Shown here: positions 1 to 64,000 of the stretch, piece after piece
Layout: each line of letters opens with the position of its first letter
Numbering within the stretch: the first letter of the stretch is position 1
Assembly: GCA_963667665.2 (NCBI GenBank)
Contig: OY763927.2
Location: 1,696,001 to 1,760,000 of the forward strand
Length of the DNA stretch: 64,000 nucleotides
Source: Nitrosopumilus sp.
GTDB taxonomy: Archaea > Thermoproteota > Nitrososphaeria > Nitrososphaerales > Nitrosopumilaceae
Direction: 5' to 3'
The notes under the pieces: model-generated
Told to the model about the DNA's origin: nothing
Seen by the model: the letters and a program-made list of their open reading frames with translations, nothing else
The model's database searches: none
Made by a program: the position numbers and the translations under genes

Positions 1-1
1 T

Positions 2-280
2 AAAGAAGTTATACAAAATATTGTAAATCAATATGATTCTCAAAATATTTGGACTAGCATTCTTGTCACAAATAAATTCTTATCTACTCTTGGCATTGAA
101 TCAGATTATTCTGTAAATTTTGATAATCAAACATGTCATTATTCTGGAATTTCTTTAATTAATTCAGAAAAAATCACTTCACTTGAAAATCTAAAAGAAA
201 ATTTTGTTATAATTGATGATAAGAGAATTGCATTTAATCTAAATACTAAACAAGACTATGATTTACTCAGCACTACCTAA
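2..280 (+). CDS. 3' fragment of an NTP-transferase, probably adenosylcobinamide-phosphate guanylyltransferase (CobY-like)
   Basis: Open frame from the window edge (KEVIQNIV...YSGISLIN...IAFNLNTKQDYDLLSTT*), TAA at 278-280. The C-terminal NxNTxxD motif is typical of the MobA/CobY family. Not in the ORF track. Confidence 0.6.
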   Translation, partial: KEVIQNIVNQYDSQNIWTSILVTNKFLSTLGIESDYSVNFDNQTCHYSGISLINSEKITSLENLKENFVIIDDKRIAFNLNTKQDYDLLSTT

Positions 281-460
281 GATTTTACCATTTATCTTAG
301 CTTTTGAACCTGTTGGTTCTGCAATAGTATTACCACAAGAATTGCATGCAACTAATGTTGATGCATGAGAATAAATTACTTGAAGTTCACCACATTCATC
401 GCAGTTAACTTTTTGAAATTTGCTTGAAGGTTCTGGAATTTCAATATGATCTTTTTTCAT
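263..460 (-). CDS. rps27e: 30S ribosomal protein S27e
   Basis: P-x-S-K-F-x-K-V-x-CxxC...CxxC zinc ribbon; follows L44e as in other archaea. Confidence 0.95.
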   Translation of the reverse strand: MKKDHIEIPEPSSKFQKVNCDECGELQVIYSHASTLVACNSCGNTIAEPTGSKAKINGKILGSAE

Positions 461-738
461 GCTGCCACCAACTCAAACTTTTTAATTCTAATGCCTGGTT
501 TATTGTATTTCTTTTTACACACAGTACATGTCATAATAGGAGTAACTTTTTTTGTAACTTTGGCTGGTTTTGCTAGTTTTGGGAATTTCTGTCCACCGTA
601 TCCGTGTTTACGTTCTGCATGTCGGCGTTCACCTCTAGCAGAACCACGTCTTTTCCCAGCCTTGTAAATGGAGACCTTTTGATCAGTATGTGTTTTACAT
701 TTAGGACAATACTTTCTCATCACCTTGGGAATGTTCAT
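457..738 (-). CDS. rpl44e: 50S ribosomal protein L44e
   Basis: YCPKCKTHT, RHAERKHGYGGQKFP, CTVCKK motifs. Confidence 0.96.
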   Translation of the reverse strand: MNIPKVMRKYCPKCKTHTDQKVSIYKAGKRRGSARGERRHAERKHGYGGQKFPKLAKPAKVTKKVTPIMTCTVCKKKYNKPGIRIKKFELVAA

Positions 739-808
739 ATCAACAAAACCTCTTCAACCGTAATTTAAGCATTGAATCTATAATAGATGCAAAATCCAAT
801 TAATTACC

Positions 809-2572
809 GTGAATTCAAGCCTAGCAAATTCGATTGTCTCTTTGAATTCTGTAGCAATGGGCGACAAAAAAGCCGATCTAATTTTAAAAAATTGTAATTT
901 GTTGTCAGTCTATACAAAAGAAATCATTCCAAAAACTCAGATTGCAATAATTAATGATAGAATTGCATATGTTGGTCCAGATGCTGCACATACACTTGGT
1001 CCAAAAACTACAGTCATTGATGTAAAAGACAAATTTGTATCTCCTGGATTTGCAGATCCACATTTGCATATTGATCAATTTGTATTACCATCTGAATTTG
1101 CAAAAAAGGCGCTTCTTTGTGGTGTTACATCTCTTTTTTCTGATCCAATTGATGTTGTTAGCGTTACAGGTTACAAAGGTTTTCAAGAATTTCTCAAACT
1201 TGGAGAAGATTTACCAATAAGAATTTTCCAAGTGGTTCCTGGAGGTCTTCCTGTAGATGCAAAATTTAGTAACACTAAATCTCTTTCTTTATCGCAAGAA
1301 AAATCTGCAATAAAGCATCCACATGTTCTTGGATTGGGTGAAGTTTTTTCATGGACAAAAGTTACTCGGCGTGAACCTAAAACAATGAAATCTCTTTCAA
1401 CAATGTTAGAGTGTGATTGTATAATTAATGGACATACTGCCGGTATAAGTGAAAAAAAACTCAATGCATACGTTTCATCAGGAATACTCTCTTGTCATGA
1501 ACCGATTAATTTTGATCAAGTGTTAGAAAGATTGCGTCTTGGAATGTGGGTAATGATTAGAGAGGGTTCTATAAGACGTGATTTGAAGGAAATTATTCCT
1601 AGAATTTTGTATCATGGAACCTATCTTAATCGTTTAATGTTTTGCTCTGATGGTCTTAATCCAATAGATATTACAAAATTTGGTCACATTGATCATTGTA
1701 TTAGAGAATCAATCAAACTTGGTCTAAAACCAATAGATGCAATTACGATGGCATCAAAGAATAATTTTGATTATTACAACATGGGAAAAGATCTTGGTGG
1801 AATTGCACCAGGAAAATTAGCAGATATTCTTATTTTCAATGATTTGAAATCATTCAAACCAAGCAAAGTCTTTGTGGGCGGAAAACTTGTAGTCTCTAAT
1901 GGAAGTATTGTAACTTCTATAAAGAAAAAAATAATCTCACCTTGGATTAAAAAAACTGTCAAACTAAAAAAATTCTCAAAAAATGATTTCCTTATAAAAT
2001 CAAAAAAGAAAGATGTTATTGCAAATACTATCTATATGGAAACTGAAATCATTACAAAGATTGGTTCATCTGAACTACATTCAAAAAATGGCCATGTTTC
2101 TGCTTCTTTTGATTCTGATGTATGGAAAGTTGCAGCATTTGATAGAATTCATGGAACAAATCGACATGCAATTGGATTTCTTGAAAACTTTGGAGCAGAT
2201 ATAGGCGCTTTTGCTTCAACTTGGAGTTTTCATGAAAATGATATGATAGTTATCGGTTCTGATGATTCTGATATGGCAATTGCTTCTAATCATATTATTA
2301 AGAATCAGGGTGGACTTGTTGTAGTAAAATCTGGCAAAATTCTTGCTTCTTTGCCTTTACAATTTGCCGGAATCATTTCCACAGATTCTTTTGAAAAGGT
2401 TTCATCAAATTTTCAAAAAATCAATAACTCTATTGTAGATTCAGGATGTAAATTTACCAATCCTCATCTTATTCCATTGTTTTTACCTTTCTTGGCTTTA
2501 CCATCTGTTAGAATTCTCTCAGGTGGAATTGTTGATGTGAAAAAACGAAATTATATCCAGCCGATCAACTAA
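809..2572 (+). CDS. ade: Adenine deaminase (amidohydrolase family)
   Basis: PGFADPHLHID metal motif, SDP, GLGEV, GH, HE, IREGS, IAPGKLAD; 587 aa. Confidence 0.85.
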   Translation: MNSSLANSIVSLNSVAMGDKKADLILKNCNLLSVYTKEIIPKTQIAIINDRIAYVGPDAAHTLGPKTTVIDVKDKFVSPGFADPHLHIDQFVLPSEFAKKALLCGVTSLFSDPIDVVSVTGYKGFQEFLKLGEDLPIRIFQVVPGGLPVDAKFSNTKSLSLSQEKSAIKHPHVLGLGEVFSWTKVTRREPKTMKSLSTMLECDCIINGHTAGISEKKLNAYVSSGILSCHEPINFDQVLERLRLGMWVMIREGSIRRDLKEIIPRILYHGTYLNRLMFCSDGLNPIDITKFGHIDHCIRESIKLGLKPIDAITMASKNNFDYYNMGKDLGGIAPGKLADILIFNDLKSFKPSKVFVGGKLVVSNGSIVTSIKKKIISPWIKKTVKLKKFSKNDFLIKSKKKDVIANTIYMETEIITKIGSSELHSKNGHVSASFDSDVWKVAAFDRIHGTNRHAIGFLENFGADIGAFASTWSFHENDMIVIGSDDSDMAIASNHIIKNQGGLVVVKSGKILASLPLQFAGIISTDSFEKVSSNFQKINNSIVDSGCKFTNPHLIPLFLPFLALPSVRILSGGIVDVKKRNYIQPIN

Positions 2573-2614
2573 GTAATGTTAAAAAGGGGGATTTAGTGGA
2601 TTGATGCAGAATCT

Positions 2615-4237
2615 ATGGCATCAATTCAACAAGGACCAAATGGACCTGTTTTAGTTCTCAAAGAGAGCGCATTACAGCAAAAAGGTAAAGACGCTCAACA
2701 AAACAATATTGCTGCAGCAAAATTAGTTGCACAATTGGTTAAAAGTAGCCTTGGACCAAGAGGCCTTGATAAAATGCTAGTTGACTCTCTAGGTGATGTA
2801 ACTATTACGAATGATGGTGCAACTATTCTAAAAGAAATTGATGTTCAGCATCCAGCAGCCAAAATGATCGTTGAAATCGCTAAAACAGTGGATAATGAAG
2901 TAGGTGATGGTACAACGTCTTCTGTAATTTTTGGAGGAGCATTATTAGCCAAAGCAGAAGATCTTCTCAAAAAAGATGTTCATTCTTCAATTATTGTTGA
3001 GGGTTACCAGACAGCAGCTGATAAAACTCTTGAAATTTACTCTGAATTATCAAAGAAAATACAACCTGATGATAGAGAATCCCTTCTTAAAATTGCAATA
3101 ACTAGTATGCAATCAAAATTAATTTCTGAAGATAGTGGCATTCTATCAAAAATTGTAGTTGATTCAATTCTTAGTATTGTGAAGAAAAAAGGTGATGTCT
3201 ATACTGTTGATCTTGAAAATCTTAAAGTAGAGAAAAAATCAGGTGGTTCAATTCAAGATACACAAATTGTGAAAGGTATTGTTTTAGATAAAGAAATTGT
3301 TCATAGTGGAATGCCTACAAAAATTGAAAAAGCAAACATTGCACTAATAAATTCAGCATTAGAAATTGAAAAAACTGAAATGAGTTCTGAAATTAGAATT
3401 ACTGATCCAACTCAAATGCAGATGTTCTTAGAAGAAGAAAATCGAATGATAAAGACTATGGTTGACAAATTACATGATGTTGGAGCTAATGTCTTGATTT
3501 GTCAAAAAGGAATTGATGATATTGCACAACACTATCTTGCAAAATACGGTATTATGGCAATTCGCCGTGTTAAAGAAAGTGATATGATTAAACTTTCTAA
3601 AGCTACAGGTGGACGTGTAATTAACAACCTAGATGATCTTTCAGAAAAAGATCTTGGCTTTGCTGATTTGGCTCATCAAAAGAAAGTTGAATCTGATAAA
3701 TGGGTGTTCATTGAAGGATGTAAACATCCACAATCAGTCACTTTGTTAATCCGTGGTGGTTCTCAAAGACTAATTGATGAAGTTGATCGTTCAATTCATG
3801 ACGCTTTAATGGTAGTAAAAGATGTAATTGAAAAGCCTGAAATTGTTGCAGGTGGAGGTGCACCAGAATCATTTGCAGCCTCCATTCTTAAGGACTGGGC
3901 TAATAATTTTGATGGAAGAGAACAACTTGCAATTAAAAAATATGCTGAGGCATTAGAGACAATTCCACTAACTATTGCTGAAAATGCAGGCATGGATCCA
4001 ATTGATACTATGGCTAATCTTAGAGCAAAACAAAACCAGGGTCATAAATGGACTGGTATTGATGCTAGAAATACAAAGATTGCTGATATGTTAGCAATTG
4101 ATGTTGTAGAACCAATTGTGGTAAAAGAACAGATTATAAAATCTGCAACAGAAGCAGCATGTATGATTCTTAGAATAGATGATGTTATTGCTGTATCTGG
4201 AGGTCCAGGCGGCGGCGGTATGCCTCCAATGGGATAA
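2615..4237 (+). CDS. ths: Thermosome (group II chaperonin) subunit
   Basis: [31 protein letters not shown] motifs; GGGGMPPMG tail. Confidence 0.97.
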
Positions 4238-4280
4238 GTTTTAGTTAAAACTTAAGCCATCTAATTTTAATAAATAACTA

Positions 4281-5144
4281 TTGCACAAAATTGGCGTTGA
4301 TTTAGGCGGTACTAAAACAGAAGCTGTTCTTCTTGATGAAAACCTAAATGTTTTAGAGAGAAAACGAGTTTCAACTCCAAAAAATAATTATCAAGAAATT
4401 ATTAACACTATTTCATATTTGGTCTTAGATATCTCTGTAAACATATCTAACTTTTCTTTAGGTATTTGTACACCTGGTGCAATCTCTAAACAAACTGGCT
4501 TAATTAAAAATAGTAACACACAATGTTTGATTGGGAAATCGCTGAAAGAAGATCTAGAAAATAAACTAGGAAAAAAAATATCAGTAGAAAATGATGCTAA
4601 CTGTTTTGCAATGGCTGAAGCTAAAATGGGTGCTGCTAGTGGATTTGGTGTAGTCTTTGGAGTAATAATGGGTACTGGTGTTGGTGGTGGAATTGTAATT
4701 GATGGAAAACTTCATTCTGGTAGAACTAACATTGGGGGAGAATGGGGACATCATACCATACATCGAAATGGAAATTCTTGTTATTGTGGTAAAACTGGAT
4801 GTGTAGAGACTTACATCAGTGGTCCTTCGTTGGAAAAACAATGGAGAGAATTAACTGGAAAATCACAAGTTCTACCTGATATTCTTTCTAACATTGAAAA
4901 TGAGATTGGACAAAAATGGAAAAACGAGTTTTTAGAAAATTTTGGATATGGTCTTGCTAACGTTATAGATATTTTAGATCCTGATGTAATTGTTTTAGGT
5001 GGCGGTTTGTCAAACATTGATTTTTTGTATACTGAAGGAAAAGAATCAGTTCACAGCAAAGTTTTTTCAGATTCAGTTGATACTCCAATTCTGAAAAATA
5101 AATTGGGTGATTCTGCTGGAGTTTTTGGTGCGTGTTTATTATGA
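4281..5144 (+). CDS. ROK family sugar kinase (fructokinase/Mak-like)
   Basis: GVDLGGTK, ENDANCFA, GTGVGGG, GEWGH, CxCGxxGCxE motifs. Confidence 0.9.
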   Translation: MHKIGVDLGGTKTEAVLLDENLNVLERKRVSTPKNNYQEIINTISYLVLDISVNISNFSLGICTPGAISKQTGLIKNSNTQCLIGKSLKEDLENKLGKKISVENDANCFAMAEAKMGAASGFGVVFGVIMGTGVGGGIVIDGKLHSGRTNIGGEWGHHTIHRNGNSCYCGKTGCVETYISGPSLEKQWRELTGKSQVLPDILSNIENEIGQKWKNEFLENFGYGLANVIDILDPDVIVLGGGLSNIDFLYTEGKESVHSKVFSDSVDTPILKNKLGDSAGVFGACLL

Positions 5145-5228
5145 ATAATTTCCATTTTGGAATCTGTTTGTCAAACAAAATGCAGATTATAGATATAACC
5201 ATCAAAACTTAAAGATAATTGTAGAAAA

Positions 5229-6101
5229 TTGGTTTCAAAAATTGTCCTTAGTTTATTTTCTCTAATTCTCTTATTTCAAGTACATCAAGTTTATGCCGAT
5301 GAAGAATTACCAATAATCACACTAAATTTTACTTCTGGAAATATAATTGATCTAGATGAAAGTCCACAAATAATTAGAGCTGAGGTTCTAATTCATAACT
5401 ATAATCCTCAAGATGGTTACACTTTCATGGAAATAACTAGAGTAAGTGATGGAGAAATTATCAAAAACAATGAAATTTTTCCTAAGGTCATTGGTGGAGA
5501 TGAAGATAATTTGTTTCAAGTTCAAATTTTACATTATCTTGAACCTGGTGGAAATACTACAAACTTGATAGGAGATTATGTGATTAGAATTTATTCTGAA
5601 TATGGTATTAGTGAAAGTGTTCAAACATTTTCTATTATTAAATCAAGTATGCCTGTAATTGTTACTCAAAATGACGTTGATGAATCAGAAGCACCTGAAG
5701 AATTACTAACATCTGATGAATCATTAACACTTGATGAATACTATGATGATCTTGAAGATCAACTAGAAAACTTTTGTTCTATGACTGATGAGGAACAATT
5801 TGACTTTTTTTCTGAGAATCCAGATGTCATTGATTTTGACGAAGAACTTGTCACCGTTTGTGAAATAGAAGATGAAGCTGAACGTGAAGATACTCTAGAT
5901 GATTCTATTGATGTACTAATTTCAGAGCTAAGAGATGATGTAGAAGATACTGTTGAAGATAGTGTAGAATCAACTAAAATTCCTTCTTGGGTACATGATA
6001 TTTTTGTTTGGTATGCAGAGGAAAGTATTTCAGAAAATGAATTGTTAGCATCACTAGAATATCTAATTTCTCAAGGAATTATTAATGTAGATTTTAATTA
6101 A
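5229..6101 (+). CDS. Secreted acidic protein with a thaumarchaeal C-terminal IPxWxxxxxxW domain
   Basis: Signal peptide ending VYA; Asp/Glu-rich middle; C-terminus IPSWVHDIFVWYAEESISENELLASLEYLISQGII. Confidence 0.7.
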   Translation: MVSKIVLSLFSLILLFQVHQVYADEELPIITLNFTSGNIIDLDESPQIIRAEVLIHNYNPQDGYTFMEITRVSDGEIIKNNEIFPKVIGGDEDNLFQVQILHYLEPGGNTTNLIGDYVIRIYSEYGISESVQTFSIIKSSMPVIVTQNDVDESEAPEELLTSDESLTLDEYYDDLEDQLENFCSMTDEEQFDFFSENPDVIDFDEELVTVCEIEDEAEREDTLDDSIDVLISELRDDVEDTVEDSVESTKIPSWVHDIFVWYAEESISENELLASLEYLISQGIINVDFN

Positions 6102-6111
6102 TTTACAGATA

Positions 6112-6474
6112 TCAAGAATATTTCTTTTTAATTTCTAAAACTTTATCAACAATTTTAATCACATCTGCATCTAGTTCTGTACTAATCAAAATCAATCCTG
6201 CACCTTCAATAGGAATAGTAATCCGATAAATTTTTTCATATTTTGTCAATGCAAAAATAGGATTTCCAATTTTTTCGGCAGTTTTTTTACGGGTAGACCA
6301 TCTGTAAATTGCTTGAGATAAAGTCAATTCAGTTTCTTCTCTTGATAAGTGACTCTTCAATCCAGGTCTCATTTTATCATAAAGTTCACCATAATCATAT
6401 GCTCCTACATATCTAATTTTTTTATCACATTCTAAAATTTCATTGCAAATTTTTTCATATCCCATATTTTTCAC
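6112..6474 (-). CDS. Small thaumarchaeal roadblock/profilin-like protein (DUF6659-like)
   Basis: Pattern C..IL..D..IRYVG...G...Y.KI.RITIP...LISTE, common in AOA genomes. Confidence 0.6.
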   Translation of the reverse strand: MKNMGYEKICNEILECDKKIRYVGAYDYGELYDKMRPGLKSHLSREETELTLSQAIYRWSTRKKTAEKIGNPIFALTKYEKIYRITIPIEGAGLILISTELDADVIKIVDKVLEIKKKYS

Positions 6475-8021
6475 TACTGTGGTTCAATTGTTGCAGGCGG
6501 TTTACTTGAAATGGTATACGTTACCCAAGTGACATCTTCAATTTCATTTGTAATTCTATTACTAATTTTTTCTAACAGGCCATGTGGAAGTCTTGTCCAA
6601 TCTGCAGTCATCGCGTCAATAGAATCCACAACTCGTATCATTACAATGTTTCCATATCTCCTTTCATCACCAACAACACCAACTGCCTTATCGTCACCAA
6701 CTGCAGCATAAGCTTGCCAAACTTTATCATACAAGTCAGCTTCCATTAATTCGTCTTCAACAATTTTACTTGCTACTCTGGTAATCTGCAGTTTAGTTTG
6801 GGTTACTTCTCCTATTATTCTAACAGCTAGTCCTGGACCCGGAAATGGATGTCTCATCAAAAGTTTTTCTGGAACTTTTAAAATTTTTGCTATCTTTCTT
6901 ACTTCATCCTTGTACAATTCTTTTAGTGGTTCTAAAATTTCTAAATTTAACCAATCTGGTAACCCTCCAACGTTGTGATGAGTCTTAATTACTGCTGCTG
7001 GTCCCTTTGAAACTCCGCTTTCAATTACATCTGGATAAAGTGTGCCTTGAGCTAACCATTTGAAAGGACCATTTTTTTCAGAAAATTCAGTAAATACACG
7101 AATAAATTCCTCTCCTACAATCTTTCTCTTTTTCTCAGGATCCTCTACTCCTTTGAGTTTACTAAGGAATTGTTCAACTGCATTTACTGCTGTAAAATTT
7201 ACATTGAAATTATCTTTGAACATTTCTTCAATTTCTGTTTCTTCGTTTAATCGCAGCAAACCATTATTTACAAAAACACATTTGAGTCTGTCTCCAATTG
7301 CTTTGTGAATTAATAGTGCAACTACAGTTGAATCTATACCTCCACTAACTCCACAAAGTACATTTCCTTCTATTTTTGAAATTTTTTCTACAGATATGTC
7401 AATGAAACTCTCCATATTCCAATCTTGTTTTGCTTTACACACTTTCAAAACAAAATTCTTTAGAATTTCAGTACCTTGTTCTGTATGCACCACTTCAGGG
7501 TGAAATTGAATTCCATAGATTGATTTTTCTTCCGATGCAATTGCAGCAGCTTTTGCACTTTCTGTATGTCCTATTACATGAAATCCTGGTGGAATTTCTT
7601 CTGCTTCATCACCATGACTCATCCACGCTCTTACTGATTCTCCTACACCACTTAGAAGATCTTCATCATTATCAATTGTTAGTAAAGATGAACCATATTC
7701 TTTGTTTGCTCTTTTTATTTTACCGCCATATTTATTTACAATTAATTGATGTCCATAACAAATTCCAAGTAACGGTAAATTCATATCAAAAATTTTATTT
7801 TCTGGAATTGGTGCATCTGAATCATAAACACTTGATGGACCTCCTGAAAAAATTATCCCTTTTGGATTATGTTTTTGTAATTCTTCATAACTAATATCAA
7901 AAGGAACAAGTTCTGCATAAACAGAAAATTCTCTAATTCTTCTACAAATCAAATGGCTGTATTGTGATCCAAAATCTAAAACTAGAATTTTATCCATATC
8001 ATCACTTTTTGATATTTTCAA
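6474..8021 (-). CDS. guaA: GMP synthase (glutamine-hydrolysing)
   Basis: LDFGSQY, GICYGHQ, QFHPEV, SGGIDS, HHNVGGLP, KPPATIE; start may be slightly downstream (MDKILV). Confidence 0.97.
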   Translation of the reverse strand: MKISKSDDMDKILVLDFGSQYSHLICRRIREFSVYAELVPFDISYEELQKHNPKGIIFSGGPSSVYDSDAPIPENKIFDMNLPLLGICYGHQLIVNKYGGKIKRANKEYGSSLLTIDNDEDLLSGVGESVRAWMSHGDEAEEIPPGFHVIGHTESAKAAAIASEEKSIYGIQFHPEVVHTEQGTEILKNFVLKVCKAKQDWNMESFIDISVEKISKIEGNVLCGVSGGIDSTVVALLIHKAIGDRLKCVFVNNGLLRLNEETEIEEMFKDNFNVNFTAVNAVEQFLSKLKGVEDPEKKRKIVGEEFIRVFTEFSEKNGPFKWLAQGTLYPDVIESGVSKGPAAVIKTHHNVGGLPDWLNLEILEPLKELYKDEVRKIAKILKVPEKLLMRHPFPGPGLAVRIIGEVTQTKLQITRVASKIVEDELMEADLYDKVWQAYAAVGDDKAVGVVGDERRYGNIVMIRVVDSIDAMTADWTRLPHGLLEKISNRITNEIEDVTWVTYTISSKPPATIEPQ

Positions 8022-8574
8022 GCATTCGTGTTAATGACCATCCTGCTGTGTTGATTAACTCATTTACTCTTTCTTTTTGTCTATAGTTTTTGATAATAAT
8101 TTCTCTAATGTCTGTTCCATTTTTGTTTATAATGTAGTCAATTATAGACTCTTTTTGGATTTTCCCATTTTCTACATCTACAACATCCTTCTTTTTCATT
8201 TCTCCAATTATCCTGTCTAAGAAGAATGATCTGAATGGTGGAGTATCATCACTAATCACAATTTCATCATCTAAAACTATGGAAACTTGTTCTGGTGTGA
8301 CATATGCATTGGCAATTACTTTACCATCACCTGCTCTTTTAATTGGAATTGAATTCTCTTCAGATTTTTTTTCATTCTCTATTTTGTTTTGAACCTCTAC
8401 TTTTGTTGTTCTCAACTGTGAAGCTTTTGTAAAACTAGAGTCCTTTAAGAACAAATCCAAAATTATGATATTTTTTTCTAACATTTCTATGGATTCTTGA
8501 TGTTTGTCAATTTGTTCGATCAAACTTTCCTTCAAAGTAACAATATCTTTCACTTGTTCCTCTGAAAATTTCAT
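8002..8574 (-). CDS. Hypothetical protein with an N-terminal coiled coil
   Basis: 190-aa ORF coupled to guaA; heptad-like N-terminus. Confidence 0.7.
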   Translation of the reverse strand: MKFSEEQVKDIVTLKESLIEQIDKHQESIEMLEKNIIILDLFLKDSSFTKASQLRTTKVEVQNKIENEKKSEENSIPIKRAGDGKVIANAYVTPEQVSIVLDDEIVISDDTPPFRSFFLDRIIGEMKKKDVVDVENGKIQKESIIDYIINKNGTDIREIIIKNYRQKERVNELINTAGWSLTRMLENIKK

Positions 8575-8609
8575 GATTTGATAAATGAGGGATGGGTATT
8601 AAATGCATT

Positions 8610-9356
8610 CTAGGTAATTATAATATCTACATCTTTGTATGATATTTTTTTAAATCCGTTAATTGGCTTTGATGTGGTAAACAATTCTGATTTTGTAATA
8701 GTTGACAGCCATTCTAACAGTGATTTCCCTCTTTGTAACTTCATTAATTTTGTTTTTCTTTCTGATTTTTTTGTATTTGAAAACTTTCCAATCCGATCTC
8801 CAAAATCCATTCCAAACAAAATAATCTTTTTTGCACCATAATGATTAGCTAGAAAAACTGCTCTATCACCATCTGTGAATCCTCCAAAATTTTGTATTTT
8901 ATTAAACGGCTGTGATTGAGTTGTTCCAATACAATTTTTAAATTTTTTTGAAAAGTCTAGTTTTTCTATATTATCTCCATGTGCATGTACAACAAATATT
9001 GATTTTGTTTTAGCAATTTTTTTCAATGTATTTTCATCTCCATCTAAATCAGTAATCACAATATCTGGAATAATTCCATTTTCTACAAGATGTTTAACTG
9101 AACTGTCTGCAGCAATTTTTATTGATTTTTTGAGATCTTTCAATTTTGGAATGGCAGTTGATAATGATGGTCCAGAGCCTATAACAAAAACAGTTTTTCC
9201 TTTAATTAAATTGATAATTTTTTCATTAACATTTGATTTTTTTAGAATTGAATCTAAAAGAATGGCTGATTCTTTATCCTTTTTTTCACTATACTTGAAT
9301 TCATTTAAAATATCTGAATATATTTTTCTCCAACCTGAAATCATCATATGACTCAA
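8610..9356 (-). CDS. mptE: 6-hydroxymethyl-7,8-dihydropterin pyrophosphokinase (MptE-like)
   Basis: IGSGPSL, AADS, TDLDG, VVHAHGDN, NFGGFTDGDRA, GMDF; divergent from folP. Confidence 0.9.
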   Translation of the reverse strand: MSHMMISGWRKIYSDILNEFKYSEKKDKESAILLDSILKKSNVNEKIINLIKGKTVFVIGSGPSLSTAIPKLKDLKKSIKIAADSSVKHLVENGIIPDIVITDLDGDENTLKKIAKTKSIFVVHAHGDNIEKLDFSKKFKNCIGTTQSQPFNKIQNFGGFTDGDRAVFLANHYGAKKIILFGMDFGDRIGKFSNTKKSERKTKLMKLQRGKSLLEWLSTITKSELFTTSKPINGFKKISYKDVDIIIT

Positions 9357-9357
9357 A

Positions 9358-10248
9358 TTGCATTGGTTTTTGATAAATGATGTGACTCGAATTGGAAATG
9401 TAGGTGTAGGTGGAAAAAATCCTGTACGTATAATGAGTATTCTTAATACCAGTCCTGAATCATTTTACAAAAAATCTATCAAAACAAGCAAAACTGATAT
9501 AAAAAATTCTGTAAAACAGATGGAAAATGATGGTGCAAATTTTATCGATGTTGGAGGTATGTCTACAGCACCATATCTATCTACAACAGTTTCTGAAAAA
9601 GTTGAATCAAAAAGAATTCTTGATGCAATTAAAATAATTCAAAATATATCTAATCTCCCAATATCTGTTGATACCTGTAGAGCCAAAGTTGCTAAAGATG
9701 CTTTAGAACATGGAGTTGAAATAATCAATGATATTTCTGGATTAAAATATGATAAAAACATGCAAGAAGTAATTTCAAAATTTATCCCATCTCTGATTTT
9801 GTGTGCATATGATTCCAAAACTATTTCTGGAAATGTAATAACTACAACTAAAAAATTGCTTCAAGAAAGCTTAAAAATTGCAAAAAAATCACATGTTCCT
9901 TCTGAAAAAATTGTATTAGATCCTGCTATTGGATTTTTTAGAAAAACTGGAAAAGGTCAATTTTTTACAAAAATTAAATCAGATTGGGTAGAAAGAGATC
10001 TATCTATAATCAAAAATCTAAATTCTATTAAACAAAACTTTCCAATTTTAATCTCTGTTTCAAACAAATCTTTTCTAGGTAATCTTTTAGGACAAGAAAA
10101 TCCGTCTGATCGATTATTTGGCTCAATTGCTGCAGAAGCAATATCTGTCATGAATGGTGCTGACATTATTCGTACTCATAATGTTGAGGCAACTAAGGAT
10201 GCAATTACAATTGCTTCTAAACTCTCAAAACGATACAAAGGCTTATAA
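9358..10248 (+). CDS. folP: Dihydropteroate synthase
   Basis: IMSILNTSPESFY, IDVGGMST, ISVDT, INDISG, LDPAIGF, SNKSF, IIRTHNV; true start probably at the GTG near 9382. Confidence 0.92.
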   Translation: MHWFLINDVTRIGNVGVGGKNPVRIMSILNTSPESFYKKSIKTSKTDIKNSVKQMENDGANFIDVGGMSTAPYLSTTVSEKVESKRILDAIKIIQNISNLPISVDTCRAKVAKDALEHGVEIINDISGLKYDKNMQEVISKFIPSLILCAYDSKTISGNVITTTKKLLQESLKIAKKSHVPSEKIVLDPAIGFFRKTGKGQFFTKIKSDWVERDLSIIKNLNSIKQNFPILISVSNKSFLGNLLGQENPSDRLFGSIAAEAISVMNGADIIRTHNVEATKDAITIASKLSKRYKGL

Positions 10249-10278
10249 TCGATATTTAACTTTCTTAACAAGGTTTCA

Positions 10279-11709
10279 TTGGAATTCAAAGAAGGATTAA
10301 CTTTTGATGATGTTCTTCTTGTACCCAAATATTCAGATATCACAAGTAGAAGTCAAACTGATCTTAGTACTAAATTATCTCGAAATATCTCAATTAACAT
10401 TCCTTTTGTAAGTGCAAATATGGATACTGTAACTGAATCTTCTATGGCTATGACAATGGCTCGTGCTGGGGGAATAGGAATAATTCACAGATTTTTATCC
10501 ATTCAAGAACAAGCAAACGAAGTTCTCAAAGTAAAACGTTCAGGTAGTGTAATAATTGAAAATCCTTATTCTATCTCTTCTGACAAGTCTGTTCTAGATG
10601 CTCTAGATTATGCAGAAGACAAAGAGATTTCTGGTCTTTTAGTAGTTGATTCTAGTTCTAAATTGGTAGGAATAATAACTGAGAGAGATTTACTGTTTGC
10701 TGATCCAAATGATCATATTCAAGATGTTATGACAAAAGATGTTGTAACTGCAAAACCTAATGTTACATTAGATGAAGCCAAGGAAATTTTGCACAAACAT
10801 AGAATCGAAAAATTACCAATAGTTGATGATTCAGGAGTTATCAAAGGATTGATAACAAGTAAGGATATTATTAATAATGCCGATTATCCAAATGCATCCA
10901 AAGATAAGAAAGGACGACCATTAGTTGGAGCAGCAGTTGGTGTAAAAGGTGACTTTTTAGAAAGAAGTGAATCTCTTTTAGAATCCGGAGCTGATGTACT
11001 TGTTGTTGATATAGCACATGGTCATAGTGAAAATGCACTAAACACAGTTCGCAATATCAAAAAAGCATTTCCCGATTGTGAATTAATTGCAGGTAATATA
11101 GCAACTGCTCAAGGTGCTGAAGATTTGATAAAAGCAGGAGTTGATGCAGTAAAAGTTGGTGTCGGATCTGGTTCAATTTGTATTACTAGAGTAATCACTG
11201 GTTCTGGTGTGCCTCAATTAACTGCAGTAATGGATTGTGCAAAAATTGGTAAGGATCATGGCATTCCAATAATATCTGATGGTGGTACAAGAACTTCTGG
11301 TGATGCAACAAAGGCATTAGCTGCTGGTGCTTCATCTGTAATGGTAGGTAGTATGCTTGGAGGTACTGATGAATCTCCGGGCACAGTTTTGACTAAAAAT
11401 GGAAAACGATTCAAAGTTTATCGTGGAATGGCATCACTTGCAGCTTCCCTTGGTAGAAAATCTAAAGAAACAGGCTCATTTTCATTTGATGATGATCTCA
11501 ATGACTACGTCGCAGAAGGAGTAGAGGCTATGGTTCCATACAAAGGAACTGTAACTGATATTCTAAAACAACTTACAGGTGGAATACGTTCTGGTTTGAG
11601 CTATTGTGGTGCACATACAATTCCTCAAATGCAAGACAATGCAGAGTTTATCAAAATGTCAAGGGCTGGATTTGCAGAAAGTCAGCCTCATGATGTTTCT
11701 TTGATGTAG
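10279..11709 (+). CDS. guaB: IMP dehydrogenase with CBS pair
   Basis: [28 protein letters not shown] catalytic Cys, YRGMAS. Confidence 0.97.
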
Positions 11710-11744
11710 TTAATTTTTTAAACAACATGCAAAATCATTGAATT

Positions 11745-12215
11745 ATGTTATCAAAAAGAACCATAATTGGCTTAATTCTTGGAATTGCAATTATTATCCT
11801 TGGTGGTGCTTCTTTAATTTTACATACTGGACTACACACTGATGATTTTCAAGATGTTATAGAAGTTGGTGCTCCAGCACACTATACAATCCCTGCTCCT
11901 AATCACACACCACAACATATGATGATTATTGGTGATGCTTTTGATCTCAAATTTACAAGCCCAAGTACTGGATTACAAATTCCAAATGTGACATCCTACA
12001 AAAATGAATTGACTTTAGATTGGGTTCATGTAGCCGATGGTGAAACAAAAATCCAGATCCAAAATACTGGAAATACAGAATTAGAAATTACTGGAGTTAT
12101 AATTACAAGCTATGAACCATTGATTTTTACTCTTGATTTAATGGTGATAATAACAGGAATGGTAATAATTGGATTTAGTATGGGCTTTACCTTAAGAAAA
12201 CCCAAAGGGTTTTAG
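11745..12215 (+). CDS. Hypothetical membrane protein (two TM helices around a beta-rich domain)
   Basis: Hydrophobic N- and C-terminal segments. Confidence 0.7.
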   Translation: MLSKRTIIGLILGIAIIILGGASLILHTGLHTDDFQDVIEVGAPAHYTIPAPNHTPQHMMIIGDAFDLKFTSPSTGLQIPNVTSYKNELTLDWVHVADGETKIQIQNTGNTELEITGVIITSYEPLIFTLDLMVIITGMVIIGFSMGFTLRKPKGF

Positions 12216-13027
12216 CTTAGTTTTGCAGAAGGATACGAACCTAAAACTTTCATGAAGAGAGTTTCTTGTTTTATTTTATCTAGCATTTCTGCAATCTGAG
12301 GATTTTTTTCATGTCCTTCAAAATCTACATAGAAATTATATTCCCACGTATTAGTTTTAGTTGGTCTAGACTCTATCTTTGTAAGATTGACACTATTTTT
12401 GTGAAAATTCTCTATAATTTTGTGTAAAGAACCTGGTTCATGTTTAATGGAAAAAATAATTGAAGTTTTATCATTACCAGTTTCCGGTGATTTGTCTTTT
12501 GATAATATCAAGAATCTAGTATAGTTGTTAAGATTATTTGCAATATTTTCAGAAATAATAGGCATATTGTGTATGGCTGATGCTGCTTTGCTAGCTATAC
12601 ATGCACAATTTTTCTTGTTGAGTTCTTTAACAATTTTTACACTACCTGATGTATCGTATGCAGGAATTGTTTTCATGTTGTGTTGTTCAATAAATTTTCT
12701 ACATTGTCCTAAAGCTTGTGGATGTGAATAGACAGTATCTATTTCATCCAATATGTCAATTCCAATCAAACAATGTTCAATTCTATGATAAACTTCACCT
12801 GTTGCATTTAGAGATGTTGAGTATAGTAGGTCATAACTTTCACCAACACTTCCTTCCAATGAATTCTCTACAGGCAAAATTGCATATTTAGTTTTATCAG
12901 TAGATGTATTTTCTAAAACTTCTGCAAATGTTGAAAGAGGAATAGTCTCAATTTCTTCGTTAAAAAATGATTTTGCTGCAGCTTCACTATATGCACCTCG
13001 TTCACCTTGGAACGAAACATGTATCAT
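12212..13027 (-). CDS. pheA: Prephenate dehydratase with ACT domain
   Basis: FQGERGAYSE, PVENSLEG, SHPQALGQC, NYTRF, LTKIESRP. Confidence 0.95.
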   Translation of the reverse strand: MIHVSFQGERGAYSEAAAKSFFNEEIETIPLSTFAEVLENTSTDKTKYAILPVENSLEGSVGESYDLLYSTSLNATGEVYHRIEHCLIGIDILDEIDTVYSHPQALGQCRKFIEQHNMKTIPAYDTSGSVKIVKELNKKNCACIASKAASAIHNMPIISENIANNLNNYTRFLILSKDKSPETGNDKTSIIFSIKHEPGSLHKIIENFHKNSVNLTKIESRPTKTNTWEYNFYVDFEGHEKNPQIAEMLDKIKQETLFMKVLGSYPSAKLS

Positions 13028-13030
13028 TTT

Positions 13031-13582
13031 TTAATCTCTCAAATTGAAGAAATCACTTTTGCCAAAGTTTGATGAAAGTTTTCTTTCATCAATCCATGAA
13101 CATTCTGTACATTTTATAGCATCACGCATTGGTACAACTTTACCTCCACATTTCCTACATTTCGTGAATAAAACTCCTAAACCTGGTTCACTAATTGCTG
13201 CATGAATTGTTCCATTAAGATGACTAATAATTTTCAATGTTACTATATCGTTAACTAATGCTACATTTCTTATTCTGATATTTCGAGTTCCACAGATGCA
13301 TTCCACTTTTGATGTAGTAGGTTTTCCATTAATGTAATCAATTGATACTGCAATCATAGATGACATTACTGCTGCAACTGTTCCAATAACAATATCTCCA
13401 TCTTTTGGAATTGATAGAAGTTTAGGATGCTTTATGCTAGCAATTCGTGTAGTTTTATCAATGTTTTTTTGTCCTACAGTTGCTGCTCTAACCATATCTC
13501 CATCATCAAAAGTATTGTATCCAGCCTCATATTCTTCAATAGATGCTATTTTGTCACCTGGAAATGCTGTATTTTCCGACAT
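13031..13582 (-). CDS. csl4: Exosome complex RNA-binding protein Csl4
   Basis: PGD..IEEY N-terminus, S1 domain, CxxC..CxxC zinc ribbon, ERKLS. Confidence 0.9.
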   Translation of the reverse strand: MSENTAFPGDKIASIEEYEAGYNTFDDGDMVRAATVGQKNIDKTTRIASIKHPKLLSIPKDGDIVIGTVAAVMSSMIAVSIDYINGKPTTSKVECICGTRNIRIRNVALVNDIVTLKIISHLNGTIHAAISEPGLGVLFTKCRKCGGKVVPMRDAIKCTECSWIDERKLSSNFGKSDFFNLRD

Positions 13583-13669
13583 GCAGTGATTTTTGCTGTT
13601 ATGATTATAATTGTTTGTGGTGCGAAAGATTTTGGCAAATCATATATCTTCAAAAATTTGAAAAAAATC

Positions 13670-14746
13670 ATGAAAGCCCTAGTATATGAAAAATATACTA
13701 CTGATGATGATTTTTCTAAAATCTTAAAAATCAAAGACATTCCTTCCCCTAAACCAAAACCTGATGAAGTTATTTTCAAAGTTAAAACAGCATCACTCAA
13801 CTATGATGATATTTGGGGAATGAGAGGTAAACCATTGGCAATTCCATTGCCACACATATCTGGAACTGATGCTGCAGGAGAAGTTACTGCAATTGGTAGT
13901 GATGTAAAAAATATCAAAGTAGGTGATAGAGTTGTTTCTCATGGTAACATGTCGTGTAGAGTTTGCAAAGCATGTACTGATGGTAGAGAATTTGATTGCA
14001 GGAAACGAACTATTTGGGGATTTGAAACAGGCCCACTTTGGGGTGGATACTGTGAAGAAACTCATCTTCCTGAAGTTAATGTTGTGAAGATTCCAGAAGG
14101 AGTATCATATGATCAAGCAGCTGCTGCATCAATGACTTTACTGACATCATGGCATATGCTTATTGGAAGAGCAAAAATTCAACCTGGCCAATTAGTTTTG
14201 ATTATGGGTGGAAGTTCTGGTGTTGGAAATTATGGAATTCAAATTGCAAAACTTTTTGGGTGTACTGTAATTGCTACTGCTAGTCCTGATAAGTTAGAAA
14301 AGTTGTTAGAACTTGGAGCAGATTATGCAGTAGATCATAGAAAAGAAGATTGGCATAAAGAAGTTAGAGCAATTGCAAAAAAAATCCCAAAATCTTTTGG
14401 TGATGTACCTGGAGTTGATGTGATTTTTGAACATATTGGAGGCACTCATTGGAACAAAGAATTGACTCTGCTAAATTATGGTGGAACAATAGTCACTACT
14501 GGAGCTACAACAGGTTATGATGCCAAGACTGATCTACGTCATATTTTCTTTAAGGGAATCAATATTCTGGGCTCAACTCAAGGTACAAGGGCTGAATTAG
14601 AACAAGGCATCTATTGGATGTCCCAAGGTAAAATAAAATCTGTAATTGATTCAATATATCCACTTGAACAGGCAGCTGAGGCTCACACAAAAATGCTGAA
14701 AGGTAAAGGACTTTTTGGAAAAATCTTAATGAAACCAGAATTATGA
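13670..14746 (+). CDS. Zinc-binding medium-chain dehydrogenase/reductase (enoyl-CoA/quinone reductase-like)
   Basis: Start reassigned to the ATG at 13670 (MKALVYE); LNYDD, GTDAAG, structural Zn CxxCxxC..C, GGSSGVG nucleotide motif. Confidence 0.88.
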   Translation: MKALVYEKYTTDDDFSKILKIKDIPSPKPKPDEVIFKVKTASLNYDDIWGMRGKPLAIPLPHISGTDAAGEVTAIGSDVKNIKVGDRVVSHGNMSCRVCKACTDGREFDCRKRTIWGFETGPLWGGYCEETHLPEVNVVKIPEGVSYDQAAAASMTLLTSWHMLIGRAKIQPGQLVLIMGGSSGVGNYGIQIAKLFGCTVIATASPDKLEKLLELGADYAVDHRKEDWHKEVRAIAKKIPKSFGDVPGVDVIFEHIGGTHWNKELTLLNYGGTIVTTGATTGYDAKTDLRHIFFKGINILGSTQGTRAELEQGIYWMSQGKIKSVIDSIYPLEQAAEAHTKMLKGKGLFGKILMKPEL

Positions 14747-15352
14747 TTGATAATGGTAGATCCTAAAATAAATTCCATTTTAGATGAGGGAAACAGATTA
14801 TTTCTTCAAGGAAAACTAAAAGAAGCAATTACCTATTATGATAAAATTCTAAATGATTATCCGAAAAATCTTAGTTCACTTAACAATAAGGGATATGCAT
14901 TAAGCAAACTCAAAGATTTTGATAACGCTATAAAATGCTATGATATAGCTCTTCAGGTATATCCAAATGATCTTTCTGTGTTAGTAAATAAAATATCCAC
15001 TATTCGTAAACAAGGAAATTTTGTTAAAGCACTAACACTATGTGATGAAATTTTAAAGGATAATCCAAAATACAACATTGCATTATATCACAAAGAACGA
15101 ATATTATTTTCTATGAAAAAATTTGATGAATCAATTCTATGTTGTGATAGTATATTGAAAGATTATCCAAATAATGGTGATGTTTTATTTGATAAATCAT
15201 GTAATCTTGTAATGCTCTCAAAAATTGATGATGCACTTGAGTTACTTGAATGTGCAATTATTCAAGGAATTCAATACAAAGTTAAAGCAAAAAAATCAAA
15301 ATCGTTTGAAAAACTATTCGATAACTCTAAATTCAAAAAATTAGTATCTTAA
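14747..15352 (+). CDS. Tetratricopeptide repeat protein
   Basis: Repeated NKG.AL..L..F..AI.CYD units. Confidence 0.88.
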   Translation: MIMVDPKINSILDEGNRLFLQGKLKEAITYYDKILNDYPKNLSSLNNKGYALSKLKDFDNAIKCYDIALQVYPNDLSVLVNKISTIRKQGNFVKALTLCDEILKDNPKYNIALYHKERILFSMKKFDESILCCDSILKDYPNNGDVLFDKSCNLVMLSKIDDALELLECAIIQGIQYKVKAKKSKSFEKLFDNSKFKKLVS

Positions 15353-16348
15353 TTATAACCAATGTGGAATTTCTAAATATTCTTCAATACTTTCATTTCG
15401 TAAAATTTTGAGAAGGGCGTTTGCCTGAGGTGTTGACAATACTGGTTTGTCAAACTGATTATCTGTAGAAATTCTTGGGCACGCTACTTGAACAAACGCA
15501 TCAATTCCTTTAAGATTTCTTAATCTTTCACTTGTAATGTCAGTTAATGCAAATAACTGAACTTCTTTTCCTTGTTCTTCTAATTCTTTTTTAATTTTTA
15601 AAGCAAATACTTTGGATAGTTGTCCTTCTTTTAGTCCTACAATTACACCAAATGATTTTGCTTCAGCTGCTTTGTAAATTGCAAGAGTTGCTTTCTTTTT
15701 TAATTTCTGAGCAAATTCTGTAATTTCTCTTACTTCATTAAAGTAAGGATCTAAAACATAAGTTGGTAAATTTGTTGATAGTGCAATTCCTGCTGCATGA
15801 AAATTACTTTGACCTAAAAACACATAGGCATCTACTTCTTTTTTTAGACTTGATGCAGGGTAAAACTCACAACCAAACACTTGACCATCATTTAATTGTC
15901 CTTTCCCTTTCCCAATTTTGACTTTGATTCCATTCTCTGTTAAAATTTTTTCAACTTTGTCTATTTGATGTAAATGTTGACTGTCTGTAACTAATGAAAT
16001 TATTTTCCCTTTTAATATCTCTCCACATTTTTTTGCAACACTGTCAAATTCAACATCATCAAATGCATCAATTAAAATTAAATTTTTTTCTGGTGATTCA
16101 GTGTTTATTGTATGTCCAATGTTGAATTGAATTTCTGCTCCAAGAACTTTTGAACCATTTGAATTCAAATCACAAGTTCCCCATGTTGTATCTGCTAAAA
16201 CATATGCTGGGATCCCAAATTTTTTTGTAATATTCATAGCAGTTTCTTGAACTTGAGGTAAAATTCCATCAGGACCATTTACTGAAACTGATGCTGGATT
16301 TTTATCTTCAATTTCTTTGAAAATTCTTTCTTCATCTATTATTATCAA
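15353..16348 (-). CDS. dph2: Diphthamide biosynthesis enzyme Dph2
   Basis: WGTCD, GH, GQVFGC, ACPRI: the three Fe-S cysteines. Confidence 0.93.
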   Translation of the reverse strand: MIIIDEERIFKEIEDKNPASVSVNGPDGILPQVQETAMNITKKFGIPAYVLADTTWGTCDLNSNGSKVLGAEIQFNIGHTINTESPEKNLILIDAFDDVEFDSVAKKCGEILKGKIISLVTDSQHLHQIDKVEKILTENGIKVKIGKGKGQLNDGQVFGCEFYPASSLKKEVDAYVFLGQSNFHAAGIALSTNLPTYVLDPYFNEVREITEFAQKLKKKATLAIYKAAEAKSFGVIVGLKEGQLSKVFALKIKKELEEQGKEVQLFALTDITSERLRNLKGIDAFVQVACPRISTDNQFDKPVLSTPQANALLKILRNESIEEYLEIPHWL

Positions 16349-16430
16349 TTTAGCTTGGAATCTAACTTTATTAATTTAAATCAACTGTACTCTCCAACAA
16401 CTAAAAATGCCTGAGTTGTTCAATTGATTT

Positions 16431-17756
16431 ATGGTTCAAACTGTTCTCAATATTGGATTTGATGATACAGATTCCCCTCAAGGAATGTGTACCACATTTT
16501 TAGCATACAAAATTGTTGATTTACTTCAAAAACAGAAAACTGAATTTCTTGATTTTCCTAGATTAATTAGATTTAATCCTAATATTCCATGGAAAACTCG
16601 TGGTAATGGAGCAGTTTCAATCAGAATAAAGACTAAAAATCCTTCTAAGGTTAAAAATCAAATTAAAAATCTTGTTTCAAAATATTCTGATGTTAAAAAT
16701 GGAGCAAATCCTGGTTTAGTATTTTTTGAAAGTGATGCAATCCCTACTGAATTTATAAATTTTAGTAACTTAGCTCTATGGCAATTAATTAATAGAAACA
16801 GTGCAAAAAAATTTGCCAAAAAAAATTGTCTTGAATTTTTCTATCAAGGAAACGGTCAAGGACTTGTTGGTGCAATTGGTGCAATAGGATATGATTTTCA
16901 TGATCATACCTTAGAACTTTTGAGTTATCGTAAAAGAAAAAAATTTGGAAAAGAAAGAAAAATTTCTTCTACAAGTGTAAAAATTATGCAGGAAAAAACT
17001 TCTCCAAACACGTTTAATAGTTTTGATACAAAAAAAGGACGAATTTTAATTACTCCACATGGTCCAGATCCTGTATTTTATGGTGTTAGAGGTGAAAATG
17101 TGAATTCATTATTGTATGCTACAAAGATTCTAAAAAGTGATGAAAAATTAGATGGTTACATGATCTTCAAATCTAATCAAGGAACTGGAGATCATTTGAA
17201 AAATGAATTAAATTTTGAAAACATGAAACCTTATGCTTCTGGAAAAATCACCGGCGTTGTATCCAACACACCAAAAATTGTCAAAGGAGGACATGTATTT
17301 TTCAGAATTCTTTCTAAAAGTCATGAATTTTGGTGTGCAGTTTACAAACCAACAGGAATCTCATCTATTGCTTTGAATTTGATTAAAGGAGACAAGATAT
17401 GTGTAGGTGGAGGAGTTCGAAAGGCATCAAAAAATTTTCCTCGAATCATTAATCTTGAATTTATTGATGTCATTCACCTTGAAAAGAATCTTTCAAAATC
17501 TAATCCCATTTGCAAAAAATGTAACAAAAACATGAAATCTAAAGGTCAGAATCAAGGATTTCAGTGTATTAGATGTGGAAAAAAATATTCTAAAAAAATA
17601 ACTATTGATATTCCAAGAAAAATCAAAAAACAAATGTATATTCCAAATATGTCTGCACATAGACACCTAACAAGACCTTTACAACGAATTGGAATTTCTA
17701 ACAAAATCTCAAAATTTGATAAATCTCTTTCATGGTTTTGCGTTTATAGAAACTAA
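16431..17756 (+). CDS. tiaS: tRNA(Ile2) agmatidine synthetase
   Basis: IGFDDTDS, GMCTT, NPNIPWKTRGNGA, PHGPDPVFYGVRG, NQGT, C-terminal Zn ribbon, RHL.RP. Confidence 0.94.
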   Translation: MVQTVLNIGFDDTDSPQGMCTTFLAYKIVDLLQKQKTEFLDFPRLIRFNPNIPWKTRGNGAVSIRIKTKNPSKVKNQIKNLVSKYSDVKNGANPGLVFFESDAIPTEFINFSNLALWQLINRNSAKKFAKKNCLEFFYQGNGQGLVGAIGAIGYDFHDHTLELLSYRKRKKFGKERKISSTSVKIMQEKTSPNTFNSFDTKKGRILITPHGPDPVFYGVRGENVNSLLYATKILKSDEKLDGYMIFKSNQGTGDHLKNELNFENMKPYASGKITGVVSNTPKIVKGGHVFFRILSKSHEFWCAVYKPTGISSIALNLIKGDKICVGGGVRKASKNFPRIINLEFIDVIHLEKNLSKSNPICKKCNKNMKSKGQNQGFQCIRCGKKYSKKITIDIPRKIKKQMYIPNMSAHRHLTRPLQRIGISNKISKFDKSLSWFCVYRN

Positions 17757-17757
17757 A

Positions 17758-17832
17758 TAGCGGGGAGTAGATTTGAACTACTGATTTGCGGGTTATGAGC
17801 CCGCCGGGATGACCTGACTTCCCCACCCCGCT
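17758..17832 (-). tRNA. tRNA-Met(CAT), initiator
   Basis: Reverse complement reads AGCGGGGTGGGGAAGTCAGGTCATCCCGGCGGGCTCATAACCCGCAAATCAGTAGTTCAAATCTACTCCCCGCTA; A1:U72 pair and three consecutive G:C pairs in the anticodon stem. Confidence 0.93.
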
Positions 17833-17914
17833 GATCGATAAAAGATGATCTGCCGTATATACGCTTTATCAAATTTTTAAAGTAATTAATAGGAATTCAA
17901 AATCTTCTCTTTTT

Positions 17915-19006
17915 GTGGATAAAAAAATTCAAATCATTGCTATTATTGCAGTTGTAATATTTTCTGTTTTTGTTTTAACTTCTACATCAGATCCTATTCC
18001 ATTACCTGCACCTACGTCAAATTCTGAAAGTGCATCTGTAATTATTTTAGCTGAAAATCTTGACAAACCTCGTGCAATTGCTATTTCTGATAACCGAATT
18101 TTTATTACAGAAAAAGATGGATTCATTAGAGTAATTCAAAATAATACTTTGATAGAATCACCATTAGCTGTATTTCGCTCTGCTAATGTATTTGATGGAG
18201 GGTTGTTGGGTATTACACTTCATCCAGATTTTTTAAATAATCATTACATCTATGTATTTTTGACATATGAAGAAGATGGAAATTTGTGGAACAAGATTCT
18301 GAAAATAACTGAATCTGAAAATAAATTACAAGATGCTGAAATTATTTTTGATAAAATTCCTGGCTCTTCTTTTACCAATGGTGGTTTTCTAAAATTTGGA
18401 CCTGATGGAAAACTGTATGTGGGCACTGGTACAATTTCTGATTCGTCTCATCTTCCACAAGACCTTGATTCTTTATCTGGAAAAATTTTAAGATTAAATG
18501 ATGATGGTACTATTCCAAATGATAATCCATTTTCTGATTCTCCAGTCTATTCTTTAGGACATCGAAATCCTCAAGGAATGACTTGGGATGATAATGGCAA
18601 CATGTTTGTAGCAGAATTTGGGCCTGAAAAAAATGATGAAATTAATCTAATTCAAGCAGGAAAAAACTATGGCTGGCCTGAACAACAATGCTCTGGTAAT
18701 GAGAACTTTGAAAACCCTATTCTTTGTTTTGATCCAAGTATAGAACCAGGTGGTATCTTGTTTTATTCTGGAGATAAACTTGATTTTGAATCTCCATTCA
18801 TAATGGCCTCTATGAGAGCAACTAATCTTTACCAGCTAGATTTTGAAGAAGGGCTCAGTTCTCAAAAATCTATTCTCAGCGGAATTGGTCGTGTTCGTGA
18901 TGTGGTCCAAGGTTCTGATGGAAGTCTTTATGTAATTACTTCAAATACTGATGGAAAAGGTTTTCCAGATAGAATGGATGATAAATTATTGAGGATAATA
19001 AAATAA
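17915..19006 (+). CDS. PQQ-dependent sugar dehydrogenase (soluble GDH/sorbosone dehydrogenase beta-propeller), membrane-anchored
   Basis: GGLLGITLHPDF, FGPDGKLYV, GKILRLNDDG, GHRNPQG, DEIN, NYGWP, GRVRDV. Confidence 0.9.
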   Translation: MDKKIQIIAIIAVVIFSVFVLTSTSDPIPLPAPTSNSESASVIILAENLDKPRAIAISDNRIFITEKDGFIRVIQNNTLIESPLAVFRSANVFDGGLLGITLHPDFLNNHYIYVFLTYEEDGNLWNKILKITESENKLQDAEIIFDKIPGSSFTNGGFLKFGPDGKLYVGTGTISDSSHLPQDLDSLSGKILRLNDDGTIPNDNPFSDSPVYSLGHRNPQGMTWDDNGNMFVAEFGPEKNDEINLIQAGKNYGWPEQQCSGNENFENPILCFDPSIEPGGILFYSGDKLDFESPFIMASMRATNLYQLDFEEGLSSQKSILSGIGRVRDVVQGSDGSLYVITSNTDGKGFPDRMDDKLLRIIK

Positions 19007-19007
19007 A

Positions 19008-20264
19008 ATGCCAGACTCGTCAATTTCAAAGTTTTTTGAAAAATCAAGAAAAGAAAGATTAGATATTGTTGCAAATTTTGCAAACCTTTCTAGTGAAGAA
19101 TTAGATATTTTACAAAGCAACAATGGAGGTATTTCATATGATAAAGCAGATAAAATGGTGGAAAATACTATTGGTACATTTTCTCTTCCTTTAGGAATTG
19201 CAACAAACTTCAAGATTAATGGTAAAGACTACATAATTCCAATGGTAATTGAGGAACCATCTGTAATTGCTGCAGCATCAAGAGGAGCCAAAATTGCACG
19301 TATTAAAGGTGGATTTGAAGTTACAGCAAATGAATCTTACAGTATTGGTCAAATACAAGTTTTAGATGTTGATATTGATTCTGCAATTCAAAAAATCAAT
19401 AATTCTTCAAATGAAATTATTAAACTAGCAAATTCCAAAAGTAATACATTATCTAAAATGGGTAAAGGTGCAAAAGAAATTTCTTGTAAAGAAATTGATA
19501 CACCATCTTGCAAAATGCTTATTGTAGAATTATTAATTGATGTTGGAGATGCAATGGGTGCAAATATTACTAATACGATGTGTGAAGCTGTTTCACCATT
19601 AATTGAAAAGATTACAGGCGGACGAACATTACTTCGAATATTATCAAATTATTCTACTAGAAGAATTGCTAAAGCAAAGGCTGTATTTGAAAAAGAAGCT
19701 GTTGGCGGAGAATCTGTTGTTGATGATATAATTTTAGCATTTGAATTCGCTGATAATGATGTCTATCGAGCAGTAACTCACAACAAAGGTATTATGAATG
19801 GAACCATATCTGTGGCAAATGCAACTGGTCAGGATAGTAGAGCCATTGAAGCTGCAGCAAATGCTTATGCTTCAAAATCTGGAATATATCGTTCTCTTAG
19901 TAAATGGAGTAAAGATGATGATGGTAATTTAGTTGGAAGCTTGGAAATTCCTTTGTCCGTTGGAATTGTAGGTGGAATTGCAAATGTGCATCCTATGGCC
20001 AAAGTCTGCATAAAGATTCTTGGAGTTTCATCAGCACAAGAACTTGCATGTGTAATGACTGCAACTGGTTTGGCTCAAAATTACAGTGCCATTAGAGCTC
20101 TTGCTACTGAAGGAATTCAAAAGGGACACATGCGTCTTCATGCAAGAAATCTTGCAGCTGCTGCAGGAGCTACGTCTGGACAGATAGATAAAATTGTTCA
20201 AAAAATGATTGAAGAAAAGAAAATTTCACTTGATAGAGCTAAAGAATTACTTGAGCAAATTTAA
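19008..20264 (+). CDS. hmgA: HMG-CoA reductase (class II)
   Basis: ENTIG, PMVIEEPSVIAAAS, DAMGAN, THNKGIMNG, GIQKGHMRLH. Confidence 0.95.
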   Translation: MPDSSISKFFEKSRKERLDIVANFANLSSEELDILQSNNGGISYDKADKMVENTIGTFSLPLGIATNFKINGKDYIIPMVIEEPSVIAAASRGAKIARIKGGFEVTANESYSIGQIQVLDVDIDSAIQKINNSSNEIIKLANSKSNTLSKMGKGAKEISCKEIDTPSCKMLIVELLIDVGDAMGANITNTMCEAVSPLIEKITGGRTLLRILSNYSTRRIAKAKAVFEKEAVGGESVVDDIILAFEFADNDVYRAVTHNKGIMNGTISVANATGQDSRAIEAAANAYASKSGIYRSLSKWSKDDDGNLVGSLEIPLSVGIVGGIANVHPMAKVCIKILGVSSAQELACVMTATGLAQNYSAIRALATEGIQKGHMRLHARNLAAAAGATSGQIDKIVQKMIEEKKISLDRAKELLEQI

Positions 20265-20297
20265 ACATGCGATTATATACCTAAAAAGTGAAAAAAA

Positions 20298-21281
20298 TTG
20301 GAAATGTCTGAAATAAGATTTGCTATCCCTAAAGGAAGTTTAGAGGATGCTACTTTCAAACTATTAGAAAAATCTTGGACTAAAGTTACTCGAAAAAGTA
20401 GAACTTATCGAGTTTACTTGGATGATCCAAATATTATTGTCAAGATGCTTCGTCCACAAGAGATTCCAACTTTGGTTGCAGAAGGATTGTATGATGTAGG
20501 CATTACTGGAAAAGATTGGGTAGGTGAAACCAATTCTGATGTTGAACCCATTTTAGATTTGGAGTATGGAAAAATTAGACTAGTGGTAGCTTTTCCAGAT
20601 AAATATCGTTACAAAAATCTTGATGAAATGATTGCAGATTATGGTAAAAAGAAAAAAATACTTCGTATATCTTCTGAATATCTTACTACCACCTCCAAAT
20701 TTCTTAAACAGTCAAAGTCTTACAAAAAATATTATGGTTCCAAAGATCCACTAATTGTAACTCCATGGGTTCGATTAGGAACTAACAAAAATGTTCAAAT
20801 TCATCTATCCTTCGGTGCAACTGAGGCAAAACCTCCTGAAGATGTAGATGCAATAGTGGATGTTACTGAAACTGGCACAACTCTAAAACAAAATAAATTA
20901 AAAATTGTTGATGAAGTGCTTACATCTACTGCACACTTGATTATAAACAAGAAATCATTAAAGGATCCAAAAAAACGTGAAAAAATATTTGATATTGTAA
21001 CTCTTATGAGGGGAGCTGTTTATGGTAAAAAATACTTGCACATTTACCTAAATGTTGAAGAGAAAAATCTAAAGAAACTTCTAGCACAGATGCCATCTCT
21101 CAAAAAACCAACTATAAGCCCACTTAGTGAGAAAGGATGGTATGGGATAAACACAGTCATAAAAAAAGACGAATTTTACAAACTTATTCCAAAACTAAGG
21201 AAGATTGCTCAAGGTCTTGTAGTTCATGAACCACGACAAATACTGGATCTTGAGGAGATCAAACGTGACGAAGAAAATTGA
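20298..21281 (+). CDS. hisG: ATP phosphoribosyltransferase (long form)
   Basis: AIPKGSL, RPQEIP, DVGITGKD, GATE, DVTETGTTL. Confidence 0.95.
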   Translation: MEMSEIRFAIPKGSLEDATFKLLEKSWTKVTRKSRTYRVYLDDPNIIVKMLRPQEIPTLVAEGLYDVGITGKDWVGETNSDVEPILDLEYGKIRLVVAFPDKYRYKNLDEMIADYGKKKKILRISSEYLTTTSKFLKQSKSYKKYYGSKDPLIVTPWVRLGTNKNVQIHLSFGATEAKPPEDVDAIVDVTETGTTLKQNKLKIVDEVLTSTAHLIINKKSLKDPKKREKIFDIVTLMRGAVYGKKYLHIYLNVEEKNLKKLLAQMPSLKKPTISPLSEKGWYGINTVIKKDEFYKLIPKLRKIAQGLVVHEPRQILDLEEIKRDEEN

Positions 21282-22552
21282 TAAAAATAATCAAAGTTTC
21301 TAATGTTAAAAAATTTGCAGCTAAAATTCTTCAAAAACAGCCTCAAAAAAACAAAACCATTGTTGAATCTATTCTAAAAAATGTCAAAAAAAATGGCGAT
21401 GATGCAATCCGAAAATATGAAAAAAAATTTAGCGGTGCAAATATTTCTTCATTACGTTTATCTCAAACAGAAATAAAAAATGCATATTCTAAAGTTTCCA
21501 AAAATGAACTTAGTGCAATACGATTAGCGAAAGCTAGACTTGAAAAAACAGAATCTGCAATAAAATCTCTTTTAAAAAATAAAACCATTAGCAATGATGG
21601 AATTAAAATTTCTAAAAAATTTATTCCAATTGAAAGTGTTGGATGTTACATACCAGGTGGGTTGGCAAAATATCCAAGTTCTGTAGTTATGTCTGTAGTT
21701 CCAGCTAAAATTGCAGGTGTTAAACGAATTGTAGTGGTGTCTCCTCCAAATTCAAAAGGAAAGATTGATCCATTAACAATTATTACTGCAAATATTTGTG
21801 GTGCTAATGAAATTTACAAAACAGGTGGTGCACAATCTATTGCAGCATTATCATATGGTACAAAAACTATTTCTAAAGTTGACAAAATTGTTGGCCCTGG
21901 AGGTTCATTTGTTACTATTGCAAAATATTTGACAAGTGATCAAACTGGAATCGATATGCTTGCAGGTCCTACGGAATTAGGAATTGTTGCAGATAGTTCA
22001 TCTAATCCAAAGTTTATTGCATTAGATCTCATTTCTCAAGCAGAACACAGCAAAGATACTCTTTGTTATTTGATTACAAATTCTGAAAAACTTGCAAAAT
22101 CTGTTAATAAAATAATTTCTAAACTAATACATGAAATTCAAAGAGACAATTTAGTAAAATCAAGTCTAAAAAATAATGGATTTATTGCAATATGTCAAAC
22201 TAAATCTGACATGATTTCGCTTGCAAATGCTTTGGCACCTGAACACTTGCAAATAATGACAAAAAATCCTGAATCTTTTTCATCAAAAATCAATACACCA
22301 GGATTAATTTTGATTGGAAACTATACTCCATCATCTGCTAGTGACTATGTTTTAGGCTCAAATCACATTCTTCCTACTAATGGATTTGGAAAAATTCGAG
22401 GCTCACTTTCAGTTTTGGACTTTATCAAGATAAACACACAAGTTGTTTCATCCAAATCATCATTGTCCAAAATTTCAAAATATCTTGAAGTTTTAACTAA
22501 TGCTGAAGGACTTCCTAACCATTATGAAGCAGTCAGAGGTAGACTAGAATGA
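21278..22552 (+). CDS. hisD: Histidinol dehydrogenase
   Basis: GCYIPGG, GGAQSIAAL, KIVGPG, AGPTE, SQAEH, PEHL, GSNHILPT. Confidence 0.95.
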   Translation: MIKIIKVSNVKKFAAKILQKQPQKNKTIVESILKNVKKNGDDAIRKYEKKFSGANISSLRLSQTEIKNAYSKVSKNELSAIRLAKARLEKTESAIKSLLKNKTISNDGIKISKKFIPIESVGCYIPGGLAKYPSSVVMSVVPAKIAGVKRIVVVSPPNSKGKIDPLTIITANICGANEIYKTGGAQSIAALSYGTKTISKVDKIVGPGGSFVTIAKYLTSDQTGIDMLAGPTELGIVADSSSNPKFIALDLISQAEHSKDTLCYLITNSEKLAKSVNKIISKLIHEIQRDNLVKSSLKNNGFIAICQTKSDMISLANALAPEHLQIMTKNPESFSSKINTPGLILIGNYTPSSASDYVLGSNHILPTNGFGKIRGSLSVLDFIKINTQVVSSKSSLSKISKYLEVLTNAEGLPNHYEAVRGRLE

Positions 22553-23619
22553 AAAAAAATTGGTTTGAAGAAAAAATAAAGAAATTTTCTGCTATTGGGG
22601 GTTATCAAAAACCTGAGCTCAATCAGAATGCATTAAAACTTGACTCAAATGAAAATTATGTGATTCCAAAACAATTTCAAAATGATATTATCTCATCAGC
22701 AAGAAAAAATTCTGATGTAAGAGAATATCCACTTGGTGGAGTAGAATTCTTGATTCAAAAAATATCTAAATTTGTTAAAATGCCTTCTTCAATGATCGGT
22801 GTTGGTAATGGTTCTGATCAAATTTTGGATTTAATACTATCTAATTTTGCATCAAAACAAACCAAAATCCTTACTTCAAATCCTACTTTTGGATTTTTTG
22901 AAGAACGATGTAAATTGTATTCAATTCCTTTGATTGCAATTTCGTTTTCAAATGATATGAAATTAGACATTAACGATTTTAAAAAGCAATCTAAAAATGC
23001 AGATATACTATATCTTGACTCTCCAAATAATCCTACAGGATTTCAATTTTCAAAAAATGAATTACAAAAACTTATCAAATCTTTTAATGGTCTTGTAATA
23101 ATTGATGAAGCCTATGGTGAGTTTGGTGATTATTCTCTATCAAGTATGGTAAAAACTCAAGAAAATCTGATTGTTGTACAAACTCTTTCTAAATCATTTG
23201 GATTAGCTGGACTTAGACTAGGATATTTTATTGCAAATAAGAAATTCACTACTATCTTTATGAATGTCCTACAATATCCATATCCTTTGACAACTATAAC
23301 TATTGAATCTGGAATTTTAGCTTTAGACAAATCAAATCTTATGAAAAGTACAGTAGCTAATATCAAAATTGAAAGAAAAAGAATTATTGAAACTTTGCAG
23401 AAATATGATGCCTTTGAAGTCTTTGATTCCAAGGCTAATTTTGTGCTATTTGATGCTAAAGGAATCTACAAGCGAGTATATTCAGCACTTGCTGAACAAG
23501 GAATTTCTATTCGAAAATTAGGGAGAATAAATAATCATGAAGGATGTCTTAGAGTAACAATTGGAACCAAAGAAATGAACTCAAAATTTTTACTAGCTAT
23601 TCGTGATTTATTGGGATGA
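22549..23619 (+). CDS. hisC: Histidinol-phosphate aminotransferase
   Basis: LDSNEN, GNGSDQ, SPNNPTG, DEAY, TLSKSFGLAGLRLG. Confidence 0.94.
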   Translation: MKKNWFEEKIKKFSAIGGYQKPELNQNALKLDSNENYVIPKQFQNDIISSARKNSDVREYPLGGVEFLIQKISKFVKMPSSMIGVGNGSDQILDLILSNFASKQTKILTSNPTFGFFEERCKLYSIPLIAISFSNDMKLDINDFKKQSKNADILYLDSPNNPTGFQFSKNELQKLIKSFNGLVIIDEAYGEFGDYSLSSMVKTQENLIVVQTLSKSFGLAGLRLGYFIANKKFTTIFMNVLQYPYPLTTITIESGILALDKSNLMKSTVANIKIERKRIIETLQKYDAFEVFDSKANFVLFDAKGIYKRVYSALAEQGISIRKLGRINNHEGCLRVTIGTKEMNSKFLLAIRDLLG

Positions 23620-24590
23620 CTTTAAGAAAAAAATCTGAAGGAATCTATACCGATGATTCTGGTATTGATGCCCTAAATGAAATTGATGCAATAATTTTTG
23701 ATTGTGATGGTGTTTTAATTGATATTACAAAATCATATGATCAAGCAATAATTAAGACAACCCAATATGTTTTAAAGAATTTTGCAAAAATTAATGATAC
23801 AATATATGTAGATTTTAAAATAATTGATGGATTCAAATCAACAGGTGGATTCAATGATGAAGTTGATCTTACATATGCTGCAATAATTTCCCTAGTTGCT
23901 GCCAAAAAATTAAAAAAAGATCAAACAAGTTTTATTTTTGATGTAATAAAAAATTCTGATTCTAGCGGTATTGTATCCGTAGAAAAATATCTTGAAAATC
24001 AAGTTGATATTTCTGATATTAAAAAACAATTATCTTATCCTGATATGCATAATGAAAATCCTTTATCTCAAATATTTGATCAATTATTTTATGGACCTGA
24101 ATTATACCAAAAGTTATTTGAAAATTCTTCCAAATTTTCTGAATCAGGTTTAATTGAGCAAGATGATGTAATTTTAAATAAATCATTAATTGAAAAATTA
24201 CAAAACAAATTTAATTCAAAAATTGCTATAGTGACAGGTAGAGGAAAAGAATCTACAAGTTATTCTTTAAAGACATTATTGGATAAATTTGACCTAAAAA
24301 ATTCTACATTTTTAGAAGATGAATCAAGAGAACTTGCAAAACCAAATCCTCAACCACTTATAGATTCAATTAAAGGAATGAATAGTATTTCAACTCTGTT
24401 TGTTGGAGATTCTATGGAAGATTTCATCATGGCAAAAAAGTCCACTGAATTAGGAAGTAATACTACTTTTTGTGGAATTATTGGTACTAGTAAGAATCCT
24501 CAAGAAAAACTTGAATTGTTTCAGCGTAATGGTGCTATTCTAGTATTAGATTCAATCAATCTACTTCCAAAGGTATTAAATTTAGAATAA
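23616..24590 (+). CDS. HAD-family hydrolase, candidate histidinol-phosphate phosphatase
   Basis: FDCDGVL, VTGR, KPNP, VGDSMED motifs; lies between hisC and hisB. Confidence 0.8.
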   Translation: MTLRKKSEGIYTDDSGIDALNEIDAIIFDCDGVLIDITKSYDQAIIKTTQYVLKNFAKINDTIYVDFKIIDGFKSTGGFNDEVDLTYAAIISLVAAKKLKKDQTSFIFDVIKNSDSSGIVSVEKYLENQVDISDIKKQLSYPDMHNENPLSQIFDQLFYGPELYQKLFENSSKFSESGLIEQDDVILNKSLIEKLQNKFNSKIAIVTGRGKESTSYSLKTLLDKFDLKNSTFLEDESRELAKPNPQPLIDSIKGMNSISTLFVGDSMEDFIMAKKSTELGSNTTFCGIIGTSKNPQEKLELFQRNGAILVLDSINLLPKVLNLE

Positions 24591-24607
24591 AGCATATTCC
24601 ATAACCT

Positions 24608-25204
24608 GTGATAAATTTGAAACCAAGAAAGGCATCAATTAAACGAAATACTAAGGAAACTAATGTTCAAGTATCTGTCAATATAGACGGAACTGGAAAA
24701 ACAAGCATCAAAACTGGCATTAATTTTCTTGATCACTTGATTGTATCATTTGGTAAACACGGCATGATGGATCTGAAAGTTGATGCAAAATCTAATGATG
24801 GAATTGAACATCATCTTATTGAAGATACTGCAATTACTATAGGACAAGTAATTGATAAAGCATTAAGCTCCAGAACTGGAATAACAAGATTCAGTTATGC
24901 ATCTGTTCCCATGGATGAATCTCTTGCTGAAGCTTCAATTGATTTAGTAAAACGTCCATTTTGGAAATTAACTTTGTCAATTAAGCGTAGTAAAATTGAA
25001 GATATCTCCAAAGAAGATTTGGAACACTTTTTTCAATCATTACTGCAAAATCTGAATTGCTGTATCCACCTTACTGTAAAGTATGGAGATAATGATCACC
25101 ACAAAGTAGAATCTGCAATAAAGTCACTTGCTGTTGCATTTAGAAATGCCTCAACAATAGATAAAAAACAAAAAGGAATTCCTAGTACCAAAGGTTCAAT
25201 GTAA
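24608..25204 (+). CDS. hisB: Imidazoleglycerol-phosphate dehydratase
   Basis: RNTKET, FLDHL, HHLIED, PMDES, NDHHKVE, PSTKG. Confidence 0.95.
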
Positions 25205-25812
25205 TGGTAAGTGTAGCAATTTTTGATTATGGCGCTGGAAATATTTTCAGCCTTAAAAATTCACTTGAAAAAGCAGGAGCTTCAGTGGATATAATTAATA
25301 ATTTTGATAAACCTAATGAATATTCTGGTTTACTACTTCCTGGTGTGGGAAACTTTGATCCTGCCATCAAAAGTATAACAGAATTTTCAAAAACTGGATT
25401 TATGGATTTTGTAAAGGATACTACTCCTGTTCTTGGAATTTGTCTTGGAATGGAGATGTTTTTTGAAAAAAGTGAAGAAGGAAAAGAGAAAGGTTTGGAA
25501 ATAATAGATGGTGAAGTGGTTGTTCTTCCACTATCTATGAAAGTACCTCATATGGGATGGAATGATTTAGAGATAAAAAAACCAGGTAAACTTTTAGAAG
25601 GAGTTGATAATGGTTCTTGGGTTTATTTTGTTCACTCGTATAGAGTTAAACCAAATTCTAGTGATGTAATCACTGCAGAATCAGATTATGGTATTAAAGT
25701 TACAGCAGTAGTTGAACAAGACAACTTTTTTGGAACTCAATTTCATCCAGAAAAATCTGGTTCTGTAGGACAAATCATGATAAAGAATTTTCTTGGCGTG
25801 TGTAAAAAATGA
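25204..25812 (+). CDS. hisH: Imidazole glycerol phosphate synthase, glutaminase subunit
   Basis: DYGAGN, PGVG, GICLGM, PHMGWN, YFVHSY, QFHPEKS. Confidence 0.96.
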   Translation: MVSVAIFDYGAGNIFSLKNSLEKAGASVDIINNFDKPNEYSGLLLPGVGNFDPAIKSITEFSKTGFMDFVKDTTPVLGICLGMEMFFEKSEEGKEKGLEIIDGEVVVLPLSMKVPHMGWNDLEIKKPGKLLEGVDNGSWVYFVHSYRVKPNSSDVITAESDYGIKVTAVVEQDNFFGTQFHPEKSGSVGQIMIKNFLGVCKK

Positions 25813-26516
25813 AAATCATTCCTGCTATTGATCTAATGAATGGACAAGTGGTTCGACTTTACAAAGGTGATCCAAAGAAGAAAACAGTATACAGCGATAA
25901 CCCTGTTGAAATTGCAAAAAAATGGGAAGCAAATGGTGCTGATATGTTGCATCTTGTAGATTTGGATGCTACTTTAGGAATAGGTTCTAACATTTCAATT
26001 ATTAAAAAGATATTAGATGAAATCTCAATTCCTGTTGAAGTTGCTGGTGGATTAAGAGACAGATCAATAGTTATGGATGTAGCTAAAATTTCAAAAAGAA
26101 TTGTATTGGGAACATTGGCCTTTAATGATAAACCTTTGTTGAAAACATTGTTAACTGAACTTGGATCCAAAAAAATTGTAGTTTCAGTTGATCACATAGA
26201 CAGTGAAATAGTAATCAATGGTTGGCAAGATAAAACTGGAATTAAATTAATTGATTCTATCAAAGAATTCCTTGATATGGGGTTTACCGAATTCTTATTA
26301 ACAAATGTTAGTCGTGATGGAACTATGGAGGGTCCTGAATTAGAATTTTTAGAGCAGGCATGTAGATTAACAAATGCAAATGTAATTGCTAGTGGCGGAA
26401 TTTCTAATGTGAATGATGTTAAAAATGTAAAAGAAAAAAATGCCTTTGGAGTAATTTTAGGAAAAGCACTATATGAAAATAAAATTTCTATTGAAGAGGC
26501 AAAGAAAATAGTATGA
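25809..26516 (+). CDS. hisA: ProFAR isomerase
   Basis: IIPAIDL..GQVVRL, LHLVDLD, GGLR, DGT..G, ASGG. Confidence 0.95.
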   Translation: MKIIPAIDLMNGQVVRLYKGDPKKKTVYSDNPVEIAKKWEANGADMLHLVDLDATLGIGSNISIIKKILDEISIPVEVAGGLRDRSIVMDVAKISKRIVLGTLAFNDKPLLKTLLTELGSKKIVVSVDHIDSEIVINGWQDKTGIKLIDSIKEFLDMGFTEFLLTNVSRDGTMEGPELEFLEQACRLTNANVIASGGISNVNDVKNVKEKNAFGVILGKALYENKISIEEAKKIV

Positions 26517-27316
26517 CTCTAACAAAACGAATAATTCCTTGTCTTGATGTAAAAAATGGGAGAGTTGTTAAAGGATTAAATTTTGAATCAATTAAGGATG
26601 CAGGTGATCCTGTAGAACTTGCAGAAAAATATTGCAATGAAGGAGCAGATGAGTTAGTATTTTTGGATATTACTGCATCTGATGAGCAAAGAGAGATCAT
26701 TAAAGAGTTAGTTAGAAAAGTTGCATCAGTAATTGATATTCCATTTACTGTAGGTGGTGGTGTAAAATCATTAGAAGATGCAAGAAACATCTTACTTAAT
26801 GGAGCTGACAAAGTTGGTATTAACACTGGCGCAATAAAAAATCCAAAAATCATAACTGAATTGATGGAATTATTTGGCCGTCAGTGTATTGTAATTGCAA
26901 TTGATGCCAAAAGAAATTATGACATTAAAGAAAATGTAACTATTTTTTTAGAAAATAATAAAAAATTCTGGTTTGAAGTTTTCATTTATGGCGGCAAACA
27001 AGGAACTGGAATTGATGTCATTCAATGGGCAAAAAAAGCCCAACATCTTGGAGCTGGAGAGATCCTTCTTACAAGTATTGATAAAGATGGCACAAAAGAT
27101 GGCTATGATATTATACTTACAAAGTCAATTGTTGATTCTGTGTCTATTCCAGTAATTGCTTCTGGTGGATGTGGAAAACCAAGTGATATGGTAGATGTAT
27201 TACATGAATCAAATGTTGATGCTGTATTAGCTGCTTCGATTTTTCACTATGAAACTCATGGTGTAAAAGGAGTTAAAATATACCTTAAAGAAAAAAAAAT
27301 CCCTGTAAGGTTATAA
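26513..27316 (+). CDS. hisF: Imidazole glycerol phosphate synthase, cyclase subunit
   Basis: RIIPCLDV, GADELVFLDI, GAGEILLTSID.DGT, AASIFH. Confidence 0.96.
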   Translation: MTLTKRIIPCLDVKNGRVVKGLNFESIKDAGDPVELAEKYCNEGADELVFLDITASDEQREIIKELVRKVASVIDIPFTVGGGVKSLEDARNILLNGADKVGINTGAIKNPKIITELMELFGRQCIVIAIDAKRNYDIKENVTIFLENNKKFWFEVFIYGGKQGTGIDVIQWAKKAQHLGAGEILLTSIDKDGTKDGYDIILTKSIVDSVSIPVIASGGCGKPSDMVDVLHESNVDAVLAASIFHYETHGVKGVKIYLKEKKIPVRL

Positions 27317-27338
27317 GCCCTATTTTCAATTTTAAATT

Positions 27339-27668
27339 ATGCAAAAAAAAATTGATGATATAGATTTTGAAAAAAGTGGTGGATTAATTCCAATTATAGT
27401 TCAAGATGTAAATACAAAAGATGTTCTTACACTTGCTTATTCCAATAAAGAATCTCTTGAACTAACAAAGAAAACTGGAAACTCTTGGTTTTGGAGTCGT
27501 TCAAGAAATAAACTTTGGATGAAAGGTGAAGAATCAGGTAATACACAAAAAGTAAAAGAAATTCTTGTTGATTGTGATTTAGATGCAATAATTTATCTTG
27601 TTGAACCATCAGGACCAGCTTGTCATACTGGTGAGAAGGTTTGCTTTCACAATAATCTAGAAAAATAA
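27339..27668 (+). CDS. hisI: Phosphoribosyl-AMP cyclohydrolase
   Basis: WSRSR..LWMKGEESG, DCDLD, ACHTG...CF. Confidence 0.95.
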   Translation: MQKKIDDIDFEKSGGLIPIIVQDVNTKDVLTLAYSNKESLELTKKTGNSWFWSRSRNKLWMKGEESGNTQKVKEILVDCDLDAIIYLVEPSGPACHTGEKVCFHNNLEK

Positions 27669-27669
27669 T

Positions 27670-28245
27670 TTAACAAATGGATTCAATATTTGTTCCAGGA
27701 ACAATTCTTTCTGTAATGTTAAAATTTAGATTAGGATAATTTGTTCCTCTAAAAACTAATGCCCATTTTCCAATTATGTCATCTACAGAACAAATACCTC
27801 TAAGTTTTGATATTCCAGGTTCTACGTAATAATTGAATCTTGCTTTTTGTGTTCCATCAAATGGAATTGTAATATACACAGAATAATGAGTAACATTCAG
27901 TGGTCTCATTACTGCAACTTGTCCTTTAGCATCTAATTCCAATCCGACAATCCTAATGAAGATCTTTTCACCTATAGCGTATTCACTTCGATCAATCTGA
28001 AATGGTCCAGATGTAATCCATTCTCCTCTTGGTAATACTTTGTAATCTGATTCATTGGCTATTTTTTGAATCTCATCTAATTTTTTTTGAATCTCTGGAG
28101 TCTCAACTATCTGTATCTCTTTGTCAGATATAATCAAATCAATTTTTACAACATCTGATTTTTCATATGGTATCAAAACTAAAATCAAAATTATTGCAAG
28201 AATTCCAATTCCCCCAGCAATTACTGCTATTAGACTCATCTTCAT
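27670..28245 (-). CDS. Hypothetical membrane-anchored protein
   Basis: N-terminal TM helix followed by a beta-rich domain (SGPFQIDRSEY). Confidence 0.7.
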   Translation of the reverse strand: MKMSLIAVIAGGIGILAIILILVLIPYEKSDVVKIDLIISDKEIQIVETPEIQKKLDEIQKIANESDYKVLPRGEWITSGPFQIDRSEYAIGEKIFIRIVGLELDAKGQVAVMRPLNVTHYSVYITIPFDGTQKARFNYYVEPGISKLRGICSVDDIIGKWALVFRGTNYPNLNFNITERIVPGTNIESIC

Positions 28246-28402
28246 ATGAGAAATTCTTTTAAAAAATCTCTAAAAACCTTACCATTGTTAAATATTCAGG
28301 GATAAACAGTTTTTTTCTGAAATTTTCTTAAAACTATGGATAACTTTGTAGTTTTTATCTATATTTAAGCAAAAAATATCACTATATTTTAATTCATTAA
28401 AA

Positions 28403-28417
28403 TTAAGTATTACTTAA
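28403..28417. promoter_or_regulatory. Perfect palindrome TTAAGTA-T-TACTTAA upstream of thrC, candidate operator
   Basis: 7-bp arms with a 1-nt spacer, about 50 bp before the TTG; an AAGGAG SD-like site lies near 28450. Confidence 0.35.
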
Positions 28418-28464
28418 CTTGATATTAGGATTTTTTATGTATATTATCAAAGGAGAAATTAGTC

Positions 28465-29679
28465 TTGGCTAGAACATCATTACAGTGCAGAGAGTGTAAA
28501 AAAGAATACGAGTCTACTTTCAAGTATATTTGTGATGACTGTTTTGGCCCACTTGATGTAAAGTATGATTTTCCAACAATTACAAAAGATACATTTTCCA
28601 ACCGTGAACATACGTATTGGCGATATTTTGAACTATTACCAATAGAGAACAAATCAAACATTGTAAGTATTGGTGCAGGAATGACACCATTAACCAAAGC
28701 AGACAAGTTAGGAGAAAAACTAGGTTTGAAAAATCTTTACATCAAAAATGATTCTGTAAATCCTACATTTTCATTTAAAGACAGACCTGCTGGTGTTGCA
28801 GTATCAAAGGCAAAGGAATTTGGATTATCAGCTGTTGGTTGTGCATCTACTGGTAATTTAGCATCAGCTACTGCAGCACATGCTGCAAAAGGTGGATTTC
28901 CATGTCATGTCTTTGCTCCAAGTGATATTGAAATGGCAAAGATTGCACAGGCATTGTCTTATGGTGCAAATTACATTGCAGTAGATGGAACATACGATGA
29001 TGCAAACAGAATAGCTGCACAAATTGGTGATTCTAAAGGAATAGGAATTGTAAATATTAACATGCGTTCTCATTATGTAGAGGGTTCAAAAACTCTAGCA
29101 TTTGAAGTTGCAGAACAACTTGATTGGCAAGTACCTGATCAACTAATAGTACCAGTAGGAAGTGGTGCAATGCTTAATGCAATTTGTAAAGGATTTGAAG
29201 AATTGCAAAGTATTTCATTACTTGATGATGTTTCTAATATGCATATGATTGCAGCACAACCACATGGTTGTGCTCCTATTGTTGATGCATTTAAGAAAAA
29301 TTCTAAAGAAGTAATTCCAGTTGAGCATCCTGATACTGTTGCAAAAAGTTTAGCAATTGGTGATCCTGGTGATGGTAGATATGTATTGAAACGTTTACAA
29401 CAATACAATGGATTTGCTGAAGAAACAAATAACAAGGAAATTCTTGATGCAATTTTATTACTTGCACAAACTGAAGGAATATTTACAGAACCAGCCGGTG
29501 GAGTTTCAATAGCTGTTCTTCAAAAAATGATAGAACAAGGAAAGATTGATGCAAATGACAAAGTGGTATGCTATGTAACTGGAAATGGTCTAAAGGCAAC
29601 AGAATCAATTATGGAAGTTTTAGAAAAACCCATAGTAATGAAAGCAGATGTAAAAGAAATATCGGCGGTAGTAAACTAG
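28465..29679 (+). CDS. thrC: Threonine synthase-like PLP enzyme with an N-terminal zinc ribbon
   Basis: CREC..CDDC, NPTFSFKDR (PLP Lys), ASTGN, PVGSG, EPAGG, TGNGLK. Confidence 0.88.
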   Translation: MARTSLQCRECKKEYESTFKYICDDCFGPLDVKYDFPTITKDTFSNREHTYWRYFELLPIENKSNIVSIGAGMTPLTKADKLGEKLGLKNLYIKNDSVNPTFSFKDRPAGVAVSKAKEFGLSAVGCASTGNLASATAAHAAKGGFPCHVFAPSDIEMAKIAQALSYGANYIAVDGTYDDANRIAAQIGDSKGIGIVNINMRSHYVEGSKTLAFEVAEQLDWQVPDQLIVPVGSGAMLNAICKGFEELQSISLLDDVSNMHMIAAQPHGCAPIVDAFKKNSKEVIPVEHPDTVAKSLAIGDPGDGRYVLKRLQQYNGFAEETNNKEILDAILLLAQTEGIFTEPAGGVSIAVLQKMIEQGKIDANDKVVCYVTGNGLKATESIMEVLEKPIVMKADVKEISAVVN

Positions 29680-31010
29680 TGGCAAATATCACATTTACAA
29701 TTCCTTCTGTTCTAAATCAAGGTGGTGGAGAAAAAAAGACTGAGATCTCAGCTGATTCATTAGCTGATGCATTTGCAAAAATCTTTGAATCCATGGGTGA
29801 TGATTTTAAGCGTAGAGTCTTGGAAAATGATGGAACTCTACGCTCACTAATTAACATCTACATTAATGGCAAAAATGCAAAATTTTCTGATGGTATGCAA
29901 ACTGTTCTAAAAGATGGCGATGAAGTGTATATCTTACCTGCAGTTGCTGGAGGTTCTGAAGAATTATCTTCTAAGGAACTTGATAGATTTTCACGACAAG
30001 TAATGCTTGAAGAGATTGGTTATCAAGGACAATTAAAATTAAAAAATGCAAAAGTTTGTGTTGTTGGAACTGGTGGTTTGGGAAATCCAATCACATCAAG
30101 ACTTGCTGCTATGGGTGTTGGAACTTTACGAATTGTTGATAGAGATGTAATTGAATTATCTAATTTGCATAGACAGATAATGTTTAATGAAGATGATGTT
30201 GGTCAAGTAAAAGTTGAAGTTGCTGCAAAAAAATTACAAAAACTAAATCCTGATTGTAAAATAGAAGCATTAGCAATATCTGTAAATGATTACACTGCAC
30301 TAGAAGTAATTGAAGGATGCGATGTTGTAATTGATGCACTTGATAGTGTTAATGCAAGATATGCATTAAACAAAGCATGTGTGAAACTTGGAATTCCATT
30401 TGTAACAGGAGCTGCAGTTGGAGTTTCAGGACAAGCATTTACAGTTTTACCAAAACAAAGTGCATGTTACTATTGCATGTTTCCAGAATTAAATGAAGAT
30501 ACAATGCCAACATGTAGTATTGAAGGAGTTCATCCATCAATACTTTCAATTGTTGGTGGAATCGAAGTTGCAGAAGCTGTAAAAATTATTATTGGAAAAA
30601 AACCTAGTCTTTCTGAAAAAATTTTACATATTGATTTAGAAAATCTTGACTTTAACAGTACAAGAACATTCAGAGCTGAAGAGTGTCCAATTTGTGGAAC
30701 AGGAAAACTTGAAGTCACAACAAAAGAAGAATTAATTCTAGAAGAACTGTGTGGACGAAATCAAGGAAAGCGAACATTTTCTATTACTCCAACTGAAACA
30801 TTTGATCTTGATGTAAATGCTGTAACTAACATTGCAAAGGAAAAAGGATTCACAGTAGAGAATCAAGGCACCTTGGGATTATCATTAAGAACAAATGATC
30901 TCTTTGTTAGTTTTATGAAAAAAGGATCTGCAGTAGTTATAGGCTCAAAAGATGAATCTGACGCAATAATATTGTACAAAACTCTACTTGGTAAAGAGAT
31001 CAAGGCATAA
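29679..31010 (+). CDS. Fusion of a ThiS/MoaD ubiquitin-like protein and a ThiF/MoeB (E1-like) adenylyltransferase
   Basis: GTG start overlaps the thrC stop; beta-grasp domain ends ...DGDEVYILPAVAGG, then RFSRQ, VGTGGLG, DRDVIELSNLHRQ, CYYC, PTC, CPIC. Confidence 0.9.
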   Translation: MANITFTIPSVLNQGGGEKKTEISADSLADAFAKIFESMGDDFKRRVLENDGTLRSLINIYINGKNAKFSDGMQTVLKDGDEVYILPAVAGGSEELSSKELDRFSRQVMLEEIGYQGQLKLKNAKVCVVGTGGLGNPITSRLAAMGVGTLRIVDRDVIELSNLHRQIMFNEDDVGQVKVEVAAKKLQKLNPDCKIEALAISVNDYTALEVIEGCDVVIDALDSVNARYALNKACVKLGIPFVTGAAVGVSGQAFTVLPKQSACYYCMFPELNEDTMPTCSIEGVHPSILSIVGGIEVAEAVKIIIGKKPSLSEKILHIDLENLDFNSTRTFRAEECPICGTGKLEVTTKEELILEELCGRNQGKRTFSITPTETFDLDVNAVTNIAKEKGFTVENQGTLGLSLRTNDLFVSFMKKGSAVVIGSKDESDAIILYKTLLGKEIKA

Positions 31011-31171
31011 AATAGGCTGTAAAAATTTCATAAATTATATGAAAAACATGAAAAATATTTAGATCAAACAATAGATTTAGTGGTAAAACATGATTTTTAT
31101 AATCAAATTTTATAAGATTTCTATAAAAATATTAAATTTGTTAAAAAAAATCACAAGATTTTCTCAATTTG

Positions 31172-31199
31172 TGGACAAATCGTCCATTAGCCTTAAATA
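31172..31199 (+). promoter_or_regulatory. S-layer gene promoter: TGGAC-N5-GTCCA palindrome plus TATA box
   Basis: Palindrome at 31172-31186; TTAAATA at 31193-31199, about 28 nt before the ATG, consistent with a leaderless transcript. Confidence 0.55.
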
Positions 31200-31226
31200 C
31201 AAATTTTAAAGAAAAATGTCAATAAC

Positions 31227-34200
31227 ATGAATAACGAATTAGGACGAAAAATAACTAGTCTTACATTAATGACAATTATGGTTGCCGGTGGTATGACATT
31301 TGCATTCCCTGGCTTTATGCCAGCTGCACATGCAGCCAACGCCAACCTATTTGTTTCCGCAGAAAACTCACAGTTTGATAACTACATGGCAGGCCCTCAA
31401 GTAATTGAGGTCGTGATTATAGATTCAAATATCAATGATACTAGCGAGGCGAAAGGTGAACCAGACGTTACAGTAAACGGAAAGATCCTGAGAATGGCTC
31501 AAGCCGTAGATGGTAACTGGTATGGTTACTTTGCAGATAAGGGCCAAGCAGAAACCGCAGATTCAACTACAACAATACCAGGTTCAGGTTTGGACTTTGG
31601 TGGAATTTGTGAAGCAGCTGATTCTACGCTAACCATTGGTGTTGATCTTAGTGATACTTCTGGATTTGCATCCGGTGGGGTCACTACTGAATGTACACAA
31701 ATAGTTGGTACATCAGAATCATCAAACATGAACGTAGTCCGAGAAGCTAAAGACCTAAACAGTAACGATGCTGCAAATGGTGGAATCTGGAACAAGTGGA
31801 CAAATTGGCATCTTAGATGCTAGTCCAAATGCATTTCCTTTCATTCAACTCTATGTTCTAAGTCCCGGTGGTAATGTTATCGTACAGTACAACAAAGGTG
31901 GTGGTGCTCAATCAACCACATTAACTTTTGATACTGTTGATCAATATGCCGGTGCAACATTAGATAGAACAAAATATCCTCAAGGTGCTGAAATTCACGC
32001 AACTATTACAGATCTATGGTTAAACATTGACCCAACTGATGAAGACTCTTGGACATTTGCTACCAGCTCCGATAAAATTGATAGCTTTTACCAAGTTTTC
32101 GATGAAAATGGTGCGTCCGGTGGAAAAGCAGTATCTACTAGTGGTTCATTAGGTGACCTCATGTGTGCGGACAACTGTGTACTAAGAATAGATACTAATG
32201 CACAATCCGCAACAAACCCGGTTCTAACCTTACAGGACAACGAAGATTCTATACTTAACCAACTAAATCCAGATGGTGGCGTTAATAATGCCACAGCATT
32301 TGGAGTCTCAACTGAGACAGATAAGTTAGGTATGGGATCCGTTCCAGTAACAATTACCGAACTTGGTCCAAATAGTGGTGTATTTGGTACATATGATGAA
32401 TCAGATGTATCAGTCATTAAAATCACAAGTGATGCAGCAAGGGGAACCTCTGCAACCTTTGATTATAACGATTCACCAGTATCAATACTTGTAGGCTTTG
32501 GATGGAGTGAAGTTGATATCCAACCAATCGATGATGAATGGAACTCTGGTGAAGAGATTCCAGTAATCATTACTGATAGTGATTTCAACAAAAACTCTAG
32601 AGCCGATGAAGACCTTGTCTTAAATGATCCAAATGTAACATACATTCCATCCCTAACAACGGGAGACCCATTCACTTTGGGTGAAGGAATTGATGATACT
32701 CTAGCATTATACATTAATGCTAACATAGATGGTAATTCAATCTTATCTGGTAACATAACTAACGCTACTATTACTGTTGATGCTTTCTCACAAAGAGGAA
32801 TCATAACAGTAGGAGCAGTAAATGATGCAGGATCTGACTCTATACTTATTGACTTCCAAACCACAATGGGTGACTTAAGACAAACAATTGGCGATACCAG
32901 CACTGATGGCGATCTAATAGGATTCAACCTCCTAAACATAGACGTTAGAAGCTATAACGACGCTGGTACCTTCGATATATTCTTGGCTAACTCCGCCAGC
33001 GATATTATTCTAGGTGGAGGAACTGACATATCAAAATCAGTCGGTACTTTGCTAATAGCTGAAGGTGTAGGCCCACAAAGTTTGACATTACTCAATGATG
33101 TAGCAGTTAATGAAGGATTGTTTTCATCTCAAACCCCTGATACTAACAACGTTGGATTATTGATTCAACATGTTGATGACGATACTAACATAGTAACTTC
33201 AGGAGACATTCATCCAATTGTAGCAGACTTCTTCTCATTCGGTTTCTCTGATGATGGTGTGCAAGCATCCGAAAGGACTGCAAACCAAATAGTCAGAATT
33301 GAAGCTGAAGAATCAGGTGATAACACAGGTATCTTTGAAGGATCCCTTGAGTATATCATGGTAAACCAACTTAACATCAACGAAGCGAGTACCTACTCAG
33401 GACTCGGTACAATCGGCAGTAGTCCATCATTCATTGTAATTGAGGATCTAACTGACGAAGATGCACCTAGAGTAACAATTGAGGATCTAGGCGCAGATGG
33501 TGTAGTTGCTTTCATATCTGATCAAGAAGAAGCTCCAAGCCACTCAGGTGTTGTATCATTTAATGCTGATTCATACAAGCAAGCTGACACTGTAGAAATT
33601 ACTCTAGAAGACTTAGATCTAAACACAGATTCTGACCTTATCGACATTTATACCACTGTCGGTCACATCATTTATGAAGGTCCTGATGCAAACCTGATTG
33701 GAACCTCAATGGATCCAACAGGTGGTGCTGATAACGACCAAGTTGGTATTGATGTCATAGAAGACTTAGAAGGACTATCATTTGGTTCTCTAGGTTTCTT
33801 GTTAGGTGTTACATTTGACGATGTCAAATGGCAGAATACTGGAACCAATTGTGATGCCGCATATGATGATGGTCTTGGTGATACCGGATTTACTCTGGTA
33901 GAAACTGGTACTGCAACAGGCATCTTCTTTGGTGATTTCGAAATCCCAACAGATTGGTGTAGATCAGACGGTACTTTAGCAAATCCAACTGCACCCGAGA
34001 CAGTCACTGGACTCGACATTGAAGTCAATTACGTTGACTTTAGAGACGCATCTGGTGAAATTATCGAAGTCGGCGATTCCGCAGGCGTTCGTGCTAACAC
34101 AGGTTCAATCAGTCTTGACAGAACAGTCTACCCAGTACCATTTGGTGTTGTGGCAGATAATACCGATTTGAACAATTCTGAAGCTCCAAACGGTCGTTCC

Positions 34201-36297
34201 ATATTCCCACTCCATGCAGCTGGAATGTCTGGTAATGACAAATTGGAAACATCAGAAATACTTCAAAGTGGAGATCTAACTGTTCACATTAGAGTTAACG
34301 ACCCAGACGCAGACCTAAACCCAGTCGGTGAAGATGCTCTAGCATCAAATACCGCAGCAAACCCAGTAGGCCCTGTTAAGATCTCTGTTATCAGAGGTTC
34401 TGACGAGGTCGTACTCGGTTATGCAGGTGGTCCAACAGAGTTGAATGGTAGAATTGACGTCGGAGATAGCGACGCCACAGCAGCCAGACAACTTGGTCCA
34501 ATTTCTGAAATTGCACCATCTGCAGGTATATTTGAGTTAGATCTTACTATCCGATACACTGATGGTCCATCAAGTACCACATGTCCAGCTACAGGATCCA
34601 CAGGATTCACAAGTCTAGACGGTACTGGTTCAGGTTCAGAGACAAGCAGATTTGACGTCGGCTCAGGCAACGGCAATTATTGTATCTTACAAGGAGATAT
34701 TCTCCAAGTAGAATACACTGATCCAGCCGATGCATCAGGTGATGTTAATACTGTTACTGACTCTGCTACCTTTGACCTAAGAAACGGTGTATTGCAATCC
34801 GACAAATCTGTGTACATTATCGGCTCTGACATGATCTTAACACTCATTGAACCAGACCTTGATCTGGACAATGACGGTGCTGAGACCTATGACTTGGACT
34901 TAATTGAATGGGATTCTGATGCAGCTACTACTGCCATGGGTGACCTTGGTGGTTCAAGCAATCAGGCTTCATTCGACCCAGAACCAACAGACTTTAGAGA
35001 AACAGGTGACAGTACTGGTATCTTCCAGATTATTATCGAGATTCCTGAATCATTAGATGGTGATAACCTTGAAAGAGGTGAGGAAATCGTTCTAGAGTAT
35101 ACTGATTGGGGTCCATCAGGAGCTGACTATGTTGGCAATGAAGATGAAGACGTAAACATTACTGTTTATACTTCAAACTTCGGTGCAACTGTAGAGCTTG
35201 ACCAAAAAGTTTACACATGGACTGATAAAGTCTACATTACAATTGTCGCTCCAGATCACAACTTTGACGGTGATCTAGTTGACGAAATCGGCGATTCTGC
35301 TTCAGACCCAATAAAGGTCTCAACTAGAGGATTCGATCTTGACAACTATAAACTCGTTGAAACTGGAACTGACACAGGCATCTTCACAGGTGAAGTAATC
35401 CTTACTGGATTCACTACACATGATGCAGATGGCGATGGTAGTGAAAACGATGCAACTGGTATCACATCAGGTGATGGCGGTGGTCCAACAGATGGTACAT
35501 TGGCAACAGATGATGATGACGGACTTACAGTATCCTTTGAATTCTCAGAGGATGAAACTGTAGTTGGCTCATCACTTATCCGATGGAACATTGGTGAAAC
35601 TCAATGGTTAGAAGCAAGTTATCCAGCTAGCGGAACAGGTGTTGTAAGAATAATTGATCCAGACATGAACTTAAATCCAGAAGCAGTCGACAACTTCGAT
35701 GTCGATGTGTGGTCTGACTCCGATGCCGGAGGTGTTGACCTTACTGTAACTGAGACTAATGAGGCAACCGGAATATTCGAAGGTACTGTGTTCTTCACAA
35801 CTACCGATGAATCATCTGGTCACAGACTCAGAGTCGCAGAAGGTGACACTGTCACCGCAGAATATGAGGACAATACACTACCAGATCCGTACACAACTGC
35901 AGATGAACTTGATATTACTGCCACTACACTAATTGGCACTGTAGTACCACCTCTCGAGAGAGCACCAGCTACTAACTTGAGAACCGTTGATGCATTCGGT
36001 AACAGCTTAGATGCTGTATCCGTTGACCAACAGGTACAAATCACTGCTGACTTAGCAAATGGTCAGGATAGAAAGCAAGTATTCGCATACTTGGTACAGA
36101 TTCAGGATGGTAACGGTGTTACAGTCTCACTAGCATGGATTACAGGTTCACTATCAAGTGGTCAATCATTCAGCCCAGCATTATCATGGATTCCAACTGA
36201 AGCCGGTAGCTACACAGCAACCGCATTCGTTTGGGAGTCTGTTGATAATCCAACGGCATTATCACCACCAGTTAGTACAACCATAAGTGTAAGTTAA
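31227..36297 (+). CDS. Major S-layer protein (about 1690 aa if joined), interrupted by a +1 frameshift near 31785
   Basis: The N-terminus MNNELGRKITSLTLMTIM..AHAANANLFVSAENSQF and C-terminus ..AFVWESVDNPTALSPP match the Nitrosopumilus S-layer family. ORFs 31227-31823 and 31768-36297 join in frame if one base at 31784/31785 is removed. Confidence 0.9.
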
Positions 36298-36311
36298 AGA
36301 AACTAGTTCAA

Positions 36312-36334
36312 ATTTTCCTTTTTTTCTTTTTTTT
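36312..36334 (+). terminator. Oligo-T terminator after the S-layer gene
   Basis: Long T-rich tract 15 nt after the stop codon. Confidence 0.7.
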
Positions 36335-36408
36335 GAATACGACTTAACGATAGTTATGAACAATTTTTCCAGAAGTAATATCTAGTAGAACATTAACGAT
36401 TAATTAAA

Positions 36409-37377
36409 ATGAAATTTCAAATTTTATTTTCTGCATTGTTTGTTCTTTTACTTGTAAATACTCCTAATTCCTTTTCAGAACTTGAATTATCTACTAACAG
36501 TAAGGTTTACGCTCCTTCACATAGTTTACAAATCTATGGAACTGGATTACCTGAAGAAAATTTGATCATACGACTTTTTGCTCCGGATGAAACGATTGCA
36601 AAATTTGATCAAATCACTACCCAATTAGATGGTTCTTTTAATTACAATGTATTATTTTGGCCAGAACCATCAACAAATTTTCCATATGGAACATACACAG
36701 TTGAGGTAATTAGTACAGAACAAAATGGAATTTCTAAAAAAATAGATGTAAAGTTTACATCAACTACAAATTTAATTGATGTACCTGTTGAAAGACATGT
36801 AAACACATTGGTCTTTGCTCCTGAAACTGCTGCGATAAACCAATCATTTCGAGTTTTTGTGCAAACAACTAGTGATGGTCTTTTAGTTGGAAATGAACCT
36901 ACAGAATTACTAAAAGCTACCCATGTGCATTTACCATCTGGTCTTTCTGTTTCATTATCTAATGAATTTAATACACTACATCAAGGATTGTATTTTGTTG
37001 ATTATACTGCAAGAGAAGAAGGAACACATGTCTTTCATGTTGTTGCTTTTAGTCAAGGAACAACATCTCATGGATCTGCTGCAACAAATATTCTAAGTCA
37101 AGACCTTGGAGGAATTTCTGATCAAATAATTAAACTAAACTCAATTCTAGATGAGACCTCAGGTGAGCTTGATAATCTAAAATCTGAAATTAAAGGATTT
37201 GATATTACTCTAGAGCATGCAAGTAGTCAAATTGATCAAAATATTGGAGATATTTCTGATTCTGTAAAATTCATCAGTGAAGCTTCCTCTCAACTTAATG
37301 CATTGATGTTGCCAATCATTGCATCTATTGGACTAATTGTTGCCTTACAAATTACAATTCTTGCACGAAGAAGATAG
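36409..37377 (+). CDS. Secreted protein with beta domains, coiled coil and C-terminal TM anchor (SlaB-like architecture)
   Basis: Signal peptide; beta-rich region; heptad region ISDQIIKLNSILDE...; TM LMLPIIASIGLIVALQITIL followed by RRR. Confidence 0.7.
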   Translation: MKFQILFSALFVLLLVNTPNSFSELELSTNSKVYAPSHSLQIYGTGLPEENLIIRLFAPDETIAKFDQITTQLDGSFNYNVLFWPEPSTNFPYGTYTVEVISTEQNGISKKIDVKFTSTTNLIDVPVERHVNTLVFAPETAAINQSFRVFVQTTSDGLLVGNEPTELLKATHVHLPSGLSVSLSNEFNTLHQGLYFVDYTAREEGTHVFHVVAFSQGTTSHGSAATNILSQDLGGISDQIIKLNSILDETSGELDNLKSEIKGFDITLEHASSQIDQNIGDISDSVKFISEASSQLNALMLPIIASIGLIVALQITILARRR

Positions 37378-37408
37378 TTATAATAATGCTACAAAAGAAA
37401 AATTACTG

Positions 37409-40400
37409 ATGCCCAAAGTGGCGATTTTCTTTTCTATTATTCTTCTTTCATCTGCCGCAACAAATTCTTATGCGTTTATTCCTGGAGATATGGTTTTTGA
37501 AGAAAGTATACCAAAACAAATTGAATTTAATTCAGATATTATTCAAATTGATTCAAATTTTTTTACTGAAAACAATTTTAAACGATATCTGATTTTTGGC
37601 ACAAATTCACAAAATTCAGATTTTTTGAAAAATAATTCTTTGTATGGACTTCATTCTGATAGTGGATTTTTTTATGTAACAATACTCTCAGAAAATAGCG
37701 CATCAAGTTTAATCACTCAAGGTTATAATGTGATTGAAGACTTTCAATTAGATTTTCATTCATCTGATGATCTAAATGATGCATCAAGAATTGCTCAAAT
37801 ATCTCGCTCTGATATTGCACAAAAAAATTATGGTGTTACAGGAAATGGAACAACAATTGCAATTATAGATACAGGAGTTGATTTTTCCAATCTAGACATT
37901 CAACATTCTCTTGCTAGAGATGAGCAAAATCACCCTATAATGCTTGATCCTGATGGTCAAGGAATTATTTTAACAAACGCAACTTTCTTTGCATTTATTG
38001 ATGATAATGAAATTATCAGAAATTATAGCAAACCTATTCCATCTCACATGACATCTTCTGCATATGTAACAAAACAAGGAGTTTTCCTAGATGTGTCGCA
38101 AGGAGGAAAGGGAAGTGAAATTCCAATTTACAATTCATTTTTTCCACAACTAGGTTCTTCAATAATTTTTAATGGAACTTTGGATACAGATATGAAAATT
38201 GGTGATGATAACAGAAATTTCATCAAATCAAAAAGTGGAGTATATCATCTTGGTGTAATTTATCAAGGCGCTACACAAGGACCACTAGCACGAATACAAG
38301 TTGTACCTGTATTGGTAGTTGATTCATTCATTCCTGGAGTTTATGATACTATAATTCCTGATATGAGTACTTCGTGGGAAGATTATACCAGATTTGAACT
38401 GAAAGTAGGTGAAAAACCAGACTATGATTTTGATTTCACTGATGAAAAACCAATTGTATTAGGTAGTGGAAACGAATTTCTTGTGTATGATTCAAACAAT
38501 GATGGCAAAAATGATTTTAGTGCAGGAACAATTGGTGCACAAGTCTTAGATGTTTATGGAGTGATGCAAAATAAAACTGCAGAAATTGATGATACTCTAA
38601 ATGCAATTAATGGAACATTACTTCCTGCATTAGATCCTGATGGTGAATTTTTTGGTTTAATGACTGATTTTGTGGGGCATGGCACATCTAGTGCTGCATC
38701 TATTACTTCAAGAGGAATAGAAACTTATGACATCTATAACAATACTGAGAAATTTACTATTACTGGCGTAGCTCCTGGTGCAAAAATTATTCCTGTAAAG
38801 GCATTGTGGTTTGGTGATACAGTTTATGGATGGCTATGGTCTGCCGGATTTGATAATGACAAACATGATTGGAAATTTTCAGGAAAGACTAGAGTTGATA
38901 TAATTTCAAATAGTTGGGGCGTATCTGCATTCCCATCTTTTCAAGCATCTCCAGGAATGGATATTCTTTCTTTGATTCTTAGTATACTTGTAACACCTCA
39001 TTCCTTAGATGATGATTATCCTGGAGTAACAATAGTTTCTAGTGCTGGAAATTCTGGACATGGATATGGAACAATAGGATTGCCAAATGCATCACCTTTT
39101 GGAATTTCAGTTGGTGCAACTACTAACAATGTCTTTGTAGGTTATGGCCCATTCAAGGATCAGCCACGATTTGGAAATACAATATCACATTACAATGATG
39201 TAGTTGATTTTTCTAGTAGAGGTCCTAGTTCTATTGGTGACCCAAAACCTGACTTGATGAGTATAGGTGCGCATGGATTTACACCATCAAATGTTTTAAA
39301 AATTAAAAAAGATTCAAAGGATGAATCATTTTCTTTGTTTGGCGGAACCAGTATGGCAGCACCTATTGTATCTGGTAGTGCAGCAATTTTGATGGAAGGT
39401 ATGAGAAATCAGTCCCAAGACATTGATCCATTCACAATCAAAAATATTTTAATGTCTACTGCAATTGATCTCAAAAATGATCCATTCACTCAAGGATCTG
39501 GATTAGTTGATGTTTCTTCTGCTTTGGATTATGTAAATGGAAAAGATGGATTATTCATTGTACATAATGATGCATCATATCAAAACATCAAGAAAATTTT
39601 AGATCCTGCAATAGATAAAGTAAACTCTACTGCAATTGGATTTGAAAAATTTCAATTACCATCTAATTCCATACCAATGACTAGTTGGTTTGCAGGACAA
39701 TTACTTCCAGGAGAACGAAGCTCTGCTACTTTTACTATCGTTAATCCTTCTGATAATGAAATAACAATTAATGTAATGCCAAAAAAATTATCTCTAATTA
39801 CAAAAAATGAGTTTGATGGAACGACAACTGTTCGCCAACAAGATCCAATACTTAACAAATCTGGAGCATATATTCCAAATTATGTAAAGCTTTCAGATGT
39901 AAAACAGCATTCTACTCTAGATGAATTTTTTGATGAGGAAGATCCTATCCCTGATGACTCCTCGTTAATGATACTTGATGTCAATTTCCCATTTGATTCA
40001 TTCATGAATGATACTTCAGATGTTTATGCTGATGATATCAAAATTTCTTCTTTGTATATTTATGATTGGCTTGATAACAACAATGATACAAAAATTTCAA
40101 GTGATGAATTATCTTTGGTAAATAGAGCTGGCTCTTGGGGAACTGTTCAAGAACTTAGAGTCACTGATCCAAATGAAAAATTTGAAGGAACTCCTCTGGT
40201 TGGAATATACCCTGTTCCAACAAGATATTCTTACTGGTCAGGTGACACAAAAATGAATTCTACATCAATGGATTATACACTATCTGCAAGTTATTACCAA
40301 AAAGAAAAATGGTCAGTAATCTGGCCACAATCTCAAACGGTAATTGTGCCTCCAAAAGATGTTGCTACAATTGATGTAACATTAATTGCGCCAACTGATT

Positions 40401-41215
40401 TACAAACTGGAGTCTATCAAGGATTTCTAACTTTTGAAGGAGAAAAACATTTGGTAAATGCTCCGGTATCTTTTGTAATAAAACAATTAGTTGATCAAAA
40501 TGATTCTACTGTAATTATTAATGGTATACAAAGTGATGATGTACTTTATGGTAATGGATACATCAAAGGAGCATTTGATATGGTTAATCGTTACATGGCA
40601 GGAGATTGGAGACAATATTATTTTGATATCCAAGATGAATCAATTAATTCAGCAGCGATTGAGCTTTCATGGATTACTGATGATACTAATCTAGCAGTCT
40701 TTGTAATGGATCCATCAGGGCAAATAGTTCAAACAAATGTTCCATCTGGAGTATTTGGTCACTTTCTAAAATGGCCTTCACTTGATTGGTTGGGTAATTC
40801 TGTCTTTAGTCAAGGCGGTGGATTCTTTCCTGTAAAAAATAAAGATGATACATCTACTGTTCTTTATGTTCCAATTAACCAGACTGGTACATACACTCTT
40901 TTGACACACTCTACATTGTTTGGAGGAAACTCTACAACCGAACCTATTACACTTGCAGTAAAATTTTCAAACATTTCATCTAAAATCAAACAGGTAGAAA
41001 CAGAGTTTGAATCAAATGATTCTATTTTAGAAAATTATTATAATACAATCTCTAAAACAGAAACTTCATCTGATGATTTTGATCAAATAAATAATTCTGA
41101 TTCATCTTTTAGTCTTGGAATTGTTATTGGAATAATTATTGGAGCTACGATCGCTGCTGTCTTCATATTCGTAATTAGACTAAAACATGAAGAAAAATTA
41201 AACAAGGTTTATTAG
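37409..41215 (+). CDS. Large membrane-anchored S8 (subtilisin-like) serine peptidase
   Basis: Triad IAIIDTG / GHGTSSA / GGTSMAAP; SAGNSG; signal peptide from the ATG at 37409; C-terminal TM helix. Confidence 0.92.
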   Translation: MPKVAIFFSIILLSSAATNSYAFIPGDMVFEESIPKQIEFNSDIIQIDSNFFTENNFKRYLIFGTNSQNSDFLKNNSLYGLHSDSGFFYVTILSENSASSLITQGYNVIEDFQLDFHSSDDLNDASRIAQISRSDIAQKNYGVTGNGTTIAIIDTGVDFSNLDIQHSLARDEQNHPIMLDPDGQGIILTNATFFAFIDDNEIIRNYSKPIPSHMTSSAYVTKQGVFLDVSQGGKGSEIPIYNSFFPQLGSSIIFNGTLDTDMKIGDDNRNFIKSKSGVYHLGVIYQGATQGPLARIQVVPVLVVDSFIPGVYDTIIPDMSTSWEDYTRFELKVGEKPDYDFDFTDEKPIVLGSGNEFLVYDSNNDGKNDFSAGTIGAQVLDVYGVMQNKTAEIDDTLNAINGTLLPALDPDGEFFGLMTDFVGHGTSSAASITSRGIETYDIYNNTEKFTITGVAPGAKIIPVKALWFGDTVYGWLWSAGFDNDKHDWKFSGKTRVDIISNSWGVSAFPSFQASPGMDILSLILSILVTPHSLDDDYPGVTIVSSAGNSGHGYGTIGLPNASPFGISVGATTNNVFVGYGPFKDQPRFGNTISHYNDVVDFSSRGPSSIGDPKPDLMSIGAHGFTPSNVLKIKKDSKDESFSLFGGTSMAAPIVSGSAAILMEGMRNQSQDIDPFTIKNILMSTAIDLKNDPFTQGSGLVDVSSALDYVNGKDGLFIVHNDASYQNIKKILDPAIDKVNSTAIGFEKFQLPSNSIPMTSWFAGQLLPGERSSATFTIVNPSDNEITINVMPKKLSLITKNEFDGTTTVRQQDPILNKSGAYIPNYVKLSDVKQHSTLDEFFDEEDPIPDDSSLMILDVNFPFDSFMNDTSDVYADDIKISSLYIYDWLDNNNDTKISSDELSLVNRAGSWGTVQELRVTDPNEKFEGTPLVGIYPVPTRYSYWSGDTKMNSTSMDYTLSASYYQKEKWSVIWPQSQTVIVPPKDVATIDVTLIAPTDLQTGVYQGFLTFEGEKHLVNAPVSFVIKQLVDQNDSTVIINGIQSDDVLYGNGYIKGAFDMVNRYMAGDWRQYYFDIQDESINSAAIELSWITDDTNLAVFVMDPSGQIVQTNVPSGVFGHFLKWPSLDWLGNSVFSQGGGFFPVKNKDDTSTVLYVPINQTGTYTLLTHSTLFGGNSTTEPITLAVKFSNISSKIKQVETEFESNDSILENYYNTISKTETSSDDFDQINNSDSSFSLGIVIGIIIGATIAAVFIFVIRLKHEEKLNKVY

Positions 41216-41238
41216 CAAATTGGCGAGAAGCAGATTGA

Positions 41239-41844
41239 ATGTCAGAGCTTGGGACAAAAAAGTCTGGCGGATTATCCCGAAGAGACTTTCTAAAGTTAAT
41301 CGGCGCCGCAGGCACAGGTTTAGCGTTTGCTCCGTTTATCCCATTTGGTAATTTCATGCCAAATCCAAATCAGGCATCTCTTGAAAAAGTACCCCTAATT
41401 TTACCTGATGGCACCCAAGGCAATGTCAACACTTACCCAATTAATTTCTCTGAAGTTGTTACATATCCAACTACTGGTGATCCTGCACTTGATGCAGAGG
41501 CATTTCGTAAATGGCAGTTCATAAGATTACCTGAAGAATTAGGTGGTGTAAAAAGAGATACATCCGCTTTCCGAGTATACAGTATGATATGTCTTCACCT
41601 CTGGTGTTTGTGGAAATATTGGCCAGATGAAGGAAGAAAGAGAGGTGAATGCCCATGTCATGGTAGTATGTATGATCCATCAACTGGAACAGCTTTTGTA
41701 GGTCCTGCATCAGTGCAAGCTCCTCCATCAAACACGTTAGCTGAATTGTATTTAGAAATTGACTCAGATGGACTAATTTTTATCTTGCCGCCAAAGTTTG
41801 ATGTAAATGCTAATGGAGTAATTGGATATGGCCGTTTCGCTTGA
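41239..41844 (+). CDS. petC: Rieske [2Fe-2S] protein of complex III, Tat-exported
   Basis: SRRDFLK Tat motif; CLHLWC and CPCHGSMY ligand boxes. Confidence 0.92.
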   Translation: MSELGTKKSGGLSRRDFLKLIGAAGTGLAFAPFIPFGNFMPNPNQASLEKVPLILPDGTQGNVNTYPINFSEVVTYPTTGDPALDAEAFRKWQFIRLPEELGGVKRDTSAFRVYSMICLHLWCLWKYWPDEGRKRGECPCHGSMYDPSTGTAFVGPASVQAPPSNTLAELYLEIDSDGLIFILPPKFDVNANGVIGYGRFA

Positions 41845-43411
41845 AAGAAGAACTGGCTTAGTCGCCCTCATTTACTGGATTTGGGATGGAATAGATAGAA
41901 CAATCTTTACTGCAATAAAGTTTTCATTCCCTTCTAGATTTGTTAGTCCATTTGGATTCTTAGGTATGCTTACCTTTGTTGTATTTATTATTCTTGGAGT
42001 TTCAGGAGCTCTTCTCATGTTTTACTATCAACCAATATTGGATAGAGCTTGGGATAGTGTTCAATTCATTAACGATGATGTTCCATTTGGTTTTCACATA
42101 AGAAACATTCACTATCATGGTTCCAATGCAATGGTACTCTTAGCTGTTCTTCACATGTATTATCAATACTTTAGTGGACGATACAAAATTAGAAATGAAG
42201 TTTTATGGATGACTGGTGTCATTCTTGGTGTTGTAACTATTCTTGAAGCATTTACAGGATATGATGTTATATTTAGTGAACGAGCAGAACTTGCAATTAG
42301 TATAGCGGCGTCGCTGACGACATCAATTCCAGTAATTGGACCGACGATTCGTGATGCGGCGTTGGGTAGTGGATTCTCAGACTTTGTGTTAAGATTCTAT
42401 GCGCAACATGTGTTCTTGTTACCTATTGTAATGCTAGGATTGATGGCAGTTCATTTCCCTAGATTCTTGGTATTTGATGTACCAATGGTTATGGCAATTT
42501 CTGGTGCTATTCTCATCACAGGTGGTGTATTCCCAATTGATATGGGATTCAAGTTTGAGCCGACAGTACCGCCTGGCGTAACTGTTCCTGAATGGTATCT
42601 TACAGGAATCTATGCATTCATGAGGACTCAATATGACAAGTTTGTAACAGGACTGTTATGGCCGTTGATATTCCTTGCCGCATTTATTGTAGTTCCGTTC
42701 ATTGATAGATACAAGAAATTTTCATGGAGAGATAGACCAATAATTACAGCATTTGGAATAACCAGTATTGCACAAATTATGGTTACAACATATTGGGGAT
42801 TCTACATTTCACCTGACGTCACAATTCCATTAGTTGAGCGTTTGGTAATTGATCCAATGTTCTTTTACTCTACAATGATATTGATGGTTCCACTAGGATT
42901 TGGATTTTCATACATGATGATTAAACTTGCAAATGAAGCTGAAAGAAAATCAAAACTTTCAAAAAGTAAAGGTCCTCAAAAAGTTGCAACAATCAACCTT
43001 TCTGAAAAATGGATTAACTGGTTACTAATTGCTCTATTGGCATTCCAAGTATTCCTAAACATTGCAGCATATAATGCAGCTTTGACAGGAATGAAGAACA
43101 TGTCATTATTCTTTGTTGGAATAATCTTGTTGGTATTTGCAGCATTCTTCCATGTTTACAGATATGCATTAAGTGAGGAAAAGAATGCACCACCACCCCC
43201 ACCAATTCCTGTACAGGAAGAAAAACCAAAACTAGATGTACCTGATGTATCTGAACAAAGTAAACTTCCAGAAGGTGATACTACACCAGAAGAAAAACCA
43301 AAAGAACTAACTCACAAAGTTCCTACACCAAAGACAACTGCAGATTTAGGAGTTGATGCAGAAAATAATCCAAATCTTGGTTCTGATGATCTTGGAGGAT
43401 TGAAAAAATGA
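41828..43411 (+). CDS. petB: Cytochrome b of complex III with C-terminal extension
   Basis: Heme His pairs in RNIHYHGSN..VLH and RFYAQH..AVH; PEWY motif; extra TM helices and a Pro/Glu-rich tail. Confidence 0.93.
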   Translation: MAVSLERRTGLVALIYWIWDGIDRTIFTAIKFSFPSRFVSPFGFLGMLTFVVFIILGVSGALLMFYYQPILDRAWDSVQFINDDVPFGFHIRNIHYHGSNAMVLLAVLHMYYQYFSGRYKIRNEVLWMTGVILGVVTILEAFTGYDVIFSERAELAISIAASLTTSIPVIGPTIRDAALGSGFSDFVLRFYAQHVFLLPIVMLGLMAVHFPRFLVFDVPMVMAISGAILITGGVFPIDMGFKFEPTVPPGVTVPEWYLTGIYAFMRTQYDKFVTGLLWPLIFLAAFIVVPFIDRYKKFSWRDRPIITAFGITSIAQIMVTTYWGFYISPDVTIPLVERLVIDPMFFYSTMILMVPLGFGFSYMMIKLANEAERKSKLSKSKGPQKVATINLSEKWINWLLIALLAFQVFLNIAAYNAALTGMKNMSLFFVGIILLVFAAFFHVYRYALSEEKNAPPPPPIPVQEEKPKLDVPDVSEQSKLPEGDTTPEEKPKELTHKVPTPKTTADLGVDAENNPNLGSDDLGGLKK

Positions 43412-43869
43412 GTTCGCCTACATCTAGTCATGCATATGGTATAGGAGTAATTGCTCTAATCATTGGAATGTCAGTCTCAATAGTATTTTACACTTCATTT
43501 TATGTTCCTGAATCTTTGGCAAAACCATCTGTATCTGAACATATCTTAAATCCTGATGGCGATTTTATTATTGAAATTGTTCCAGGTTCGATAATTGAAG
43601 GAAATGAGAACTATGTTCCAAACCAATCAAAAGTGTTATTGGGAATAAGCAACAAAGTAATTTGGAAAAATTTGGATGATACTCCTCATACTGTAACTCC
43701 TGATCATAGAGCATCTGATAGTTATAGTGGTGACTTTGGTTCTATAGGTGTCATTAAATCTGGTGAATCCTTTGAATTCCTATTTACAGAAGCTCAAGAA
43801 ATTCCTTATCACTGTGAACCTCATCCATGGATGACTGGAAATATTTCTATAGAGTTGAGTAGATTCTAG
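43408..43869 (+). CDS. Membrane-anchored blue copper (plastocyanin-like) protein
   Basis: WKN.D..PHTVT and YHCEPHPWMTG type-1 Cu ligands; N-terminal TM helix. Confidence 0.92.
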   Translation: MSSPTSSHAYGIGVIALIIGMSVSIVFYTSFYVPESLAKPSVSEHILNPDGDFIIEIVPGSIIEGNENYVPNQSKVLLGISNKVIWKNLDDTPHTVTPDHRASDSYSGDFGSIGVIKSGESFEFLFTEAQEIPYHCEPHPWMTGNISIELSRF

Positions 43870-44216
43870 ATAGAATATTTTGCAAAAATTATTTGACTTT
43901 CAATTTCTTTATGTTGCTCAATAATTGATGCTCTAAATTTTATTTCATGTTCTTGTTTTGGTTCAAATTTAATTAGTGCAATAAATTCTGCCTTGTTTTC
44001 AGGCATTACATCTTTGTTGATAAATAACCTTGAAACATTTTGTGAAATATTTTTCCCATTATATGATTTGTAGACTATGTGTTCATTTGAATCTAAAATT
44101 TGAGTATTTATCACTACTCCATCATATCTTCCTGGATATGAAACAGAAATTGTTCCCTTGATTTCAGAATTTGGATGAATGTCAGTTGAATTTAGTTTGA
44201 ACTCTATATCTTTCAC
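43866..44216 (-). CDS. Hypothetical beta-rich protein
   Basis: 116-aa ORF filling the gap between the cupredoxin gene and the tRNA. Confidence 0.65.
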   Translation of the reverse strand: MKDIEFKLNSTDIHPNSEIKGTISVSYPGRYDGVVINTQILDSNEHIVYKSYNGKNISQNVSRLFINKDVMPENKAEFIALIKFEPKQEHEIKFRASIIEQHKEIESQIIFAKYSI

Positions 44217-44257
44217 GAAAACATCATCTTCAATTCAGAATAAATAATTTTGTTAAG

Positions 44258-44332
44258 CGGGCCCAAAGGGCTTCGATCCCTTGACTTTTGGATTAGAAGT
44301 CCAACACGCTATCCATGCTGCGTCATAGGCCC
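44258..44332 (-). tRNA. tRNA-Arg(TCT)
   Basis: Reverse complement reads GGGCCTATGACGCAGCATGGATAGCGTGTTGGACTTCTAATCCAAAAGTCAAGGGATCGAAGCCCTTTGGGCCCG; anticodon arm TTGGA-CTTCTAA-TCCAA. Confidence 0.93.
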
Positions 44333-44365
44333 AAAAACCTAGCAATTAATTACCATTTTAAGGGT

Positions 44366-45229
44366 TTACAGCCACTTTTTTTTGTAATTTTCTCTTTCCA
44401 TCTTAAAGAGAAATTGTTGTGCATATCCTGCAAATGGCCCAAAATGCTTTACAATTTTTTCATGAAGAATATCATATTGTTTTTTAGTAATAGTTTTTGT
44501 TTTAAGTTGAAATTGTTCTGAATAATATTTTTCTAAAATTCTAATCATCCATCTATCTAATGGAAATGCTTCTAATTTATTTAATGAAAATAGCATTATG
44601 CAATCTGCAACTTTATTTCCAACACCTGGGATAGAGCAAATATTTTCTTTAGCCTCAAAATAATCGGATTTTTTTAAACTCTCAAAATCTATTTTTTTTA
44701 AAAAAATCATATTTGCAGCTTCTTTGATGAATTTAGCTCTGTATCCTACACCACAATTTCTAATTTCATTAATTGATGCTTTAGCAAGTTTTTTTGGATC
44801 AGGAAATAAAAAAAACTCTTGATTTTCAAACTCTACATTTGTTCCAAATTTTCTTGATATTTTTTCAAGACTAGTTTTGATTTTTTGAATATTAGAATTT
44901 GAAGATACAATAAATGAAATTAAACATTGAAAGGGATCTTGGTTTAGAATTCTCAAACCATGATATTTTTTTACAGCCTTTCTAGTTGTATTGTCTTTTG
45001 AAATTGATTTTAATATTTTATCCATGTTGTCTCTTTTTCTAAAAAAATCTGTTTTAGTATTTTGATATGATTTTATGCTTCCAGAATTATCAATTCTTAG
45101 AATATCTTGACCATTCAGTCCATACCAATATTCTCCATTTTTTCTCCAAAGAAATACCTGACCACTGTTGATTGAAATTTCTACATTTATTGAATCGTTG
45201 TCTTGCATTTTAGACAGTAATTGATTCAT
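44366..45229 (-). CDS. 8-oxoguanine DNA glycosylase (OGG1-type HhH-GPD)
   Basis: SGQVFLW, GLRILNQDPFQCLISFIVSSNSNI, GVGYRA, IPGVGNKVADC, FPLD, AGYAQQFLF. Confidence 0.9.
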   Translation of the reverse strand: MNQLLSKMQDNDSINVEISINSGQVFLWRKNGEYWYGLNGQDILRIDNSGSIKSYQNTKTDFFRKRDNMDKILKSISKDNTTRKAVKKYHGLRILNQDPFQCLISFIVSSNSNIQKIKTSLEKISRKFGTNVEFENQEFFLFPDPKKLAKASINEIRNCGVGYRAKFIKEAANMIFLKKIDFESLKKSDYFEAKENICSIPGVGNKVADCIMLFSLNKLEAFPLDRWMIRILEKYYSEQFQLKTKTITKKQYDILHEKIVKHFGPFAGYAQQFLFKMERENYKKKWL

Positions 45230-46475
45230 TTACTGCAGGGGCATATGTTTCTAAACCAAATTTTTCATGAATTTCTTTGGCAAACATTTCACATGATTCA
45301 GAATCTCCATGCACTGTCCATACCTTTGGGTTTCCTTTTATTTTTTTAATCATATCAAATAATTCATTTCTATCTGCATGACCTGAAAACTCAAACTGTT
45401 TTACCTCTGCTGAAACATTGACATCTTTACCTCTTGTAGATACCTTACCTGTTTCAAGTAATTTTTTACCTGGTGTACCTTCACCTTGATATGAAACTAG
45501 AGCTATTCCGTTTTTGCTATCAAAAGATAATTGCTGCAAATAATATACCGCATTTCCTCCCACTAACATTCCAGCTGGAGAAATCACAACACAAGGTTCA
45601 CCCATAGCTCGTTTTCTTTCAGCATGTTCTCTTATTGCAGTTGCACTGTTGATTGCATCTGAAAAAACTTTAGGATCTCTTAGGTAATCTGGATGTCTAA
45701 ACATTATTTGGTTTACTTTTAGTGCCATTCCGTCCATGATAATTTTGTGTTTAAAATTTACACTTCTTAAAATACATGCAATCTCTTGAGAGCGTTCAAC
45801 TGAAAATGATGGAATAAACAATATTCCTTTTCTATCCATTACTTCATTTGCAAATTCAATTAACTCCTTTTCTGATTCTTTTCTAGCTTTTTGTTCTGTT
45901 TTAGCATATGTACTCTCAGTAATCAGTAAATCAATCTCTCCAATGTCTAAATCCATCTCTCGAAGCATTCTTGAACCATTTGTTTTGATATCTCCAGTAT
46001 AGAAGAGTCGTTTCTTCTCTGATTCTACCAAAACAGTACTACCACCAATCACATGTCCTGATTCTCTTAGCTCAAAAGTTGCATTTCCTTTAGTAATTTT
46101 TTGTTTAAATCCAATTTCCTTGGCATTTTTCATCATATTGTTTAATTCAGGCAGATCAAATGGATGTGAATTCTTTTCGATTTTTAACATATCTTCAATC
46201 AGCAGCTTTGATAAATCAAAGGTTGGAGGTGTGGCATAAACATCAGTATTCCCACTTACAAAAAGGGATGGGACATATCCTGAATGATCTAAATGAGCAT
46301 GAGTAATTATTATTGCATCAAGATCTTTTGGTTTTACATGAAGTGGATATCCTGGAGGTGTTCCTCTTCTTCCAAATAATACTCCATAATCAAGCAAGAG
46401 ATTTGTCCCATTACAATTAACTAAAAATCCAGATCTGCCAACTTCGTTTGCAGCTCCTAAAATTTTAACATCCAA
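45210..46475 (-). CDS. Metallo-beta-lactamase/beta-CASP ribonuclease (archaeal CPSF-like)
   Basis: LGAANEVGRS, THAHLDHSG, GHVIG, TGD, ESTY, FSGHAD, VHGD. Confidence 0.9.
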   Translation of the reverse strand: MDVKILGAANEVGRSGFLVNCNGTNLLLDYGVLFGRRGTPPGYPLHVKPKDLDAIIITHAHLDHSGYVPSLFVSGNTDVYATPPTFDLSKLLIEDMLKIEKNSHPFDLPELNNMMKNAKEIGFKQKITKGNATFELRESGHVIGGSTVLVESEKKRLFYTGDIKTNGSRMLREMDLDIGEIDLLITESTYAKTEQKARKESEKELIEFANEVMDRKGILFIPSFSVERSQEIACILRSVNFKHKIIMDGMALKVNQIMFRHPDYLRDPKVFSDAINSATAIREHAERKRAMGEPCVVISPAGMLVGGNAVYYLQQLSFDSKNGIALVSYQGEGTPGKKLLETGKVSTRGKDVNVSAEVKQFEFSGHADRNELFDMIKKIKGNPKVWTVHGDSESCEMFAKEIHEKFGLETYAPAVNESITV

Positions 46476-46588
46476 GAATTATGATGAATTTTTATCAACG
46501 TTAAAACCTTGTTACAGTAAATTCGATCGTTATTTCTATCATGTAATTTTCTAAAGCTTTAATTAGTGTAAGCTAAGATCCGAACCAC

Positions 46589-46801
46589 ATGAAAAGAACT
46601 TATGACGAATGGATTAAAACACAAGATCAAGCAGTCGTTGCCAAAGTACGTGCTGGTGACGAAGCAAACAAACCACTCTTAAACCAACTCAACTGGATTT
46701 GGGTTAACAATCTAATGAATAAGAAACCGGAACTTAATCCTTCTTCTGCAGAATTACTTGACTGGGTTACTTCTGGTCAAATAAATGCAATGAGAAAATA
46801 A
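46589..46801 (+). CDS. Small conserved hypothetical protein, copy 1 (70 aa, Trp-rich)
   Basis: Own TATA-like element and terminator; paralog directly downstream. Confidence 0.85.
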   Translation: MKRTYDEWIKTQDQAVVAKVRAGDEANKPLLNQLNWIWVNNLMNKKPELNPSSAELLDWVTSGQINAMRK

Positions 46802-46923
46802 ACGTGAAATCGCGTTAACTTTTTGTATGAATCCAATTATCTTAGATTTGAAGAAATCCGATCATTATACTTATTATATAATCTTCAAAAGCTTTAATTA
46901 GTGTAAGCTAAGACTCGATCCTC

Positions 46924-47136
46924 ATGGGTCAATCTTATGACGAATGGATTAAGAAGCAAGATCAAGCACTAGTCTCTAAAGTACGTGCTGGTGATGAAGC
47001 AAACAAACCTCTCTTAAACCAACTCAACTGGATTTGGGTTAAAAATCTGTTAGATAAAAAACCAGAACTTAATCCTTCTTCTGCAGAATTACTTGACTGG
47101 GTTACTTCTGGTCAAATTGATGCAATGAGAAAATAA
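46924..47136 (+). CDS. Small conserved hypothetical protein, copy 2 (70 aa)
   Basis: 60 of 70 residues identical to copy 1 by manual count. Confidence 0.85.
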   Translation: MGQSYDEWIKKQDQALVSKVRAGDEANKPLLNQLNWIWVKNLLDKKPELNPSSAELLDWVTSGQIDAMRK

Positions 47137-47212
47137 GCGTGAAATCACGTTTTCTTTTTGTTTTTTTAAATTTCTAAATCTTAATTATCCGCATTTTTTT
47201 TGCGATCAATTT

Positions 47213-47249
47213 CATAACAGGGTTATGTATTTCAATCATGGTTTAAATA
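47213..47249 (+). promoter_or_regulatory. Ferredoxin promoter: CATAAC-N3-GTTATG palindrome plus TATA box
   Basis: Palindrome at 47213-47227; TTTAAATA at 47242-47249, about 26 nt before the ATG. Confidence 0.5.
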
Positions 47250-47274
47250 GTCATCACGTAATCTTAATTTTATA

Positions 47275-47577
47275 ATGCCAATAGCAATACTTCCAGACAT
47301 TGATGAACAAAGATGTATCGGATGTGCACTATGTGTAGAAATCTGTACAACTCTTGGTCCAGATGTCCTTAGAGTAAAACCAGTTGAAGGCTGGAAGAGA
47401 GGTAAAGCATTTGTCTTCTATCCAGAAAGATGTATTTCTGATGGAGCATGCATCGGTGTATGCCCAACAAAATCAATCTTTTGGATGAGACCAATGAATT
47501 ATACTGCTGGACAACCAGTTCCTCTTCACAAAAACGGTGTCTTCATCAAAGGTTGGGCAGAAGACGCAGCACCATAA
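47275..47577 (+). CDS. Dicluster ferredoxin
   Basis: CIGCALCVEIC and CISDGACIGVCP motifs. Confidence 0.92.
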   Translation: MPIAILPDIDEQRCIGCALCVEICTTLGPDVLRVKPVEGWKRGKAFVFYPERCISDGACIGVCPTKSIFWMRPMNYTAGQPVPLHKNGVFIKGWAEDAAP

Positions 47578-47615
47578 GCTGAATCTTTTAGCACATTCTT
47601 TTTTCTTATTTTTAA

Positions 47616-49139
47616 TTAAACTAAAGATTTTTTCTTGATTTCTTTTGATAGAGTTCTAACAAAATATTTCAAAAATTTATCATTTTTGTCATAATGAATT
47701 TCTGAAAACTTGTTGTTATCAAAGAAATACTTCCATGTCTTTTCAAACGTAGGAAATTCTTTTGGATCAAAATCTATCCTAGAAGTTTCATGGTGTGCAG
47801 CTGGAAAGATATCTGAAATCTCAATTGGAATTAATCCTAACTGTGGATTATATTGACATACCTGCATTGAATCAAAATTTTTGAATTTTTTTTCTAGTTC
47901 AATATACTGATGAGATAGATATCCTGGCTTTGAATTTGATTCACTGGTAATGATTAGTTTCTTTTTCTTTGATTTGAATTTTCTAACCATATTGTGATAT
48001 GCTTGAACCTCTGGACGAAATTGGTCTTCTTTATCATATAGGAAAATAGCTTTTTCTTTGAATTTTGGCGTAGTTACATCAAAAAATTCATAATTATTTG
48101 TCATGACTTCAATCATTTCAAATAACTTGGGATGGGCTCGTGCCTTTTTCATTACATATTCCCATAATCTTCCTTCATGGATTGCTTGCTTTACCTTATC
48201 AACTTCAAGTTTTATCGCATAGAGGTTATGAATTGCTAGTTGATTGATTTTTTCCGTTTCTTCTAGCTGGCGTAATTCATCTGGAGTATATTTTAAGCAG
48301 ACTTCACAATTACATGGAAATACAACAATATCTGACAAATATCGTGTACCATCATCTGTGATGTATCTTTGATGTTTGGCATAAAGCATGTAGGATGCTG
48401 AATCAAATGTATCACATCCCAAAGCTACAGCAAATGGTATTGTTAGAGGATGTCCTGCTCCAAAAAGATGTAAAGGAATAGAGTGTGGCATTTGTTTTTT
48501 TGCAGCTACAATCATTTGTGCTAATAATCTATATTCATATGACTCCATAAATTCAACTGGACTCCCTAAAGCCAACATCTGAAATCCAATATCTACCAAT
48601 TTTTTTGTTGACTTTGCAACAAGTTCAAAATGTTCTCCTCCTTGAATTGGACCAATCCAAATTTGGCCATTGTCTTCTCTATCATCAAATGTCTGCTTTG
48701 AAACTTTGAGAGTATGTCTTACATATGCTTCTGCTTTTTTTAATGGTAATCCAAATCCTGTTGGTTTGTCAAGTGGAATTGCAAAATCAGTTAAAATTCC
48801 TTTTTCAAAATTTGCCATATCAGGTGGTGAAACTTTAACATCACCGTATTCTAGAACTTGATAACCTCCCGAATCTGTCATGACTGCACCATCAAAATCT
48901 ATAATTTTATGAATTCCTTTTTTTACAGCTTCATCACCATAATTGTTTTTAGTAATGTATGCATTTGTAATTACTAAATCAAAACCAATCGATTGAATTT
49001 TTTTTGATGGGATTGTTTGCTTTACTGGATGAATTACAGGAATGTATGCTGGTGTCTCAATCTTTCCGTGATTGGTATAAAGAGTACCTATCCTTCCTGC
49101 TAAATCCGTTTTTGAAATTTCAAACAAGTAATTACACAA
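47616..49139 (-). CDS. tgtA: Archaeosine tRNA-guanine(15) transglycosylase
   Basis: ETPAYIPV, ITNAY, MTDSGGYQ, PIQGG, HLFGAGHP, GCDTFDSASY, CxCxxC..H Zn site. Confidence 0.94.
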   Translation of the reverse strand: MCNYLFEISKTDLAGRIGTLYTNHGKIETPAYIPVIHPVKQTIPSKKIQSIGFDLVITNAYITKNNYGDEAVKKGIHKIIDFDGAVMTDSGGYQVLEYGDVKVSPPDMANFEKGILTDFAIPLDKPTGFGLPLKKAEAYVRHTLKVSKQTFDDREDNGQIWIGPIQGGEHFELVAKSTKKLVDIGFQMLALGSPVEFMESYEYRLLAQMIVAAKKQMPHSIPLHLFGAGHPLTIPFAVALGCDTFDSASYMLYAKHQRYITDDGTRYLSDIVVFPCNCEVCLKYTPDELRQLEETEKINQLAIHNLYAIKLEVDKVKQAIHEGRLWEYVMKKARAHPKLFEMIEVMTNNYEFFDVTTPKFKEKAIFLYDKEDQFRPEVQAYHNMVRKFKSKKKKLIITSESNSKPGYLSHQYIELEKKFKNFDSMQVCQYNPQLGLIPIEISDIFPAAHHETSRIDFDPKEFPTFEKTWKYFFDNNKFSEIHYDKNDKFLKYFVRTLSKEIKKKSLV

Positions 49140-49158
49140 ACTTTAAGGCGTTATTTAA

Positions 49159-49716
49159 TCAATCAACAAAAAATTTTTCCAAATCATTATTTTTTGTAAC
49201 TAAATCAAGCCAATCTACTTCCTCATTACCTATATTGCTAGAAATTAGAGTCATCGCTTTTTTTACCACTTCTTGAATACTTTTACCACTAGTGTTAATT
49301 TGGAATGTTTTTTCTTGGAATTTACTTATTGCATCATGTGCAATAATGCCTAATACTTCACTACCCAAGTTTTCCTTGCTTTTCTCATCTGTGTATTTTC
49401 TTTCTTTATACACTGAGATTAAATCATAAGGACTTCTTCTCAAAACAATCATTATCTTTACTATGTTTTTATCTAAAACATATGGTGCTAAATGACCCAC
49501 AATCACATTTTTCTCTGAAATTTTTTGCTCAAGGATTTTTTCTAGTTTATCAGTATTTACATCGTTTGTATCTTTATTTTTTTCAAATAATCCTGCATCT
49601 TTTGCTATACTGTTGATATCAATTATAGATAGTTCAAGCTTTTCAGCAATTTCTTGTGTAATAGTGTGTTTTCCAACTCCTGGGTTCCCAGTAATTACAA
49701 TTGACATGTTATACAA
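49159..49716 (-). CDS. Adenylate kinase AK6/Fap7-like nucleotide kinase
   Basis: ITGNPGVGK P-loop, VIVGH, R.Y...K..EN..SE. Confidence 0.85.
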   Translation of the reverse strand: MYNMSIVITGNPGVGKHTITQEIAEKLELSIIDINSIAKDAGLFEKNKDTNDVNTDKLEKILEQKISEKNVIVGHLAPYVLDKNIVKIMIVLRRSPYDLISVYKERKYTDEKSKENLGSEVLGIIAHDAISKFQEKTFQINTSGKSIQEVVKKAMTLISSNIGNEEVDWLDLVTKNNDLEKFFVD

Positions 49717-49771
49717 ACACGATAAACTGCATTAAACGATTTCTGTAATACTAATAAGTAGAATTGAATTT

Positions 49772-50968
49772 TTGACTATATTGCAAATTGGTTTACTAGG
49801 TAAAGCAAATGTTGGAAAATCAACATTTTTCTCAGCTGCTACTGAAACCCCTGTCGCATCAGGTAATTTTCCTTTTACAACAATTGAACCAAATGTAGGT
49901 GTGGCTTATGTTAAAGCAGATTGTGCTTGCAAACATTTTGGAATTCAACATGAAAATGAATTATGTGTTAATGGCACTCGGTTTATTCCAGTTAAACTCA
50001 TTGACATTGCAGGATTGGTTCCTGGTGCACATGAAGGAAAGGGATTAGGAAATCAATTTCTTGATGATGCAAGACAAGCTGAAGTTTTGATTCATGTCGT
50101 TGACATTGCTGGTAGTACTGATATTCAAGGACAACCAGTCCCAGTTGGGACACATGATCCTTTAGAAGATGTTGTATTTGTTCAGGATGAATTTGATCAA
50201 TGGTTTGCAGATATTCTAAAAAGAGAATGGGATAAGATTACCCGTGAAATAGATCAGAAAAGAGCAAAACTTACTGATGGCATTGCAAAACGATTCTCTG
50301 GATTAGGCATTAAAGAATATCAAGTACATGTAGTGTTACAAAAACTAGGACTTGTTTCAAGAAATCCAAAAGAGTGGAAAGATTCTGATATCGAAACTTT
50401 TGTTAAAGAATTAAGGAAAAATACTAAACCAATGATCATTGCTGCAAATAAAGCAGATCTATGTCATGATCTTGATATTCTTAAAAAAATTTCAGATTCT
50501 GTAATTCCTTGTAGTGCAGAAACTGAGTTACTTTTACGAAAAGCAGCAAAAGCAGGAATTGTAGATTATTCTTCTGGAGATGAAGGTTTTAAAATAATTG
50601 AAGGAAAAGAAATTCTTCCTCCACAACAAAAAGCGCTAGATTTAGTAAAGTCTGTATTTTCTAAAATTACATCTACTGGAATTCAAAAAATTCTAAATAC
50701 TGCTGTTTTTGATTCTCTAAACTTTATTGTTGTATACCCTGTAGAAGACGAAACTAAACTAACCAACAAAGATGGCATTATTTTACCTGATACAAAATTG
50801 CTTCCACAAGATTCTACTGCAAAAGACTTGGCAGAATTAATTCACGCAGATATTGCTAAGGGATTCTTATATGCGATTGACTGTAAAACCAAACAAAGAA
50901 TCAGTGGTGATCAAAAACTAAAAAATGGCGATGTGATTAAAATTGTATTCACGTTAAGTAGGGGATAG
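49772..50968 (+). CDS. ychF: OBG-family YchF-like ATPase/GTPase with TGS domain
   Basis: GKANVGKST, FPFTTIEPN, DIAGLVPGAHEGKGLGNQFL, ANKAD. Confidence 0.9.
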   Translation: MTILQIGLLGKANVGKSTFFSAATETPVASGNFPFTTIEPNVGVAYVKADCACKHFGIQHENELCVNGTRFIPVKLIDIAGLVPGAHEGKGLGNQFLDDARQAEVLIHVVDIAGSTDIQGQPVPVGTHDPLEDVVFVQDEFDQWFADILKREWDKITREIDQKRAKLTDGIAKRFSGLGIKEYQVHVVLQKLGLVSRNPKEWKDSDIETFVKELRKNTKPMIIAANKADLCHDLDILKKISDSVIPCSAETELLLRKAAKAGIVDYSSGDEGFKIIEGKEILPPQQKALDLVKSVFSKITSTGIQKILNTAVFDSLNFIVVYPVEDETKLTNKDGIILPDTKLLPQDSTAKDLAELIHADIAKGFLYAIDCKTKQRISGDQKLKNGDVIKIVFTLSRG

Positions 50969-50969
50969 A

Positions 50970-51953
50970 ATGCTAGGTTTAGGAATTGAAAGCACAGCAC
51001 ACACATTTTCTTGTGCAATAATTGAAAAAAAGGGAAAGCAAGGAAAAATTCTTTCTGATGTACGAAAAATTTATCAACCTGCAGATGGAGAAGGAATTCA
51101 TCCAAGAGAAGCGTCTCGTCATCATATTGAGAATAGTTCTTCAGTATTGTTTGAATGCCTTAAAGAGGCAAATATGACAATCCAAGATCTTGATCTTATT
51201 TCTTATGCTGCAGGCCCGGGATTAGGTCCATGTTTACGAGTTGGTGCAGTTGTTGCAAGATCTTTAGCCTCATTTTATAAAATTCCAATTTATCCTGTCA
51301 ATCACGCAATTGGTCACATTGAATTAGGAAAACTTCTTACAGGTGCAACTAATCCTTTGGTACTTTTAGTATCTGGAGGACATACTATGCTTTTGGCATT
51401 TCTCAATAAACAGTGGAGAGTTTTTGGTGAAACTTTGGATATTACATTGGGTCAATTACTTGATCAATTTGGGAGATCTATTGGATTTGCTTCACCATGT
51501 GGAAAAAATATAGAAGAATTAGCATCATCATCATCTAACTATGTTACATTACCATATTCAGTAAAAGGAAATGATGTTTCTTTCTCGGGTTTATTATCTG
51601 CTACAAAATCTATTGCAAAGAAAAATAAAATTGATGCATGTTATTCACTTCAAGAAACTGCTTTTGCAATGATTAGTGAGGTTGTAGAACGTGCTTTGTC
51701 ATTCACAGGTAAAAAAGAATTTTTGATAGTAGGTGGTGTTGCAGCTAACAAAAGATTATCTGAAATGCTTCATGATGTATGTAAACGACATGGATCAAAG
51801 TTTTTTGCAATTCCGATACAATATGCTGGAGATTGTGGAAGTCAAATATGTTGGACTGGACTTTTAGAATCCCAAGTCAAGCAAGGTGCTTTACTAAAAG
51901 ATACTATGGTCACACAATCTTGGAGATTAGATTCAGTTAAAATAGATTATTGA
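50970..51953 (+). CDS. kae1: KEOPS N6-threonylcarbamoyltransferase Kae1
   Basis: GIESTAHT, GIHPREA, GPGLGPCL, VNHAIGHIE, VSGGHT, GETLD, GGVAAN. Confidence 0.95.
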   Translation: MLGLGIESTAHTFSCAIIEKKGKQGKILSDVRKIYQPADGEGIHPREASRHHIENSSSVLFECLKEANMTIQDLDLISYAAGPGLGPCLRVGAVVARSLASFYKIPIYPVNHAIGHIELGKLLTGATNPLVLLVSGGHTMLLAFLNKQWRVFGETLDITLGQLLDQFGRSIGFASPCGKNIEELASSSSNYVTLPYSVKGNDVSFSGLLSATKSIAKKNKIDACYSLQETAFAMISEVVERALSFTGKKEFLIVGGVAANKRLSEMLHDVCKRHGSKFFAIPIQYAGDCGSQICWTGLLESQVKQGALLKDTMVTQSWRLDSVKIDY

Positions 51954-52264
51954 TTTTTAATTGCCTCATCGATACTTTTGAGCCAACCTTTTGTGCTAAA
52001 AACACCAAACTTGTAAGTTTGTTCATCGTTTTCTATCTTTGCAGTAAAACATACTTTCTTAATTAGTAATCCTTCTTTCCATGTTTTAGTCACATTATCT
52101 AATGAAATATCCAGTATAGTATCACCCATGTGTTTAGAAAAATCCATCAATCTTGATCTTGTTTTATCAAATGCCAATCTCTTGTTAGTTAATGTCAGAA
52201 TTCCTGAACCTAAATTATCTTCACTGCAATCTTCTTGTTTTATTTTTTTTTCTCCCTCTTCCAT
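51947..52264 (-). CDS. Hypothetical protein with a PH/GRAM-like fold
   Basis: GILTLTNKRLAF motif and a terminal W...I helix. Confidence 0.6.
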   Translation of the reverse strand: MEEGEKKIKQEDCSEDNLGSGILTLTNKRLAFDKTRSRLMDFSKHMGDTILDISLDNVTKTWKEGLLIKKVCFTAKIENDEQTYKFGVFSTKGWLKSIDEAIKNQ

Positions 52265-52286
52265 GATTAATTTTTATTGAATCCCT

Positions 52287-52922
52287 TTGGATATAATGTT
52301 AATGAAATTAAGAAAAAAAGGAGCAGAAGCTGACATTTATCAATCTAAATGGCAAAATTCTAAAGCAATTCTTAAAATTAGAAAAATAAAAAATTATCGT
52401 AACACTTCACTTGATTTAAAAATACGTAAACAAAGAACAATAAAAGAATCTCAAATATTATCTCAAGTAAAGTCATTTGGAATTCCAACGCCTCTTGTTT
52501 ACTTTGTAAACTTGGAAAAAGCCTTGATTGTAATGCAAGAAATTCCTGGAAAACCAATTCATGATTTACCTGAATTAAAAATTGTTGAATTATCCAAAGA
52601 AATTGGAAAGTTAGTTGGAATGCTTCACAAGAATGGAGTTATGCATGGGGATTTGACAACATCCAACTTCATTTTATTCAAAAATACTGTGTTTGTCATT
52701 GATTTTGGATTGTCTCAAAATACAATAAAACCTGAAGATCATGCAGTTGATCTAAGATTAATCAAAGAAATTCTTAACAGTGCTCATGCAAAAATCATGG
52801 ATGCATCTTGGAAAAATTTCCTAAGTGGTTACAAATCTGTAGTTGGAAATGCAAATTATGTTAAAATCACAAAACTAGTTTCAGAAATAGAAAGTCGTGG
52901 TAGATATGCAACAGTCGTTTGA
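52287..52922 (+). CDS. bud32: KEOPS kinase Bud32
   Basis: KGAEADIY, K.R..K.YR, HGDLTTSN, IDFGLS, AVDL, RGRY. Confidence 0.95.
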   Translation: MDIMLMKLRKKGAEADIYQSKWQNSKAILKIRKIKNYRNTSLDLKIRKQRTIKESQILSQVKSFGIPTPLVYFVNLEKALIVMQEIPGKPIHDLPELKIVELSKEIGKLVGMLHKNGVMHGDLTTSNFILFKNTVFVIDFGLSQNTIKPEDHAVDLRLIKEILNSAHAKIMDASWKNFLSGYKSVVGNANYVKITKLVSEIESRGRYATVV

Positions 52923-53454
52923 TCTATTTTTTGTATCCTCAAATAGGCACAAATACCAAGAGGCAAAAAAGATTCTGGATTCCTTTGGAATAAAACTGGG
53001 TTTTTTCAAATTTTATTTAGAAGAGATTCAATCAAGTTCTCTTAAAGAAATTGCATCAAAAAAAGCAAAAGATGCATTTTCTAAATGTAAAAAACCTGTA
53101 ATAATTGAAGATGATGGTTTGTTTATTGATTCACTTTGTGGATTTCCAGGTCCATATTCATCATATGTTTTCAAAACAATCGGCAACAAAGGAATTCTTG
53201 AACTCTTAAAAAATAAAAGAAAGGCAAAGTTTGTTTCTATTATTAGTTATTGTGATAAAAAAATTCTACAATCTTTTGATGCAAAACTTGATGGAACAAT
53301 ATCACATTCACAAAAAGGAAAAGGTTGGGGATATGATCCGATCTTTATTCCAAAAAATACCAGAAAAACATTTGCTGAAATGAATAACAAAAATGAACTA
53401 TCACATAGGTACAAAGCACTGAAAAAATTTTCTAATTGGTATTTGCATAAGTAG
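52897..53454 (+). CDS. rdgB: Non-canonical purine NTP pyrophosphatase (RdgB/HAM1)
   Basis: SSNRHK, EEIQ, EDDGL, GFPGPYS, GWGYDPIF, SHRYKA. Confidence 0.93.
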   Translation: MVDMQQSFDLFFVSSNRHKYQEAKKILDSFGIKLGFFKFYLEEIQSSSLKEIASKKAKDAFSKCKKPVIIEDDGLFIDSLCGFPGPYSSYVFKTIGNKGILELLKNKRKAKFVSIISYCDKKILQSFDAKLDGTISHSQKGKGWGYDPIFIPKNTRKTFAEMNNKNELSHRYKALKKFSNWYLHK

Positions 53455-54460
53455 GAATATAACGTTCAATTGTTCGTTCGTTATTCTGTAAGACTGAAAT
53501 TCTTGAAACAAAACTTTCATCCATTACTGAAAATATCTTACTTTGTTTTGCAACCTGTTCACTAAAATTTTTTATTTCCTCCATTTCTAACATATTAGAA
53601 TGCTCTAATCTATTGGTTGAACGGCCAATATGCATGTATGATTTTATTTCAATAAAGTGTGGACTAGCTTTTCTAACCATTTCTGCAAAAACTGGAATCA
53701 TTTCTTTAATGTCATTATAATCTCTAATCAGAGTAATTCTTAGAACTGTTCTTGTTTTCAAATGCTTTAACATTGAAAGAGTTCTATTCCATCTTTCCCA
53801 TGAATCATCATATTTTGGTTGGTTTATTTTCTTAAATGATTCATAGTCTGCAGCATTTGTTGATAAGTACAATTGTGTTGGTAATGCATCTTCATCTTGT
53901 AACCTTTGTATCATATCTGGTTCTTGTCCATTGGTTACAAGAAAAGTTGACTTTGTTGCTTTAAGTGAGTGTAGATATTTGATTAGTTCTGGTAATTTTG
54001 GATACATTGTTGGTTCACCAGAAAGTGAAATCGAATAATGACTAGGTAATAATGATTCATCTAATCTTTGTTTATCATTTCTTGAATCTCCATAATATCC
54101 ATTAATCAGTTCTTTTCTTTCAATCATCAATTTTGTCATGATCTCTTCAGGTTCTGCAACTTGTTTTGGATCCATTTTTAATGAATCATAAAATTCCATT
54201 GGTCTCCAACAATACACACAGCGATTCTCACAATGCATTCCAGCTGGGGAAAACTCCATACATCCATGAGTTGAAATTCCATAAAACTTGTGTTTATAGC
54301 AATTTCCTTCATGTTTGAACGATTTTTTTGTCCAATGACACAATGCAACTGTAGCATGATCAGCAATTCCGTACTTTGCTTTTTTTAATTGCTTAGCTAT
54401 TGCAGGTTTTATCTGAATTAATCGATCTTCTTCTTCAACTGTTTCAGCAGAGCAACTCAT
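53432..54460 (-). CDS. taw1: 4-demethylwyosine synthase (radical SAM, TYW1)
   Basis: CHWTK, CYKHKFYGI, CENRCVYCWR, SLSGEPT, LVTNG, KSYMHIG. Confidence 0.94.
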   Translation of the reverse strand: MSCSAETVEEEDRLIQIKPAIAKQLKKAKYGIADHATVALCHWTKKSFKHEGNCYKHKFYGISTHGCMEFSPAGMHCENRCVYCWRPMEFYDSLKMDPKQVAEPEEIMTKLMIERKELINGYYGDSRNDKQRLDESLLPSHYSISLSGEPTMYPKLPELIKYLHSLKATKSTFLVTNGQEPDMIQRLQDEDALPTQLYLSTNAADYESFKKINQPKYDDSWERWNRTLSMLKHLKTRTVLRITLIRDYNDIKEMIPVFAEMVRKASPHFIEIKSYMHIGRSTNRLEHSNMLEMEEIKNFSEQVAKQSKIFSVMDESFVSRISVLQNNERTIERYIPTYANTN

Positions 54461-54597
54461 GAATTCTATTCTAGTTTTTGTTTACTTAAATTGATCGAGT
54501 TTTTGTCCATCATGGAAATTTTTCTTAACACTTATTACAATTTTGAGTCGATTCTAGAGTGAGGTTTATTTACTGGATCCCCAAGGTAATTTTAGCA

Positions 54598-56961
54598 TTG
54601 AAAAGTATACATAAGTTATCATTCCTATTTTTGCTATTTGCTACATTGACTAGCATGCCTATATCCTATACTTTTGCTGCTGAGGACTTGGATAATGATG
54701 GTGTTGAAGATTCTATGGATTCATGTCCAAATTTGCAAGAAGATTATGAAGGTACTATTGATGGTTGTCCATCAAACTTTGTTCCATGGTATGATGAAGA
54801 CTATGATGGAATACAAGATCATCTAGATCAATGTCCAAATGTAAGGGAAACCTACAATCTATTCCAAGATGAAGATGGTTGTCCTGATGTATCTATTGAA
54901 GGTGGTGCAGGTGGATTACCTGATTCTGATGGTGATGGTTTTTCTGATATTAGAGATCTATGTCCAAATCAACCAGAAACATTCAATGGTGTTTTAGATA
55001 GAGACGGTTGTCCTGATGATGTTGGTTCAGGTGACAGAGACTTGGATGGAGTTCCAGATGCTGTTGATGAATGTCCGTTAAGTGCAGAAACTTACAACAG
55101 ATTCCAAGACGATGACGGTTGTCCTGATTTTATTAGTGATTCTACTTTTACTGACAATGAAAGTATTCCATATACTACATTAGATTCTTCATTTGATGAT
55201 CAAGATGGTGATGGAATAGCAGACCAATTTGATATCTGTCCTAATCAACCAGAAACTTACAATAGATTTGCTGATTATGATGGTTGTCCAGATTCAATTC
55301 AATCATTCGCCGATACATTAAATGATGTTGATGGTGATAGAATCATGGATGCAGATGATGCATGTCCTTTAGAACCTGAAAGATACAACGGTTTCCAAGA
55401 CGATGACGGTTGTCCAGACATTCCTCCTTATTCTAGTGATACTGATTCAGACCTTGATGGAGTTCCAAATAGTATTGATCAATGTCCTTTAGTTGCAGAG
55501 TCTTACAACATGTTCCAAGATGCTGATGGCTGTCCTGATTTTATAGGAGCTAATAAAGAAATCCCAGATACTGATGGTGATGGAATTAATGATTATTCAG
55601 ATTTGTGTCCAACCCAACCAGAAACATTCAATGGAGTTTTTGATAGAGATGGTTGCCCAGATACTCTTAGCACTTCACAAGACAGAGACTTAGATGGTGT
55701 TCCTGATAATCTAGATCAATGCCCAATTGCTAAAGAAACTTACAATAATTTCCAAGACGATGACGGTTGTCCTGATAGTATATCTGGATTAATACCATTT
55801 GACTTTGATGGTGATAATATTTCAGATTTGAAAGATAAATGTCCACTAGAACCTGAAGTGTATAATGGATATCAAGACCAAGATGGTTGTCCTGATGAAT
55901 TGGTTTCTGATTCTGACGGTGATGGAGTTAGAGATTCATTAGACAAATGTCCTACAACTGCAGAAACTTGGAATAGATATCAAGATGCTGACGGTTGTCC
56001 TGACAATCCAACAGAATTCGATTCAGACTTTGATGGTATTTTAGATTCAGTTGATCAATGTCCACTTGACAGAGAACGATACAACGGTTTCCAAGATGAT
56101 GACGGTTGTCCAGATTATCCTGATTTTGTAACTAGCATGGATTCAGACTTTGATGGAATCATGGATGCAGATGATGCATGTCCTTTAGTTCCAGAATCTT
56201 ATAACATGTTCCAAGATGAAGATGGCTGTCCCGACTTTGTAGGTGAGAATAAAGAAGTTCCTGATACTGACAATGATGGAATTAATGATTACAAAGATCA
56301 TTGTCCAAATCAAGCTGAAACATATAATGGAATTCTTGATTTAGACGGTTGTCCAGATGAGTATATCTTAAAGAATGATCGTGACTTGGATGGATTACCA
56401 GATGCTATTGATGCATGTCCACTTGCTCAAGAAACTTACAATAGATATCAAGATGATGACGGTTGTCCAGATACTGTATCAGAATCATTTGTAATTGACT
56501 CTGATAATGATGGCATTAATGATGTCTATGATGATTGTCCTCTAGTTGCTGAAAACTATAACGGATTCCAAGATGATGATGGTTGTCCGGATATTAATGA
56601 TACTCAACCTGATTCTGATGGTGATGGTGTTCCAGATGTGATGGATGTGTGTCCTGAACAAATGGAAACTTTGAACGGATTTGCTGATTATGATGGTTGT
56701 CCAGATGTTATGCCAACTGGAAATATTACAAATGATAGTGATCAAGATGGCATAAATGATGAAATTGATTTATGTCCAAATGAAAAAGAGTCTTGGAACA
56801 AGTACAATGACAAAGACGGTTGTCCAGATATTGCTCCAGAACAATCAAGATACAAACATGATGCTGATTTAGACAATATTATCAATGACTATGACTTGTG
56901 TCCTCTAGAACCTGAGGATTATGATGGTGATAGAGATACCGACGGCTGTCCTGACCCATAA
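54598..56961 (+). CDS. Secreted thrombospondin type 3-like repeat protein 1 (19 modules)
   Basis: Signal peptide; tandem DxDxDGxxDxxDxCP-xxxExYNxFxDxDGCPD modules; the TTG at 54598 is preferred because a TATA-like TTTATTTA lies at 54565. Confidence 0.88.
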   Translation: MKSIHKLSFLFLLFATLTSMPISYTFAAEDLDNDGVEDSMDSCPNLQEDYEGTIDGCPSNFVPWYDEDYDGIQDHLDQCPNVRETYNLFQDEDGCPDVSIEGGAGGLPDSDGDGFSDIRDLCPNQPETFNGVLDRDGCPDDVGSGDRDLDGVPDAVDECPLSAETYNRFQDDDGCPDFISDSTFTDNESIPYTTLDSSFDDQDGDGIADQFDICPNQPETYNRFADYDGCPDSIQSFADTLNDVDGDRIMDADDACPLEPERYNGFQDDDGCPDIPPYSSDTDSDLDGVPNSIDQCPLVAESYNMFQDADGCPDFIGANKEIPDTDGDGINDYSDLCPTQPETFNGVFDRDGCPDTLSTSQDRDLDGVPDNLDQCPIAKETYNNFQDDDGCPDSISGLIPFDFDGDNISDLKDKCPLEPEVYNGYQDQDGCPDELVSDSDGDGVRDSLDKCPTTAETWNRYQDADGCPDNPTEFDSDFDGILDSVDQCPLDRERYNGFQDDDGCPDYPDFVTSMDSDFDGIMDADDACPLVPESYNMFQDEDGCPDFVGENKEVPDTDNDGINDYKDHCPNQAETYNGILDLDGCPDEYILKNDRDLDGLPDAIDACPLAQETYNRYQDDDGCPDTVSESFVIDSDNDGINDVYDDCPLVAENYNGFQDDDGCPDINDTQPDSDGDGVPDVMDVCPEQMETLNGFADYDGCPDVMPTGNITNDSDQDGINDEIDLCPNEKESWNKYNDKDGCPDIAPEQSRYKHDADLDNIINDYDLCPLEPEDYDGDRDTDGCPDP

Positions 56962-56973
56962 TAGTATCGTAAA

Positions 56974-59900
56974 ATGAAAAAACAATTTCTTTTAGGATTT
57001 TTGCTTTTACTTACCTCCACCATTGGTATGTTTTCAGGTGGTGTTTATGCCGCCGAACCAATTGATTCTGATGGTGATGGAGTTCCTGATAATCTAGATC
57101 AATGTCCTAATCTTCTTGAAGATTATGATCCACAATATGGCAACAACATAGACGGTTGTCCTGCAGACTTTGTTCCATGGTATGATGCTGACTTTGATGG
57201 AATACAAGATCATCTAGATAATTGTCCAACTGTAAGGGAAACCTACAATCTATTCCAAGATACTGATGGATGTCCTGATTTATCACCTGTTGATGCAAAA
57301 GGCATTGCAGATTCTGATGGTGATAATATTCACGATTTTCTAGATTTATGTCCAAATCAACCAGAGACATTCAATGGTATTGATGACAAAGACGGTTGTC
57401 CTGATGATGTTTCTGCTTTAATGGATAGTGATCAAGATGGAATTTCTGATACAATGGATGCATGCCCACTAGAACCTGAAACCTACAACTTTTATCAAGA
57501 CCAAGACGGTTGTCCTGATTCTGTTGATACAATAGATTTGACATATACTTTTCCAGACACTGATGGTGATGGAATTGATGATAGATGGGATCAATGTATT
57601 GATGAACCTGAAAACTATAATGGTTATTTAGATTGGGATGGATGTTCAGATATACCTGGAACTACTTCTCTTGTAGTACCAGATACTGATTATGATGGAA
57701 TCCCAGATGATATAGATGATTGTCCATTAGACCGCGAAAATTATAATAGATTCCAAGACGATGACGGATGTCCTGATAGTATTGATTATGAAATAGTTGG
57801 TGATGCTGATGGTGACGGCATTTTAGATCCAAACGATTCTTGTCCTTTCAGTTCTGAAACTTACAACAAATTCCAAGATGAAGATGGATGTCCAGATTAT
57901 GTAGCAGACAACAAAATAACTGCTGACACTGACGGTGATGGCATTCCAGATGTTCTAGATTTGTGTCCAAATCAACCAGAGACATTTAATGGATTCCTAG
58001 ATGGCGATGGTTGTCCTGATAGTTTTGATTCTAAACTTGATTCTGATATGGATGGTATTGTAGATGTCTCTGATGCATGTCCACTAGAACCTGAAACTTA
58101 CAATCTTTTCTTAGATAGTGATGGCTGTCCTGATTCTGTTGATTCTATTGTTTCATCTTACATCTTTGCAGACACTGATGGTGATGGAATTGATGATAGA
58201 TGGGATCAATGTATTGATGAACCTGAAAATTATAATGATTATCTAGATAACGATGGTTGCCCAGATGTTAAGGGTACAACTGCAGGTGATATACTTGATG
58301 CTGATTATGATGGAATCCAAGATCATTTAGATCAATGTCCAACATTAGCTGAAAGATACAACGGATTCCAAGACGATGACGGATGTCCTGATAGTATTGA
58401 TTATCAAACAATTGGTGATTTTGATGGTGATGGTATCTATGATAATCTAGATCATTGTCCAACTGCTAAAGAGACTTACAACTTTTACTTAGACGAAGAT
58501 GGTTGTCCTGATTATGTAGCAGCCAACAAAATAACTGCTGACACTGACGGTGATGGCATTCCAGATGTTCTAGATTTGTGTCCAAATCAACCAGAGACAT
58601 TTAATGGATTCCTAGATGGCGATGGTTGTCCTGATAGTTTTGATTCTAAACTTGATTCTGATATGGATGGTATTGTAGATGTCTCTGATGCATGTCCACT
58701 AGAACCTGAAACTTACAATCTTTTCTTAGATAGTGATGGCTGTCCTGATTCTGTTGATTCTATTGTTTCATCTTACATCTTTGCAGACACTGATGGTGAT
58801 GGAATTGATGATAGATGGGATCAATGTATTGATGAACCTGAAAATTATAATGATTATCAAGATACTGATGGTTGTCCAGATGTTAAGGGTACAACTGCAG
58901 GTGATATACTTGATGCTGATTATGATGGAATCCCAGATGATATAGATGATTGTCCATTAGACCGCGAAAATTATAATAGATTCCAAGACGATGACGGATG
59001 TCCTGATAGTATTGATTATGAAATAGTTGGTGATGCTGATGGTGACGGCATTTTAGATCCAAACGATTCTTGTCCTTTCAGTTCTGAAACTTACAACAAA
59101 TTCCAAGATGAAGATGGATGTCCAGATTATGTAGCAGACAACAAAATAACTGCTGACACTGACGGTGATGGCATTCCAGATGTTCTAGATTTGTGTCCAA
59201 ATCAACCAGAGACATTTAATGGATTCCTAGATGGCGATGGTTGTCCTGATAGTTTTGATTCTAAACTTGATTCTGATATGGATGGTATTGTAGATGTCTC
59301 TGATGCATGTCCACTAGAACCTGAAACTTACAATCTTTTCTTAGATAGTGATGGCTGTCCTGATTCTGTTGATTCTATTGTTTCATCTTACATCTTTGCA
59401 GACACTGATGGTGATGGAATTGATGATAGATGGGATCAATGTATTGATGAACCTGAAAACTATAATGATTATCTAGATAACGATGGTTGCCCAGATGTTA
59501 AGGGTACAACTGCAGGTGATATACTTGATGCTGATTATGATGGAATCCAAGATCATTTAGATCAATGTCCAACATTAGCTGAAAGATACAACGGATTCCA
59601 AGACGATGACGGATGTCCTGATAGTATTGATTATCAAACAATTGGTGATGCTGACGGTGACGGCATTTTAGATCCAAACGATTCTTGTCCTTTCAGTTCT
59701 GAAACTTACAACAAATTCCAAGATGAAGACGGTTGTCCTGATTATGTAGCAGCCAACAAAATAACTGCTGACACTGACGGTGATGGCATTCCAGATGTTC
59801 TAGATTTGTGTCCAAATCAACCAGAGACATTTAATGGATTCCTAGATGGTGATGGTTGTCCTGATAGTTTTGATTCTAAACTTGATTCTGATATGGATGG

Positions 59901-60375
59901 TATTGTAGATGTCTCTGATGCATGTCCACTAGAACCTGAAACTTACAACATGTTCCAAGATGAAGACGGTTGTCCTGATTCTGTTGATTCTATTGTTTCA
60001 TCTTACATCTTTGCAGACACTGATGGTGATGGAATTGATGATAGATGGGATCAATGTATTGATGAACCTGAAAATTATAATGATTATCAAGATACTGATG
60101 GTTGTCCAGATATACCTGGTGCAGAATCAACTACTCCTACATATGCAGATTCTGACGGTGATGGATATCCAGATGTTACTGACTCTTGTCCAACAAACCC
60201 AGAAACTTGGAATAAATATCTAGACTCTGATGGTTGTCCGGATACTGCTCCAGAACAAAAGAGATTTGCCCATGATGATGACCTAGATGGTATCATTAAT
60301 GATGTAGATTTGTGTCCTCTTGATCCTGAAGATTATGATGGAGATAGAGATACCGATGGCTGTCCAGATCCATAA
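56974..60375 (+). CDS. Secreted thrombospondin type 3-like repeat protein 2 (27 modules)
   Basis: Signal peptide ending VYA; 27 Asp/Cys modules; no TM anchor. Confidence 0.88.
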   Translation: MKKQFLLGFLLLLTSTIGMFSGGVYAAEPIDSDGDGVPDNLDQCPNLLEDYDPQYGNNIDGCPADFVPWYDADFDGIQDHLDNCPTVRETYNLFQDTDGCPDLSPVDAKGIADSDGDNIHDFLDLCPNQPETFNGIDDKDGCPDDVSALMDSDQDGISDTMDACPLEPETYNFYQDQDGCPDSVDTIDLTYTFPDTDGDGIDDRWDQCIDEPENYNGYLDWDGCSDIPGTTSLVVPDTDYDGIPDDIDDCPLDRENYNRFQDDDGCPDSIDYEIVGDADGDGILDPNDSCPFSSETYNKFQDEDGCPDYVADNKITADTDGDGIPDVLDLCPNQPETFNGFLDGDGCPDSFDSKLDSDMDGIVDVSDACPLEPETYNLFLDSDGCPDSVDSIVSSYIFADTDGDGIDDRWDQCIDEPENYNDYLDNDGCPDVKGTTAGDILDADYDGIQDHLDQCPTLAERYNGFQDDDGCPDSIDYQTIGDFDGDGIYDNLDHCPTAKETYNFYLDEDGCPDYVAANKITADTDGDGIPDVLDLCPNQPETFNGFLDGDGCPDSFDSKLDSDMDGIVDVSDACPLEPETYNLFLDSDGCPDSVDSIVSSYIFADTDGDGIDDRWDQCIDEPENYNDYQDTDGCPDVKGTTAGDILDADYDGIPDDIDDCPLDRENYNRFQDDDGCPDSIDYEIVGDADGDGILDPNDSCPFSSETYNKFQDEDGCPDYVADNKITADTDGDGIPDVLDLCPNQPETFNGFLDGDGCPDSFDSKLDSDMDGIVDVSDACPLEPETYNLFLDSDGCPDSVDSIVSSYIFADTDGDGIDDRWDQCIDEPENYNDYLDNDGCPDVKGTTAGDILDADYDGIQDHLDQCPTLAERYNGFQDDDGCPDSIDYQTIGDADGDGILDPNDSCPFSSETYNKFQDEDGCPDYVAANKITADTDGDGIPDVLDLCPNQPETFNGFLDGDGCPDSFDSKLDSDMDGIVDVSDACPLEPETYNMFQDEDGCPDSVDSIVSSYIFADTDGDGIDDRWDQCIDEPENYNDYQDTDGCPDIPGAESTTPTYADSDGDGYPDVTDSCPTNPETWNKYLDSDGCPDTAPEQKRFAHDDDLDGIINDVDLCPLDPEDYDGDRDTDGCPDP
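57688..60111 (+). repeat. Intragenic tandem repeat, about 4 x 615 bp (205 aa, five modules per unit)
   Basis: ATAACTGCTGACACTGACGGTGATGGCATTCC recurs at 57916, 58531, 59146 and 59761 (exact 615-bp spacing). Confidence 0.95.
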
Positions 60376-60461
60376 TCAATCTTTTTTTGACTTTAAAATT
60401 ATAGAAGAATCTATTTAACGTGAAACTTAATAAATACTTGATAATAGCGAAGTCAGAGAGA

Positions 60462-62636
60462 ATGAAAAAACAGTATCTTTTAGGATTTTTGCTTTTACTT
60501 ACCTCCACCATTGGTATGTTCTCAGGTGGTGTTTATGCCGCTGAACCAATTGATTCTGATGGTGATGGAGTACCCGATTCTCTTGATTTTTGTCCTCATC
60601 TTCTTGAAGATTATGATCCACAATATGGTAATGACATAGATGGTTGTCCTGCAGACTTTGTTCCATGGTATGATGCTGACTTTGATGGAATACAAGATCA
60701 TCTAGATAATTGTCCAACTGTAAGGGAAACCTACAATCTATTCCAAGATACTGATGGTTGTCCTGATTTATCACCTGTTGATGCAAAAGGTATTGCAGAT
60801 TCTGATGGTGATGGATATCCTGATTACATGGACTTGTGTCCAAATCAACCAGAAACATTCAATGGTGTTGATGACAAAGACGGTTGTCCTGATGATGTCT
60901 CTTCTTTAATGGATAGTGATCAAGATGGAATTTCTGATACAATGGATGCATGCCCACTAGAACCTGAAACTTACAACATGTTCCAAGATGAAGACGGTTG
61001 TCCTGATTCTGTTGATACAATAGATTCAACATATACTTTCCCAGATTCTGATGGTGATGGAATTGATGATAGATGGGATCAATGTATTGATGAACCTGAA
61101 AACTATAATGGTTATCTAGATTGGGATGGATGTTCAGATGTACCTGGTGCAACATCTGATTCTTTAATTGATTCTGATTATGATGACATTCCTGATATTG
61201 TTGATGCTTGTCCATTAGTTCGTGAAAATTATAACAATTTCCAAGATGAAGACGGCTGTCCTGATACTATATCTTATGATTCATTTACAGGTGATGCTGA
61301 CGGTGATGGAATTTTAAATCATTTTGATTCATGTCCTTATGCTAAAGAAACTTATAACAAATTCCAAGACGGTGACGGTTGCCCTGATTCTATATTTGAC
61401 AATAAATTAACTGCTGATACTGATGGTGATAATATTCCAGATATCCTAGATTCATGTCCAAATCAACCAGAGACATTTAATGGATTCCAAGACGCAGATG
61501 GCTGTCCAGACAGTCTTGATTCTATACTTGATTCTGACATGGATGGTGTTGTAGATACAATGGATGCATGTCCACTAGAACCTGAAACTTACAACTTTTT
61601 CAAAGACGGTGACGGTTGTCCAGATTCATCTGGCTCTATTGTTTCATCTTACATCTTTCCTGATGTTGACAGTGATGGTATAGATGATAGGTGGGATGCA
61701 TGTATTGATGAACCTGAAAACTATAATGATTATCTAGATAACGATGGTTGTCCTGATGTTCCAGGTATATCAAAATCTGCATTACCTGATTCTGATTATG
61801 ATGGAATTCCAGATCATTTAGACCAATGTCCAACATTAGCTGAAAGATACAACGGATTCCAAGACGATGACGGTTGTCCAGATTCCTTATCTTACGATTC
61901 CTTTGTAGATGCTGACTTTGATGGAGTTACTGATAATGTTGATGAATGTCCTTATGCTAAAGAAACTTACAATAGATTCCAAGATGAAGACGGTTGTCCA
62001 GATTCTGTAGCCGATAACAAACTAATTGCTGATACTGATGGTGATAATATTCCAGATATCCTAGATTTATGTCCAAATCAACCAGAAACATTCAACGGTG
62101 TTGATGATAAAGACGGTTGCCCTGATAGATTTGTATTTACGCTTGATTCTGATATGGATGGCATTGTAGATATCTCTGATGCATGTCCACTAGAACCTGA
62201 AACTTACAACTTTTACCAAGATGAAGACGGTTGTCCAGATTCATCCACTTCTATTGTTTCATCTTACATCTTTGCAGATGTTGACGGTGATGGCATAGAT
62301 GATAGATGGGATGCATGTCTTGATGAGCAAGAGAATTTTAATGGATACTTGGATTGGGATGGCTGCCCAGATGTGCTTGCAGCAGTGTCTACATCACCCA
62401 TAAAACTTGATTCTGATGGTGATGGTTACTATGATGCAGTTGATTCTTGTCCAACAAGCCCAGAAACTTGGAACAAATACAATGATCACGACGGCTGCCC
62501 AGATACTGCTCCAGAACAACAGAGATTTGTACATGATGATGACCTAGATGGAATCATTAATGATGTAGATTTGTGTCCTCTTGATCCTGAAGATTATGAT
62601 GGAGATAGAGACGATGACGGCTGCCCTGATAACTAG
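60462..62636 (+). CDS. Secreted thrombospondin type 3-like repeat protein 3 (17 modules), paralog of protein 2
   Basis: ATG at 60462 (MKKQYLLG) with a TATA-like element at 60427-60436; N- and C-termini nearly identical to protein 2. Confidence 0.88.
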   Translation: MKKQYLLGFLLLLTSTIGMFSGGVYAAEPIDSDGDGVPDSLDFCPHLLEDYDPQYGNDIDGCPADFVPWYDADFDGIQDHLDNCPTVRETYNLFQDTDGCPDLSPVDAKGIADSDGDGYPDYMDLCPNQPETFNGVDDKDGCPDDVSSLMDSDQDGISDTMDACPLEPETYNMFQDEDGCPDSVDTIDSTYTFPDSDGDGIDDRWDQCIDEPENYNGYLDWDGCSDVPGATSDSLIDSDYDDIPDIVDACPLVRENYNNFQDEDGCPDTISYDSFTGDADGDGILNHFDSCPYAKETYNKFQDGDGCPDSIFDNKLTADTDGDNIPDILDSCPNQPETFNGFQDADGCPDSLDSILDSDMDGVVDTMDACPLEPETYNFFKDGDGCPDSSGSIVSSYIFPDVDSDGIDDRWDACIDEPENYNDYLDNDGCPDVPGISKSALPDSDYDGIPDHLDQCPTLAERYNGFQDDDGCPDSLSYDSFVDADFDGVTDNVDECPYAKETYNRFQDEDGCPDSVADNKLIADTDGDNIPDILDLCPNQPETFNGVDDKDGCPDRFVFTLDSDMDGIVDISDACPLEPETYNFYQDEDGCPDSSTSIVSSYIFADVDGDGIDDRWDACLDEQENFNGYLDWDGCPDVLAAVSTSPIKLDSDGDGYYDAVDSCPTSPETWNKYNDHDGCPDTAPEQQRFVHDDDLDGIINDVDLCPLDPEDYDGDRDDDGCPDN

Positions 62637-62697
62637 TACAATATTTTTTGCCTAAATTTTTGATATAGTAAATATATTCGGATTATAGCATTATCTT

Positions 62698-63660
62698 ATG
62701 CTTCCAAAATTCTCCAGTAGAGCATTTTTAGCTCCAATGGCTGGAGTCAGTGATCCTGCACTTCGTTTACAATGTAAACAAAAGGGAGCTGGTCTTGTTG
62801 TTACTGAATTTACCAACATTCATAGTATTATTGCCAAAGAAAAACAACTCAAAGAAAATACTAAAACAATACAAGAATTTATTGAATATTCTGAAAAAGA
62901 ACGCCCTCTTTCAGTTCAGTTATTTGGATCTGATCTTTTTGCATTAGAAAAAGCTGCAAAAATTGTAGAACCTTATTTTGATATTATTGACTATAACATG
63001 GGATGTCCTGCTCCACATATTACTCAACAAATGGCAGGTGGTGCTCTTTTACAAGAAGTTAATCTAACTCAACAAATATTCAGCACCCTAGTTAACGCTG
63101 TAAAAAAACCTGTAACATTAAAAATTCGTTCAGGTGTAACAAATGCTAGTAAATTTCTCTTTAGGGAAATTGCTGAAATTGCAGAAGATGAAGGAATTCA
63201 GATGATCACTTTTCATCCTAGAACTGTTAGTCAAGGTTATTCTGGTACTGCAGATTGGAAGATGATTAAAGAACTTAAAGAAATATCTGGCATTCCAATT
63301 GTTGGAAATGGTGACATTACAACTCCTGAAGATGCTAAAACTATGATTGAGGAGACTGGATGTGATTATGTGATGATCGGTCGTGGTGCAATGGGAAATC
63401 CATTTTTATTTGAACAGATAAACGATTATCTTAAAACAAACTCTTACAATGAATACTCTTTCAAAGACCGTCTGAATTCATTTTTTGATTATTTACATCT
63501 TACAAATCATTACAAAATCAAATTTGGTAATATCAAGAGTCAAGCAATCAGATTTACAAAAGGTATGCAGGGAGGTTCTAAATTACGTTCAAAAATTACT
63601 GTTTCAAAAAATATTGAAGAACTTGAGAAAATTATGAATAATGCATATACATCATCATAA
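62698..63660 (+). CDS. dus: tRNA-dihydrouridine synthase (DusB-like)
   Basis: LAPMAGVSD, QLFGS, NMGCP, TLKIR, HPRT, GNGDI, VMIGRGAMGNP. Confidence 0.94.
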   Translation: MLPKFSSRAFLAPMAGVSDPALRLQCKQKGAGLVVTEFTNIHSIIAKEKQLKENTKTIQEFIEYSEKERPLSVQLFGSDLFALEKAAKIVEPYFDIIDYNMGCPAPHITQQMAGGALLQEVNLTQQIFSTLVNAVKKPVTLKIRSGVTNASKFLFREIAEIAEDEGIQMITFHPRTVSQGYSGTADWKMIKELKEISGIPIVGNGDITTPEDAKTMIEETGCDYVMIGRGAMGNPFLFEQINDYLKTNSYNEYSFKDRLNSFFDYLHLTNHYKIKFGNIKSQAIRFTKGMQGGSKLRSKITVSKNIEELEKIMNNAYTSS

Positions 63661-63800
63661 AAATTTGTTAAATTATTGCATAATACTTTACATTCGTTTA
63701 TGATTTAATCAAAATTGATATTGAATTTTAAAGCAAATTAGACTATTCTTATATATTTCAAGATGAGATTTTATGTATGAAAATAGGAGCAGAATCATAA

Positions 63801-64000
63801 TTGGCAACAGCGTATGTTCTCATAAACTGTGAGCTAGGTTCTGAAGAGGCAGTAATATCAGAACTAAAATCAATTGAAGGAGTTGTTGAAGTACATGGTA
63901 CATTTGGTGCATATGATATATTGGCTAAAGTAGAATCTGGTCAAGTAGAGGCACTACGTGAGACTATTACTTGGAAGATTAGAAAAATTCCAAAAATCAG
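63801..64000 (+). CDS. Stand-alone Lrp/AsnC ligand-binding (RAM) domain protein, cut by the window edge
   Basis: TTG at 63801: MATAYVLINCELGSEEAVISELKSIEGVVEVHGTFGAYDILAKVES...IRKI; AGGAG upstream; not in the ORF track. Confidence 0.85.
   Translation, partial: MATAYVLINCELGSEEAVISELKSIEGVVEVHGTFGAYDILAKVESGQVEALRETITWKIRKIPKI

Follow-up and report, generated by a model that had tools for sequence, protein, structure and literature searches.

A conserved three-gene locus of Nitrosopumilaceae encodes anchorless arrays of thrombospondin type 3 (TSP3) modules with predicted export signals and quantised lengths

Three adjacent genes in the genome of Nitrosopumilus sp., a marine ammonia-oxidising archaeon, located in a window of 64,000 nucleotides (the whole stretch of DNA analysed), each encode a signal peptide followed only by a long array of TSP3-type modules, and loci of the same kind recur across Nitrosopumilaceae with lengths that vary by whole super-repeats. 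The chance that the genes encode exported, calcium-loaded and disulfide-stapled structural proteins of the envelope or extracellular matrix of these archaea we put at about even.

The genes are co-oriented on the forward strand, gene 1 (type 1) at 54598..56961, gene 2 (type 2/3) at 56974..60375 and gene 3 (type 2/3) at 60462..62636. Splitting the proteins at their Cys pairs gave 19, 27 and 17 modules of about 40 residues behind signal peptides of 27, 26 and 26 residues, respectively, the same layout and counts as in an earlier sequence-only reading of this DNA. The mature proteins have 760, 1107 and 698 residues (about 84, 121 and 77 kDa) and net charges of -184, -282 and -172, and Asp makes up 21-24% of residues. 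Each module has one Cys pair, with 14-18 residues within the pair and 20-39 between pairs, and the acidic loop DxDxDGxxDxxD with its Cys is found, a few substitutions aside, in all 63 modules. TSP_3 (PF02412) is the sole Pfam family above threshold, scoring 113.9, 167.9 and 101.6 bits for genes 1, 2 and 3 (whole-protein gathering cut-off 25 bits), and every TSP_3 match in the 1.89 Mb genome falls inside the locus. The three proteins have no Pfam match to the OmpA domain (PF00691) and no hydrophobic segment beyond the N-terminal signal (maximum KD19 at most 0.67 after residue 40), which bears out the claim that catalytic domain, OmpA domain and transmembrane anchor are absent. Past the final module the C-terminal tail is one residue long in the three proteins, and 0-3 residues across the arrays compared.

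The open reading frame list placed the frames at 54559-56961, 56974-60375 and 60420-62636, all on the forward strand. The GTG starts listed for genes 1 and 3 were rejected, as both lie inside a conserved upstream element (54556..54580 for gene 1 and its paralogue at 60420..60449 for gene 3, + strand), and alignment of relatives gives TTG 54598 and ATG 60462 as the conserved starts. The gene 1 element is probably a BRE/TATA-type promoter; this block is shared by the window and all 11 same-genus loci aligned with it (12 of 12 sequences), including those whose remaining spacer is unalignable. The pattern GTGARRYTTAWTWA has two sites in the 1.89 Mb genome, upstream of genes 1 and 3, these being the sites from which the pattern was derived. 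Genes 1 and 2 are probably co-transcribed, since gene 2 starts 12 nt past the gene 1 stop, and a T7 run read from the sequence just 3' of the gene 2 stop (60382..60388, + strand) is a possible archaeal terminator. RNA-library contigs from two studies (4 of 4 runs) cover the greater part of gene 1, at their widest about 54580-57000, and most of their pieces are at least 99% identical to it; the libraries may contain DNA and the contigs carry no expression level.

Unsupervised clustering of the 63 modules gave 12 classes, in which gene 2 reads I B (CBJFK)x4 CBJ L H, gene 3 reads I B (CBJFK)x2 CBJ L H and gene 1 reads ABCBDEBCBEBBBCBFCGH, in agreement with the module order given in the sequence-only reading. 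Module similarity peaks either at lag 5 (0.63-0.81 vs. about 0.47) or at lag 6 (0.54-0.56 vs. about 0.48), and the class order is kept between genera; together these exclude chance as the source of the order. Genes 2 and 3, which share 94% nucleotide identity over the first 300 nt, are 5n+2 arrays (n=5 and n=3), as had been proposed, and lengths of only 17, 22 and 27 modules were seen for this type. All the features said to be shared by the proteins were found: the junction FVPWY, first and last modules of EDY type, and a penultimate ETW/ESW-NKY...APEQxRxxH module. The proposed 5+6+6+2 design of gene 1 did not survive comparison with its orthologues, which have 20 modules and lag-6 periodicity in 24 relatives among the loci retrieved; this type is ancestrally 6n+2 (8, 14, 20 or 26 modules). 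The 19 modules of gene 1 are instead a 20-module ancestor minus one module, owing to an in-frame deletion of about 25 codons that took both Cys of a module (alignment with the orthologues at L021, L025 and L051) and left its remnant in the long module 5 (55129..55293, + strand), with a Cys-to-Cys gap of 39 residues.

Gene 2 contains a tandem block of 1230 nt and 10 modules in two copies (57652..60111, + strand; borders computed from module borders, phase arbitrary). Its 300-nt repeat copies, set 1230 nt from each other, each match one reference copy at 98% identity, with a basic period of 615 nt, and modules 6-10 are identical to 16-20 and modules 11-15 nearly identical to 21-25. This recent expansion took gene 2 from 17 to 27 modules. 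Three other genomes have a type 2/3 gene of 27 modules, whose class string is the same in G053 and G078 and nearly so in G062. Descent, together with the in-register copying of blocks of 615 or 1230 nt, accounts for most of the fixed order, which therefore does not by itself demonstrate a functional grammar. In-register recombination would shift the length only by whole super-repeats of 5 modules in genes 2 and 3 and of 6 modules in gene 1.

A survey of module counts and synteny across the family, suggested by the sequence-only reading, showed quantised lengths and a recurrent locus whose order is conserved between genera. The arrangement taw1, 20-module gene, 17-module gene, 17-module gene, dus is found across Nitrosopumilaceae, and the locus is old. 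The array lies between taw1 and dus in all 12 of the same-genus loci and in 10 of 20 other-genus loci. Type 2/3 genes of the first loci have 17 modules in 49 relatives, 22 in 8 and 27 in the window, and a further 50 complete genes, from loci that partly overlap the first set, have 17 (45 genes) or 22 (5 genes), in agreement with variation by whole super-repeat units. TSP_3 matches occur in 22 of 24 same-genus genomes, and in some relatives there is another, dissimilar TSP3 gene in addition. The loci nearest to this one carry the label Nitrosopumilus, and the genome encodes an archaeal AmoA. With gene 3 as query, matches were found in 113 of 200 Nitrosopumilaceae genomes and 20 of 27 genera; the proteins are therefore not a universal part of the envelope, as seven genera gave no match to this query (g21 0/4, g22 0/11, g24 0/1, g27 0/17, g28 0/2, g35 0/2 and g40 0/16). 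The genera with the smallest genomes (g21 and g40) are among these, which weakens the earlier argument that the locus is a large investment for a streamlined oligotroph.

An alignment of 50 proteins with 17 modules, drawn from several genera, shows invariant Cys pairs in 16 of 17 modules and a last pair that is kept in at least 90%, and the Asp, Glu, Asn and DxDG positions of the acidic loop are invariant in most modules, a result mirrored in 128 pentads. It is extremely improbable that the proteins serve as a decoy or shield against viruses or predators, with surface chains of variable length that mask receptors or soak up virions: the polymorphism of 17, 22 and 27 modules within a genus and the predicted extracellular location are what such chains would show, but the sequence is conserved rather than diversifying (mean column identity of 66% across genera, with conserved end modules), the synteny among housekeeping genes is fixed, and no defence or mobile genes adjoin the locus.

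Conservation is strongest near the ends, as had been anticipated. Outside the motif, column identity reaches 0.76 in module 2 and 0.78 in module 17 vs. 0.46-0.59 for internal modules, and the identity between genes 1 and 2 is 0.76-0.84 for module 2 and 0.67-0.79 for the last module (9 of 11 genomes), compared with a mean of about 0.60 for the best internal matches. Mini-genes of 8 modules retain both ends (ABCBFCGH). An N-terminal signal with basic n-region, hydrophobic core and AxA-like site is present in 49 of 49 orthologues, none of which has a Cys ahead of module 1 and hence none a lipobox. We favour Sec export of non-enzymatic structural proteins to the envelope or extracellular matrix; lacking a membrane, lipid or sortase-type anchor, they would need non-covalent contact to be retained at the cell, for which module 2 and the last module, binding one another, the S-layer or another envelope component, are the best candidates. 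The anchorless proteins may also simply be released, and the stronger conservation of the end modules may reflect capping of the repeat fold instead of a binding surface. The Ca2+-stiffened filament or mesh with cap-driven assembly put forward in the sequence-only reading is conjectural.

Thrombospondin type 3 repeats bind many Ca2+ ions and are disulfide-stapled. The only PDB sequence match of the arrays is 5wtl, the TSP3 repeats of an OmpA protein (E 1e-4), and Foldseek searches with the predicted models found 5wtl at E 1e-12 to 2.5e-14 (prob 1.00 and TM 0.14 for the match at E 2.5e-14) and thrombospondin-1/-2 and COMP at E 3.5e-9 to 4e-4. Rigid-body similarity is weak (VIA comparison with 5wtl, Z 3.4, rmsd 6.9 over 103 residues). 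AlphaFold2 scored a pentad at pLDDT 77.6 and the full-length protein at 64.2, with module cores at 70-87 and low values in the linkers, and pTM values of 0.27 and 0.17, respectively; the models have almost no helix or strand. Structure prediction for a five-module unit thus supported locally confident modules and gave no fixed overall shape. The invariant acidic loops and Cys pairs appear to correspond to those of solved Ca-binding TSP3 repeats, and together with the Pfam assignment, the predicted signal peptides and the conservation, the structural matches support exported, anchorless arrays made of TSP3 repeats only. A "calcium core in the type 3 repeats" is mentioned in the title of PDB entry 1ux6, and homology to 5wtl and 1ux6 is the ground on which we suggest Ca2+ binding by the archaeal modules. 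In the proposed model the module of about 40 residues is a long-form type 3 repeat, in which Ca2+ would be held by the acidic loop together with a second half-site (E..N...DxDG) and a single intra-module disulfide would staple the loop. Loaded with Ca in seawater, such a chain would resemble 17-27 small rigid beads on a string and would have no regular secondary structure.

The Nitrosopumilus S-layer concentrates ammonium, and seawater contains about 10 mM Ca2+. Polyanionic chains with net charges of -172 to -282 could instead buffer or concentrate Ca2+, NH4+ and trace metals near the membrane, beside the negatively charged S-layer. We consider such a cation reservoir rather unlikely: the mature proteins have 194-315 acidic vs. 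22-33 basic residues (pI near 4), their acidic loops are invariant and an acidic S-layer-like protein of 1509 residues is encoded 20 kb upstream, but the Ca2+ content of seawater makes a Ca store seem needless, and invariant geometry, Cys pairs and five distinct conserved module types exceed what a charge sink needs. The response reported, in the parts of PMC6593220 covered here, is moreover to peroxide and not to ammonium or metal supply.

That work (Bayer et al. 2019, mSystems, PMC6593220) describes, in the parts covered, two TSP3-like repeat proteins whose abundance in three Nitrosopumilus strains increases 15-40 fold on H2O2 treatment, along with small aggregates, and proposes remodelling of the extracellular matrix. 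Expression of such repeat proteins in the proteomes of relatives is therefore already known. The genes in the window encode TSP3-like repeat proteins in a Nitrosopumilus genome and are likely to be orthologous to those described, although the other TSP3 gene of some relatives may also be their source. Part of a functional description thus predates our analysis, namely of TSP3-like proteins as H2O2-responsive, putative matrix components. A stress-inducible cohesive or protective surface matrix would be the likely role of the arrays.

The peroxide response and the two Cys per module would also suit a different use of the chains, in which they are exported reduced and, once in the pseudoperiplasm, 34-54 thiols react with H2O2 or accept oxidising equivalents that come from DsbA. 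In some relatives, fusions and gene neighbourhood tie the arrays to DsbA-like oxidoreductases: two metagenome proteins (P0002 and P0006) combine TSP_3 repeats with DsbA/thioredoxin domains, P0002 having capped modules of the same type ahead of a CxxC-containing domain, and a DsbA-like gene lies 0.6 kb (G184) and 3.6 kb (G105) from gene 1. The DsbA link equally fits ordinary folding of a disulfide-rich protein, as in the envelope or matrix model that we favour, the capacity would be stoichiometric only (17-27 disulfides per chain) with no recycling partner found, and there would be no need to conserve the Ca loops and the end modules, which makes this use very improbable. Release as adhesins or bridges, with anchorless arrays that glue cells to particles, to other cells or to a host surface such as sponge tissue and with length as reach, is possible though unlikely. 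The absence of an anchor fits it, some locus-bearing relatives are labelled Cenarchaeum, one RNA run covering gene 1 is labelled as a sponge metatranscriptome, and the parts covered of two reports take TSP3-repeat genes as adhesion genes in other marine archaea (PMC6461757) and similarly in ammonia oxidisers of the deep sea (PMC7265257, with reference to Wang et al. 2019). However, the proteins consist of repeats with no other binding domain, free-living cultured Nitrosopumilus strains make such proteins as well (PMC6593220, in part), and only a few runs supply the habitat labels.

The envelope or matrix proteins that we propose can be compared with several known systems. The periplasmic OmpA repeats of Capnocytophaga gingivalis (5wtl) are the best match to the arrays both by sequence and by Foldseek and share the loop DxDGDGxxDxxDxCP with an intra-repeat Cys pair; Ca binding is, according to the title of Dai et al. 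2017, dependent on the intra-repeat disulfide. In the alignment the 5wtl repeat is shorter than the archaeal module and lacks the second DxDG half-site, and it is flanked by a membrane barrel and a peptidoglycan-binding OmpA domain, whereas the archaeal proteins have neither and carry 17-27 repeats. Assignment to the OmpA-family type (PA1041 anchor, NF053612) was rejected at 30-59 bits vs. a cut-off of 250, with no PF00691, barrel or lipid anchor. The Myxococcus envelope proteins MtsC, TraB and CglD have the long-form module CPxxxExxNGxxDxDGCP in common with the arrays, and MtsC (NF047638), labelled a cell-cell cohesion protein in NCBIfam, is the best NCBIfam match (168.9, 198.9 and 123.7 bits for genes 1, 2 and 3). 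Membership was rejected for MtsC, given the curated cut-off of 350 and no C-terminal MYXO-CTERM signal in the three proteins, for TraB (NF033763; 79.4-105 bits vs. 700) and for CglD (NF033765; below the curated cut-off of 400). Compared with the Myxococcus proteins, the archaeal arrays lack MYXO-CTERM, OmpA and lipoprotein anchors, and their host has no outer membrane. Animal thrombospondins and COMP (1ux6, 1yo8, 2rhp and 3fby) have type 3 repeats that wrap Ca, are linked by disulfides and lack secondary structure; Foldseek found 1yo8, 2rhp and 3fby at E 3.5e-9 to 4e-4 and 1ux6 weakly (E 0.06-0.1). Their Cys pattern and module length differ, the archaeal array is far longer, and by Pfam it lacks the EGF, lectin-like C-terminal and oligomerisation domains.

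A further comparison is with the peroxide-responsive proteins of Nitrosopumilus. Module architecture, super-repeat, end modules, length classes and synteny do not appear in the parts of PMC6593220 covered; what those parts and our analysis have in common is the genus-level group, the repeat type, the proposed matrix role and a likeness to the myxobacterial thrombospondin-like cluster, noted there for the proteins and here, through NCBIfam, for the locus.

The interval between a Taw1-type radical-SAM gene (53432-54460, minus strand; Pfam Wyosine_form and Radical_SAM) and a Dus gene (62698-63660, also checked against Pfam) is filled by three open frames in one orientation, genes 1, 2 and 3 (54598-56961, 56974-60375 and 60462-62636, plus strand). 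The listed GTG starts of genes 1 and 3 fall within a conserved upstream element; the conserved starts are a TTG at 54598 and an ATG at 60462, respectively, and gene 2 starts with an ATG at 56974, 12 nt past the stop of gene 1. Each product has a typical Sec-type signal peptide at its N-terminus and no further hydrophobic stretch, and the remainder consists solely of modules of about 40 aa with two cysteines apiece (19, 27 and 17 modules in genes 1, 2 and 3), followed by a single residue. Pfam identified TSP_3 and nothing else, and NCBIfam gave sub-threshold matches alone, to the Myxococcus TSP3 proteins MtsC, TraB and CglD and to the PA1041 anchor. The molecular identity of the products as exported arrays of TSP3 repeats alone is secure. 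The mature proteins (760, 1107 and 698 aa) carry net charges of -184, -282 and -172, and a role as a cation reservoir would rival the structural function discussed below.

The genome (1.89 Mb), which also encodes an archaeal AmoA, has 31 TSP_3 matches, every one of them inside this locus. The exact sequences of the three proteins were not found in the protein collection, where close matches are unnamed, and the homologue search of the protein database was dominated by bacterial OmpA-TSP3 proteins (7626 matches among 8000 candidates). Upstream of the array, a housekeeping block at 49772-53454 comprises a GTPase, Kae1, a 105-aa frame on the opposite strand, a Bud32-like kinase and a Ham1-like NTPase, named from a reading of the translations (the Pfam check covered Taw1 and Dus only); this block accompanies the locus in most relatives.

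When the 63 modules were clustered without supervision (average linkage, 12 classes, A to L), the class strings obtained were I B (CBJFK)x4 CBJ L H for gene 2 and I B (CBJFK)x2 CBJ L H for gene 3, so that the 5n+2 order proposed for both genes in the sequence-only reading holds. The 5+6+6+2 arrangement it gave for gene 1, with class string ABCBDEBCBEBBBCBFCGH, has to be corrected to a 6n+2 array, of which the 19 modules seen here are an in-frame deletion product: a loss of about 25 codons took both cysteines of module 5. The 6n+2 assignment follows from alignment-free comparison, since mean module identity peaks at lag 6 in 20-, 26- and 14-module proteins (0.55, 0.54 and 0.56 vs. about 0.48). 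In 17-, 22- and 27-module proteins the peak is at lag 5 (0.65, 0.63 and 0.81 vs. about 0.47). Gene 1-type counts that fit 6n+2 were 8, 14, 20 and 26 modules; counts of 19, 24, 25, 15, 10 and 9 do not fit, and an 11-module frame in locus L035 is one fragment of a gene that has been split.

The repeat search showed a 615-nt period in the DNA of gene 2; Tandem Repeats Finder found nothing in the array because this period exceeds 500 nt. Copies of a 300-nt repeat lie 1230 nt apart in gene 2, each 98% identical to one common reference copy, and gene 2 is therefore read as a 17-module gene with a recent duplication of a 10-module block. The fixed module order is explained by descent together with in-register recombination. 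In RNA-library contigs of two studies (sources X2 and X4), gene 1 has an insertion of 6 nt after 56615, and one X4 contig links 56155 back to 55340 (816 nt); these differences reflect strain-level variation in the repeats or else a loop made when the contigs were assembled through them.

Among the loci fetched from relatives (12 of the same genus and 20 from other genera of the family), the usual layout is taw1, genes of 20, 17 and 17 modules, and dus. Both flanking genes are present in all 12 same-genus loci and in 10 of the 20 others, the rest of which have dus only (5), taw1 only (3) or neither (2). Gene 1 has 20 modules in 24 of the fetched loci, and the type 2/3 genes, i.e. those corresponding to genes 2 and 3, have 17 (n=49) or 22 modules (n=8), the unparseable third gene of L045 being left out. 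A further 76 loci, overlapping partly with the genomes of the first set, contained 50 complete type 2/3 genes, 45 with 17 and 5 with 22 modules, and eight type 1 genes of 20 modules each. These closest loci are labelled Nitrosopumilus, Nitrosarchaeum, Cenarchaeum or Nitrosopumilaceae, apart from a few labelled at higher rank only and one labelled Nitrososphaeraceae. A 27-module gene occurs in three other genomes, in two of them (G053 and G078) with the class string found here and in G062, of another genus, nearly identical. Of 23 same-genus type 2/3 genes, 21 repeat the class string exactly, all but the third gene of L029 and the divergent only gene of L024. Of 34 other-genus genes, 17 do so and the remainder differ at 1-4 positions, as expected from class references that are the modules of this locus itself.

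TSP_3 matches were obtained in 22 of 24 same-genus genomes, the two without a match being 62% and 78% complete, and in 1 of 16 other-genus genomes of the same draw, there in a different, canonical TSP3 protein. With gene 3 as query at E <= 1e-10, relatives were detected in 113 of 200 family genomes and 20 of 27 genera. They were not found in genera g21 (0/4), g22 (0/11), g24 (0/1), g27 (0/17), g28 (0/2), g35 (0/2) and g40 (0/16), which, resting on genome samples and a single query, is to be read as not found and not as absent. Three genomes of the 201-genome draw (G117, G132 and G133) are unpublished; they enter the DsbA-gene tally and probably the 200-genome tally, while their sequences were left unused.

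Several variants accompany this pattern. Some same-genus genomes (G020, G022, G018 and G010; loci L011, L012, L014 and L015) carry a second, different TSP3 gene of 494-538 aa, in which a Cys/His-rich domain comes after a small number of canonical TSP3 repeats. Gene 1 is divided into two frames in L035 (9972-12391; G193), and the third gene of L045 (9365-11608; G140) has irregular cysteine spacing. Extra short genes of 8 or 10 modules (8 in L034 and L036; also L022, 7488-8852) retain both end-module pairs.

In an alignment of 50 mature 17-module proteins, the cysteine pairs are invariant in 16 of 17 modules and the last pair is kept in at least 90% of the proteins; the loop aspartates, one glutamate, one asparagine and a DxDG ahead of the second cysteine are invariant in most modules, and mean column identity is 66%. 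The same invariance is seen in 128 aligned pentads (five-module units), each of the five positions having its own signature. Outside the motif, conservation is highest in module 2 (0.76) and the last module (0.78), vs. 0.46-0.59 internally. These two end modules are also the most alike between genes 1 and 2 in 9 of 11 genomes, and 8-module mini-genes retain both ends. In a quick maximum-likelihood tree, gene 2 and gene 3 of most of the genus stand apart, each in a clade of 9 rows. In several other genera the two paralogues of one genome group together, a pattern suggestive of gene conversion or of repeated duplication. In the window, genes 2 and 3 are 94% identical over their first 300 nt.

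AlphaFold2 models of gene 3 (50 sequences; pLDDT 64.2, pTM 0.17) and of the pentad (128 sequences; pLDDT 77.6, pTM 0.27) both have confident module cores, weak linkers and near-absent secondary structure. A cap-to-cap complex prediction for gene 3 (modules 1-2, residues 1-76, against modules 16-17, residues 613-698, with 4 Ca) gave a score of 0.00 and a mark of 0.32; run with each chain's own alignment and no controls, it returned no answer and is uninformative either way.

A link to disulfide formation is seen in two metagenome proteins (P0002 and P0006) that combine TSP_3 repeats with DsbA/thioredoxin domains; in P0002, capped modules of the type described here precede a domain with a CxxC motif. 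Beside the locus, two genomes of another genus have, instead of taw1, a DsbA-like gene (L041 2529-4112 and L040 15958-17190) whose membrane-anchored product contains a CPFC motif and an acidic TAPETDGAD repeat; its distance from gene 1 is 0.6 kb in one genome and 3.6 kb in the other. The best DsbA-like gene of the genome under study is far from the locus. This association fits extracytoplasmic oxidation of the cysteine pairs and proves nothing more.

There is a conserved element ~40 nt upstream of genes 1 and 3 and a T7 run after gene 2, so genes 1 and 2 are likely to form one transcription unit and gene 3 another. A pattern derived from the element had no other match anywhere in the genome, and the idea of a regulon for it was dropped on that ground. 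Four RNA-library runs from two studies, out of 20 public runs listed, were compared. Gene 1 is mostly covered by contigs in all four, most pieces being at least 99% identical, which is compatible with transcription, not proof of it. Housekeeping genes at about 50.2-53.7 kb are almost without contigs; we do not count this contrast as a sign of higher expression of gene 1, because gaps prove nothing and the runs were picked by this locus.

Nitrosopumilaceae are among the most abundant microbes of the ocean, and their envelope is thought to be important for ammonium capture and peroxide sensitivity. According to the available portions of Bayer et al. 2019 (PMC6593220), two TSP3-type proteins had, under H2O2 exposure, 15-40x the abundance measured with catalase or a helper bacterium, a figure that stands in the section on features common to three Nitrosopumilus strains. 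Small aggregates were seen as well, and the authors proposed that the extracellular matrix is remodelled. These two H2O2-responsive proteins are likely to be products of this locus. For the arrays encoded here, an oxidant sink is one rival explanation.

We give about an even chance to a structural function, in which Ca-loaded, disulfide-stapled chains, raised in abundance by peroxide, would build or strengthen a surface matrix. Retention at the cell, if any, would most likely be through the conserved end modules; a released adhesin and a virus decoy are rival readings. A ruler-like role is conceivable, given the five distinct conserved module types and the strict length classes. In this improbable reading, the arrays would serve as molecular rulers, or as struts, in a second envelope layer that depends on Ca, and their period would match that of a periodic partner, for which the S-layer lattice is one candidate. 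The five (or six) non-equivalent module types, whose order is fixed across genera, would then make up a true super-repeat, the proteins would span exactly 3, 4 or 5 lattice units (1 to 4 for gene 1), and docking would be via module 2 and the last module. If so, the length alleles of 17, 22 and 27 modules could tune envelope spacing or mesh size, e.g. limiting H2O2 influx.

Elsewhere in the window, the region 31227-36297 is GC-rich (0.40-0.44 vs. about 0.32) and contains two overlapping frames: one of 198 aa with a signal peptide, which runs into the start of the other, an acidic frame of 1509 aa that is rich in Thr, Ser and Asp and has no Pfam match. Some 20 kb upstream of the TSP3 locus, these frames look like parts of one gene for an S-layer-type surface protein, divided by a frameshift or by an alternative start. 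Ribosomal RNA at 32-36 kb was rejected as a reason for the high GC, Rfam giving only a tRNA gene at 44258-44332 (minus strand, 57.7 bits). Adjoining the putative S-layer gene are a 322-aa secreted protein with a membrane helix at its end (36409-37377) and a 1292-aa S8 subtilase with a signal peptide and a C-terminal hydrophobic tail (37337-41215; Peptidase_S8, E 5.8e-33).

The locus holds a conserved exported family of putative function with relatives reported to be stress-responsive, and it offers experimental handles: a 205-aa unit for expression, two end modules as bait, natural 17-, 22- and 27-module alleles for comparison and a locus-specific probable promoter element. In the literature searched on thrombospondin repeats in Nitrosopumilus, ammonia-oxidizing archaea and Thaumarchaeota, to the extent of the text available, Bayer et al. 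2019 alone treats such Nitrosopumilus proteins. Module order is not described there, and supplementary data outside that search may bear on it. The 5n+2 and 6n+2 super-repeats, the conserved end modules, family-wide synteny, the recurrent 22- and 27-module alleles and the locus-specific upstream element were likewise not found in that literature. The repeat family and its occurrence in Nitrosopumilus proteomes are already in print, and the products are not a new protein family; they are ordinary TSP3-repeat proteins, already noticed in proteomes, and Bayer et al. 2019, in the portions available, noted a likeness to a myxobacterial thrombospondin-like cluster. The best Foldseek match of the models is to the TSP3 repeats of OmpA 5wtl (E 1e-12 to 2.5e-14), also the sole match in the PDB sequence search, followed by thrombospondin-1/-2 and COMP; rigid-body similarity is weak (VIA Z 3.4), as expected for a flexible string.
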